Origin: Macrostomum lignano
Lineage: Eukaryota
Reading direction: 5' to 3'
DNA: 64,000 nt
Assembly (NCBI GenBank): GCA_002269645.1
Contig: NIVC01001334.1
Coordinates: 186,001-250,000, forward strand
Shown here: one piece after another, positions 1 through 64,000 of the stretch
How positions within the stretch are numbered: the first letter of the stretch is position 1
How the letters are laid out: every line of letters begins with the position of its first letter
Translations under genes and position numbers: made by a program
The notes under the pieces: generated by a model
What the model was told of the DNA's origin: nothing
What the model saw: the letters and a program-made list of their open reading frames with translations, nothing else
The model's database searches: none

Positions 1-3000
1 ATGTCGATTTACGGCTGCGTAGCCGACGGTAAGTGGCTCGATATAGTTCCACTAATATTGCAACCAGTTAAACAAAGTTCTCAACACTTTGGTAAGGGTG
101 ACGCAATATTCATACTTCTGGCACGCACAGTATACTCCTAGATTCGATTCGGCATTTAATTAACACTATTTGGGTTCCTGAAGGGAATATTAGCTTCGGG
201 CCTGTGCGATTCACCCTATCGATGACACAATGACACATATTTAAAGTACTGCCTGCCTTACTATGAATGAATTGCATCAGTACCTCCTATTACCTCTAAC
301 CTATATGACTTACGTTACTATAAATGATGTAAACTATGGCTTCGAAGCAGTTAATCAAATCTGCCTACTACGAATGCCGCACGCGGTTTCAGAGTGCCCG
401 GGCTCCTCAGTCTACCTGAATGGTCTCTGCTACTATGCAGGCACCGATCGCGCGGGGCCCCGCCACCGCAACATCACCCAGCAGCTCTGCAGCGGCATCG
501 AGTGGGGCTCGCGCGGTCGCATTTTCACGCCGAACTCCTTCGAAGCGAACATCATGGTGACGCTGGCTTCACTTCAGGATGGAACGGACGATCCTTACAG
601 CGTGTTTGTCGGTGTGGTCTATGATAACAGTAGCGACTCCTGGGTGCTGGACGGCACGCAGGACAAGCCGGGGTGGATGGCTTGGGACGCCCGAAACCCT
701 GAATACGGGCACTGGCTCGCCACGAGCATGGCAGGGCTCGAGCTCTGGACCTCGCATCTGTCTGAGGGACATCTTGCAAGCACGCTTTGTGAGACGAAGC
801 CAGGTAAAATGTAGATTAAAGTTTGTTTTAAGCTTTTTTATCTATTGATAGATACGGCCTCTGAAGTTGATTTGGATCAGTAAATTCGCTCATTCGCACA
901 TCCTCATAACTTTTTGGGAGTCTCCACAGAGCTCGGCAACTCCAGAATTTCCATGCCTTTATGTATTTCTATTCAACACATAGCTTTAATCTATCTGGGG
1001 ATACTTGCTATTTGGGGGATGCTTGCTATCTGGGGGGTGCTTGCTATTTGGGGGATTCTTGCTATCTGGGGGATTCTTGCTATCTGGGGGATTCTTGCTA
1101 TCTGGGGGATTCTTGCTATCTGGGGGATTCTTGCTATCTGGGGGGTGCTTGCTATTTGGGGGATTCTTGCTATCTGGGGGATTCTTGCTATCTGGGGGAT
1201 TCTTGCTATCTGGGGGATTCTTGCTATCTGGGGGATTCTTGCTATCTGGGGGATTCTTGCTATCTGGGGGATTCTTGCTATCTGGGGGATTCTTGCTATT
1301 TGGGGGATTCTTGCTATCTGGGGGATTCTTGCTATCTGGGGGATTCTTGCTATCTGGGGGTGCTTGCTATCTGGGGGATTCTTGCTATCTGGGGGATTCT
1401 TGCTATCTGGGGGATTCTTGCTATCTGGGGGATTCTTGCTATCTGGGGGATTCTTGCTATTTGGGGGATGCTTGCTATCTGGGGGATTCTTGCTATCTGG
1501 GGGATTCTTGCTATCTGGGGGATTCTTGCTATCTGGGGGATTCTTGCTATCTGGGGGATTCTTGCTATCTGGGGGATTCTTGCTATCTGGGTGGATGCTT
1601 GCTATCTGGGGGATTCTAGCTATCTGGGGGATTCTTGCTATCTGGGGGATTCTTGCTATCTGGGGGATTCTTGCTATCTGGGGGATTCTTGCTATCTGGG
1701 AGATGCTTGCTATTTAGGAGGATGCTTGCGGTCTTGGGGATGCTTGCTATTTAGGGGGATGCTTGCTATTTAGGGGGATGCTTGCTATTTAGGGGGATGC
1801 TTGCTATTTAGGGGGATGCTTGCTATTTAGGGGGAATGCCTATTATCTTTGTGAAGGCTTTATTCTGTTGTGTCCTTTTGTTACTTTTAGAAAAAAAGAG
1901 ATTCATAGCAAACATCTTTGTCCGTGACAATTTTATTCGAATAAGGTGGTTTATAAAACTGAAGAAGGAATTGATTCTTAAGATAATGTGCTTTTCAATG
2001 AATTTTCATGAATAATTTTTGCTCCTTGCTCATTGGGTGCCCCAAGGAGGGCACTAGATTGCTAGTGCATTGCTATGGAAATAGAGCCTTTTACTAAAAA
2101 AGTGCCAAAGAACTTTTTTAACCAGCTGCCGCATTTTCTCCCTCAGCCACAACGAAGACAAGAAGGTGCCGGAATCCGTACTACAACGTTCAGCGCGGTC
2201 GCAGGTACCTCACGCACGGCACCTTTGACAGGACTGTCCAGATTCCCCGAGCCAGCATCAACCTGTTTGAGGCTCTGCGCATCTGTCTGGACGAGTCCGT
2301 CCTGTCGCGTTGTAACTACGTCTACTGGGCGAACTCGAGCACTGCCGGGTCCGACTTCACCAGCTTCACCCTGGTTAGAAAGGACTTCAGAAACTTCTAC
2401 TCCATTGAAAATGAGATTGAGGACGCAAGATACAATGCGATTTCGGTGCACTGCCGAAGTTAGTACAAGCCATTGTCTGGATAATTTTTGGGCGTATTAG
2501 ACACAATGATATTAATATGCAAATTTAAGTGATGCGTAGGAGAGAAGCGAGACATCTAGAGAAGATTTGGTGGAGGATTTCGAACAAAAGCTATGACGAA
2601 AAGAGATTCCTGAAGAATAAGCTGAAGAATACTTAACAAAATTCTTTGCAGATGCAGAAAACATCATGACTGACGGAGGTTACACAACCAACACTATTGA
2701 GAAGCTGGAGTACTCACGCAAGAAATGCTGCACATGGGGTCAGCTGCCACTGGAAGCTCAGTTTCAGAATAAAGAAAACATGGGCTACTGGGACTCGGGC
2801 CTTATCATGGTGAGTTTGAGAATAGCTTTTCTCTGCTTTTAGAAAGCTGAACTTGCATTTGAAATTAAAATGCCTGTGGCAAGTTTTTCCTTGGAATTAA
2901 GTTGGATTACTGGCCTAGTAATACATCTACCTCTCAAGCTTCCAGTTTAATCCAAGGGAAATTGTGGGATTGGGTTATCTGGGTGATGAGGCAAACCCTT

Positions 3001-6000
3001 AAGCTGGGTCCGAAGTCAACATTGAGTCATTGCTCAAAATTTTCATCCGGTTCAGTTCAGCCCAATGGTTGAGAACGCAGCCGAACGAAATACGTAGCAG
3101 GTGCCACGGGAAAGAAGACTCAAAGTGTGAGGTAAAGGCTAGAGTTTTAGGGCATTGTCCCACGCTAAACTCATTATTCAAGACTTCGAAATCATCGCTA
3201 CTAAAAGTACATTTCGTGAGACGTACAGTGTGTTCATACATATGGTTTGTCATGGTCAATGATTGATTGTAGCCATTATTGGTTTCGCCACTCTAGAAAA
3301 ACTCCAAAAACCAAAGACGCAATCTGCCAATGCCTAACTCCAAAACCATAGATGCAATACCAATGCCTAACTCCAAAACCATAGACGCAATCGATTGCAA
3401 TACCAATGCCTAACTCTAAAACCATAGACGCAATCGATTGCAATACCAATGCCTAACTCCAAAACCATAGACGCAATCGATTGCAATACCAATGCCTAAC
3501 TCCAAAACCATAGACGCAATCGATTGCAATACCAATGCCTAACTCCAAAACCATAGACGCAATCGATTGCAATACCAATGCCTAACTCTAAAACCATAGA
3601 CGCAATCGATTGCAATACCAATGCCTAACTCCAAAACCATAGACGCAATCGATTGCAATACCAATGTCTAACTCCAAGACAATAGACGCAATCTATTGCA
3701 AAGGGCACAGAACTTTTTAAAGATTTAAAGTTCGTAATTTAAAAAAAAATCTAAGTTGACGAATTTGAAAAAATTCCTAAATAATTGAATTCTCATATTT
3801 TTGCTTTCTTCACAATTATTGCGAAAAGAATTTCTTTTTGACTGCAGATGACACTACCTCAGTTCATGCAAGCGATCTGATGGGCCTGTCCAAGTCGATA
3901 CGGCCCGTTTTCCGGAGGGAATCGACCTGAAAATTGAGTACTTGAACGAGTTGACCTCCAGCTATGAGCTGGCTTCAGTGGACTTGCAGATTGGCAAACC
4001 GGTGGGTTTGATGCAGCAAGTGTATCGATAGATGCAACTCAAATTTATTGCGTCTCTAAGCAGGATCTTCCAACTAAACTAGAATTCGTTCTTTGATTCC
4101 AGGGTGCCGTCCGCATTTTGCCGGAGAACTATTTTGTCCCAACCTACCTGCTGTTCGCTAATCTGATTTACACGAATCGCTTGAAGCTCAGAAACATGTG
4201 GAGGGACCAGGGCCGGCGCATGGGAGTGAAGCTGGACCTCTATGGAGTGGCCACTACTATTCCTCGTGAGTTTATGGGCATAACTACTTTTTTGCTGAAA
4301 TTATGAATTGGGGGTTGTAGCTCAGTGGTCAGAGCGTCGGGCTCACGACTTGAAGGTCTGGAGTTCGATTCCCGATCGCACTGGAACAGCTGTTTGTGTC
4401 CTTGAGCAGTACACTCAACTCTGCATTGCTTCAGTTCACCCTGCTGTAAAAGGGGTGCCAGCATTAGCTGGGGTAATTGAGGGTGTGTGGCGACTCCCCA
4501 GTCCTTGGACTGAACTGCCGTACGCAGCCTTCAGATGCGCCGCGCAATAGCTGCGGCTGAGCTGTCGTTGCACATCTGGCCCAACTGGGGCTGGTGTAAT
4601 CAATTATTAATTATTTTTACTAATTGAGTTACTTGGGATTAATTTTGTATTGCATAGGCTGGCAAAAGTTTTTGAAGTTAAAAACGAGCGTATAAGTTAA
4701 TGGTCTCTGCGAATTTCGGCCAAGTGTGGTAAAGATGAACAGGAGAGACAATCAGTTTAAAAAAATTGAATCGATACTTTTTAGTGAAAAATATCATCGA
4801 CAGCCTTTTAAATTTACCTAAAGGTTTCTTGAGTTACTTAAAATTCGTTCATTTCTCGGTGCGGTAATTTTTCAGCCACGTGGACATCCTGTAACTCTTA
4901 TCAAAGATACATCCTGTTGACGCACCCGTTCCTGGGCACAATGAAGCTCCCCTGTGTGAATCAATCGATGGTTTTGTACCAGAATCTGCACGAAGACTTC
5001 AACACAGGCAGGTCACTGCCAGACTATCGAGTCGGATTTGCCAGGGGATCAACTCAAATGATGCTGGACTTCACCGAATCGGCTATAGACGCCTCGACCA
5101 GCTTCTGGACTGGACTAGACTTCCTTGAGTTGCTGCCCTATTTTTTCTCATCAAAATGGCCGCTGCTCCTGCGAGTTGATGTCACAAACTCCAACGGGTC
5201 TGGAAAGTACATCGAATGCGGGTCTTGGAGTGTCGGCTCCAGAGCTGAAGGCTACCGGATGAAAGTGCAGGACTGTCTGAGCGGATTTCTAGACGAGGAC
5301 TATTTTCTGCTTCAGAATTCAGCAAAGTTTGGTCTGTTCTCCGGCCTCAACTGCCCGGAATCTTCAGGTGGCTTATTTGCCTGGTGGCAGCCCGACTGCG
5401 GCCTCCAGTCAGTCGTGAAGCTGGCTGGCGACAATGTGTCTGTCGGCTCACGGATGTGGTGGAAACCGACATTTGAGAGCGACACGCATCTCAACGTACG
5501 AATGAGCCTGGTCTTCAATCGCTCGATTAGCACTGAAGGTGAGTTTTCCTGCCCATTAGAACCGTTTAATAATGCAAAGTAAGGAAGTCAGCGTTCAGAA
5601 TTCTAACAACCCGTTGCTTCTCGTACAGTTGCAGCGCTCATGTTTGGCGATCCCTGCACCCTGGACGCTGACTGCCAAGCTAACAGAACGGTGTGCCTCC
5701 CCAGCGGCAGCACCATCGAGTCGACCTGCGACTGCGTTAGCCAGCGCGAAATGAGCCCCGAAGGCTGCAGTCTGGTAGCCGACTTCTCTGCGAAGCGAGT
5801 AGAAAACCCGACTGTGAGCTCGACGCTTGTCAGAAACCACACAGTACAGATTTGTTCAGACCTGAAATTCATTTTGAACAGAGGAAGCGGCTCCGTGCCT
5901 TCGACATCGCCGCCTAAAAAGCTGGCACAATTCTTCTCATACTATCTTAACCAATCCTCAACTTGGTACCCGACCCTGAAACCGATTGAGCCGCATCACC

Positions 6001-9000
6001 TACACGGTCCTCTGAGTGTGTTGTCAGGAGACGTGAACTCGGGACTCGATGTCAAGGAGTCCATCGATTTCAAGGTGTGCGCAAACTCGACGGTTCCAAT
6101 CGGCGCAAAGTGCAATTCGATCTCCTACTACTGCGTTGGATTCACAGCCGGCGAAAACGAGACTGTGGCGGACATGAACGAGCAGAACAACGCGGCTTGT
6201 CGTGACATCACGGAAATTTTAAAATGCAGACCGAATGGAGACACGGCTATAACAAATTATACCATATCACATTTGGCCCCAGACCCTATCACTCGACACG
6301 CTAGCATCAGTGTAGCGTACAATCTGACTATTACGATAAACTCCTTGGAATATCCTATAGTGGCTGTGGAGGACGTTACCGATAGTAACTTTCAAGCTGT
6401 TCTACACGTAACAAGTGGAGACCTACTGACTAACGGCAGCGACTCGGAAATCCGGAGTAGCCTGTGTACAGACAGGTGCTGCAAGTCCACGACCCGTCAC
6501 TCTATAAGCAGGCATACACCACAGGCGATGTTATCGACCTGTCCGTCTGGTCTCAGCCATTTGAGCTGAATCAGACTCAGTGCAATAATACTGCATTATT
6601 TTGTGTCGTATTTTACAACCCAATCGATGCCACGTATTCCGAATTCAATTTGAGCAACAGTATCGCTTGCCATCCGGTTGATACGTATTGCGACATATGT
6701 AAGTAATTTTATTAAAACATTACGAATAAGTGCTATTCATACAATTATCGAGCTTAATATAATAATTTAATTATTTCAGATGCAGAGTTTGCCGTTGACA
6801 CAATTGAGTCCCCGAGAACAGCGAGTTTCCCTGGGTGCCCATCTATTCGCACAATCTTACCTTGAACGTACACATTCGGCACGTCAGCGGCTCTTTGATA
6901 GACCCGGTGCTTCCCCCTCAGAGAAATTTCTATCCGTTCGTGCAGCTAAAGAGCAATGGCGGCTGGCCTGACATTTTGCCCTACCAGGTCGACTGTCCAG
7001 AAAGCTCAATTCAGGGGCTGAAGCAATCTGCTACCGCCGTGATCACCTGCTTCGCCGTTTTTCGGATTGCCTATGATGAGTGCGGCAAGTACGGCTCAAT
7101 ATGCGCTCAGATGACCAACTGGATCATGCCGAGTTTCATCGATAACAACTATTCGAACAAGGACTTCTGCTTTAATGTCTCTAGCCAATTTAAATGTCAG
7201 GGTGAGTAGCGTCTCGTTCGTTTTATTTTAGCTTTCATTTAACCACTAGAGGCAATTTATAGAAATTCAATAAAATGCATAAAGATATTAGCTAACAAAA
7301 GCATCGATTTCTAGCAAGTAAAAAATGAATCACTTGCTTTAAAATCATTTTAGGAATCCCAATGCATGGAGCATCACTCAAGCTACTGCCCAACCCGGTC
7401 AAGTATCCTTCGAACCTTTCCATTTCGATTAAGTGGTTTAACGGGACCTATATCGACGCTATGGTCTACCCAGATTGGAAAAACACCGTCTATAGGTGGA
7501 ACTGGCTAGAAAATGACAACGCGACTAGCTTTCATAACAAAGAGATCCATTACAAAGTTTCGTACGGGCTTGACTTGCGAGAGCACAATGTCACCGTGCG
7601 TTACTACAACAACTTCACCACATTCACTAAGACACAGATTGTGCTTGTAAATCCCGAACTAGAATCGGCGCTTCTGGCTACTATCAGCTATCAGCGGGCT
7701 TTTGCTCCTCTGAATGTCACCTTTTCGCTACAAATGGCCTTTGGCGACACGGGATCCTACTTACTTGCTGACTGCACATTCAATTTATACTTCAACGCTA
7801 ACCATAAATTCACAAAGCTGAGAATACCGGTGGACAAACAACTGAACTTCACATTCGTCTATAGCCCTAAAAATTCGGTTGTAAAATCGACACTTACGTG
7901 CGAAAATCATTTCGGCAGTGTAAGAAAGGACTTCGAAGTCCGTCTTTATCCACCAATTGATATTTACGGCCTCAGCGCATGGGTAAAAAAAACTGCCTGG
8001 AGGACGTTTTACGCGACGAATGTTTTCTTGAATGTCACTAACGGGACGGATGTGACATATTATATTTGGAGCTCCGGTGGGAATAATGTTTCAAAAGTTC
8101 ATCCAGAGCCTGTGTCCTTTTGGGAAGAGCTACCAGTGCCGTACAAATTTACTAAAATCGGAATTTTCGACCTATTTGTCAGTGCCAAGAGCTCCAGAAA
8201 CTCGGAGACAACACGCATTAGCGGCATAGTCGCCCAGAATCCAATCATTGGCCTCAATCTAAGTGGCAGTCCCGATGTCGCCTGTCCACCCGGAACTTTC
8301 GACCTGCAGCTCAGCCACACCGGTGCCAAACAGCCAACCAATGTCACCTGCAACACCACATTCCTAAACAAATCATCAGAACAGGAGGTGGTATTGTCCA
8401 ATTCGCCTTTGGCTCTATCGCTGAGCTGCACTCAAGAGGCGCTCGCTCTGCAGAGCAAAGCAACTGTTTTGTGCTGGAACTTGGTCTCTTCTGCAGTTGC
8501 CACTTTTTCTGTGACTTGCACTGAAGCTGTGAGCGGCTTGGTTGTTACAGCAAGTCAGTTGGCTACTACACCTGGGGTAAATATCAGCATCAGTGCTTTG
8601 CTAACAAATGGAACTGATGTTGTCTACGACTTTGAATTTGGAGACTCGACTGAACCGATCAGAATTGAATCTGCCACTACATTTGCTAAGGACTCCAGTG
8701 CTATTGTGTACCATGCCTTCGAGCTATTGGGAAACTATACAGTGGTTGTCAATGCATCAAATGGAGCTAGTTGGCAAATTGGTCGCATTTTAATAATAGT
8801 CATAGAAGAGCTAGTCGATTTGGAGGTAACGCATGACAAAGTTGTCTTGTACTTGCCCGGAATTTCCAACTTCTTTATTACCAACCTGCCGAATCACACC
8901 AGCAGTCTTGTGTTGTGTGATTTTCAATTCTCCAATTTTGGTTCTAGACGAACCTTCAATCCGAGACTTACTGATCAATCCAATGAGACGGTATCGTTTA

Positions 9001-12000
9001 CATTTCCAAAGGAATCTATTGGACAACAGTATGTTGCGATGACGTGCAGAAACCCGCTGTCAGCGATACCAATAGTTCGAAACTATTCGATTGAAATTGA
9101 GTTAGACGCTGTAATCATCGCAAATTTCACTACGAACGGAACCGTTTGGGATACGTTTCCAACTGAATTCCACCTGAAAATGAAGCGAATTGGTGCCGAC
9201 AGCTGCATCATAGTTAGATACAACGGTACCTTATCTGAAGACATGTTCGGCTTCTCACGCTGTCGCTCCATTGCTGAGGCTGAGGGCAGGTCATTCAAGG
9301 AGATCAATCACTTTAATTTGAGCTTAAGTTGGAGTCGTGTATTTCCAACATACGATGACTACTTAGTGACTGTCGAGGCATACAATGAGGTCAGCAACGA
9401 CACCGCATCACTGACAGCATCTGTGATCGACTGGCCTTGCTTCCACCCCGTTGTGAAACTGTTCGGCTCAAGCCCCCCGGGACTGCTGCTGGCAGATCAG
9501 ATCATTCAAACACTGAGATCGGAAGACGTCAATGTAACCAGTGAGAATGCTTTTAACTGCACCAAGCAAACGAATTTGACCAATCGATGGCAGGTATCTA
9601 CCAAGGATGCTTCACTACAAATTTGCACTCGAGATGAAGAGCGCTGCTCCTTGATCCGCAGGTCGCTGCCATACGGTCTCTGCAATGTGTCCCTCACAGT
9701 TGATCTTGCAGTGAAGCCGCCCGTATTTACAACGGTTTGGTTTCTAGTAAATGTGTCAAAAACTCCTCTGCATCTGGAACCCATCCAGGGCCCTGATGTC
9801 GTTGACTACAATACGACTGTTTCACTGTCTGTGTCAGCCAGGGATTGGGACGAAGAGGAAGGCAACTATACGGGAATGAAGTTTGAGTGGGTCTGCTTGA
9901 GAGTTGGAGAGACCGAAACTACCAACTTCATTTCCATTCCAACGGAATCGGATGTGAGGGCTCTGCCTACTCTGGCAGGATGCTTCGGTAATGGTCCCGG
10001 TGTCATTCTCGGCGGAAATCAGTCTCACGCTGCATCACTCTCGATTAGCTCGTACAACATGTTTCCCAACATCACTTACGAGCTCATAATGCGTCTGGCG
10101 AAAGACAGTCGACAAGTGATTCAGAAAAAGTTGCTTACTGTGCGCAGCCAACCGAATCCAGTGGGCCGACTGCAGTGCGTCGATAACTGCGGGCTCAAAG
10201 CCACTGCGAATCGCGCCATTACGTTTGAGCTGATATGTGACACGAATTGTGGAAACAAGTTCAAACCGTTGGGCTTCGAGCTGACAATAGTTCGAGTCAG
10301 CGAGAGCTGGTCCGAGCTTGGCAGTCGTGTTGGAGGAGCTGGCGAAGGCGTTTTGAGCATTCCGCCGAGTGAAATTTCTGCTGGTACTTTTTACCGGGTT
10401 GAGGGCCGAATGTGGAACTACATGCCAGAAAACAGTGTCAGATTGGAGCGCATTGTCGTTGTGAACGGACCGCCGGTTGGGGGAGCATGCACTGTGACTC
10501 CCACAGTTGGTAAGTACGATCTACATAGATTTACGTCTGTAGCTTGAGCATTATTCTTCTAAATCTCAAATTCATGTATTTATAAAAGGGTGCTATGAAT
10601 GAGTTGGCAGAAGTTTAACAATTTTTATACATGAAACAGATCGATCGCTGTAAAACCCCTGCACCTGACACGCACCCTCGCAGGTCAAACTAGCAAAACA
10701 ACTCACGAGTTCGAATGCACCGACTGGCGCGAGTTCGGCAATATTTCTTTGGGCCCACTGCGTTACAAAGTCGCGTTTTACCGCAGGGACATGGGCCAGA
10801 GGGCGACCATTCTGGAAACAACAGACTCCTGCAAAGAAGCTCTCTCTATTCCTCTGGGCGAGCCTTTGAGAGATTTCGCTGCCGAAATCATTTTCACAAT
10901 AACTGACGCATCTGGTCTGAAAACAGAGAGGACTGTGCCGATAAAGGTGAATTTTACAATTGTGGATTTCATTTTATCGCCCAGAAATTTAAACTACAAC
11001 ATGATTCAATCAACAAAAATATCTAACCGTTTCATCTACAGAGCTTCATAACAGATTACCTGGCTGAGGTGCTGACTCGTGAGCTGACACTCATTCTGTG
11101 GGGCAACGCGAGCGCCCTGGCCCAGCAACTCAGCGATGGGAACTACCAGCTGGCGTCCAACACTCTACTGACGGTGGCCGGCATGATGAACGCCTGGAAT
11201 GAAGACGGCGAGGGCGCTGGTGCGAGCGCAGCAAAGAAGCAGCTCTTCACCGCTAACATGACGAAGGTGCGCAGATTCGGGCCTCATTGTATTGTTTATT
11301 TGCATGGGAATATTTGAGAAACTGGCATAGGGCAACCAAGGACTTTTTGAAACTGCTATAAGTTTCATTCAAAGGAAAGCTTTTTTCACACAAAAAGCAG
11401 TCCTTTGAAACAATAGGTTTGGAATAAAGGCTCGGAGACCGTCCTCCATATGATCATTCTTAACTAGCTACAAGTATCTTTTGCAGATTAGAGTCTATTT
11501 AAACTTTTAGAAAGATTTTCAGCTTCCAGAGTACTAGAATTATAATAACACATAATCCCTCAGCTTCGAGACAGGTACATGAAAGTCGTGAACGACTTTC
11601 CCACCAGCACAGCTGGAGAAGTGGATAGAGTGGCCACCCTCATCATCTTTGGTGCTCAGAAGCCGCAGCAATTTAGTCTCACTGCTCAGGTGAGTTCCCG
11701 TAGTCGTTTGCCTTAGCTCGTAATGCGTATCAAATGCAATTACTCAAAAGCTCATACTACGATGGTATTTCAACTTCAGACAATGGCCCAACAGAAGCTG
11801 ACACAAATGGTAGGTGATATGTGGCGCCTTCAAAACGAAGTGTCCTTGAACGAGCAGCTGGCAGTATCCACAAAAATGATGGACTGCGGATTGGCGGTGT
11901 GGAATGCCACAAGGGCGTCTGTATCCGGCCTGTGCAAGAGGGGCTGCTCAGGTCAGCAGCAGGCGGACTCAGGGACCGCTAAGTCCAGCGTGCGCGAGAC

Positions 12001-15000
12001 AATGAGAGCGATTATGTCAGTGTTCGACTCGTTGGGCCAGCTCCTGCTCCACTCAAGTCCTCAGTTCACCGTATCGAGGCCCGGATACGCCTACTTCGGG
12101 GTACTTGAGCAGGCAGCAGAAACGGATGGATCAGCTCAAAGGACTCTTAAGAGTACTCAAGGATCTGTCAAACTGCCACGAATGTCCTCGATCGGCACCA
12201 ACGGCTGCTCAGTTAGGCTTCTCCTTACAGATGCGAATCCCTATCACTGGGACGAAAGCGCTGATCAGCTCTCATCCTCCGTGCTGAGTAACTGGATAAG
12301 CAACTGCTCAGCTCATCGTGTGAAAAGGTCAGCAGCTATCGCAGCTGGTAAAGAGTATTTGATGAAGCTGGATACTGGATCGATGGAGCTAAAAACTGTC
12401 AGGACTACACCTGCTGATCAATCGCTAATGGTATACCACAGCTTTGTTTCAACTGGTGATCCGGTACAACTGATTATCCTGCCAGAAGCTGGAGTCCAGC
12501 TCGAAGTGTTCATCGAGGCCGAAATGAAGCCAGACCCAATGAACTGCACCTGGCAGTACGTGATGCCAAAGACACTCGGTAACGGCAGCAGTGACTCAGC
12601 GATTCTGCTGCCAGCCGATAGCTTCCTGCCAAACCAAACGGTCAATGTTGGGTTGAGACGACTCGGCTGCATTAGAGATGAAAACAGAAATGTAAACTGC
12701 ACTAATCATACTGTTTCGTATAGTTTTGGAATAGTCGTTCAGAACTGCTACGCCTGGAACTCCAGCAGTGACTCGTGGGTTCGATTGAGTAGCGCGGAAT
12801 GCCAGGTGAGTATCAGTTCCTAACGTAAGCAAGTCTTGCTGTGCACACTCGGTGAAGAGGAAGAGTAAATAGTTGATGCAGAATTTCTACGGGAGAGGTC
12901 TAAGAAGAGGATTTTAGATACCCACTGAATTAGGTCAGGCAGACAGACGTAGTTTTGCAAAACATTTTCAGCTTTTAGGACTTTAAAACTTGAAAATATG
13001 TTATTTTCCAGTATATATCAGTTATAACTTCATTTATGTTTTCTTTCAGCCAAACGATGAGGCAACGGCTAGCAAAGCATCATTCCGAGTGAATCTGTTC
13101 GGCAGTTTGGGCGCCGGTGTGTCCTTCGTGCCGAACACCATCGACTTTGGCACTCTATTTGACAACTGGAGCGGCAAACTGGCTGACAGCAGAGCCGTGG
13201 TTGCCACGGTGGCCACGCTTTGGGTTCTGTTTCTGCCATTCGCAGTGCTGCTGCGTCGACTCGACAAGAGGGACGATTCGAGGGTATGGTTCTGACTGCT
13301 TGTTTATTTACAGTGATTAATTAGTACGGTGGCTCTCTGCAGCATTTCCCCACCTTATTCAGTTTCGGTACCTCCCACTGGTTGATGACAAGGCAGAAGC
13401 AGCCAACTACAGGGTTCAAGTGTTTACCGGATCGTATGGTAGTGAGGTACCGCTTGGTGTCTTCTTCACAGTTCGAGGACAGCGCTACAACGACCGAGTG
13501 AGAACCTTAAGTGACGGACTTCGTGAGGTAAGCGAATCGTGGCGCCACTGGGGTGCGACACTTTCACTTAACTCATTCTTCATTATACGTTCCTATTGAC
13601 AGACCATAAGGTTAATGTACATGTAAGAGCTACTCATAATGTGGGGGGGGGCTTTTATTTTTTCCCAGAATTGAGTCGAGGAATATAAAAATTAACCTAT
13701 TTGATCGATTGATTGTAGAATTTCACTCCTGGAAACGTCGATAACCTGTCATTCACCGCTCGAGAGCCACTCGGTGATATCAAGTCTATAAGCCTGTCCT
13801 ACGAGGGCACTCTAAGTGGATCAGGATGCTGGTATCTGGGCAGAGTCATTGTCACCGACTGCTCTACGAACAGGCGTTACATCTTTGTCTGGGAGAATGC
13901 TGTTCCACCGGACGAAGAAATTGTGATTAAGTGCGCGTCTTCTAGCGAGTTGAAGCACACCAAAAACCTGACGCGCAACCACCTCAGCAGGCGGATGCAG
14001 GATGATCACACGTGGCTATCGATTGCTACCAGGAAAACTGAGTCAAATTTCAGTCGTCTTGAGCGGTTTGCTGTCTGTTGGAATTTGCTATTCATGACTA
14101 TGATTGCAAACGCAATGTGGTAGGAGAACTTTTTTCAATTTCAACATTCTCGTGCGATATTCAAATGGCGGTATACAATGATACAGTAGAATATTGCTAT
14201 ATTTCAGGTACGGAGTTGCCGACAACTCATCTGAGATGTTCTCAATAGGACCCTTTAAAGTATCTTACGGCACTCTTATTACGTCAATTCTGGGTAGCCT
14301 GACAGTCATGCCAGTTTCCATGGCAACCGTGATATTGTTTCTAAAGTCTAGGGCAAAGTTGGCTCCCTCTGACTATGAAGTGCCGGAGTCCAGCTCTCCA
14401 GAGGAAAAGAAAACTGAGCATCAGCCGAAACGCATTTTCAATCCGGACTCGACATCATGCGAGGAGCACTCAGTCATTGAACAGCAGGAGACCTCCTGGC
14501 AGCTGCCGCACTGGTGCCGGTATATCGCCTGGGTGCTGCTCCTCTCGAGTGTCGTAACGGCGGGTGTCTTCATCGTTTTCTACGCGATGGATTGGGGACA
14601 GGAGAAATCAGAGGCCTGGCTCATAGCGTTCTTTCTATCGTTTTCTGAAACTGTGCTCATCATCCAGCCACTCAAAGTGCTCCTTATTGGACTCGTTATG
14701 GCTTTGTTCCTTAGAAAAGACTACGACTTGCTTGATTCTTCAAGCATTAGAGTTAGACAAATAGTCGACTCTCAAGGTACGAAAAATGTCTTTGTTTAAG
14801 TAAGTGAGACATCAATTACGAACTGTGCATACATGTAAAAAATTAATTTACAATTTCAGAGCGATTCCTAAACCTGTCCGTCGTTCAGCAAATGGAGGCT
14901 TCAAACGAAATAAGGAAAAAGGCGAAATGCGCTTTGTTTGAAATCATCCTGAGCGTTATTTACATCTTCCTTCTGTACTGCGTCTGCTTCGGATCAATGG

Positions 15001-17178
15001 ACACTGAGTCATTTTATCTGAACCAAAACCTGCGGCGGATGCTCAGGGAAAACAATTCTTCACCGGGATTTAGCCTCAATAAGGTAAGCGTAATTACCAT
15101 TCGCTATACTATTCAACTGTTTGCATCTTACCAACCTAATCAGTGCTAGAATACCTATTTTACTCCAGGTGCAAAAGTACCATGACGTGTACAGTTGGCT
15201 GCAGCATGTCGCGTTGCCAGCGTTCTTTCCGACCAACGCCGTGAATGGCAGGCCGCTGTCAAGTGAGGAGCTGAAATTCATGGCTGACGGAACCGGCTAC
15301 CGACTGGGTCATGTCAGTCTGCGTCAGCTGCGAATCAGACCACACTTTTTAAGGCATTCCGTTGCCGTGTCAGCCAAATTCGGACGGGACTCTGAGGACA
15401 CGGGCTGCTACGATGTTGCTTGGCGAGCTAGTGAGACTTGCAATGAAAGTGACGCGGACCCACTGAAAACTGCGTTTCGGGCCACGCATCTGTCCCGCTG
15501 GTCCACCTTCGGTCAGTACGGATGGTATTCAGGCGGCGGGTACGTGCTGGCTCTGCCAAGCAGCTTCTCACAGGCACTGAGCACAGTCGCTGCGGCTAAG
15601 GAAACTCAGTGGCTCACGAATCTGTCCAGGGCAGTCCTGGTTGAGTCAAATCTATTCTACCCTGACACAAATTTTTTTACCTCGCTCACGGTACTGATTG
15701 AACTGATGCCATTCGGCGGTACAGTCAGCTCGATATCCCTGCACTCCAGCCGTCTCTATCGGTACATCGGCGCCACTGGCGTGTTTCGCCTCTGCGCCGA
15801 GATTCTCACAGCGATCGGCACTCTCCTCCTGCTGGCCAAACAGATCTACAGTTGGAGACTCGAGGGCATCCGGCGATACTCCACCAATATTTGGCACCTG
15901 ATTCGACTCGCCACAGTAGTTGCCATGATAGTCGGTCTCAGCTGCCTGGTGGCCAGAAGCATCATGACCGTCACTGCGCTAGAGGAAGTGCTGAACTCAG
16001 CCACAGGCGTTACGAACGGCCTTACCAGCGTCATGTTTCTGGACGAGTCATTCTACTACTGCCTGGGAGTAGCGATGTTCTTCTCGCAGATCAGCTTTCT
16101 AAACACGGTGAAGTACTCGCGCAGCCTGGCTCACCTGGGTAGAACTCTGCAGAACTCAATCTCGCAGTTTAATTCCTTCGTCTGGGCGTTCCTCATCATT
16201 TTCTTTGCTTTCTGCTTTGCCAGTTATCTGGTGCTGGGCTCCAGCGAACCAGACTACAAGTCAATAACGGATACCGCCTTCACGCAGCTCATTGTTATGC
16301 TTGGAAAGCTGAATGTGAACTTTGGCAACAAGCATTCCATTGTGGCCACGTTCTTGCTGTTTGGCTACTCGCTAATCATGATCTTCATCGCGGTGAACAT
16401 TTTTGTGGCACTGCTAAATGAAAGCTACTATGCTGGACTGGCGGATTTGGCGGCTAGCGAAGAGGATTTTCAGACTCTGGACAGCATCGTGCAGCTGTTC
16501 AAGTCCCTACTGCGAAAGGACGCGGAGCAGGAGTACATTGGCGAGATCGAGACTGACGGTAAGTAAAGTCCGATTCGAAAACACGACTGTATATCGAGCA
16601 CTGTACGTCACATCCAATTGTGATTCAACTGTTTCACACTTTAGTCGGGCGGAACTATTTACAAAATAACAGTACGAATCAATTCAGGGCCAAAATAACA
16701 GTACGAATCAATTCAGGACTAAGAGTGATGCGTAGGCGGACGCGCCGATGAGCAAGGACGGGGGAGTACTATAAATTGTATTCCCGCCCAGGCTGAGCGA
16801 TAATTAATGCGAGGTGTGAATTGCGCGACGAACTTAAAGCATGGTTGCATTCTTTAATTGGAAACACCTGCCTGCAGCTGTTGCATGATTAAAGTGTGTA
16901 ATAAGGACTATTTTTTAAGAGCTATATTTTCTTATCTGAAGACCTTTCTTCATACTCCTAGCAGCTTCTTCGTCAATCGGATCATTCCAGACCCAGTCCG
17001 CCACGTTAACGACGTCCTGGTCTCCCTGACCAGCCGCGCCGAGTCCGAAGACCTGATGGAGCGCCAGCTGGAGAGCTCACTCCGCGCGGCGCTGTTCGCC
17101 CGGCCAACCGGGGGCAGAGACGGTGGGGCGATGGACAGCTCAGCTGCAGTCGGAGTCGAGGATGCAGCGAAAAACTAA
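1..17178 (+). CDS. PKD1L: Polycystin-1-like (PKD1L/REJ family) 11-TM receptor, 5'-truncated by the window edge; 22 exons/exon parts
   Basis: Hand-spliced GT-AG exons: 1-28, 393-803, 2147-2458, 2652-2809, 3848-4001, 4103-4265, 4876-5538, 5635-6407, 6476-6698, 6780-7201, 7354-10509, 10684-10946, 11042-11266, 11564-11689, 11780-12805, 13050-13283, 13363-13527, 13719-14119, 14208-14776, 14860-15083, 15169-16558, 16962/16965-(17029 or 17178). Family motifs: PKD-domain VxYxFxFGDS, REJ 'FECTDWRE', post-GPS 'VPNTIDF', PLAT 'YRVQVFTG...WYLGRVIV', 'NAMWY', TOP-domain 'LRQLRI', 'YSGGGYV', 'WLTNLSRAVLVE'. Phases are consistent except at exons 3848-4001 and 6780-7201 and the last exon. The subfamily number cannot be assigned. 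Confidence 0.93.
393..803 (+). CDS. PKD1L exon: C-type lectin-like domain
   Basis: CPGSSVYLNGLCYY...LCSG...VFVGVVYDNSSDSWV...WDARNPE...STLCE fits the CTLD layout; ttcag acceptor and gtaaaa donor, phase 1-1. Confidence 0.75.
991..1836. repeat. Intronic minisatellite, 18-bp unit TGCTATCTGGGGGATTCT (~47 copies)
   Basis: Tandem units are directly visible; lies in the PKD1L intron 804-2146. Confidence 0.97.
2147..2458 (+). CDS. PKD1L exon: PAN/apple-like domain (frame differs from track ORF 2075..2500)
   Basis: The phase-1 frame reads TTKTRRCRNPYYNVQRGRYLTHG...EALRICLDESVLSRCNYVYW...AISVHCR; 312 nt, open, phase 1-1; C..C spacing is PAN-like. Confidence 0.55.
2652..4265 (+). CDS. PKD1L exons: F5/8 type C (discoidin)-like domain
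   Basis: Ends with NRLKLRNMW...MGVKLDLYG, matching the discoidin C-terminal strand (consensus lRvElyGC). The window's first exon scrap MSIYGC looks like the end of a second copy. Confidence 0.55.
3300..3700. repeat. Intronic minisatellite, 43-bp unit AATGCCTAACTCCAAAACCATAGACGCAATCGATTGCAATACC (~9 copies)
   Basis: Head-to-tail copies with no unique spacers. Confidence 0.95.
4310..4600 (+). mobile_element. tRNA-derived SINE with a CORE/Deu-Nin-like central domain
   Basis: The tRNA-like head has an A box (TAGCTCAGTGG) and B box (GTTCGATTCC) but no closing acceptor stem. It is followed by GTGTCCTTGAGCAGTACACTCAAC...TTCACCCTGCTGTAAAAGGGGTGCCAGC, resembling conserved SINE cores, and an AT-rich tail. 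The family name is from memory of consensus sequences. Confidence 0.8.
4876..5538 (+). CDS. PKD1L exon: divergent fibrinogen-related (FReD) domain
   Basis: FNTGRSLPDYRVGF...FWTGLDFL...LLRVDV...FAWW..DC matches FReD core motifs; 663 nt, phase 1-1. Confidence 0.7.
7354..10946 (+). CDS. PKD1L exons: PKD (Ig-like) repeats and REJ module
   Basis: 3156-nt open exon with NGTDVTYYIW, NGTDVVYDFEFGDS, GNYTVVVNASN, YLVTVEAYNEVS, REJ-type FEWVC and NGPPVGGACTVTP. Confidence 0.88.
12745..16558 (+). CDS. PKD1L exons: GPS-like motif, TM1, PLAT, TM2-5, TOP and channel-like TM6-11
   Basis: CYAWNSSSDSW..C, VPNTIDF, hydrophobic helices, PLAT motifs and polycystin TOP-domain motifs, as listed for the gene. Confidence 0.92.
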
Positions 17179-18181
17179 CACAGCCGCTCATTGACCAAAT
17201 GGAACCAGAAAATTTTCGATATTTATATTTTTATTCCTCTAAAACCTACTCTCGTATCCTGATTAAACTCTTTTTCAATAACAATCCTATCACTGACTTT
17301 TAGTAAAGCAACGTTGAAGTTGGGCACGCCACGTAGTTGTTTTCTCAGTTTACTGAAAGCTTTGAAGCGTTGAGGCTAGATTAATTTGTAGGGCCAGGAC
17401 TAATCTATAGAATCACATATTGCTCATGCAAGGACCAATAGACTTTGTAGTCCTTGTGCTCATGGCTGCCCATATTTAATGCTAATGAATCGTGTCTATC
17501 GTGTCTACTTCAGCTTCTGCTATATACTCCTTAAAACTCAAATCTAACTCGCACATTTACTTTTACAGCTCGTAAAATACGAACATACATCGGAATACTC
17601 AGAAAAATGAATATATTTCTATCTTGCACCAAAGTTCACTTAAATTGCGTTAAAAATCCTATATCTTACAACTGAAATATTCTACCAAGCAAGCAAGTAT
17701 ACATGCACTCCCTACACAAAAAGTCCATTCTCACATTTGCAGAATTTTGTTTGCTCTCAAACATTTCCTGTCGTTCTTTGTTGCATAGTGCCAGTTTCGC
17801 CTGTTGAGCTGTCAAGACCTGTCAAAGAATCCAAAGCAGGTGTCCAATTTCCTAAAAATTTCTCAGCTTTCGTTCTAACGCCTTAAAATCGTAGCCCAGG
17901 CTCTCAGTTAAACCAAATGTGCAAATAGTCGCTGCAGCCTGGGCAAAAAAGAGCATGATATTGGATGAAACCCAGTGACGAGCTGCTTAGGAAAGAGGCT
18001 TCAATGCTTAAGCTAGAGTTTTTTTGGAGAACTGCAACTCATGATGCGACAAGAATGAGCTTTGCGTACAGATAGTTGGCTGATAACCTGGGTGCAGAAT
18101 TCTTTTGACCTGAAAAGCGACAAGGAATCTGGGTATTAGAAAGCAGTCACTGTTAACTGACTTCCATATACTGATATCCAT

Positions 18182-18588
18182 GTATTGGTTTTGTCAGCCT
18201 AACTGAGAATAAAGCCATCCAAAGCGAGAATCCTGCCTACGCTGACTGCGAAGGGCCTGGCTGCGTGCAGCCTTAGTCTATGGGCCATAGACAATAAAGG
18301 ACAAGCAAAGTGATAAAAAGCCGTCCAATGTGAGAATCGATTGGTCTTTTAAAACTTTGCTTGTCCTTTATAGTCTATGGCTCATAGACTAGGCTGGACG
18401 CAGCTAGGCCCTTCGTATTCAGCGTAGGCAGGATTCTCACATTGGATGGCTTTTTATCACTTTGCTTGTCCTTTATAGTCTATGGCCCATATACTAAGGC
18501 TGCACGCAGCCAGGCCCTTCGCAATCAGCGTAGGCAGGATTCTCACTTTGGATGGCTTTATTCTCAGTTAGGCTGACAAAAACAATAC
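18182..18588. mobile_element. Fold-back / MITE-like element with ~155-bp inverted arms
   Basis: 18182-18339 is the reverse complement of 18431-18588 with a few mismatches; the ~90-bp spacer carries a partial extra copy of the arm. Confidence 0.8.
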
Positions 18589-19127
18589 TAATCCATATAC
18601 TGAATATAAAAAGTTTCTATGCATTTATGCATATACGTTATTGAGCATCGCGCGCCGCGTAATCCAGAAGGCTATTCGCAAAGAACGCGACTATCCTGGA
18701 CCAGTTGGAAGCGGTTTGAAACAGTGCAAATTCAGCACAACACACTGGGCTAAGCACTGGCGCTTGCAAGTTCACAAAAGCCAGCTGTTTACTATAAGGA
18801 AAATCGATCACACAATGCAGTCAGTATCGGGCCCGGGTTGAGCCGCTCGGGGAGTTTCTACGACCCCGGCCCTTGCGAACACACATGGCAAAGACATGCC
18901 TCTTACAGTTCAGTCCGCAGAGCGAGCAAAAGCTTCCTAACCAAGCCGAACAATTGATCCGCGTCCACCTCAGCCGCGCGGGCAAAAACTTCCAGCGTGG
19001 CAGGGCAAGTTGGTCCTCAACGGACTCGAGCATAAACTGACGGAATAAAAGCATGCAAGAGTGGTCAGTAGCGGAATCGGTTGCAATAAACTGCAGGAAG
19101 GCATAATCTAACAAGTCAAGAAGCAAA

Positions 19128-19892
19128 ATGCCTGCTGCGTTAAAAACACCAGCAGATGCGGTGAAAGCCGTTGAAAACGGTCAGAAAAAGAAAGCACCAC
19201 TGATGAACAATCGGAATCAGAAGGAATCGAAGAAGAAACCACCACAGAAGGAATTGAAGAAGCAACCACCACAGAAGGAATCGAAGAAGCAACCACCGCA
19301 GAAATCGAAGAAGCAACCACCGCAGAAGGAATCGAAGCAGCAACCACCGCAGAAGGAATCGAAGCAGCAACCACCGCAGAAGGAATCGAAGCAGCAACCA
19401 CCGCAGGAATCAAAGCAGCAACATCTGCAGATGGATCCGAAGCAGCAACCTCAATACACAGAATTCAAGCAGCAGCAGCTTAGGCTTCGGCTGCTTCTCC
19501 TGGCCGCAGTTGTGTCGACCTGCGTTGGCTTATGCCTGGTGGCAGCGATGCTGCTGCTCTACCGAAGCAGGCACAACTTGCAACGCCAGCTGCCACCAAA
19601 CGTGAGCATCCCGGCTAGACAGCTGGTCAACTACGACAACGGCAGCTTCACCAGCAACTGGTGGCGCCTTGACCAGTGCATCCGCAAGCTGAATTGCCCG
19701 CCAGATTTCTTTGCCTGCCGAGCCGTCACGGCGATGCCAGACGACGCCACAGACGCGAATCAATTAAGTGTGCCATTGTACCTGTGGCATCACTTCCTGC
19801 TGCTGGGCTGGGCGCTGTTCACCTGCCATCAGGCGGCCGGCATGCGCCAGCTGTTCCTCACTCCTGTCGGCGTGGCCGGCCAGGGTGACTAA
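19128..19892 (+). CDS. Orphan 254-aa ORF: K/Q/P-rich repeats, one predicted TM helix and a Cys/Trp-containing tail
   Basis: AAAATG start context, (QKESKKQPP)-type 24-bp repeats at ~19215-19410, hydrophobic LLLLAAVVSTCVGLCLVAAMLLLY, GC3-rich codons in the 3' half. No family recognised. Confidence 0.45.
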   Translation: MPAALKTPADAVKAVENGQKKKAPLMNNRNQKESKKKPPQKELKKQPPQKESKKQPPQKSKKQPPQKESKQQPPQKESKQQPPQKESKQQPPQESKQQHLQMDPKQQPQYTEFKQQQLRLRLLLLAAVVSTCVGLCLVAAMLLLYRSRHNLQRQLPPNVSIPARQLVNYDNGSFTSNWWRLDQCIRKLNCPPDFFACRAVTAMPDDATDANQLSVPLYLWHHFLLLGWALFTCHQAAGMRQLFLTPVGVAGQGD

Positions 19893-21761
19893 ATGTCCGA
19901 GAAAGGAATCCTAGAATTCTTCGATATTGCCCCTCAAACAAGCCAATCCAGACCATTCATTGATGCCTGAGTAGAAGCTCAAAAAGAGACTGTTTTAAAG
20001 TGTCACTTTAAATGGCAATTTTAAAGTGACTAGTAATTGTGTTAGTCAGTTATTTAATAATTAAGCCAATCGAGTGGATTAACTTCATTAAAACTGCGAG
20101 AGACCGCAGACTTTTCTATTTAGAAATCAAGTTATGTGGCCTGAATAATTTAGTCAGATTCTGTACTTGATTGCTTTGTAAATTCTAACCAGAGAGAATA
20201 CACTTGGCAACGTGTTAAGTGGGCAACTAACTTTTCTCAGATCTCAGCTACAAGTGACGCAATTCACACAATTTGTTTTGATGCAATTTGGACCCCAGCT
20301 TTGGCTTTTGAGGAGAGAGTGGAAAGTTATAGCTGGAGTTGCATTAAAGCTGCCACGTACTTGCTGACCACTGGTTTTCGGTGTAGAAACGAGGCGAATG
20401 TCTATGACACTTATCTATGGTTGTCTATGGCAAAGTACAAGCCGGGAGCGGAGAATAGTTTTGTGTTGTCTATGGCATTGGGATAGACACGAGTTACACG
20501 CTAAGTTTGGGATACATTTAAAACTTTTACCCACCAACTTGTTTTCTGCCTTTTTGTCTATGGTCCAGTGTAGTTCTATGGCAGTGGCTGCTTTAATCAG
20601 TGAGATGGGCACGCTTAAATTGATTGGCTTAATTATTCTGTCGTAATGACAGCCCTGTACTACTTCTTAACAAATAGAAAACGTAGCTTTTTTGCAGCTT
20701 AGTAGGGCCTACACAGATTGAATGAAGGGCAAAGCTAAAGTTCATTTGTCCGCGGTCGCAAAGTCTGATAACTGTAGCATTTAGCTTGGTCCACTGATCT
20801 TGCGCGTCCGCAGCACAAAAATCGATGCTTACTAATTTGACCAGATTAAGTTCTGTGACAGACTTTGCGACCAAAAAAATGAAAGAATGATTTGCACCTT
20901 GTTTTCCATCACCAAATTTGGATTCCTACGTGTACCTCGAAAATAATTGATTGATGCTTTGGCTCATCTATCCGATAAAGTTTTTTAGTAGTCATATACA
21001 GACCCGAATTATTTAGCAAGGGACAAAAAACTAAAAGTACAAACAAATTAATATTGAGAGCCTGTTCCGTAACTATGATTTATTTTCTTGTGAAATGCAT
21101 AAGTAGCTAATATTGTCAATACAATCAATTTAATAAATAATAGAATTACTGCAAAACGTTGTTTGTCTCATTTCTTAAGCCGATGGTGAAATCACGGCAT
21201 TCTGCTCACAGAAATCAATATATTTTCATCAAATAACTTGCAGTAGCATTTTTACATTCGCAAAATTAACAGACAGATCGACGCACTACAAAAACTGGGT
21301 GCAAAACTGGGACAGGCCAGTGGCCGAAAAAAACAATGCGAAAATGAACACCTTTGCAAAAAACTCAGGACGTCATTCATGGATAAAATATAATTTCACT
21401 CAGATCGCTAGTCAAGCACCATAAAGGAGCTAACAACAAGATTAAAATAGATTTTATTGGGAACAGACAGTGTTGTACAGCGTGCAAGCTAGTGAAATCG
21501 AGCAGAAGAAAAAAGACAATAAAATTTCCTTAATTTAAACAAAAGTGGCAGTTCCGATCGTGAACAGTTTGCGATAAAAAACAACACGAAGAAATACTCG
21601 GATCGATTTACAAACAGAATAAACACTACGGGCACCAGAACACAAACTATGCAGTTTCAAAGGGGAATGCTTCCTATCATACTATTAATTATTAATGTCT
21701 TGATTGCTGCACAAACATTGGACGCTGCGGTTACTTGTTAGAAAATTTGGTGGACAAAATT

Positions 21762-22269
21762 GAAACGGAGAACAGGGGTTGAGAGAAACGGAGAACAGGG
21801 GTTGAGAGAAACGGAGAACAGGGGTTGAGAGAAACGGAGAACAGGGGTTGAGAGAAACGGAGAACAGGGGTTGAGAGAAACGGAGAACAGGGGTTGAGAG
21901 AAACGGAGAACAGGGGTTGAGAGAAACGGAGAACAGGGGTTGAGAGAAACGGAGAACAGGGGTTGAGAGAGACGGAGAACAGGGGTTGAGAGAGACGGAG
22001 AACAGGGGTTGAGAGAAACGGAGAACAGGGGTTGAGAGAGACGGAGAACAGGGGTTGAGAGAACGGAGAACAGGGGTTGAGAGAGACGGAGAACAGGGGT
22101 TGAGAGAGACGGAGAACAGGGGTTGAGAGAGACGGAGAACAGGGGTTGAGAGAGACGGAGAACAGGGGTTGAGAGAAACGGAGAACAGGGGTTGAGAGAG
22201 ACGGAGAACAGGGGTTGAGAGAGACGGAGAACAGGGGTTGAGAGAAACGGAGAACAGGGGTTGAGAGAC
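21762..22269. repeat. Minisatellite, 23-bp unit ACGGAGAACAGGGGTTGAGAGA(A/G) (~22 copies)
   Basis: Directly visible. Confidence 0.97.
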
Positions 22270-22983
22270 GAGGCCGCCCAGAGAGAAGAGATGATGCAGA
22301 GAGAGAATTGCATAATCGTGAAATTCAACCGGAATCAGCGCATTTAAACAAACTGTTAAGCTTAAAAACAAAGACAGTTCTATAGCTACAAATGGAATTA
22401 ATGTGCAGAGTTACAATCAGCGGCTTCCTAATTAGCTTATTTACCTGAGCGCCAGAGCTTTAATACCCGCTATAACCCCCCCCCCCAAATGGCATTAGAA
22501 AAGTCAGACAGAAATGCTGCACAGACACTGATTGGAAAACACGAAGTAGCTGTAGATAAATACGGTGATTTAGCAAGAAAAAGACAATATAAAAAATTAG
22601 TCAATATTGAGCTTGTCAATAAACGGAGGACGCGTCGGGAACAGCACATAACAGCACGGTTACACAGCCGGGGTAATGCTCACCGTCACATAGGCTGGCA
22701 AGACACACAAAACGTACAGAACAGAATAATGATCAATGCATCCACAGAAAACTCAATACACTACAGTATAATGTGAACAATTTCAAATAAAAAAGTTGGG
22801 ATTGAATAAAATTAACAAACATGAAATCAGTATTAACAGATGAGAAGCAATACTAGGCTTGCCGGGCTGCTCCTACGAAACTGCTGCGAAATTTTGTCAG
22901 AAATAACATAACAGAACAGGCCGGGGCTTTGACAATGATTGGCGGGGGTTTCTAATACATACATTTTAACAAGTTGCCTGATT

Positions 22984-23060
22984 TTATCTGTCTATCTGTC
23001 TATCTATCTATCTGACTGTCTGTGTCTGTCTGTCTTTCTGTCTGTGTCTGTCTGTCTGTG

Positions 23061-23105
<45 letters not shown>

Positions 23106-23182
23106 GTCTATCTGTCTATCTATCTATCTGTCTGTCTATCTATCTATCTGTCTATCTGTCTATCTATCTGTCTATCTATCTA
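22984..23182. repeat. (TCTG/TCTA)n microsatellite just downstream of the nuclear receptor stop
   Basis: Directly visible. Confidence 0.97.
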
Positions 23183-23261
23183 TCAAGAAATCAATCAATC
23201 AATATACTATCCACCAGATATTTAACAGCCCAGAGCTGCAGCCAGCTGCGGCATCCCTGAG

Positions 23262-25773
23262 TCAGGTCACGTGAGCGAACTCCCGCACCAGCGGATTAAG
23301 CGACTCAACGGACAGCAGGCGGGTGAACTCAACCATCTTATTCTCAACTGTGCGCATATCGATGAAGGTGAGCAGGAGTCTGGGGTAGAGCTGCATGGCA
23401 TCGGGCACGCCAAACTCGCGGGCCAGGTACTTCTTGAGCAGCAGCGAATAGAAAGACTGGGCGCGCTCTAGCGAGTCCCTGGCCGGAGAGGCCGGCATGG
23501 AGTCGGTGTTGAACAGCTTCAAAGCCAGCATCAGCATCTTCACCGTGCTGTCGTGCCGGCTGTACAGCTCCAGCCGGGCGTACACGTTGTGCGAGTTGGC
23601 GCAGTACTGGTCCAGGTCCGCCAGGGTGAGGTCGCTGGAGCCCGGGTGCATCGACACGATGGCTGCCACCGCCGCGGCCAGCTCGCGCATCAGGGACACC
23701 CCGCCGCTGCCCGACAGACGCCGCTGCGATTCCTGATCATCATCGGCGTTGGACGAAGCCAGCGGGATCTCCCAGGAGCCGGTGACAGGGTTGAAGAAGA
23801 AGGACGAGTACAGAATCACTAGGCCGTAGATGTTCACCTAAAATTTTACGGTGAGATTCTGGATGAGATTATGTGGACTGGGGTGAGATTTTAAATGAGA
23901 TATGTATAAAATATGATATTCTAGTTGAGATTATACGGTCTGGGATGAGATTATAGATGAAATTTTATGAGCTAGGGTGAGATTCCAGTTGAAATCATGT
24001 GGGCCAGGTAAGATTCTAGATAAGATTTCATAGAAAAGGTGAGATTCCAGCTGAGATCATTCGGGCTAGGGTGAGATTCCAGTTGAAATCATGTGGGCCA
24101 GGTAAGATTCTAGATAAGATTTCATAGAAAAGGTGAGATTCCAGCTGAGATCATTCGGGCTAGGGTGAGATTTCAGTTGAGATTCTCCGGGCTAGGGTGA
24201 GATTCCAGATGAGATAATGCAGGCTAGGGTGAGATTGCAGCTGAGATTATTTTGGCTAAGGTGAGATTCCACCTGAGATTATTTTGGCTAGGTGAGATTC
24301 CAACTAAGATTATTTTGGCTAGGGTGAGATTTCATCTGCGATTATGCACCTTGAGCATGAGAATCTGAGAGTCCTTGTCGACCTCGCTAAATATTGGTAT
24401 AAGCTTGACCACTGAGATGATGCGCCGTATACAGGCCTCCATCTGGTTGAAGGCCTGCTCCAGCCGGCCAACTCCGTCCTTGGCCTCGCCGCCGTCGGGC
24501 CTGTCGCAGTCCGACATCTGCAGGGCGTCGCTCAGTCGGTCCTGAGCCTCGCGGAGGCCATCCAGGCACTCTAGTTCGTTGCTTGTGAGCTCCGAGCTCC
24601 AGGTGCGGCCGGCCAGGGTGGCCTCAGACCAGGCCAGCGCCAGGGCGCCAGTCGTGACCGGCCGGGACTGCAGCTGCGGCGGCTGCGGCTGGCGGTGCTG
24701 CGACTGCTGCTGCTGGGTTGACAGAAGGTGGTCCAGGAACACCGCTGATGCGCGCCTGCGGGCTGGGGAGGGGCAGAGTGGGATTAGGATTGGCGCGATT
24801 CTCACGGAGATTGGGGCGATTCTCACGGAGATTGGGGCGATTCTCACGGAGACCGGGGCGATTCTCACGGAGATTGGTGTGATTCTCACGGATATTGGTG
24901 TGATTCTCACGGAGATTGGGGCGATTCTCACGGAGGTTAGTGCGATTCTCATGGAGATTGGGACGATTCTCACTGGGTCGAGGCGATTTTCTTTGCGATT
25001 GCGGTAAATGTGGGCGACTCTCAGTCACATGCAACACAGGATACGGACTCACCACTATCGCGATTGTGCACCCCGAGAACGCCGCCACGAGGCGACGACG
25101 CGGCAGCTGCCGCCGACTCCGAGGACGACCAGGGCAGCTGCAGTTGCTGCCTGGCTGTTCGCTTCTTCGGCTTGGCCCGCTGCTCCAGCTTCTCAGGCGG
25201 CAGGATGAGTTCCTTCTTCATGCCGACACGGAGGCACTTCTCCAGCCGGCAGGTAGGGCAGTGCTTCCTCTGCGGGCCGCTCACGTCACATCCGCCGCCG
25301 CGGCTGCACGGCTTGATTCGTTCGCGAGATTTTAGCGCATTGCGCCGGAAAAACGCTTTGCAGCTCTCGCAGGTCAGCCGGTCAAAATTGTAGCCGGTGG
25401 CCGGCTCGCTGCACACCGCGCAGAACCGGGCGTCAACCGGCAGGGCCGCCTTGCGCCGACGGGTTCGAACCACCGGAGCGCCGCCCTCCTCGGCGCCGCC
25501 GTCCTGACGCTGGCCGTCGCTGTTGAGCAGCAGCAGGGCCCGCTGGTCGGACTCGGACTGCTCGTCGTAGTCCAGCAGCAGGCTGGGGTGGTGATGCCGC
25601 GGCAGGCCGATCCCGACATCGTCTTCCTCGTCATAGTCTTCGGCGTCGTCGAAGTTCTGTTCGTCCTCTTCGGTGACGTCGGCTGAGGAGGCGGCTTCGG
25701 ATTTCACTGACATGGAAGGCAGCAGTGGCAGGCGGCCAGTGGGTTGACGGGCTGAGCTGTCCATGGTGGCCAT
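23262..25773 (-). CDS. HR96: Nuclear hormone receptor, NR1J (HR96/DAF-12/NHR-8) group, ~569 aa
   Basis: Exons 25773-25053, 24762-24350, 23837-23262 (phases 1, 0; 1710 nt total). The C4 zinc fingers CAVC...CESCKAFFRR...C...MKKELIL carry the ESCKA P-box diagnostic of NR1J. The LBD has the signature IISVVKLIPIFSEVDKDSQILMLK and AF-2-like PLVREF. Confidence 0.9.
23845..24332. repeat. Degenerate ~31-bp GGGCTAGGGTGAGATTCCAG-type repeat filling HR96 intron 2
   Basis: Recurrent GTGAGATT core, with an ~89-bp block duplicated. Confidence 0.85.
24787..24972. repeat. 21-bp minisatellite GCGATTCTCACGGAGATTGGG in HR96 intron 1 (~9 copies)
   Basis: Directly visible. Confidence 0.95.
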
Positions 25774-28534
25774 TGGAGACGGCTGGGCTGCAAGGTTGAA
25801 TTTTTATATTTTATCAGCGTTGTCTACTGCTAGTAGCATCAATAGAATAAAAATGATTTTTCAATATAAAAGCAACCAGACTCTAATGTGGGTTTGGGTT
25901 TGGGGTCACTCTTATGAATCATTCATGTGCAACCGCCCTGATTTACACTGGCCGTGGGACTTACTTTTTGACTAAAAAAGCAAGTTACCTGTGAAAGAAA
26001 CTCAAAAAGCAAATATTAATGTAATTTTGGGTAAATGGCAGGAGTAGCATTGATTGTCTTATATATAAAGGCTAAATGCCTCATCATCTAATCAGTGCTA
26101 CATCTTTTATGGGTGGGCATTTTTGCAACTTACCTTGGCTGGCCCCTTGCCAGCTGGCCAGATTGGCCAGGTGTTGCACATATGGATTGTAGAAAATCTG
26201 ATAAAGAATTAATAAGGCTATATTTATTATAAGGATTTGTGCTGAGCTTAGGTATTTCTGCCTTAGAGAAATTCTCATAAGGCAATAGTGTGACTCTTAG
26301 AAATTGGGAAGGTTCTCATAGGGAACTTGGAAGATTCTCATGGGGAATTAGGACAATTTTTATTAAGAATTAGAGCTGGGTTTCAATTTGTAGATCAGAT
26401 TAATATTTTTATTGACATGTTAATTACAATAGGATTTAATAATATAACACAATATGGCTCTATTCTAGCAAGCTACTATGTAGATAAGTCCAAATAAAAT
26501 AATAAAAAATTTGCATTGAATATACTATATAGGATTAAATTTTAGCAAGTTAGTAGTATAGGTAGATAAATAATAATTTAGAATATATTGAATGGGAATT
26601 ACTAATAGCATATTATAACAACATATAAAAGCAAAATATAGTTTAAAAATAGCTTTTTCATTTAACAATGAAAGGAATTTACTTTAAAATTTTTAACTAG
26701 TATACTAATATTCTTATTTAATATGTGGTTTAAGTATTTATAGCAAAGAAATAGAAGGCTAGCTTTTTTATACTTTGAGCAATGATATATTCTTTTTAGC
26801 ATGGCAGTTGCTATTGTTATGGTGACCATATAGATAACAAAAAGTTTATTTTTATGGTTAACACATAACTTCATAAGACACTATGCAGACCTATGGTCTT
26901 TAATATAACCTTATAAATAGCAAAACTGTTATTTTTATGGTCACCGTAGGTAGGAAGCAAAATGGCTATTTTTACAGTCATGTGGAAGAGATTTTTGTTA
27001 AATAACAAGGTAATAGTTAACAATTACCTAAACTCATCATAAGTTACCATCATATTTAGGCCTATTGATAAAATGTTTCTTTATTATTTTAATTTAACCA
27101 TCATAGCATTTGCACAGCAAGTTTGTCACTTCATTTAGGTGGTATTTGTTTTAAGTGTTAACCATAATCCGTAAAAATAACTGTCTCGCTATTTATACAG
27201 TCACTGTAACAATAACAATTGTCTTTTAGTATATTATTAAAGAGCTAGGCCATATCTAATGCAATTTGACCTTGCCCTTAGCTATAATCTAGTAATAGGC
27301 CTACAGATAATTCATTTGGCTTTAGTATAATATACAAGTAAATTTTGATTAATATATAGGCCCCTAACATTAGTCATTAATAATAATAGTTAATTATATT
27401 TGCTACAAAATGCATGGTTAGATTTGCAACTGATAATAGTGATAGGGGGTCTAGTTTAGCTATAGCAATTTCTAAGTAATATCGATAAAAAATTAATGAA
27501 GTTAAAATAAAATACTACTAGTGGCATTTTTATATTAATTAAATTAGCAAAACAAAAATATTCTAGGCCTAGTCTAATTGATACAATAGGCCCTAATGCT
27601 AAACAACTTTACTAAAAGAAGCCAGGCAAATTCTATGCTTGTATTTTCTGGCACTATTGTCTTTTCTCTTTTGGATTGATCACTCCATGTCTCCATCCAG
27701 TCCAGTTTCCAGTTAAAGGGGGCCTAGGCTATTACAGTTCAGAAAATTGATAATATTTAAGACTGCCAGCCCAAAGGAAAAGAGGCACTATCATCGCCAG
27801 CCACTAGACCCCCCGCCCCCTTAAATCCGACCCTGCACAGGTAGTCTGTCTCAAACAGGTAGTCTGCTCTTGCTTGCAATTTTACCATACTGGGGGGCCT
27901 AGCTTGCTTGAGCACTGAATGCAGAATGAAGAATGTTTTTCCACGGATGCTTAATTTTTTTATTTTATCACTGCTGTTCGTACTAACTGTTTTACAATAT
28001 GAAGTTTTAAAATTAATTTTATTATTTTTCATTTTTTGGTGCTAAAATTAAAATACGTATTTTTATTTGTTTTAATGACAACCTCTGATTATTAATTCAA
28101 ATCGAGTATTATTCAATCAGGCTGCAAGGCACGGTTCGGCCTGTTCAGTTACAGTTACAGGCTCGTATGATTGTGTGGTACTGCGCCATGTGCATGTACA
28201 TCTGGTTTTTGGGCCATTAAAGTAAATGCCGGAGTATAAATAAGTCTTTTTTCATAAAAAATAGAATTAATATGTCAGTTGGCATAACAATAGGATCCAT
28301 TTAAGACGGTCTTTTTGGGCGGTCCAGGCCGGTATATTGGTTTTCAGAAATACATGTAGTATCAACTAAAATTTTGAGTTGATTTATCTCTAAATTTGGC
28401 TTGAGGCCTAAAAAAGATGAAAAGACTGCAGGTGACGAGTTTCCAGCGTCAGGCAAACGAGCAACGAGTACCAAATATGTCTTGAGTAAAAGTAAAAGGA
28501 ACTTTAATTGCTTTTTAGGAAAGCACTAGCAATC

Positions 28535-28690
28535 AGCGCCCCCCGTAGGCCCCCGTAACCCTAACCCTAAAGCATTGAAATTTCAGTAATTCTCCCCAAG
28601 AGTCATTATAGCACTACAGCATTATAGCGATTCCCTGCAAGCCTCGACATCGTAGGGATTCTCAAATGAATCTCTTAACTTCGACATGAC
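28535..28690. repeat. Dispersed repeat fragment with AACCCT subrepeats, matching ~49830-49968
   Basis: AACCCTAAAGCATTGA...GCACTACAGCATTATAGCGATTCCCTGCAAGCCTCGACATCGTAGGGATT...AACTTCGACATGA is nearly identical at both places. Confidence 0.8.
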
Positions 28691-31364
28691 TGCGGCTTTA
28701 TGCGAGAAATACGCGTACACTACTTTAAATAGGAAATTTGGATGTTTTGGTGTTTATGTACATAATTATTATTTGCCTGCTTGCTTTTGATTGCTTCGCA
28801 TATATTTTTGCAAAGAATCATTGAGTAGTCCTTGAGGACTGCATGTAGATTTCTTTTCGAATTTTTTTCGTTTCGTGTTTTTGCTCATCTAACATGGGTG
28901 CGCCAGCCCAGGGCGCCATCATATGGAGGCTGCAGCAATAATAGTGGCCGCCAGCATCAAGAGGGCGCAAGCAACGGTGCATGGCGCCAATCTATAGCTG
29001 TTGAAGAACGACTAAAAATAAGAACAGGGGCGCAAATCTTTTAAGAGGGGGGGGTTGCCACAACTACTCTGATAGGGCGCCATAATTTTTGCCTGTTTAT
29101 TACTCGTAATTGGGGGCTGTGGCCCACTGCCCCCTCCTGACCACGCTCCTGGGGCAAAGGGCGCTCAAAGGTATTCGGCGAGGTCGCCTCGTTGGCGCCC
29201 CTCCCCCCCCCCCAGCCGGAGTCTGTGGCTGTTGCAGTCGCCATGACAGCGTCAGATGAAGAGCAGAGAATGCATTGCGCCGTGAGACAGCAGTTATTTG
29301 AAATTCCGCAGTTTTGCTCCGTGTGTTGGCATCCCGGGACGCCGCGCTTTTGATGACTTGAGTTTAGAGGCGGGGTGACTGAGCGCGCTCTGAATTTCAA
29401 GATGAACATTGATAATTACATGATAATTACATGTAGCTCCAAAATAAAAGTTGAAAAAAAGTGTGTTCTCAAACATGCTGAGCATCTCTGGCCTTGCAGA
29501 AAAAGACAGGGAATGGCGCAATCCTCTCTTGAGTTTGGATTTTTAAACGAAAAAAATAGCCAGCGGAAAACTAGCTGTACCCGTTGGAAACAGTTCTAGC
29601 GGCCCTTGGGACAATTTTATCCGCCAGTGGACAATTTTGTCCAGTCGTTGACTCCAGCGGACTTGATCCACACTCCTTTAGTCCCATCCAGTAGTTGAGA
29701 CTCTCGCCCTGACTGAATCCGGTCACGCACTCCGCCCAGCTCAGCACTTCAGTTCAGCTCATCGGAAACTGGCGATGCAATGCTGCACGCATATTAATTA
29801 ATGCGGTGCTGGCATTTTGTTTACATGTTTCCAATGGCAAGGCATTTGTGCATTCCGTATTGTTTTGAAATTGAAATTCATGAAATTGAGATGCTGCTAC
29901 AAGAGAAGCCGGTGTTGTCGCCACAAGGATCGGAGTCGCAGTAGAGGCTTCAGTAGGACTCTAACATGCTGTCAGTCTTGAAGTTAGAACAGCGCGGAGC
30001 ACAAGTGAAACTGGGACCAAAAACTACTTAAGTATGGTGAAAAATAATACGTTTCTTAGATGCTTAATGTTTTATAGCCTTTCCTTTAGAAAATTAGGAT
30101 TCTGTTAATCTCATATTCTACGTACATGTCCTTGACGGCCTTGACAGGAGCCTGAGGCATTCCGAGAGAAAAATCCCCAGTTTAAACAGTCGAGTTCCAA
30201 AATCGGTCACGTGATGCTCTCTGAAGTGAGCTGGCTGACGCCGGTGTCTCGGACTCGATCGAGCAGCCCCTTGAGAGCCTCAGCGTTGTACAGCAGTGCG
30301 GCGTCACAATCTGGAAAAGCTGCGACCTGGCACCGTCCGTTTCAAGGCCTCGGAGCACCGTGTCCGATCATTTCTGAGACTAATGATGAGTACACCGCTC
30401 GTATTAATCTCTAGATATTGAAGACAGAAAAAGTGACTACATGCACACACAGTCTAGGAAGATACTTGCTTGCGCACCTGCAAATTTGATGAATCCCTCC
30501 GGTCCTCAACCCAAACAGCCGACTATGGACGCAAGCGTCTGTCATAAATTCCAAGAAGCAGACTTGCTCGGGGCCTACCGCATTGATTGTGCAATTCGAG
30601 AGTGAAGGCGAGCAATCTCGTATTTAACAAAGTTGAAATGCGACTTTTCCTAGTTTTGAAAACTTTTTCCTCTGCCCCCCTTTTTAAAAAGCAGCTGTCG
30701 ATCCGTAAGAACGCAGGAATCGTGAGGATAATAAAAAATCTCTCCCCAATACCCTTACCTGCCACCGGGGAGAGACCAGGATGCCGGACTCCCGACACTT
30801 AATTCCCACCCCGTGGCAGTGTGGCGGCACCCTCGCCCATAAACTGAGGCAGTCCCGCTAGAGGCAGCAACAGAGGGGTGAGAGCCACTTAACTGTGCAC
30901 CTCACGTGCAGTTATTTTCGCAGCTAGCTGGACCCTTGGCTATAGACGCATAACCGTCGGGTGACTAAATCAGCAGCCACTTTGCGCGCAGAATGTCGCA
31001 GGTCGAAGAAGTCCAGCGGGGGGGGATCCGTGTTCCAATTTCCCAGCAATTTCACATTTTTCTGAAAATGAGCCACCATATTTTTTAAATTAATTAATAA
31101 CTCTGACAGACTCTGAACCTGTATCGTTCTGAATACTTTAAAGCAGGAACCTGGGAATTTTACCATGCAGTTTTTAGCCCTAACTTGGGAATTTCTCTCT
31201 CTCTCTCTCTATCTCTCACTCTCACTCCGATATGTGGTCCAGCCGTCATGCATTTTATTGGAGGTTGAGCAATTACATGTACAAGTTTGTCAGCTTTGAT
31301 TTTGAGCAATTCTGCTGGATACTGGCAAGGGAGTATATGTCTATCCATGAGGCTATAGTACATG

Positions 31365-31660
31365 AAAACTCGGTTTAGGTACATGTAAACTCGGTTTAGG
31401 TACATGTAAACTGGTTTAGGTACATGTAAACTTGGTTTAGGTACATGTAAACTGGTTTAGCTACATGTAAACTTGGTTTAGGTCCATGTAAACTTGGTTT
31501 AGGTACATGTAAACTTGGTTTAGGTACATGTAAATAAACTGGTTTAGGTACATTTAAACTGGTTTAAGTACATGTAAACTGGTCTAGGTACATGTAAACT
31601 TGGTTTAGGTACATGTAAACTGGTTTAGGTACATGTAAACTGGTTTAGGTGCTTGTAAAC
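31365..31660. repeat. 20-21-bp minisatellite AAAC(T)TGGTTTAGGTACATGT (~14 copies)
   Basis: Directly visible. Confidence 0.95.
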
Positions 31661-32688
31661 TGGTGAAACCAACTCGGGCTAAGCAGCAAAAAATGATATG
31701 AGAAGAGCGGAAGTGCAGTTAAAGAAATTAACATGGTGATACCAAAAATGTGGCAAAGTTGGATGTTTAATTTATTTTCATACTCTTCTCAGACACAGTT
31801 ACGACTTGCCATTGCCCTTATACTCATCAAAATGCATATCTCGCTCACATTTCAATGGCAAATTTTTAAGAGAAGTCTTATTAGGAATGCCTATGCGGGG
31901 CGTGACTCAGAAAGAGGTGTAAAATTCTGCGTGCTAAACTAATTTGACTACTTTATTGTCGGCTATAACCAAAAACCGGCTTGTTATGCCAGCCGGAAAG
32001 ACTACAGTTATCTCCGCCTCGCTGATAAAACCTCGAATTTTCTCCAAAGCTGATTCTATACAGATCTATGTCTGGCTGGCATATGCAGGCATACTTCTTC
32101 AAATATTCCTTCAGTTTTGATGGGGCGGCGAATTAACAAATTTTCTGGCCATGCGATGCGGGAGGCAGTAAAAACCTTTCCTGCTCTGCATTCTGTTTGA
32201 TCTGAACAAGGAGTCCTCGATTTTTAGCTGTATTTCGTAAAATGTAGTTTAGAGTAGGTATCATTTTATAAGACAGAGTTTTCTATCTACTGAAGGTTCA
32301 ATTGAGAAGCCTTTTTAACTATGAACGGTGGCTTTAAAAAAGTGTCTTCACACTTTTCTATGTTGCAAGTTTCTGCATAAACTCTCCTGTTTTTGTCGAT
32401 GTGTATGTAGTTCATTCAGCTATAAAATCAGTGCGATTTTCTTCCCATCTTTGTCCTCGGTCGGGTCCTTTGAAACTTCACTTGCAGCAAAACGGCCCAA
32501 CCAGAACTTAGTTGCCTGTCCAGCATTTTAACTTAAGATGTCCCTGGCCGAGACCCGGTGCTTCCCCGCCATTGGCTGGTCCCAACACCTGAGAGTTTTG
32601 TCTCCATCATTAAAAACCAGAAAAATTCGGGAGGAGATCAAGCAAGAACTATAATTCTTTTGGAAACCAAAAAGAAACGGTCAGTCCA

Positions 32689-35600
32689 ATGAACCGACCA
32701 AGCCTTCAAATGCTGCTGCTCGTCCTTCTGTTGGTTCGCTTCGCAGCTGATGCCTCCCACCCCTCCGCTGCACAGTCCGCAGCGCTGATCGGCGGCGGCA
32801 GTCTGCATCCGACATCAGTCGATGTGCACCTGAAAGACACTCGATGGTGGTGAGTTGCTTTTAAAAAGGCCCGTTCACATCGACATCAAATGAAGCTTGT
32901 ACATTAGTGGTGTGGTTTGATGGCTCTTGATGACGTTATGAATGAGCCTTGGCCATCTGAGCAGTTCCCTTGAGTACTTAGTCATCTGAGCAGTTCCCTT
33001 GAGTACTTAGTCATCTGAGCAGTTCCCTTGAGTACTTAGTCATCCGAACAGTTCCTTTGAGGCCTTGACGATCTGAGTAATTCACTCTTGAGGCCCTGAC
33101 GATCTGAGTATTTCACTCTTGAAGCCTGACCTCCATAACTGCTTGCTAATCTGTCCATTCCCAAATTAACCTTGCCTTTAAAGCGACATATCAAGAATCA
33201 AACCTGTCCTGGTTCAGCTTTAACTTGCAATTCTGTCGCGATGCCTTTTCTCAGCGCTAGAACTCATCGCTACATGCGAAAGCAAATTTGGTCAAAGTTT
33301 GTGCACAAATTTGAGGGCTCATTAAATTTCGAAATAAATAGTGCCTTTGCCGCAAGCTGTAGCTCTAAGCCTCGAGGTCAATTATAGCGCTCAGTAATGA
33401 TCTCAATCTGCTTCATGCCGAGCCTCGGAAAGATTCAGTTCTGTCGCAGTTGAGTTGCCCGATCTCTGCTTTAATTTCTGCTTCGCCTTGATTGGCAAAC
33501 TTTGAAATTTGCATTTCAAGTGAATCCTGCTCAGTTGTAGCTCGCGCCTGACTGCATGGTCTCCAATTTGATTGCTGCATTATAGTAAATTTTCAACATC
33601 CAATATACTAAAAATGGTTTGTCGGTAGGTATCTAGGTATCTAATGTATCGGTTTGGGACTCATCGGTTTGGGACTCATCGGTTTGGGACTCATCGGTTT
33701 GGGACTCATCGGTTTGGGACTCATCGGTTTGGGACTCATCGGTTTGGGACTCATCGGTTTGGGACTCATCGGTTTGGGACTCATCGGTTTGGGACTCATC
33801 GGTTTGGGACTCATCGGTTTGGGACTCATCGGTTTGGGACTCATCGGTTTGGGACTCATCGGTTTGGGACTCATCGGTTTGGGACTCATCGGTTTGGGAC
33901 TCATCGGTTTGGGACTCATCGGTTTGGGACTCATCGGTTTGGGACTCATCGGTTTGGGACTCATCGGTTTGGGACTCATCGGTTTGGGACTCATCGGTTT
34001 GGGACTCATCGGTTTGGGACTCATCGGTTTGGGACTCATCGGTTTGGGACTCATCGGTTTGGGACTCATCGGTTTGGGACTCATCGGTTTGGGACTCATC
34101 GGTTTGGGACTCATCGGTTTGGGACTCATCGGTTTGGGACTCATCGGTTTGGGACTCATCGGTTTGGGACTCATCGGTTTGGGACTCATCGGTTTGGGAC
34201 TCATCGGTTTGGGACTCATCGGTTTGGGACTCATCGGTTTGGGACTCATCGGTTTGGGACTCATCGGTTTGGGACTCATCGGTTTGGGACTCATCGGTTT
34301 GGGACTCATCGGTTTGGGACTCATCGGTTTGGGACTCATCGGTTTGGGACTCATCGGTTTGGGACTCATCGGTTTGGGACTCATCGGTTTGGGACTCATC
34401 GGTTTGGGACTCATCGGTTTGGGACTCATCGGTTTGGGACTCATCGGTTTGGGACTCATCGGTTTGGGACTCATCGGTTTGGGACTCATCGGTTTGGGAC
34501 TCATCGGTTTGGGACTCATCGGTTTGGGACTCATCGGTTTGGGACTCATCGGTTTGGGACTCATCGGTTTGGGACTCATCGGTTTGGGACTCATCGGTTT
34601 GGGACTCATCGGTTTGGGACTCATCGGTTTGGGACTCATCGGTTTGGGACTCATCGGTTTGGGACTCATCGGTTTGGGACTCATCGGTTTGGGACTCATC
34701 GGTTTGGGACTCATCGGTTTGGGACTCATCGGTTTGGGACTCATCGGTTTGGGACTCATCGGTTTGGGACTCATCGGTTTGGGACTCATCGGTTTGGGAC
34801 TCATCGGTTTGGGACTCATCGGTTTGGGACTCATCGGTTTGGGACTCATCGGTTTGGGACTCATCGGTTTGGGACTCATCGGTTTGGGATTCATCGGTTT
34901 GGGACTCATCGGTTTGGGACTCATCGGTTTGGGACTCATCGGTTTGGGACTCATCGGTTTGGGACTCATCGGTTTGGGACTCATCGGTTTGGGACTCATC
35001 GGTTTGGGACTCATCGGTTTGGGACTCATCGGTTTGGGACTCATCGGTTTGGGACTCATCGGTTTGGGACTCATCGGTTTGGGACTCATCGGTTTGGGAC
35101 TCATCGGTTTGGGACTCATCGGTTTGGGACTCATCGGTTTGGTACTCATCGGTTTGGGACTCATCGAATTTGTGATTTAATGCTTCGCAAAGTACTAGTA
35201 CTCCTATTTATATTAAAAAGTACCCGTAAAGACAAAAATTCCAGCCTCAACTGAAATACGCAGGTCGCTGCACGAGGCTTATCTTAGGCCTGACTTCGAC
35301 CTGTTCAAGGCCAGGAGCCACTTCACCCGGCAGCAGTGGGCGACCTTCTCCGCCAGGCGCTGCGGCTTCGATCCGGCCGCGATCCGAGCGGCGCTGCAGG
35401 GCGTCAACTTGGCGTTGCACGAGTGCGAGCGACAGATGAGCACGGAGCGGTGGAACTGCTCCCGGCTACCCCAGAACTACAGGGCAGAGGCGGGAAACAT
35501 CTTCGGCCAGCTGTTGAAAAAGGGTTGGTGTTCTGGAACCATTCTGGAACCATTCTGGAACCATTCTGGAACCATTCTGGAACCATTCTGGAACCATTCT

Positions 35601-37939
35601 GGAACCATTCTGGAACCATTCTGGAACCATTCTGGAACCATTCTGGAACCATTCTGGAACCATTCTGGAACCATTCTGGAACCATTCTGGAACCATTCTG
35701 GAACCATTCTGGAACCATTCTGGAACCATTCTGGAACCATTCTGGAACCATTCTGGAACCATTCTGGAACCATTCTGGAACCATTCTGGAACCATTCTGG
35801 AACCATTCTGGAACCATTCTGGAACCATTCTGGAACCATTCTGGAACCATTCTGGAACCATTCTGGAACCATTCTGGAACCATTCTGGAACCATTCTGGA
35901 ACCATTCTGGAACCATTCTGGAACCATTCTGGAACCATTCTGGAACCATTCTGGAACCATTCTGGAACCATTCTGGAACCATTCTGGAACCATTCTGGAA
36001 CCATTCTGGAACCATTCTGGAACCATTCTGGAACCATTCTGGAACCATTCTGGAACCATTCTGGAACCATTCTGGAAACTAAATGATTTCCCTCGCCGAA
36101 ACTGCCACAGGCATCCCGGAGACCGCCTTCGCCCTGGCCATAGTGTCGGCAGGTGTCACCGCGTCCATCGCCTCAGAGTGTCGCCGGTCGCTGCGCTGCT
36201 GCCCCTGTCGGGTGACTCAAGACGACCCGGAACGCGGCCTGTCGCCGCTACGATCGGCTGCTTCCCCGGCCGCGGCCAGATACGCCGGCTGCGACCACAA
36301 CGTGCGCTTCGCCGGTGCGATAAGCCGCAAACTGCTGGACCGGCCAGAGAGCGGCCGCGATGTGCGCCACCTGGCCATGCTGCACAACTTCAACGCTGGA
36401 CGGAGGGTAAAGCCTGGGTGACTTTTTATTGGCTTAAGTAGGGAGATCCGAAACATCTGAGGGTTGAGGTTACGGTGCTTGTGCAGTGCTGACATTGTGG
36501 GGGTCGCAACTCTGACGCTGTAATTCCTATCGCAGCGCGGTGGTTGTTCCAGGGATTTATGTCTGTACTAACCATAGCCAACTCTGCTTAACTTGCAACA
36601 CAGGTGGCTATTGATTTACAGACACAGCACCACAGAATTCCAGCTGGAAGGCCACATTTGTTCAAAAAGATTTCACACGCAGCAGCTGCAGGTTCGCGCG
36701 AAAAATAATCGTCTTTCGTTGGCATCCAAGTCTCTTGAAGAGATCCACAAATTCAGCGTCTTGGTTGATTTTGTTGTCTTGCTTGCTAATGTTTTTTCCT
36801 TCGATGGGTCAACGATACCAGTTGCTATAGGTATAACTAAATCGTTAGTGGCATTGAGGGAAGGTTCAAGAGGTGCCGTGAAATTATTCATCATCATATG
36901 TTTTTCTAAATGCCACTTTATTCGGGAGTTTTCTTAAATAAACTGCTCTAATCGTGGCGATGTTTAGCGTTGCTTTGTTGACGCTAAACAGCCTATCGGG
37001 CTTCGTGGGCTTAAGCCAACCAGAGAGGCGGCTTGAGTGCTTGGCTGCGCTGACGACCTCGCGTCGCTGTCTCGGCCATCGAAGAGCTCGTCAACAGCTG
37101 GACAAGTTCGCGCCAAAGTCTTGAGGCGTTCTCTGTGACGTCGTCTTCTTTAACCAACTAGCCATAGCATATTTTGTTGGTGTGTTGCTTCAGGCCCACT
37201 TCGTAGTGCGCAAACAAATTTGATCGCCAACTTAAAATTGCAGGCGGTGGTTCGCACGATGGAAGTAAAATGCGTCTGTCACGGCACCAGCGGCAGCTGC
37301 ACGCATAACATCTGCTGGCGCGAGGTGGCCAGCTTTCAAAAAATCGGCGAATTTTTGAAGTATCAGTACAAAGAAGCTGTCAAGGTGGAGCAAGGTGAGG
37401 GACTAACGAGCGTATAATTGAATAAAGTTCACTTTTAAGGTCTCATAAAACGAACCAGAAACTGAAAATTGTTTTGTAACAAAACAGCCAGTCCGGTGAA
37501 GATCTACCTGGACCAGGATCTGCAGTCTCGCAAGTCTCGTCGAGGAGGCCGATCATCTCAGCAGCTTCGTCAGCAACGTCACAAGCGTCGCCGAGGCCAG
37601 CGACAGCGAAGACGCCGACGTCGCCGGCTGAACCTGGTGAAAGCTGGCCGCTCGCCGCAGCAGCCCGGCAGCCTTCCGCGTCGGCGGGACCTGGTCTACT
37701 ACGAATCTGTGAGCGAGGATTTCTTCTGCGAGCCCAACCACGTCTGGAGCCTGCCGGGCGTGCACCAGCGGGTGTGCAGCATTAACAATGGCAGCTGCAG
37801 CAGTATCTGCTGCTCGGGCACCTACAGGATCGAGCACTACAAGCACGTGGACAAAAAGTGCAACTGTCGATTCGTGTGGTGCTGCGACGTCAAGTGCGAG
37901 ACTTGCATCACCGATAAGCAGAGGAAAATCTGCGATTGA
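32689..37939 (+). CDS. Wnt: Wnt family secreted ligand, ~439 aa (subfamily not assignable)
   Basis: Exons 32689-32849, 35264-35523, 36111-36406, 37244-37394, 37488-37939 (1320 nt, phases 2,1,0,1). Signal peptide; motifs ECxxQxxxERWNC, ETAF..A..SAGV, HNFNAGR, KCVCHGTSGSC (lipidated Ser) and CNCRFVWCCDVKCETC. Confidence 0.96.
32952..33122. repeat. Short 29-bp tandem repeat CATCTGAGCAGTTCCCTTGAGTACTTAGT in Wnt intron 1
   Basis: Three good copies plus 2-3 decayed copies. Confidence 0.85.
33646..35166. repeat. Near-perfect 15-bp satellite (ATCGGTTTGGGACTC)~101 in Wnt intron 1
   Basis: Directly visible; only two internal variant units noticed (~34890, ~35142). Confidence 0.99.
35531..36077. repeat. 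Perfect 11-bp satellite (TTCTGGAACCA)~50 filling Wnt intron 2
   Basis: Starts ~8 nt after the GTTGGT donor (35524) and ends ~33 nt before the acceptor (36110). Confidence 0.99.
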
Positions 37940-38423
37940 CCGTCACTGATCGGTGTGCGGATTAGAGTCAAATTTTGAGTAAAAATGAACACAGCAAAAA
38001 ATTAATGAATCAGCAAAAATTTAGACAGTCACTGCGGTGCATGGCTGTATAACCTGAGATTTTCTGTGGATATACAAATTGTAAAAACATAAACTTTATG
38101 GGCTCAAACCAGCCGAAAAGACCGGTCAATTGCACCCCCGCCTTCTGTAGGCAGAACGGTCCAAATTTTTAGAAATGAATAGCTTTTTGCTTTCGTAAAC
38201 TTTTACAATTCATTTTTTGTTCGCAAGCTTCTTTTAGCGTCGTAAAAATAGGATATTCGCATTGAATTCACCTCCCACTTTGTGCACCTGCTAATTTGTC
38301 AAACCGTTACATGAATACCGCTAAGAGCTCTTTATCGGCTTGTTTTTAATTTTATTTATAAAAAATCTTTAGAATATTCTTTAGAAAACATTTAGTGTCA
38401 ACACTGGTTAAGGCAACCAAAAA

Positions 38424-38546
38424 CACTCTACAGACTCCACTCTACAGACTCCACTCTACAGACTCCACTCTACAGACTCCACTCTACAGACTCCACTCTA
38501 CAGACTCCACTGTCCAGACTCCACTCTACAGACTCCACTCTACAGA
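38424..38546. repeat. 14-bp minisatellite CACTCTACAGACTC (~9 copies)
   Basis: Directly visible. Confidence 0.95.
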
Positions 38547-38721
38547 CTTCGCTCTACCTAGCCTTGAGAGCAGTGACCTCCTTTGTAGGGTAGTGTCGTC
38601 GAACGTGTCAGTCGCAGTACATATGAGAGCGCACTGTAGGAGCGATATGCTCTGCTGCTTGAGCAGGCCCAGCTCAATCATATAGACCCCGAATCGTGGA
38701 AGACCGGAGTTGGTGTGGATG

Positions 38722-39072
38722 TCGGGGAGCATGTTGGTGGAGCATGTCGGTGGAGCATGTCGGTGGAGCATGTCGGTGGAGCATGTTGGTGGAGCATGTC
38801 GGTGGAGCATGTCGGTGGAGCATGTCGGTGGAGCATGTCGGTGGAGCATGTTAATGGAGCATGTCGGTGGAGCATGTCGGTGGAGCATGTCGGTGGAGCA
38901 TGTCGGTGGAGCATGTCGGTGGAGCATGTCGGTGGAGCATGTTGGTGGAGCATGTCGGTGGAGCATGTCGGTGGAGCATGTCGGGGAGCATGTGGGTGGA
39001 GCATGTCGGTGGAGCATATCGGTGGAGCATGTCGGTGGAGCATGTCGGTGGAGCATGTCGAGGGAGCATGTT
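38722..39072. repeat. 13-bp minisatellite GGTGGAGCATGTC (~27 copies)
   Basis: Directly visible. Confidence 0.96.
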
Positions 39073-39928
39073 GGAGCCAGAATGGCCAAGCAAACAAAAC
39101 AAGCAAAAAAAGAGGAAAGGGGAAGTACGAGTAAATCCTTTCTAAGCTGGGCTGGGACAGTATTGATCTTTGCACATCCACTCGTGGGGAGAGTCAGACT
39201 AAGAGTGAGAGAGACAGTGGTCGCTTTCACAAGACCGAAATTTCACATGGTAGAAAACTTAATACACATGTAACAAGGACCATGCAGAACTTTCGGCGTT
39301 GTGAAATTCTATGAAGTTCCCTATGAAGCCCCCCCCTAGAGGGAGGGTTAGAATTGTCAGATGGCCCACAGCCGCAGGGCCCTTGTGCCCTTGTCAATGC
39401 GATACTGTAACGCTATCTGACTTAGTCAAAAGTTCAAAATCTAACTTGTTCAGCAAATGGCACCAGAAACCATAAACCTTGCAGTCAAATACTTTGAATT
39501 ATTAGCAACTGAATTTAAACTTTGAATCAATTTGTTCGATTTTAAGGCCACGAGTCACGATTTTTATAAGAACTCAAGTATTCGGAATTCCATGGGTATT
39601 ACTCCTCCGAAATGGGGTACTACTCAGAGGCTTGATACCCCAACTCGGGTACCGATCAACAGTGAAAAAACAGTGGTCTGACTGCATTTGTTGTGGCGAA
39701 GTCACAGTAAAACAAGAGAATTTCCCGATGCTTACAGAAAGATAGATACTTTAAACCAACTTGAGTTTTTTGCTTCCTGTCTTTAAAAGGCCCAGAGTTT
39801 AGGTAGTAAGAACGGCAGAAATCGATAACTTGGTTCTGCAGTCAAAGAAAAACAGATCTCATTCAACTACGGGAACATGCTTGCTTGAGTTGAGTTTGCT
39901 TGAAATTTTCGGTGGAAGTTCAGCGGAT

Positions 39929-41409
39929 TCACACTTGCACCATCAGCTGGATGCTTTTCAGAGCGGCATAGGTGCCACCAGTGGCGTATTTCCACATCAT
40001 CTTCTTGAGCGAATCAGCGATGGCGGAGGTCTCGTAGACGCCGCTCGGGTTGCAGTAGGCGCAGCTCGAGTACCACCAGCCGCCGTTACCGCAGTGAGCC
40101 ACGGAGCAGCTGGAGCCGGACCTGCCATCGTTGTCCCGGTCCATAGTGGAGAACTGGCTGCCTTTGTGGTAGGCCAGAGCGTCTCCCGTCATGTTGGAGC
40201 TGGCGGTCAGGTACGAGGTGTAAGTCATGGTGTAGTTGGTGCTGGCATCGCCTACGGTGAAGCCGGAGTACTCGGCGATGAAGAGTTCGTCAGCCCAGGT
40301 GACGGCCTCCACCCGCAGCACTCTCGGCGTGCTGCCCGTCAGCTCGTTGATGGTGCGAAGGCCTGAAATTATGATCCACGTGGTTGCACACTGGTTTCTT
40401 CTACCGATGCCACCATGGCACTGTCTGAGCTGACTCACCGATCCAAAAGTCGACGTCATCCCCGAACCCGTGCTCGTAGTTAGTCCAGTTCTGAGCAAAG
40501 CTAAGCGCTCCCTTCGATCGGTGCTGGATGATGCGAAACGTACGGTCAGCGATGGTCACGTAGCCTGAAATTGTTACGCATGAACGGGCATATGAGGTCA
40601 GCAGTTCTAAAAAATCGAAATATTTGATCGCACTTCAATCGTTTCAATAACTTACTTGCATTGCGAGACCAACTACTACCAGCACTGCCGCTACTACTGG
40701 CAGTAGTTAGCCTGCGAAGCACGGAGCTTTGCGAAGCTTTTTCGGAAAAGTCGGCGCCTTTCTCGGCGGACATCAGACAGAGCTCCGACTGCGGCAGAAA
40801 GGCGGACGCTGAGCAGGCGGCGGGCCCGGCGGCCGAGCACTTGACTGCGCACTCGATGTCGCTGCGAGCCCATGAGGACACTGCAGCGGCCGGAACAGAC
40901 GGGGCCACCGACTCGGTGGAAAACTCTGAGTAGATTTTGCAGGGCGAGTCGATTTTGTAGTACGAGTATTATGAGTAATGCGACGTCACCATTGAGAACA
41001 ATAAGTGATTGCCATCGATTGTCATACTGGCAACCCCCCCCCCTAGCCTGGAGGCGCATCATGTGACGCTGCTCAGGATCCTGTTTTATATGACCTATAA
41101 ACTGTTGTTTGCTGCTGTTGTGTGTTTCGTCGGTAGCGCTCCGCTCAGGCGATCCACTGCGGGTGAGCCGCCTGAGGAAGCTTATCACCATCGCCTTCTT
41201 TCCCAGATCCGCCACTGATTTCATCCCAAGACGCTTCGGAGGCCGTCAAAGCGCGAACAATTCCCCCAGTGTGTGCTGATGTGTCTTCTAAAGCCTCTGA
41301 TAACTCTCGGGGCTCATTTATTCTTATATCGCTACTACCAATTCTTACCTGTCGCAGTCGCAGCTGCTGTTGCATAGAAGCAGAGAGAAATTATTATCTT
41401 AATTAACAT
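39929..41409 (-). CDS. Secreted PAN/apple + fibrinogen C-terminal domain protein (FReD lectin-like), ~296 aa
   Basis: Exons 41409-41349 (signal peptide MLIKIIISLCFYATAAATAT), 40925-40656 (SDIECAVKC...C...C PAN), 40564-40439 (RIIQHR..F.QNWTNYEHGFG..DFWIG), 40362-39929 (LRVE, FSTMDRDND, GGWWY..C); 891 nt, all junctions phase 1. Confidence 0.9.
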
Positions 41410-42321
41410 GCTTTTTTGACTTGAACAATGACTACTGTCTGATCGGCACTGGTTTGAAGTAAGATTATTTCTGTTGATTATTGTTCTTTCCTGCTTTGCA
41501 CTTTGCAGAATTGTTGCAGAATTATGGAAGGTTGCAGAATTTAAATAGGTTGCCACGGGCTACAGTGAAGCGGAAAGGAATTTTGAGGAGCATTGGACCA
41601 ACCAGCGGGAGGCATCGGTAAGGCTGTTTTCTGGAAGGGAGGGGGCGAGAAGAAGCGAGCGATGTGGGAGAGAGGATATGCTGTGTGGTCACTGAAGGAT
41701 TCTGTAGAGCAGACGCTGAATGAGAAGAGGTACTTTGCGGGCCTGCTATAAGAGGTTAGTGGTAGGTTTTTTTGCGGAAATTTTTCTTCGGAAGTCTTTA
41801 AATAATTGATGCAGTCATGCGGCCTTTGTTTGAATGGCAAGAGACTGGAGCTTTCGCCTGGGCCAGTTGGTCCTTCTCGGCACCCATTCTTTACTGAAGC
41901 TGTCACTTTACAATCACGCAAGCCAAGCCTGACATTGATTTGTACAAGGCTTTCAGCTTGCGCAGAATTAAATTCCCAACATTCAGTAAATCCTTTTGTC
42001 AAATCTAAGCACAAAAATTCTTACAATTGCTGAGAAAGTTGCAGAGTCCTCACTAAACGAAAGGAAATTTGTTTTTTGGGTTTTCTGCCAGTCAACTCGA
42101 CAAATTTTCAGGACGTTCTACAGGTGCTCCGAAGCTACCTGTAAGAAGATTTGAACTAAGCACGGGCAAAAAGTGGGTCTACGTTATTGGCTGCCGAGAC
42201 TAACCCAAACCTTTATAACCTTATCTCTAACCTTAACTTTAACCCTAATTCTACAGCAAGATTTGAAGCAGAAAAACATTTGCCAATCATCGAGGCTGGC
42301 ATGAATTTTTCAAAAACAATA

Positions 42322-44482
42322 ATCTTCACAATTATGGGTCTTCACAAGCATGAATATTCACAAGCATGAATCTTCACAAGCGTGAATCTTCACATCATGT
42401 ATCTTCACAATCATGAATCTTCACAAGCATGAATCTTCACAATCATGAATATTCTCAAGCATGAATCTTCACAAGCATGAATCTTCACAAGCATGAATAT
42501 TCACAAGCATGAATCTTCACAAGCGTGAATCTTCACATCATGTATCTTCACAATCATGAATCTTCACAAGCATGAATCTTCACAATCATGAATATTCTCA
42601 AGCATGAATCTTCACAAGCATGAATCTTCACAAGCATGAATCTTCACAATTATGGATCTTCACAAGCATGAATCTTCACAAGCATGAATCTTCACAAGCA
42701 TGAATCTTCACAATTATGGATCTTCACAAGCATGAATATTCACAAGCATGAATCTTCACAAGCATGAATCTTCACAAGCATGAATCTTCACAATCATGAA
42801 TCTTCTCAAGCATGAATCTTCACAATCATGAATATTCTAAAGCATGATCGTAATCTTCATATCATGAATCTTCACAGGCATAAATCTTCACAATCATGAA
42901 TCTTCACAAGCACGAATCTTCACAAGCATGAATCTTCACAATCATGAATATTCTCAAGCATGAATCTTCACAAGCATGAATCTTCACAAGCATGAATCTT
43001 CACAAGCATGAATCTTCACAATCATTAATCTTTTCGAACATGAATCTTCACAAGCATTATTCTTCACAATCATGAATCTTCACAATCATGAGAATATTCT
43101 CAAGCATGAATCTTCACAAGCATGATTCTTCACAAGCATGAATCTTCACAAGCATGAATCTTCACAAGCATGAATCTTCACAAGCATGATTCTTCACAAG
43201 CATGAATCTTCACAAGCATGAATCTTCACAAGCATGAATCTTCACAATCATTAATCTTTTCGAACATGAATCTTCACAAGCATTATTCTTCACAATCATG
43301 AATCTTCACAATCATGAGAATATTCTCAAGCATGAATCTTCACAAGCATGATTCTTCACAAGCATGAATCTTCACAATCATTAATCTTTTCGAACATGAA
43401 TCTTCACAAGCATTATTCTTCACAATCATGAATCTTCACAATCATGAGAATATTCTCAAGCATGAATCTTCACAAGCATGATTCTTCACAAGCATGAATA
43501 TTCACAAGCATGAATCTTCACAAGCATGATTCTTCACAAGCATGAATCTTCACAATCATGAATCTTCACAATCATGAATATTCTCAAGCATGAATCTTCA
43601 CAAGCATGAATCTTCACAATCATGAATATTCTCAAGCATGAATCTTCACAAGCATGAATCTTCACAATCATGAATCTTCTCAAGCATGAATCTTCACAAG
43701 CATGAATCTTCACAATCATGAATATTCTCAAGCATGAATCTTCACAAGCATGAATCTTCACAATCATGAATCTTCTCAAGCATGAATCTTCACAAGCATG
43801 AATCTTCACATCATGAATATTCTCAAGCATGAATCTTCACATCATGAATGTTCTCAAGCATGAATCTTCACATCATGAATGTTCTCAAGCATGAATCTTC
43901 ACATCATGAATATTCTCAAGCATGAATCTTCACATCATGAATGTTCTCAAGCATGAATCTTCACATCATGAATGTTCTCAAGCATGAATCTTCACATCAT
44001 GAATGTTCTCAAGCATGAATCTTCACATCATGAATGTTCTCAAGCATGAATCTTCACATCATGAATGTTCTCAAGCATGATTCTTCACAAGCATGATTCT
44101 TCACAAGCATGAATCTTCACATCATGAATCTTCACATCATGAATCTTCACATCATGAATGTTCATAAGCATGATTCTTCACAAGCATGAATCTTCACATC
44201 ATGAATCTTCACATCATGAATCTTCACATCATGAATGTTCATAAGCATGAATCTTCACAATCATGAATGTTCTCAAGCATGATTCTTCACAAGCATGATT
44301 CTTCACAAGCATGAATCTTCACATCATGAATCTTCACAATATTGATTCTTCACATCATGTATCTTCACAATCATGAATATTCTCAAGCATGATTCTTCAC
44401 AAGCATGAATCTTCACATCATGAATGTTCACAAGCATGAATCTTCACATCATGAATGTTCACATCATGAATGTTCATAAGCA
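42322..44482. repeat. 16-bp satellite CATGAATCTTCACAAG (~135 copies) with higher-order blocks
   Basis: Directly visible; variant units recur in fixed order. Confidence 0.98.
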
Positions 44483-45104
44483 AGGATTTGTGACGGCAAG
44501 ACTAAAAGCATTTGCCTATTGGTAATACAGTATATGCCATTACAATGCACGTGGCTAACCAATACGAAGCTATCCAGAAATGCAAATAAAGCAACACAAT
44601 GCAAAGCATAATTCTCACAGTCGGCATACATGCATTTTACATGTGACTTGTTCTAGTAATTGCGTGATACACCTAGGCAGGCATTCACACATTGCAGACT
44701 ACTAAAGTTTCTGCAAATATTTATTTTCAGAACCGAGCCAGCTAGGCAGGAAGTTTCACGTTTAGCGACAGCACACAAAGTCAGTTTTTTATTTTTTAAC
44801 ATGCAGACAGCACCAGGAAATGGAAATGCAGACGCTATGCAAAAAGCCCATTAAATTTATTTACGAGTGCGACGTGTCAAGGACGTATAAAGTAGAACTA
44901 GAGTTCTCCAGTGAAAATATCATAGATAGGAAGCTTTCAGTCAAGTACTACTAAGAGTAGGAGGATCATTAGGCAAATAAAATTCATAGAAATTTATTTA
45001 AATGCCTAATTTCGTTTCATACAATAAATATTGATGTAGGCACGTCCTTGGCCCCCATTAATTTTTGCGCACCCTCCCTTTCTTCCCTGTGATTCTTGCG
45101 CCCC

Positions 45105-45480
45105 CCGTGATGACTCATTGGGATGAGTAATCACGTTTACTCATGCTTATCGACCACTCCACTCCCCCCGCGCAACATGTCAAAATTAAACCCACCTTGT
45201 TTCTTATTTTAGAAATCATTCATGCGTGTGACAGTTTTATGACCCCCTATCCCCCCAAGCTTTTCCTGTCTGTGACGTACTCTCCCATCATAAATCATTT
45301 TTCTCCGCTGCGCCCCACCCCAATTTCTCGTCATATCACAGCGCGGCTGGCGGGTGACGTCATCAGGGTTGCTTGGTAACGGAGGTCAAGGAGAAGTCAT
45401 GGCCTTTTTTATGTAATAATCACGCATCACGCTCAAGTGATCGCGTGACGCGTGATCTAAAGGCTATAAATAAGAGCCCG
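45105..45480 (+). promoter_or_regulatory. Putative compact Pol II promoter (AP-1, CRE, TATA)
   Basis: TGACTCA 45111-45117, TGACGTCA 45355-45362, TATAAATA 45465-45472, followed by a pyrimidine-rich leader. Motif presence only. Confidence 0.35.
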
Positions 45481-46738
45481 TTTTGAGCCCTGAGCGGCAA
45501 ACTCTCTCCCACTCTCGTTTTACCACCCGCTCCCCCCACCTTACACTTTTTAAGCGTTCGTTGCTCTTCCTCTCTCAACTCTAGAGGCGACCACACGACT
45601 TGATTTTAACCTCCCGGACTGATCGTCCGTGACTTCAGCCTCTGGACAGCCTCTACATAGCCTCTATCGTCAGCCCGGTCTCCCCCCATTGCTCACCATC
45701 TCCTAATCCTTCAATCTTAACCTTAGGGTAAAGTTTAGGGCCAGTAATTCGGGGCATAAGATATATTCAACTCGTTTGCTTCTGTCTGTTTACTTATTTA
45801 CATGTACATGTACCATGAGCGTGGTATGAAATGTGTGTAAGATGAGTGCGCCTGTCGCAGGGCATGGAATAGAGACTGAGGATCAGAGTGGAAGACCACC
45901 AAGTATGAGCCGGATTCAACCAAATAATTATAGCCGTAACTATACTTCTAAATAATTACACTTTTGTATGCCTCGCTTAAATTCCCTTAACCAGCCATTT
46001 CTAGCTACATGTAGTACAGTTAGTTGAATTGGGGTCCAAGAACGTTCGTCTGCTAAAGACCGGGAGTCCTGTCTCGCTGGTGGGAGTTTCAACTGGATGT
46101 ACTCCTGCACACAGGTGACTGGTTGGAAGCCGCGCCTCTGGCGTGTACCTACAAACAACCCCGCGGGCCCGCAGTCTACTAGATAATGGGATCTTGACCG
46201 CAACGTCAGCTACCGCATCATCCAGAGGCGGACAAAGTCTATGGGACGAGGCCTGGTGGCTGTACCATTCAGCGCCGGAACCCAGGGGTTGCACAGGCGT
46301 TTTTCCTGCAGCCGGGGGTTGCGTGAATAATACATTAAAACGAGGTGGGAATTTTCCGGCTTTTCAGCATTTTTAAAATCTTTTCTCTTAAACTTTCCGA
46401 AGATAATCTGAAGCTCTACAGGTAAGTTTGATCCAAATGTGCAGATTATCTCAAATTTATCGAATTTGCAGGAATATATGCATGTACAAAAATTATTGGA
46501 AATACTTTTAGAAGCGAAAAATCAAAGAAGTAAAAACCAAAGGCAAAGAATATGCAGAATTTTTTTCTATCTTGATAAAATAGGAAGATGCGAGTATTAG
46601 GAAGAAATTTCTAAGGTGATTTTTTCATATAACTTTGGCCAATCGGCTTTTACCGACGTTAAAACCCGACATTAAAATGTACGTAGCTAAATGTACATGT
46701 GCACAAGACTAAGCAAATGGCATGATTCTGCATACACT

Positions 46739-47117
46739 CAGGGGCGTCGCCATGGATTTTATATGGTGGGGGGACTAAAGCCGAGAATTCTACATGCACA
46801 TGACTAAATTCCTACATTAACATATTTCCGAATCAGTGTTGTCATCGATCATTTTGACGCCGCAGCAGGCACTCATTTTAGCGCCACAGGCACTCATTTA
46901 AGCGCCTCAGGTGCTCGTTTTAGCGCCGCAGGCACTCACTTTGGTGCTGCGCACAAGCGCTTTGTTTTGTCGCCCTGAAGCAAAATTATTGATTTCCATA
47001 ACGGCCGTGTGCAGGGGACAAAGCATTGACAGTCCCCCTGGCCCCCATAGCTTTTACTGGGGGGGGGGGATGGGACATGTCCCCCCCCCTGTCTTGTCCC
47101 CCGGTGGCGACGCCCTG
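46739..47117. mobile_element. MITE with TIRs CAGGGGCGTCGCCA / TGGCGACGCCCTG
   Basis: Inverted termini, internal GCACTCATTTAGCGCC subrepeats and a G-run/C-run hairpin; no clean TSD. Confidence 0.7.
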
Positions 47118-47867
47118 GACTCACTCAACCCTCCACCCCTTTTTGGTCAGCCACCCCATTTCGCTGTCATCCAGTGCAGCCACACCCCGGCCACTCCCCA
47201 CCATGAACATTGTGTAAACGTCGGTAAGGATGAGAAGCGTAATGTCCCTCTTTCTCTATACGGAGAACAATGCTTATAAAAATGACACTTGACAACGAAA
47301 GCGGGTACGTACGTTCGGATCCTTTAATTTTGTGCCTGTACATGTACATATGCGTGCAGTAATGGCAACGCAGTTTGAACAAACAAGAAATAATGTTTTA
47401 ATTGGTGACCAGTCAAAAATGAACAGCCAAAGCCATTGTTAAAAAGCTTATAGTGCCTGAAGTTTAGTGCCTGTTTCCAAAAATGTGATGACACGTACAA
47501 TTCAAATTCAAAGTTTGTACTAGAAAATATTATTGTGGTAGGCGAGGCCTCCCACTTCTCTCCACCGCGTGCAAGACTTTTCCCCACCGAGTGTTTGTTT
47601 TCTCCTGCGGTGAATTCTGCGTCACTCTGACGTCATTTTTTTCCCAGGCGATGTAACTTCCTTCCCACTCCCCGTAATTTTGTTTTGCTACGTTGTTTTG
47701 CGTTAGGGTCCACCCGGTGTTAATCATCACCACCCGGTGTATCCTCCCCTGTTCCACCCGGTGCTCCTCCTGTCCTACCCGGGGTAACCCTTTTTCTCCC
47801 GGTGGTTCATGAGAGCCCATTTAAGAGTCTGCGCCCGTCTTTCCCAACCAGACTCTCGTGGGTTTGC

Positions 47868-47975
47868 CAGCCAGACTCTCGTGGTTTTGCCCGCTCTCGT
47901 GGTTTTGCCCGCTCTCGTGGTTTTGCCCGCTCTCGTGGTTTTGCCCGCTCTCGTGGTTTTACCCGCTCTCGTGGT
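47868..47975. repeat. 18-bp repeat CCCGCTCTCGTGGTTTTG (~6 copies)
   Basis: Directly visible. Confidence 0.93.
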
Positions 47976-49619
47976 ATTGCCCATCTTCTATAACTCTAAT
48001 ATAGCCCATTACGAGAGGCCCCTACGTGTAAGCCCAGCATCCCGACCCGACCATGCAACGATCCTCGCCCATCGAGTTAACGGTTAATAACTGATTTTAG
48101 TAACTTTAATTGCAGTGTGTAACCTATTTCGTTTTAATAATAACAATTTCATCCAGTTCAATTGGCCACTAATTATTCCGGCCCAGTTTAATGGTGTGTG
48201 TGAAACGGTGTTAACTATAGCCTTCGTGACCTCGGAAGCTTCATTTGACCCTTATTAGAGGTCTACCGAGAAGCGCTAGAGCGAACTCAAGCTATAGTTT
48301 CAAGCTTTAGACCTTTCCCGCGTACAATCGCGGTGGTGGCAGCGTCCTACTACTATTTAGTAAGACTCTCGACAAATTTAGCTTATTTTGAAGTTCACTT
48401 TTCGGCTACAAATCTCTGCATTCGGCATTCTGAACGTCGGCAAAAACTAGACCGCTCAGCCGCGACCACAGCTACCCTCCCCCTGAGCCTGAGGAACTCA
48501 GCAGCGGAGCTCCCCGTCATCTGCAAGCCGAGATCTTCGTTTCAGTTTGTTTGAAACGCGCAACCGCACCGATTCGAACGGCTGGAACGAACAGATTAAA
48601 CCCGGCGACCAACCCACGCTGTTCTTTTTTCAACCCCCCCCCCCCCCCGACCTCAATATCAAGTTCTGCAGTTATTTTGGGGTAGATAGTGTTAGTGTAG
48701 CGAAGTTGGATTTCACGTCCACGACACCCGGCAAGTCAGCAAGTCAAGTCATCACCGTACGGTGTACGCGCGCGGTATTTGGTTCATTGTTACTGAATTT
48801 CATACCGATGAGGAACGGATATTAACAAAAAGTATTTTTTTATATAAGTGTTCTTTAAATTTTATATAAATTTTTGTTGTCAGATATTTTAACCCAAAAG
48901 CTCTAATATTACACAAGGTAAGGAAACTAGTATTTTTCAAACAGGTTGTCTGAGCCACTATTATTACTACTACTACTACTTCTACTCTACTACTACTACT
49001 AAAATAAGCGAGCTACTTTGATTTCCATGAACGAAATTGTTCCATGAAGTCCAGAAGTTTAACTAAGTTCTGATTACATCCGATAGGACATGCTACTGGA
49101 TGATGGGCTGCTGGGCATGTGCAGCATAGTTTTGGCAGCCTTAGGCCTATCTTATTCTTATCAGGTAGGCCTACCTTGACGGCTTGACCATCACATGTGA
49201 GATGTGACATACGATACTTGTTTGGCCCTCTAATAATAATCTAAAGGCCCAATAAATCACTGACAAGGGTCCTCCCTCCTCACAAATACTTGGCTTAATT
49301 GGTACAGTTGAGTTGAGTATTCAGCCTATTTTTTTTCTATAATTAAAAATCAAGAAAATTCTGTCAAATAGGGCCTAAGCCCTAGTTGAGTTGAGTCAAA
49401 TAGGCGATAGGCCTAGCGCCTAGTTAATGAGAAGATGAGTTATGTAGCTAATTTGATTATTGATGATAACTTAGGCCTAATATTAATCAGTGTAGGCCTA
49501 ACTATCAGTATCTACTAATATATATTATTTTGCATTTTCACAAAAGGCACTGATATAAATTTATAAAGTATCCTAGCCCTAATATTATAATAGTAATAAA
49601 TAAACAGATAGTATTTTAA

Positions 49620-50700
49620 AACTAGCAATCAGTGCCCCCCGTTGGGGAGCCAAAAAATGCAGTACAAGTTTTTTTAATAAACTACATGTAAGCGTCTCTT
49701 TGCATTATACCTTGTAAGCCTTGACATGTCAGAAAATCCCCTCACAAGCCTTAGCATATCAACCGCCTTGACATCTTAGCAATGCCCCATAAGCCTTGCA
49801 ATCTTAAAAAATCTGTCAACCTTCTAACCCTAACCCTAGCCCTAACCCTAAAGCATTGACATTTCAGTAATTCTCTCCAACAGTCATTATAGCACTACAG
49901 CATTATAGCGATTCCCTGCAAGCCTCGACATCGTAGGGATTCCCAAATGATCTCTTAACTTCGACATGAAGCTTCTTTTATTTTCTACATTACGCTTTTT
50001 CTATCAGCGATCTCTCCCCTGAGGAGCGAACAAATAATGTAATAAAAAGTTTTCAATAAACCACATGTAGCTTCTGACTTTAGCCTTGAAATCTCATTTA
50101 TACCCCAGTGAGCCTTGACATCTCAGCTATTACCCTCATAAGCCTTGACATGTCAGCAATGCCCCCCATAAACCTTGAAATCTGAAAAATCCCTTGCTAA
50201 CCTTGAAACCCGATAAAATATAACCCTCAACCCAAACCTGACCTAAACCTAACTTTAACCCAACGTAAAGCCTTAAAATCTCAGCAATTCTTCTCCCCTA
50301 AGCCTTGACAATTTAGTGATTCTTTTTTTCAAGAATCACAGCACTATAGCGATACCCTCCCCAAGCCTTGACATTGTAGCAATTCCCAAATGAATCTTTT
50401 AACTTCGACATGACTCTTCTTTTATGTATACATAGTGCTTCTTTTCTTTTTTACATGACTCTTCTTCTATTAGCGCCCCCCCCGTGGCAAGCCAACAAAG
50501 AATGTAATAAAAAAATTGAGTAAAGTACATGTACTTTGAAGTAGCTTCTGACTTTTGCTTTGACATCTCAGAAACCCCCCCCCCCCCATAATCTCAGTTA
50601 TTCTCCGTGAGCCTTGACATCTCAGTAAGTCTCCCCAGCACAGCACAATAGCCTCATTTAATTTTTACATGACACTTCTTTCATGTCTGACATTTTTTAT
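49620..50700. repeat. Diverged tandem triplication of a ~360-470-bp TE-like unit with AGCCTTGACAT and AACCCT subrepeats
   Basis: Unit starts (ATCAGTGCCCCC / ATCAGCGATCTC / ATTAGCGCCCCC ... AATAAA..ACATGTA) at ~49628, ~50005 and ~50468. Confidence 0.65.
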
Positions 50701-50719
50701 TGTCACTTGATTTTTGATG

Positions 50720-52435
50720 TCAGTAAGATTTTTTTACATGACGCTTTCATGATTGTTTACATGACGCTTTCAAGATTGTTTACATGACGCTTCTATGATT
50801 GTTTACATGACGCTTCTATGATTGTTTACACGACACTTCTATGATTTTTTACATGACGCTTCTATGATAGTTTACATGACGCTTTCATGATTTTTTACAT
50901 GACGCTTTCATGATTGTTTACATGACGCTTCTATGATTTTTTACATGACGCTTCTATGATTGTTTACATGACGCTTCTATGATTGTTTACATGACGCTTC
51001 TATGATTGTTTACACGGCGCTTCTATGATTTTTTACATGACGCTTCTATGATTGTTTACATGACGCTTTCATGATTGTTTACATGACGCTTCTATGATTT
51101 TTTACATGAGGCTTCTATGATTTTTTACATGACGCTTCTATGATTGTTTACATGGCACTTCTATGATTTTTTACATGACGCTTCTATGATTTTTTACATG
51201 ACGCTTTTTTATGATTGTTTACATGACGCTTCTATGATTTTTTTACATGACGCTTCTATGATTTTTTACATGGCACTTCTATGATTGTTTACATGGCACT
51301 TCTATGATTTTTTACATGACGCTTCTATGATTTTTTACATGACGCTTTCATGATTGTTTACATGACGCTTCTATGATTTTTTTACATGACGATTCTATGA
51401 TTGTTTACATGACACTTCTATGATTCTCTACATGACGCTTCTATGATTTTTTACATGACGCTTCTATGATTGTTTACATGACGCTTCTTTGATTCTCTAC
51501 ATGACGCTTCTATGATTTTTTACATGACGCTTCTATGATTGTTTACATGACGCTTCTATGATTGTTTACATGACGCTTCTATGATTTTTTAAATGACGTT
51601 TTTTTGATATTTATCTGACGCTTCTATGATTTTTTAAATGACGCTTCTATGATTGTTTATATGACGCTTTTACAATTTTTTACATGACGCTTCTATGATT
51701 TTTTACATGACGCTTCTATGCTTTTTACATGACGCTTCTATGATTTTTACATGATACTTCTATGATTTTTTACATGAAGCTTCTATGATTGTGTACATGA
51801 CGCTTCTATGATTGTTTACATGACGCTTCTACGATTTTTTACATGACGCTTCTATGATTTTTTACATGACGCTTCTATGATTTTTTACATGACGCTTCAA
51901 TGATTGTTTGCATGACGTTTCTATGATTTTTTACATGACGCTTCTACGATTTTTTACATGACGCTTCTATGATTGTGTACATGACGCTTCTATGATTCTC
52001 TACAGGACACTTCCACGATTTTTTACATGACGCTTCTATGATTTTTTACATGACGCTTCTATGCTTTTTACATGACGCTTCTATGATTTTTACATGATAC
52101 TTCTATGATTTTTTACATGAAGCTTCTATGATTGTTTACATGACGCTTCTATGATTGTTTACATGACGCTTCTATGATTTTTTACATGACGCTTCTATGA
52201 TTGTTTGCATGACGTTTCTATGATTTTTTACATGACGCTTCTACGATTTTTTACATGACGCTTCTATGATTGTTTACATGACGCTTCTATGATTCTCTAC
52301 ATGACGCTTCTATGATTTTTTACATGACACTTCTATGCTTTTTACATGATGCTTCCACGATTTTTTACATGACACTTCCACGATTTTTTACATGACGCTT
52401 CTATGATTTTTTACATGACGCTTCTATGATTTTTT
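50720..52435. repeat. 22-bp satellite TTTACATGACGCTTCTATGATT(G/T) (~78 copies)
   Basis: Directly visible. Confidence 0.98.
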
Positions 52436-53260
52436 TAGTTTCCTTGGCGTTAAAAAGCTTTAATTAAAAAAACTCTACTCTCTAAAAATTCGAACCATCG
52501 TTTCTGCATTTAGCAGTTCAGTCTGTTTACCTCTAGGCTAGCTCTCATCGTTTTGATAACATGAATTCAGCACTTATAATTATAAGTTTCAAAACTCCAA
52601 GCATAGAGTAAATCACACGAGGCAGTTATGACATAATCAATTTCTCAGTCAGTCAGTATCAGTTAACAATATGGTTGCGCAATCTAAATCAAGTCTGGTG
52701 CTACGCTTCCACACTGCATTTTCAATACTGTGACGCAATTCAAGTTGGAGTTACAATTCAGTTATGATGTAATCCATTTCAGAATCAGAATTCAACCAGT
52801 CAGTTTTTTCTCTAGCATTCTTACAATGCATTTCAAGTCGAAAAGTTTGCTTGACCTTTGCAAAAAAGCATGTTTTTCGAATATTTAATGCCTTTAGCAT
52901 CGAGCAATTTCTTAGCCACGATGCATGTACCGTCACGGGAAAATTTCTGATCGAACAGTGCAAGTCTCATGAAAATCGGTCCAGCCATTTTTTCTCTAAT
53001 CGATTACAAGCAAGCAAGATTTTCATTTTTAGTGTATGGGACTATCAATTTTAAATAAAAATTTATTTTGCAAAGAAGACTACACTAGTACTAAATTGGC
53101 ATATATGATATAAATGTATAGTAATAGGCCTAATACTGAAATCTAACCTATGGCTATAAATGTTATATATAAAATAAAAGGGCATAGTTCTAGGCCTAAT
53201 TTACTTTGTTATATTACTTCATAATTCTACTTTACTTTGTTATATTATTTTAATGTATTT

Positions 53261-53362
53261 TTGAGTGACGCGCTTTTTGAGGAGTACATCTGGCGCCGCA
53301 TGTACCCTAACAACCCCTTCGGTGCCGTGCTATACTGGGCCTCTGTTTATTATCCTGCTTAG
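53261..53362 (+). mobile_element. Probable Merlin/IS1595-type transposase C-terminal fragment
   Basis: A GC-rich island in AT-rich DNA translates as LSDALFEEYIWRRMYPNNPFGAVLYWASVYYPA*, resembling the Merlin C-terminal E-F/Y-x-WRR...PF..LL..I...YP motif (recalled consensus). Confidence 0.4.
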
Positions 53363-54362
53363 GACTTGACTTGACCTTGAACCTGAAATTGATAGAAAGA
53401 TGGGGTAAAATAATTTAATAAAAGGCAGAATAATATAACAAAGTAAACTAAAATTATGCCAATAAAAGATTATAATATAAAGACAAGTAATTTTATTTAG
53501 TATAATAATAATGGAAATGCTAAATATAATATAAATGGCAATGAGATTTTAAGATTTTAAATTAAGATAGAAGTTGAAATTAGCAAGACTAAGACAAGAG
53601 CTACTTAGATTGTACCAGGCCTTTAATAACTAATGCTTATAACTCAATTCAATTACTATTAGGCTTAAGCCTAGTATATTTTGTTTTTTGCCTAGGCCTA
53701 TTATATTAAGAGTTTATTAAGGCTTGTTTAAATCTAAATTTGTTATAGTTAAGCCCTAGCTTATGCCTCATTGGTTATCATACAACCTTGGTCTTACTTA
53801 GGTTTAGCTAGGGCCTAGATATATTATATTTAAATATTTTAATGTTGCATTAAAATACTATAGGCCTATCTAATATGGTATCTTTAATAAAAAAAATTAT
53901 ATTAATGAATAATTATATAATTATAAGTTTTTATAGAATGTAATGGTCATTTCTTTTGTATATTTTGCTATACTGATATTAGAGAATATTAGCATAACTA
54001 ATGCTATAATTAACTTTAAATGCTACACTGTCTTATCAGCCAATGTCTTGTTAGCTAATAGAAAAGTTGATATTAGTAGATTTAGAATAATGTATCTGGT
54101 ATTTTTATATACATAAAATCATAAAAATATTAATGGATACTCTGGTACAGCATTCACAATAATTCTAATATAATAGTACAATATTCTGTTATCTAGAGTT
54201 ACACTGCCTATGCAATTTAGTTTAGACTGAAAAAATGACTGATTTTGCTACTTACCCAAAAGTAAAAAGTTGTACATGTATAGTCAGCCAATTTACCATA
54301 CCCATATTGCAGTCAGACCAACAGCAATGAGACAATAAAATTTGCTATCCAAGCATTTCACA

Positions 54363-57300
54363 ATGTCACTAATTGATGAAGCTGTGCCTACGGTTGATGA
54401 GGCTCCATCAGCAGCAGTCCTGCAGCAGCAGCTGGACAGGCAGGAGGCTGAGTTCAGTGAGCAGCGCGCAACAATGAAGGAGCTCTACTTGCAGAAGGAG
54501 GCGAAAATCCGTCAGCTGGAGGATGAGCTCGCCGATCTGAAAACTGCCGCCAAGCTCAAGGAGGAGGAGCTGGACTTTGTGCAGCAGAATTATAAGTGAG
54601 AGTCACCAGCTGATGTTAGAGTTAGAGCTGATGTTTGAGCTGATGGTAGAGTCCCTTCATCACCCATTGCAGACAGGAGGTACCGGTAGAGTCCCTTCAT
54701 CACCCATTGCAGACAGCAGGTAGAGTCCCTTCATCACCCATTGCAGACAGCAGGTAGAGTCCCTTCATCACCCATTGCAGACAGCAGGTAGAGTCCCTTC
54801 ATCACCCATTGCAGACAGGAGGTAGAGTCCCTTCATCACCCATTGCAGACAGGAGGTAGAATCCCTTCATCACCCATTGCAGACAGGAGGTAGAGTCCCT
54901 TCATCACCCATTGCAGGCAGGAGGTAGAGTCCCTCATCACCCATTGCAGACAGGAGGTAGAGTCCCTTCATCACCCATTGCAGACAGGAGGTAGAGTCCC
55001 TTCATCACCCATTGCAGACAGGAGGTAGAGTCCCTTCATCCCTTCATCACCCATTGCAGGCAAGAGGTAGAGTCCCTTCATCACCCATTGCAAGCAAGAG
55101 GTAAGAGGTAGAGTCCCTTCATCACCCATTGAAGGGTAGAGACCCTTCATCCCTTCATCCCCCATTGCAAGCAAGAGGTAGAGTCCCTTCATCACCCATT
55201 GCAGACAGGAGGTAGAGTCCCTTCATCACCCATTGCAGACAGGAGGTAGAGTCCCTGCACCACATCATTCGCGAGTCGGTTCGCGAGGCGGTAAGCGACG
55301 CCCAGGCCAAATTGGCGCACGAGTCGCAACTGTGGCAGCAGGAGAGGCTGGAGATGAGGCGTCAGATTGACGAGCTGCAGGCGGCCGCCGCAGCGGCCAG
55401 TTCGTCTTTCGCATCGGCCGCTGCTAGCACAGAGGAAGATGACAGCTTTCTGCACTCTATATCCAAGTCTTTGTCCAAGTCTGTGTCCAACAATAGCAAA
55501 GCGGCTGGACATAAAGGCGGGCCGACCGCGGCACACGACGAGGTCGAGGCCAGCAATGAGGATTTGGAGGAGGCCATGGTCAGGGCGAAGCGGGACGTTG
55601 AAGTTCTCAAGTCCATTGTGGCTCCCTACCAGGTTTGGCAAATGCTTTTGCTTGCTGTACTTGTTTGTGGGGCAGAATAGCAATCATTGTTTATCAATTG
55701 TCTAATAGGCAGGACTAGCAATCCATCAATCTCATGAGCTAGACTAGCAATCCATCAATTCTCATGAGCTGGACTAGCAATCCATCAATTCTCATGGGCT
55801 AGACTAGCAATCCATCAATTCTCATGAGCTAGACTAGCAATCCATCAATTCTGATGAGCTAGACTAGCAATCCATCAATTCTCATGAGCTAGACTAGCAA
55901 TCCATCAATCTCATGAGCTATACTAGCAATCCATCAATTCTCATGAGCTAGACTAGCAATCCATCAATTCTCATGAGCTAGACTAGCAATCCATCAATTC
56001 TGATGAGCTAGACTAGCAATCCATCAATTCTCATGAGCTTATTGAGCTAGACTAGCAATCCATCAATTCTCATGGGCTAGACTAGCAATCCATCAAATCT
56101 CATGAGCTAGATTAGCAATCCATCAATTCTGATGAGCTAGATTAGCAATCCATCAATTCTCATGGGCTAGACTAGCAATCCATCAATTCTCATGAGCTAG
56201 ACTAGCAATCCATCAATCTCATGAGCTAGACTAGCAATCCATCAATTCTCATGAGCTAGACTAGCAATCCATCAATCTCATGAGCTAGACTAGCAATCCA
56301 TTAATCTCATGAGCTAGACTAGCAATCCATCAATTCTCATGGGCTAGACTAGCAATCCACCAATTCTCATGAGCTAGACTAGCAATCCATCAATTCTGAT
56401 GAGCTAGACTAGCAATCCATCAATTCTCATGAGCTAGACTAGCAATCTATCAATTCTCATCAGCTAGACTAGCAATCCACCAATTCTCATGAGCTAGACT
56501 AGCAATCCATCAATCTCATGAGCTAGACTAGCAATCCATCAATTCTCATGAGCTAGACTAGCAATCCATCAATTCTCATGGGCTAGACTAGCAATCCACC
56601 AATTCTCATGAGCTAGACTAGCAATCCATCAATTCTGATGAGCTAGACTAGCAATCCATCAATTCTCATGAGCTAGACTAGCAATCTATCAATTCTCATC
56701 AGCTAGACTAGCAATCCATCAATTCTCATGAGCTAGACTAGCAATCCATCAATTAGTACTCACAATCCGCAATCCCCAGGAGGAGGTCGCCTCGTTGAAG
56801 TCGCGCCTCCGCGAGGCCGAGGAGCGCCGGGACCGGGACGCGGCGGCTTGGGAGCAGCGCAGGCTGGTGCAGCAGCAGCAGCTCGAGCTGGAGCGGCGAA
56901 ACACGGAAGCATTGAAGCTGTCGCTCAATCGGCTCAACGAACAGTACCTCGGGCAGCAGAGGCGGCTGTCTAGCGAGAATAGGCACCTGGTTGGCCTCCT
57001 GGACGATGACCAGAAGCAGGTGCGCTAAGCTTCAAAATCCTTGATCCCTACAAGCCAAATCCCCAAAGATCCCAGATCCCCATACGACAAATCCCCCCAA
57101 ATCCCAGATCCCTAGAAGCCAAATCTCTTAAAATCCCAGATCCCTAGAAGCCAAATCTCCCAAAATCCCAGATCCCGACAAGTCAAATCCCCAAAAACCC
57201 CAGATCCCTGCAAGCCAAATTCCAAAAATCTCAAATCCCTATTGCCAAATCCCCAAAAATCCCAGATCCCAGATTCCCAGCAAGCCAAATACCCAAAAAT

Positions 57301-60300
57301 CCCTAATCCCTACTGCCAAATCCCCCAAAACCCCAGATCCATGCAAGTCAAATGCCAAAAATCTCAAATCCCTACTACCAAATCCACAAAAATCTCAAAT
57401 CCCTACTGCCAAATCCCCAAAAATCCCAGATCCCTACAAGCCGGTCTCCAATTCCCAAATTCCGCTTGACTTGACCCCGCTTACCACTGCAGGCCCTCGC
57501 CGACTTCCGCACGCGCAAGAGCGGCGGCTCTGCCGGGGCCGAAAATTCTCACGCGGATTCTGACGGTGCCGCCGCCTCCGCGACGACGACTTCCGAGCAC
57601 CAATCGACGCAATCTTCGTCACACGCTGTGGAGGACGGCGCTTTGGCGGCCTCCTCGCCGTTGCGAGACGCCCAGCCGACCGACTCCAAGTCCGCCGTCC
57701 TTCGCCGGTCAGTCTCCGGTGGCCAGCTGTGCGAAGCGTCGGGCGCAGCGGCGGCTGCGGCACCTTCGACTGGCCTGGCGGAGACCGGGACAGCCTCGGC
57801 CGATACGCGGTCGCTTGCCAACTTGAGCATCTGCAGCGGAAGCGTCTCGGGGGCTGGTCGGATTGTTTCGGAACAGGTAGGGACTTGCCTGTCTCTGGAC
57901 AGGGTTGGATGGATTGCTAGTCTGTGCTGTGGGATTTGAATGGGATTGCTAGTCTGTGCTGTGGGATTTGAATGGGATTGCTAGTCTGTGCTGTGTGGGA
58001 TTTGAATGGGATTGCTAGTCTATGCCTTGGGATTTGAATGGGATTGCTAGTCTGTGCTGTGTGGGATTTGAATGGGATTGCTAGTCTGTGCTGTGGGATT
58101 TGAATGGGATTGCTAGTCTATGCTGTAGGATTTGAATGGGATTGCTAGTCTGCTGTGTGGGATTTGAATGGGATTGCTAGTCTATGCCTTGGGATTTGAA
58201 TGGGATTGCTAGTCTGTGCTGTGGGATTTGAATGGGATTGCTAGTCTGTGCTGTGTGGGATTTGAATGGGATTGCTAGTCTGTGCTGTGTGGGATTTGAA
58301 TGGGATTGCTAGTCTGTGCTGTGTGGGATTTGAATGGGATTGCTAGTCTGTGCCGTGGGATTTGAATGGGATTGCTAGTCTGTTCCGTGGGATTTGAATG
58401 GGATTGCTAGTCTATGCCGTGGGGATTTGAGTGGATTAAAATTTATTCAACATAAACGCACATGCTTTACCCAGAGCAAAGATAAAGCTGCTAAGGTTAA
58501 GAAAGCGGCCCAGCTATCTAATAGCAGCGTTGCTAAGGTAATTAATTGCTCAGTAGGTAATATTTCAACGTAAAATATTTCAGGTTTGTATGCCTTTGAG
58601 TAGATTTTTTATTCTGTATGATTTTTGCAAAGCCGTAGAGATGACTTTGATTTTACTTTATTTTTAATTTACTGATTTTCGATATACATAGTTGAATCTG
58701 AAGCCAAGTCTAAGATTGAAGACACTAATTTGTAAAAAATTGTTTTTTAATTTCTTCATTTTTGACTTGTATCTTGATTGAATTTCTGATCCAGGACACA
58801 GTCCCAGCAATGACCCCAACCACAGTCCCAGCAATGACCCAAACCACAGTCCCAGCAATGACCCCAACTACAGTCTCAGCAATGACCCAAACCGCAGTCC
58901 CAGCAATGACCCCAACTACAGTCTCAGCAATGACCCAAACCGCAGTCCCAGCAATGACCCAAACCACAGTCCCAGCAATGACCCCAACTACAGTCTCAGC
59001 AATCACCCAAACCGCAGTCCCAGCAACGACCCCAACTACAGTCTCAGCAATGACCCAAACCGCAGTCCCAGCAACGACCCCAACTACAGTCTCAGCAATG
59101 ACCCAAACCGCAGTCCCAGCAATGACCCAAACTGCAGTCCCAGCAATGACCTCAACTACAGTCTCAGCAATGACCCAAACCGCAGTCCAAAGAATGACCC
59201 AAACTGCAGTCCCAGCAATGATCCAAACCACAGTCCTAAAAAAGACCCAAACCGCAGTCCCAGCAACGACCTAAACCACAGTCCCAGCAATGACCCAAAC
59301 CACAGTCCCAGCAATGACCCCAACCGCAATCCCAGCAATGACCCAAACCACAGTCCCAGCAATGACCCAAACCACAGTCCCAGCAATGACCCCAACCGCA
59401 GTCCCAGCAAAGCTGATCTGAAGCCCCAAAGCAGTGGCAGCTCCCCGTCCCGGTCCCGCAGGAGTGGTCCAACCTGCAGCTGGAGATCGACAAGGCCCGC
59501 CGCAAGGCCAGCGCCGGCTGCGAGCTCTGCCGCAACTACGAGGCGCAGCTGCAAACAGCGCAGGCCGCCCAGCGCGAGCGCGCCGAGGAAGCCACAAGAT
59601 TGTCGACGGCTCTGCGCGCCGAAACCGCGCGCGCAGCCGAGCTCAGCGCCGGACTGGCCGACGCAGAGGCTCGAGCCGGCGAGGCCGCCGAGCGCTGGCG
59701 TGAGCAGGCCGACGAGTTCGCGCGCCAAACGGACGAGCTGCGCGCCTGCCTGGACCAGCTGGAGTCCCAGCGACTGTCCGAGTTTAGGGCCGAGGTTCGA
59801 GCCGAATTGGCGCGCCTGTTGGAGGACCGGACGGCACTGCAATCGGAGCTGCAGCAGCTGGAGCGCTGGTGAGCTCAGGCCGGCTGCAGCTACATGCGTT
59901 AGTCAGCTGTGCTCAACCATTGCAGCTACATGCATTAGTCAGCTGTGCTCAACCATTGCAGCTAAATGCATTAGTCAGCTGTGCTCAACCATTGCAGCTA
60001 AATGCATTAGTCAGCTGTGCTCAACCATTGCAGCTAAATGCATTAGTCAGCTGTGCTCAACCATTGCAGCTAAATGCATTAGTCAGCTGTGCTCAACCAT
60101 TGCAGCTACATGCGTTAGTCAGCTGTGCTCAACCATACTGCTCTTAATGAACCACCCCAGGTACAATCACCTGCTGGAGTCTCGCGACGGTCGCACCGCC
60201 CAGCAGATGCGGGACGAGCTCATCGACCTGCCTGACAATCTGGACGACGCCCAGGTGCTGGCGCTGCAGCTGCGCGAGGACCTCATCACGGCCAGGGCCA

Positions 60301-60439
60301 ACCTGGAGCACGTCAGGCAGCGCGGCCGCGACCAGCTGGCCTTCGCCAAGCAGCAGCTGGAGGAGGAGGTCGCGATGAGGCGCCAGCTGCAGGTGTGAAG
60401 CTTTACGTGTCTGTCTGTCTATCTGTCTGTCTGTCTGCC

Positions 60440-60470
<31 letters not shown>

Positions 60471-60514
60471 GTGTCTGTCTTGTCTGTCTGACTGTCTGTC
60501 TGTCTGTGTCTGAC

Positions 60515-60553
<39 letters not shown>

Positions 60554-60562
60554 GTGTCTGAC

Positions 60563-60623
<61 letters not shown>

Positions 60624-60642
60624 TTCTGTCTGTCTGTCTGCC

Positions 60643-60686
<44 letters not shown>

Positions 60687-61278
60687 ACCGCAGCGGTGCC
60701 GCCCGCAGGCGCAGCTGCAGTCGGAGTCAGACCGGCTGAAGTCAGTCCAGTCGGAGTTGCAGGCAGCCGCGGCCAGCCGTCACGAGCTCGAAGACCGGCT
60801 GCAGCGCCAGCGGGAGGAGGCCGCCGAGGCGGAGGCGGCTCTGCGCTCAGCAGAGGTGGAGCTGAAGGCCCGCCTTGGCCGAAGCGAGTGCGAAGCGGCG
60901 GAGCTGAAGAACCGGGCGGCCTTCCTGCAGGTGGAGCTGCAGAACGCCATGAGCGTGCAGAAGGACTTTGTCGAGCTGTCGCAGTCTCTGCAGGTTCAGC
61001 TGGAGGGTCTCCGCCAGCAGGACACGGCCGAGGTCCGCTGGCAGTTCCCCGAGGACGCCGCCGCCTGCCACTCGTGCCAGCGGAAGTTCGCCGCCTCAGC
61101 CAAGCCGCGCCGCTGCCTGCACTGCGTGCGGCTCTTCTGCCAGGCCTGCACCGACAAGACGGTGCCCGCTGGGCCCTGCCGGCGGCCCGCCAACGTCTGC
61201 AGCGTCTGCCACACCATGCTAGTGAAGGACGCGGCGCCTTACTTCAGCGACAAGGCGCCTTCGCTGACTCAGCAATGA
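54363..61278 (+). CDS. RABEP1: Rabaptin-5 (Rab5/Rab4 effector) with C-terminal FYVE-type zinc finger, ~824 aa
   Basis: Exons 54363-54595, 55239-55632, 56780-57019, 57493-57876, 59462-59868, 60161-60392, 60694(or 60709)-61278 (2475 nt; phases 2,0,0,0,2,0). Motifs match Rabaptin-5: EFSEQRATMKELYLQKE (cf. EFNQKRAKFKELYLAKE), LKSIVAPYQEEVASLKSRL, CELCRNYEAQLQ (cf. CDMCSNYEKQLQ), VQKDFVELSQSLQVQLE (cf. VQRDFVKLSQTLQVQLE). Confidence 0.93.
54645..55256 (+). repeat. 34-bp minisatellite GGTAGAGTCCCTTCATCACCCATTGCAGACAGGA (~17 copies) whose last unit is the real intron 1 / exon 2 junction
   Basis: Directly visible; exon 2 starts at 55239 inside the last unit. Confidence 0.95.
55712..56755. repeat. 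30-bp minisatellite AGACTAGCAATCCATCAATTCTCATGAGCT (~35 copies), RABEP1 intron 2
   Basis: Directly visible. Confidence 0.97.
57040..57440. repeat. Degenerate AAATCCCAGATCCC-type repeat, RABEP1 intron 3
   Basis: Recurrent AAATCCC / CAGATCCC / AAGCCAAAT motifs. Confidence 0.85.
57912..58435. repeat. 32-34-bp minisatellite GGATTGCTAGTCTGTGCTGTGGGATTTGAATG (~16 copies), RABEP1 intron 4
   Basis: Directly visible. Confidence 0.96.
58796..59410. repeat. 24-bp minisatellite GTCCCAGCAATGACCCAAACCACA (~25 copies), RABEP1 intron 4
   Basis: Directly visible. Confidence 0.96.
59884..60136. repeat. 36-bp minisatellite GCATTAGTCAGCTGTGCTCAACCATTGCAGCTAAAT (~7 copies), RABEP1 intron 5
   Basis: Directly visible. 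Confidence 0.96.
60408..60684. repeat. (TCTG)n microsatellite, RABEP1 intron 6
   Basis: Directly visible. Confidence 0.98.
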
Positions 61279-61304
61279 ACAGCTGGACAGGAGAGCGGAG
61301 CGGA

Positions 61305-61710
61305 TCGGGGATTTGGGATCTATGAACTTGGGAATTTAAGATTTGGGATCTGCGATTGGGGATCTCAGATTTTGGATCTGTGATTGGAGATCTCAGATTT
61401 GGGATCTGTGATTGGGGATCTCAGATTTGGGATCTGTGATTGGAGAACTCAGATTTGGGATCTGTGATTGGAGAACTCAGATTTAGGATCTGTGATTAAG
61501 GTCTCAGATTTGGGATCTGTGATTGGAGAACTCAGATTTGGGATCTGTGATTGGAGATCTCGGATTCGGGATCTGTGATTAAGGTCTCAGATTTGGGATC
61601 TGTGATTGGGGATCTCAGATTGGGGATCTGTGCTTGGAGAACTCAGATTTGGGATCTGTGATTGGGGATCTCAGATTGGGGATCTGTGCTTGGAGAACTC
61701 AGATTTGGGG
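61305..61710. repeat. 28-bp minisatellite GGGATCTGTGATTGGAGATCTCAGATTT (~14 copies) just after the RABEP1 stop
   Basis: Directly visible. Confidence 0.93.
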
Positions 61711-62099
61711 TGCACTGTAGAGATTCGAGATGAGGATCTAAGATTTGAGTTTACTGGTTGAGGATCTTGTCTAATTTTGAATCAGAAACGGATCCTAAGG
61801 GATTTTAAGTTGTACGCTCGTACGTGCAGATCTCTCGATCGTTCCTTGCCCCCTGACTTCATAATGCGGTTCCTCCGCCTCGTTCTCCAAAGACATCCGT
61901 CTTTTGGCCTTGTCGCATTTGCCGATCAAAGAGCCCGTAATTTGACCGTGCCAGTTTCCTGATCTTGCGTATTCTTACCTTATATTAGCATGCTTCATGA
62001 GAAATATTAACCATTTTTATTCCACTAAGGTGCGCTGCTGCCTGCTGAGCCTGCTCCCTATTCTTTCTCCTGGGCTTGGGGTTCGATTCACATGACATG

Positions 62100-62290
62100 C
62101 ATTAGTTATGTATACATTATGTATGCATGACATATGTATTAGTATGTATACATTATGTATACTTGACATATGTATTAGTATAATACATTATGCAAACATG
62201 ATATGTATCAGTATGTATACATTATGCATACATCACATACATGTATGTATTAGTATACATACATTATGTATACTTGACAAATGTATTAGT
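62100..62290. repeat. Degenerate ~36-bp TATGTATACATTATGTAT..GACATATGTATTAG repeat
   Basis: About five diverged copies. Confidence 0.8.
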
Positions 62291-64000
62291 CGCTTGATTA
62301 CCACGGTTTCATTACATGATTCACCCTATCGGATGCCGACTTTCCTACCTGTGCTGAAGGCGTTGTTAATGTAGTCGGATTTATCGCTGTGATTAGCCAA
62401 AATCAGTTTATTGATGAATATTCCTCCTGTCTGTATGTTTAGTCTGATGGTTACTTAATGCATTGTTTTTTATTCATAAGTGGCTCTGCTGCATGTCCCA
62501 GTACATTTGATGCAGTAACGCTTTGGTGAGACTAATAAATGTAATATTTTTGCCATTCATAAATATTATTGAACTATTCACTTATTGCTAAACTAAAACA
62601 TATTGATGCTAAAGTCTTGGCTTGGTTATTTTTGGCCCATCAATTATGGGATCTTCGAGAGCGGTTGGTGCAGTAGCTGAACAGCACTTAAAATGGATAC
62701 TTTCAAAACCAGTCACCAGTCACCAGAATTATTTGTACTCAAAAAAAATCACAAAAATTGTCAGCTTAGGAAACCAGTTTCTCAATATTTGGCTCCAGAA
62801 AATTAATAATGAGTTCATGTATATTATTCACAGAGTCAAAGATAAAGATAGGAGAGCCAATGTTAGACTAAGGATTTTGATTGATAATGAAGAAAACAGC
62901 ATTTTCAATGACATATAATTATGCACAGCATGAAGCAAATTGAATAATGAAAACTTACAACTTAAACAAGAGAAACGAATCTAATGAGCACTATTTAAAG
63001 TATTAAAATTGTCATTCAATTTAATAAGCAATTATGGCAAAATTATAAGATGACTCATTTTATCCAATAAGATTTAGAAATTTTTATGCTGTTAGACTAC
63101 ACAATCACACATAATACTAAAATGCATACTAAGAAACCAGATTATATAGATTAAACAAAAGATTTTTGAGGCACCAGGCACAAACATACTTATTTAACAG
63201 CAAAAAAATGAAAATTATATTTCATTTATTAAATACCATTTATACTGGTAGACACACTTAAATAAATCAAGGCAGAAAATGAAGAAATGTAAAAATGTAC
63301 TTAAATTTTTAGTTTTTTTACAAGCAGATTTTATTGTTAAGAATTACAGTTCTAAAAATTGGCAAAGTTGGAGACAAAATTTAACATAAATTGTATTTAA
63401 ACAGATAGAAAATGGTATTAATGTTAATTAATTTAAATTATTCTTTATCTTTTCTTGATGAGAAAACTCTGAAGGCTCCAATTGAGTAGTAGTATCAAAA
63501 ATTATAATTAAATAACAAAGATGATGAATTAGATTATTTTTAATGGCTTTAGTGATCTCAAGCTGCCTATCTGGGCAATTAAATTGTAGCCCAGAAATAT
63601 ACATTAATTAAAAATATAAAAGTCCATTTATACTCACTCGTATATGACTGTATATTTATAGAGCAATGTTATTACAAAACTTAGATACTAGATATGATAT
63701 ATTTCATGCTTAGCTATTTAATCACAATGTAAAACCAATACTGCAATAGTGTAAAACTGTATATCAGTACTATAAATCAAGTAGGCCTATTAACTGTATA
63801 AAATATTAAAGTATTCTATGATACTTAAAGTTAAAAATCAAGTGTCAATTTTATAGGCCTAATTGAACTAGCTATTGAGACTAAGTTTATTGAGGACTGG
63901 ATATTGAGTGAATCAACTTGGACTAACTTAAAGAAAGCTAAAAATAAGGCTTATTGGATCCTGCTAGCCATTGCTGCTGCTTCTGGTGCTGGTGCTGCTG

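Follow-up and report, generated by a model that had tools for sequence, protein, structure and literature searches.

Here we report an analysis of the first 7201 bases of a 64,000-nucleotide stretch of Macrostomum lignano DNA (contig NIVC01001334.1; hereafter, the window), which probably hold 5' exons, other than the first ones, of a single long plus-strand gene for an 11-TM-type polycystin-1-like (PKD1L/REJ) receptor of this flatworm. The combined evidence supports a PKD1-like/REJ receptor whose N-terminus is a mosaic of shuffled modules, among them a fibrinogen-related domain (FReD) that the PKD1-family papers searched do not report.

Exon chain and family assignment

A preliminary description of the window had assigned positions 1-7201 to a PKD1-like receptor, and both the span and the family held up. 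On the plus strand, eleven exons between positions 1 and 10509 have AG/GT at all junctions and, joined, give 2192 stop-free codons after the addition of three one-base placeholders. Partial exon 1 (1-28) encodes ..MSIYGCVAD, with a phase-1 end at the donor GTAAGT (position 29); the gene runs on leftward beyond the window start. It is followed by exons 2 (393-803) and 3 (2147-2458), both of phase 1-1, exon 4 (2652-2809; AG/GT, phase 1 in and 0 out), micro-exon 5 (2946-2982), and exons 6 (3848-4001), 7 (4103-4265), 8 (4876-5538, phase 1-1), 9 (5629-6698), 10 (6780-7201), and 11 (7354-10509). Each exon of testable length shows codon bias in frame, at 0.33-0.50 log-odds per codon (0.37, 0.46, and 0.41 for exons 2, 3, and 4, respectively), whereas intron windows average -0.46 and do not exceed 0.29. 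Exon 5, with 37 nt, is below the length sufficient for this test; its AG/GT junctions and phases fit, and the frame depends on it. It is the least certain exon of the chain. A homologue search with exons 1-6 found none, and we infer their joining to the rest of the gene from reading frames, intron phases, and codon bias.

The receptor family is recognized in the downstream exons. Exon 11 encodes the PKD repeats together with the greater part of the REJ module (Pfam PKD, 2.8e-8; REJ, 4.3e-23) and is 40% identical to the M. lignano protein A0A1I8GF32. The remaining exons, whose boundaries within 10684-16563 are approximate, encode the end of REJ (1.3e-7), a GPS-like region, TM1, a PLAT domain (28.7 bits in the spliced sequence), further TM segments, a polycystin domain (Polycystin_dom, 1.7e-31), and a TRPP channel domain (PKD_channel, 5.7e-24), the PDB neighbours of the channel part being PKD2L1, PKD2, and PKD1L3. 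GT-AG introns can join all of these exons in frame, and the reading frame ends near 16.5 kb. The GPS-like region reads ..RVNLFGS and lacks the H-L-T motif, in contrast to sea urchin REJ and the human PKD1 family; a mechanism with a cleaved N-terminus, as in PC-1, may therefore be inapplicable.

Modules of the extracellular part

The modules of the ectodomain sit on phase 1-1 exons. The extracellular part would consist of modules assembled by exon shuffling, with phase-1 introns on both sides of each, in the predicted order: the tail of a module otherwise outside the window, a C-type-lectin-like domain (CTLD), a 104-aa four-cysteine module, a module of ~175 aa, a FReD, an EGF-like module, and three cysteine repeats. 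These would be followed by the PKD repeats, REJ, the GPS-like region, PLAT, and the TRPP-like channel domain.

The FReD of exon 8, already noticed in the preliminary description, was confirmed over 4876-5538, in a degenerate form. Pfam Fibrinogen_C scores 21.1 bits (E 3e-4), phmmer detects the M. lignano relative (2.9e-52) as well as canonical FReDs (1e-5 to 8e-4), and ficolin or fibrinogen accounts for 15 of the 16 best PDB matches, with ficolin-1 on top. The domain shares with ficolins, the fibrinogen gamma chain, and invertebrate FREPs the core elements FW.GL, LRV, Y, F, and the C...WW..C pair, but the seven-residue calcium loop (FSTxDxDND), which adjoins the usual ligand pocket, is wholly missing here and in the M. 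lignano relative. Moreover, the ficolin- or FREP-type FReD is a secreted oligomer, whereas that of the window is embedded in a channel-type receptor.

Exon 9 carries the proposed EB/EGF-like module as a six-cysteine pattern at ~5649-5768 (C-x5-C-x6-C-x10-C-x-C-x10-C), with EB (PF01683) and CARDB (PF07705) appearing weakly and only in the amplified Pfam test. The three cysteine repeats of ~150 aa each were also recovered, with clusters at 6078-6227 and 6581-6691 in exon 9 and at 7048-7197 in exon 10 and spacings of 11-7-22-9, 7-22-7, and 11-7-22-9, respectively; their cysteines are kept in M. lignano relatives, which are 36-37% identical over exon 9.

For exon 2, a test specific to this hypothesis supports the proposed C-type lectin as a non-canonical C-type-lectin-like domain of the long form. 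A small purpose-built HMM of five vertebrate domains, which Pfam verified as Lectin_C, aligns colinearly over its positions 1-93 with 11.7 bits, a score reached by none of 2000 shuffles, and hhalign gives z of 3.7 (global) and 4.3 (local). Public profiles were negative, as neither Pfam, also with tandem-copy amplification, nor PDB sequence searches gave a match, and the single-sequence AlphaFold model has a pLDDT of 32. The putative domain has NPE in the EPN/QPD position and lacks both WND and the inner (C2-C3) disulfide.

The PAN-like domain and the second discoidin of the preliminary description found no such backing, although both regions are coding. Exon 3, the four-cysteine module of 104 aa, matched no Pfam family, even with tandem-copy amplification, and PDB sequence and homologue searches were equally empty. 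A purpose-built PAN HMM gave no alignment with this exon, while it detects PAN in a neighbouring gene, and hhalign against PAN gave z of -0.7 (global) and -1.1 (local). The block at 2652-4265, which begins in exon 4 and ends in exon 7 (GAVRILPENYF...KLDLYGV), scores -1.6 bits with a purpose-built discoidin HMM, a value equalled or exceeded by 587 of 2000 shuffles. Global and local hhalign comparisons give z of -0.9 and 1.3, respectively, and neither Pfam, also at 6-fold amplification, nor phmmer against PDB gave a family match. It is possible, if doubtful, that exon 3 encodes a PAN/apple domain and exons 4-7 an F5/8 type C discoidin, both strongly diverged, and that another discoidin lies left of the window. 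By eye, the motifs I-x-x-D-x-x-Y-T-T-N-T, A-Q-F...G-Y-W, EIVGLGYL, and GAVRILPENYF are colinear, and A-Q-F...G-Y-W, at the correct profile position, is the sole local match of the discoidin HMM. The six residues MSIYGC (1-18), all that the window retains of the discoidin end proposed for exon 1, have a 'YGC' ending that resembles the ..LDLYGV of the 2652-4265 module, and both look like discoidin ends by eye. Exon 3 contains two cysteine pairs, one outer and one of helix-then-strand type, and its AlphaFold model (pLDDT 58) shows a beta-alpha-beta-beta-beta order, but PAN was not among the Foldseek matches of this model in PDB. Such modules do circulate in this genome, as a true PAN+FReD gene is present 23 kb downstream. 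Nevertheless, the statistical tests are null throughout (Pfam, PDB phmmer, HMMs, hhalign z from -1.1 to 1.3, and Foldseek), and ~27 extra residues separate the 'RILPENYF' and 'LDLYG' motifs, as compared with fewer than 10 in discoidins.

Frame breaks and continuity of the gene

The open frame requires one added base at each of three sites, 3908-3911 (exon 6), 6475-6476 (exon 9), and 6809-6812 (exon 10), all of them one-base deficits at or beside short runs of T, G, and C. Such a deficit at a single-base run is the usual consensus error of long reads, and homopolymer under-calls in the assembly, rather than gene decay, are the most likely cause. Three breaks inside 3 kb could instead be real and mark the locus as a decaying duplicate of a PKD1-like gene that yields no full-length protein; the absence of the window protein from the protein collections searched and the 36-51% identity of the nearest M. 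lignano proteins, consistent with a family of several diverged copies, would agree with such a pseudogene. We consider this unlikely, as codon bias and conserved cysteines are kept on either side of the breaks, the exon frames contain zero stop codons, and the ~9 kb of coding sequence after the third break needs zero base corrections. At the break in exon 6, a site that no homologue covers, codon log-odds are 0.50 before (frame 0) and 0.46 after it (frame 2); at the other two, conservation with M. lignano proteins continues on either side, and the third, at a C-run, can also be avoided by splicing through a weak acceptor at 6808.

That exons 1-7 form a gene of their own, located upstream and encoding a secreted lectin-like protein, with the PKD1-like gene starting at or after 4876, is improbable: A0A1I8JIH8 and A0A1I8JK13 start exactly at the FReD exon, intron 7 spans 610 nt and holds a mobile element, and a stand-alone PAN+FReD gene lies nearby, but exon 8 opens with an AG acceptor in phase 1, without an ATG or signal peptide, so that an ectodomain there needs upstream exons, the exon 7 donor (GTGAGT) matches it in phase, and A0A1I8JK18 has an exon-7 equivalent immediately upstream of the FReD in a single model.

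The mobile element is a plus-strand tRNA-like sequence at 4311-4383 (Rfam tRNA, 34.5 bits against a gathering score of 29), probably the head of a tRNA-derived SINE; ARAGORN called no tRNA there. Intron 2 contains a microsatellite (991-1835, 47 copies of an 18-nt unit), and intron 5 contains a tandem repeat (3353-3701, 8 copies of a 43-nt unit).

Related receptors and proposed function

The closest relatives are unstudied M. lignano predictions, 36-51% identical, which UniProt names only 'EGF-like domain-containing', 'PKD domain-containing', or 'TECT1 protein', and of which the window gene may be a paralogue. A0A1I8JK18 is colinear with 4097-16290, its residues 140-185 being 41% identical to exon 7, and A0A1I8GF32 is colinear with 5328-10502. 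Collectively, A0A1I8JK18, A0A1I8JIH8, A0A1I8JK13, A0A1I8GF32, and A0A1I8GK20 are colinear from the exon-7 equivalent onward, with the shared order of FReD without calcium loop, EGF-like module, three cysteine repeats, PKD, REJ, PLAT, and channel. These proteins are fragments, none of which extends to the CTLD or the two upstream modules without a family, and the N-terminus of A0A1I8JK18 resembles retained-intron sequence. Since the predicted models begin at the FReD or carry apparent retained-intron sequence upstream of exon 7, they do not prove the splicing. As annotated homologues with the same architecture, the search found only the M. lignano predictions A0A1I8JK18, A0A1I8JIH8, and A0A1I8GF32, which share it from exon 7 onward and are truncated upstream of this point.

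Sea urchin REJ proteins and human PKD1L2, PKD1L3, and PKDREJ have the same REJ, PLAT, 11-TM-type C-terminus, and TRPP-like channel, preceded by variable N-terminal lectin-type modules; the N-terminus of human PKD1 also carries LRR. In the human and sea urchin PKD1 family, the N-terminal modules listed are CTL (SpREJ1-3, hPKD1, hPKD1L2, and hPKD1L3), EGF (SpREJ1), SUEL, WSC, and PKD, with no FReD (PMC1934368). The FReD and cysteine repeats are found in the window gene and are absent from the sea urchin and human members compared, and the PKD1-family literature searched reports no member with a FReD. Of the combination of FReD, PAN, and discoidin thought to be new to the family, the FReD passes the tests, whereas PAN and discoidin were not confirmed.

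Entirely by analogy, the protein may reside in a ciliary or sperm membrane beside a PKD2-type partner, where its N-terminal modules, by binding a ligand that is external or tethered, would gate or bias the channel. It would in this respect resemble sea urchin REJ, whose lectin domains are implicated in gamete recognition, and the N-terminus of PC-1. The N-terminal CTL domain of PC-1 is required to activate PC-1/PC-2 (PMC7728438). Of the glycan or pattern sensor coupled to a TRPP channel that had been envisaged, the channel domain is present, but the sensing part is weakened by the degenerate sugar and calcium sites of the CTLD and FReD, which make a protein-protein or non-canonical ligand as likely as a glycan.

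Planarian (Schmidtea mediterranea) PKD1-like genes, which belong to the same phylum and, by their description, have the same core of REJ, PLAT, and polycystin domain, are those of ciliated sensory neurons and suggest a possible sensory-cilium role for the window gene (bioRxiv 10.1101/2024.07.17.603829). The same study presents complex ectodomains at the N-terminus as a peculiarity of chordate PC-1, whereas the window gene has ~1200 residues of extra modules before its PKD repeats.

The PKD1-like gene and its reading frame

The + strand exon chain that extends from position 1 to about 16.5 kb of the window, whose sequence is eukaryotic, encodes two REJ matches in Pfam (4.3e-23 at 7329-10544 and 1.3e-7 at 10635-11048), a PKD match (2.8e-8) within the big exon at 7354-10509 and, after the first transmembrane segment, a PLAT/LH2 domain that scores 28.7 bits once spliced (cut-off 23) and spans profile positions 1-111 of 117. 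At the C-terminus, Pfam recognizes Polycystin_dom (TOP; 1.7e-31) and the TRPP-like PKD_channel (5.7e-24), and the solved structures in PDB nearest to the channel part are those of PKD2L1 (6.7e-36), PKD2, and PKD1L3 (3.6e-15). The REJ, PKD, PLAT, Polycystin_dom, and PKD_channel matches, together with these structural neighbors, identify the predicted product as a PKD1-like/REJ-type protein, in agreement with the preliminary description of a polycystin-1-like receptor with a PKD/REJ block. Exons from 13050 to 16500 show stretches of hydrophobic residues, candidates for the 11 transmembrane segments of the family. A Pfam match to GPS was absent from 11717-12820, and the GPS-like region (12700-13150) reads ..FRVNLFGS.. 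at the position aligned with the H-L-T/S autoproteolysis site, without His-Leu-Thr; a relative in M. lignano has ..FKVNLFGS.. at this position and likewise lacks His-Leu-Thr. The protein may therefore not be cleaved at GPS, which is compatible with its membership in the PKD1 family, since some members are also uncleaved.

Based on stop-free stretches and canonical splice sites, the chain up to 10509 comprises exons 1 (1-28), 2 (393-803), 3 (2147-2458), 4 (2652-2809), 5 (2946-2982), 6 (3848-4001), 7 (4103-4265), 8 (4876-5538), 9 (5629-6698), 10 (6780-7201), and 11 (7354-10509), with AG at all acceptors and GT at all donors; downstream of 7201, a GT-AG intron that keeps the frame is available for every junction. 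A codon-usage log-odds score, trained on homologue-verified exons versus intron sequence, gave 0.33-0.50 per codon in the proposed frame of exons 2, 3, 4, 6 (both halves), 7, and 8, where this frame outscored the other two, and a mean of -0.46 with a maximum of 0.29 in intron windows. Because their in-frame scores exceed those of both the intron windows and the other frames, the upstream exons are coding and not chance open frames. Exon 5, at 37 nt, is below the length needed for the codon test and was retained solely because exons 4 and 6 are out of phase without it. The exon, or block of exons, that carries a recognizable module is in every case phase 1-1, as is classical for extracellular modules spread by exon shuffling.

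To keep the reading frame open throughout, one base has to be added at each of three sites on the + strand, and the chain with three placeholder bases runs for 2192 codons without a stop. At the T-run 3908-3911 the codon bias switches frame; at GG 6475-6476, which a conserved cysteine immediately precedes, the M. lignano alignment shifts from frame 3 to frame 2; and the C-run 6809-6812 has coding conservation with M. lignano on both sides. Each break is a one-base deficit at a short single-base run, and the coding signal (conservation for the second and third, codon bias for the first) continues across it, so that assembly error appears to be the most likely cause. Alternatively, the gene may be a recently decaying copy. 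The third break alone can be bypassed via a weak acceptor at 6808, and a 29-nt intron in place of the break at 6476 was rejected as too short and as deleting the conserved cysteine. If the breaks are assembly indels, similar errors are possible in other genes of this assembly.

The nearest relatives of the gene are uncharacterized Macrostomum lignano predictions: A0A1I8GF32, which is colinear with 5328-10502 and 40% identical over the big exon; A0A1I8JIH8, 51% identical over the FReD (fibrinogen-related domain) exon 8 (phmmer 2.9e-52); and A0A1I8JK18 (3185 aa), a member of the A0A1I8JIH8 cluster that is colinear with 4097-16290. Exon 8 has an AG-preceded, phase 1 start and no start codon with a signal peptide, so that the ectodomain has to begin further upstream. 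Exon 7 ends in a GTGAGT donor whose phase matches exon 8; it is 41% identical in M. lignano, with its equivalent located directly upstream of the FReD and in the same model, A0A1I8JK18. This model is no proof of splicing, since its upstream part resembles a retained intron: residues 1-139 and ~186-210 look like translated intron, and the 'FQ' in front of the exon-7 equivalent is what a ..ttccag acceptor would give when translated; the window shows the same. Part of the public model is probably unspliced. For exons 1-6, a link to the rest of the gene is suggested by their strand, their phases and codon bias, and the shortness of the introns. Homologues of these exons were not found by word-indexed searches or a metagenome scan, and the spliced 642-aa N-terminus, like exons 3-7 alone, gave no word-indexed match at E up to 0.01 or up to 10; the word index is sparse, and it missed A0A1I8JIH8 despite its phmmer E-value. 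The single metagenome match, on a prokaryotic-looking contig with membrane-protein and glycosyltransferase-like ORFs, was discarded as a chance product of the search pattern.

Modules of the N-terminal ectodomain

In Pfam, the raw exons and spliced modules gave matches limited to a weak Fibrinogen_C, PKD, and REJ. Tandem copies of each module, with shuffled controls, were also searched so that weak matches might pass the HMMER filters; this amplified test returned mostly noise and did not recover Lectin_C, PAN, or F5_F8_type_C. For comparison with individual families, small HMMs were built from references typed by hand (five C-type lectin-like domains, or CTLDs, six discoidin domains, and four PAN domains), all of which were recognized by Pfam (5/5, 6/6, and 4/4, respectively).

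The fibrinogen-related domain lies on exon 8 (4876-5538). Its Fibrinogen_C match in Pfam (21.1 bits, E 3e-4) is slightly below the cut-off of 22. When all 1.8 billion representatives were searched with phmmer, only four proteins reached E <=0.001, namely the M. lignano relative and three FReD proteins (1e-5, 1e-4, and 8e-4), one of which belongs to a cluster named 'Fibrinogen C-terminal domain-containing' in UniProt with a member, P0010, that scores 63 bits to Fibrinogen_C. Ficolin-1 or fibrinogen gamma accounted for 15 of its 16 best PDB sequence matches. These comparisons confirm, at the sequence level, the FReD previously proposed for this exon. In the alignment, the calcium-binding loop FSTxDxDND, which lies beside the ligand pocket, has a seven-residue deletion in both exon 8 and its M. 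lignano relative; the loop is intact in the canonical FReDs P0005 and P0007, as well as in the FReD of the neighboring gene 35 kb away in the same window.

Downstream of it, the EGF/EB-like module at 5649-5768 has the six-cysteine EGF spacing with a C-x-C (C-x5-C-x6-C-x10-C-x-C-x10-C), all six cysteines being invariant in M. lignano, and its relative is named 'EGF-like domain-containing' in UniProt, which bears out the proposed EB/EGF-like Cys module. The three Cys repeats also hold as a pattern: three cysteine clusters have the matching spacings 11-7-22-9, 7-22-7, and 11-7-22-9, and are kept along with the EGF-like module in two M. lignano paralogues, which are 36-37% identical. Two weak Pfam families, EB (21.6 bits over six copies) and CARDB, appeared in the amplified test alone and may serve as leads for this region. 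A PDB profile search assigned no family to the cysteine repeats, and their apparent tblastn similarity to the PKD-repeat exon was a sum-statistics artefact (direct blastp E 0.1 or worse).

For exon 2 (393-803), the proposed C-type lectin would be a probable CTLD fold and not a canonical lectin. Neither Pfam Lectin_C, even on tandem copies, nor a PDB phmmer search matched this exon, and an AlphaFold model from the single sequence without an alignment was useless (pLDDT 32). However, the exon scored 11.7 bits against the five-member CTLD HMM, a score reached by 0 of 2000 shuffles (maximum 7.9), and had no score on the discoidin or PAN HMMs. The alignment is colinear over CTLD model positions 1-93 and matches the hallmark CP..CY, C1, W.DG, and W...P positions, and hhalign against CTLD gave a z of ~4. 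Exon 2 retains the cysteines C1 and C4 as well as the N-terminal pair of the long form, but not C2 and C3 of the inner disulfide; of the calcium-dependent sugar-binding motifs, EPN/QPD is replaced by NPE and WND is missing. These features fit a CTLD fold without the canonical lectin site; the CTLD identity of exon 2 is supported through this targeted test only.

The PAN-like domain assigned to exon 3 (2147-2458) was not substantiated. Pfam PAN_1 and PAN_4 were negative even with six tandem copies, and the exon did not align to our PAN HMM, which finds the PAN of the neighboring gene at 8.9 bits; similarity to that PAN was likewise absent. With hhalign, the z against PAN was -0.7 (global) and -1.1 (local). 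A low-confidence AlphaFold model without an alignment (pLDDT 58, pTM 0.51) retrieved no PAN, and nothing at E <0.2, from PDB by Foldseek. PDB sequence searches with exon 2, exon 3, and exons 4-7 gave nothing meaningful.

Similarly, no profile backs the second discoidin domain proposed for exons 4-7 (2652-4265). Pfam F5_F8_type_C was negative, including at 6-fold amplification, and PDB returned zero sequence matches at E up to 10. The six-member discoidin HMM scored -1.6 bits, a value that 587 of 2000 shuffles equalled or exceeded, and the hhalign z was -0.9 (global) and 1.3 (local). There are colinear discoidin resemblances by eye, and the sole local match to the HMM occupies the expected profile position, so a discoidin identity is plausible but unproven. 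The end of a further discoidin-like domain, claimed at 1-18, amounts to six residues. By sequence comparison, the exon 3 module, the exons 4-7 module, and the cysteine repeats have no assignable family.

Possible role and comparison with other PKD1-family proteins

PKD1-family proteins are thought to sense something extracellular; most of the ligands are unknown, and the variable modules at the N-terminus offer the best lead to them. By analogy with the family, a TRPP-type channel complex in the membrane of cilia or sperm would contain this protein as its large subunit, with the N-terminal modules binding something that gates or localizes the channel. The CTL domain in the N-terminus of PC-1 is needed for PC-1/PC-2 activation (PMC7728438), in sea urchin REJ proteins positive selection acts on the lectin domains, which are implicated in gamete recognition (PMC1934368), and planarian PKD1-like genes act in ciliated sensory neurons (bioRxiv 10.1101/2024.07.17.603829). 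The suggestion that the mosaic is a glycan sensor has to be tempered: both lectin-type modules, CTLD and FReD, look degenerate, lacking the canonical calcium/sugar sites. A released N-terminal agonist is less likely, because the GPS-like region (..RVNLFGS..) has no H-L-T cleavage motif.

Module shuffling in the PKD1 family is already well known, and the FReD swap-in and the two profile-invisible modules would broaden its range of ectodomain designs. A survey of sea urchin and human proteins lists CTL, EGF, SUEL, WSC, and PKD repeats as N-terminal modules of the family (PMC1934368), and we found no description of a FReD in a polycystin in the literature searched. From the FReD onward, the architecture is already present as unannotated M. 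lignano predictions in UniProt. The planarian study regards complex N-terminal ectodomains as a peculiarity of chordate PC-1 (bioRxiv 10.1101/2024.07.17.603829), a view that the mosaic of this flatworm gene contradicts.

A more far-reaching reading, which we consider improbable, is that the 104-aa and ~175-aa modules and the three 150-aa cysteine repeats are families of extracellular domains without described relatives. A PKD1-like receptor specific to macrostomids would have recruited them along with a motif-less CTLD and a FReD that lacks the calcium loop, and would sense a non-glycan ligand and couple it to a TRPP channel. If true, candidates for this ligand include surfaces of prey or microbes and a partner's sperm or seminal proteins. 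RNAi and transgenesis are available in the laboratory model Macrostomum lignano, which is thus a tractable system for asking what such modules do.

Other features of the window

The neighboring gene on the - strand (39929-40970), ~23 kb from the FReD-bearing PKD1-like gene, encodes a PAN domain (PAN_1, 19.3 bits, E 1e-3) and, immediately after it, a canonical FReD (85 bits) with an intact calcium loop. A nuclear hormone receptor gene is located on the - strand at 23262-25773, with its zf-C4 DNA-binding domain at 25021-25773 (4.3e-20) and likely ligand-binding-domain exons, including an in-frame 21-nt repeat, at 23262-24973. On the + strand, a Wnt gene (35409-37939) consists of an N-terminal piece at 35409-35600 (E 1e-4) and a C-terminal exon at 37469-37939 (9.4e-20), separated by ~0.6 kb of a 33-nt tandem unit; just upstream of it, a 15-nt tandem unit covers ~1.6 kb (33641-35254). 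The + strand also carries a coiled-coil and FYVE zinc-finger gene at 55300-61278 (Rabaptin-like, 2.6e-10; FYVE, 1.1e-7 at 60757-61278), broken by tandem repeats at 58.7-60.7 kb, and a 254-aa open frame at 19128-19892, with about nine KESK(K/Q)QPPQ repeats and, after them, a single hydrophobic segment; no family was found for this frame. Within the PKD1-like gene, intron 7 contains a tRNA-like element on the + strand at 4311-4383 (Rfam tRNA, 34.5 bits; not called by ARAGORN), probably the head of a tRNA-derived SINE. Introns 2 and 5 hold 47 copies of an 18-nt unit (991-1835) and eight copies of a 43-nt unit (3353-3701), respectively, and tandem arrays are abundant across the whole window.
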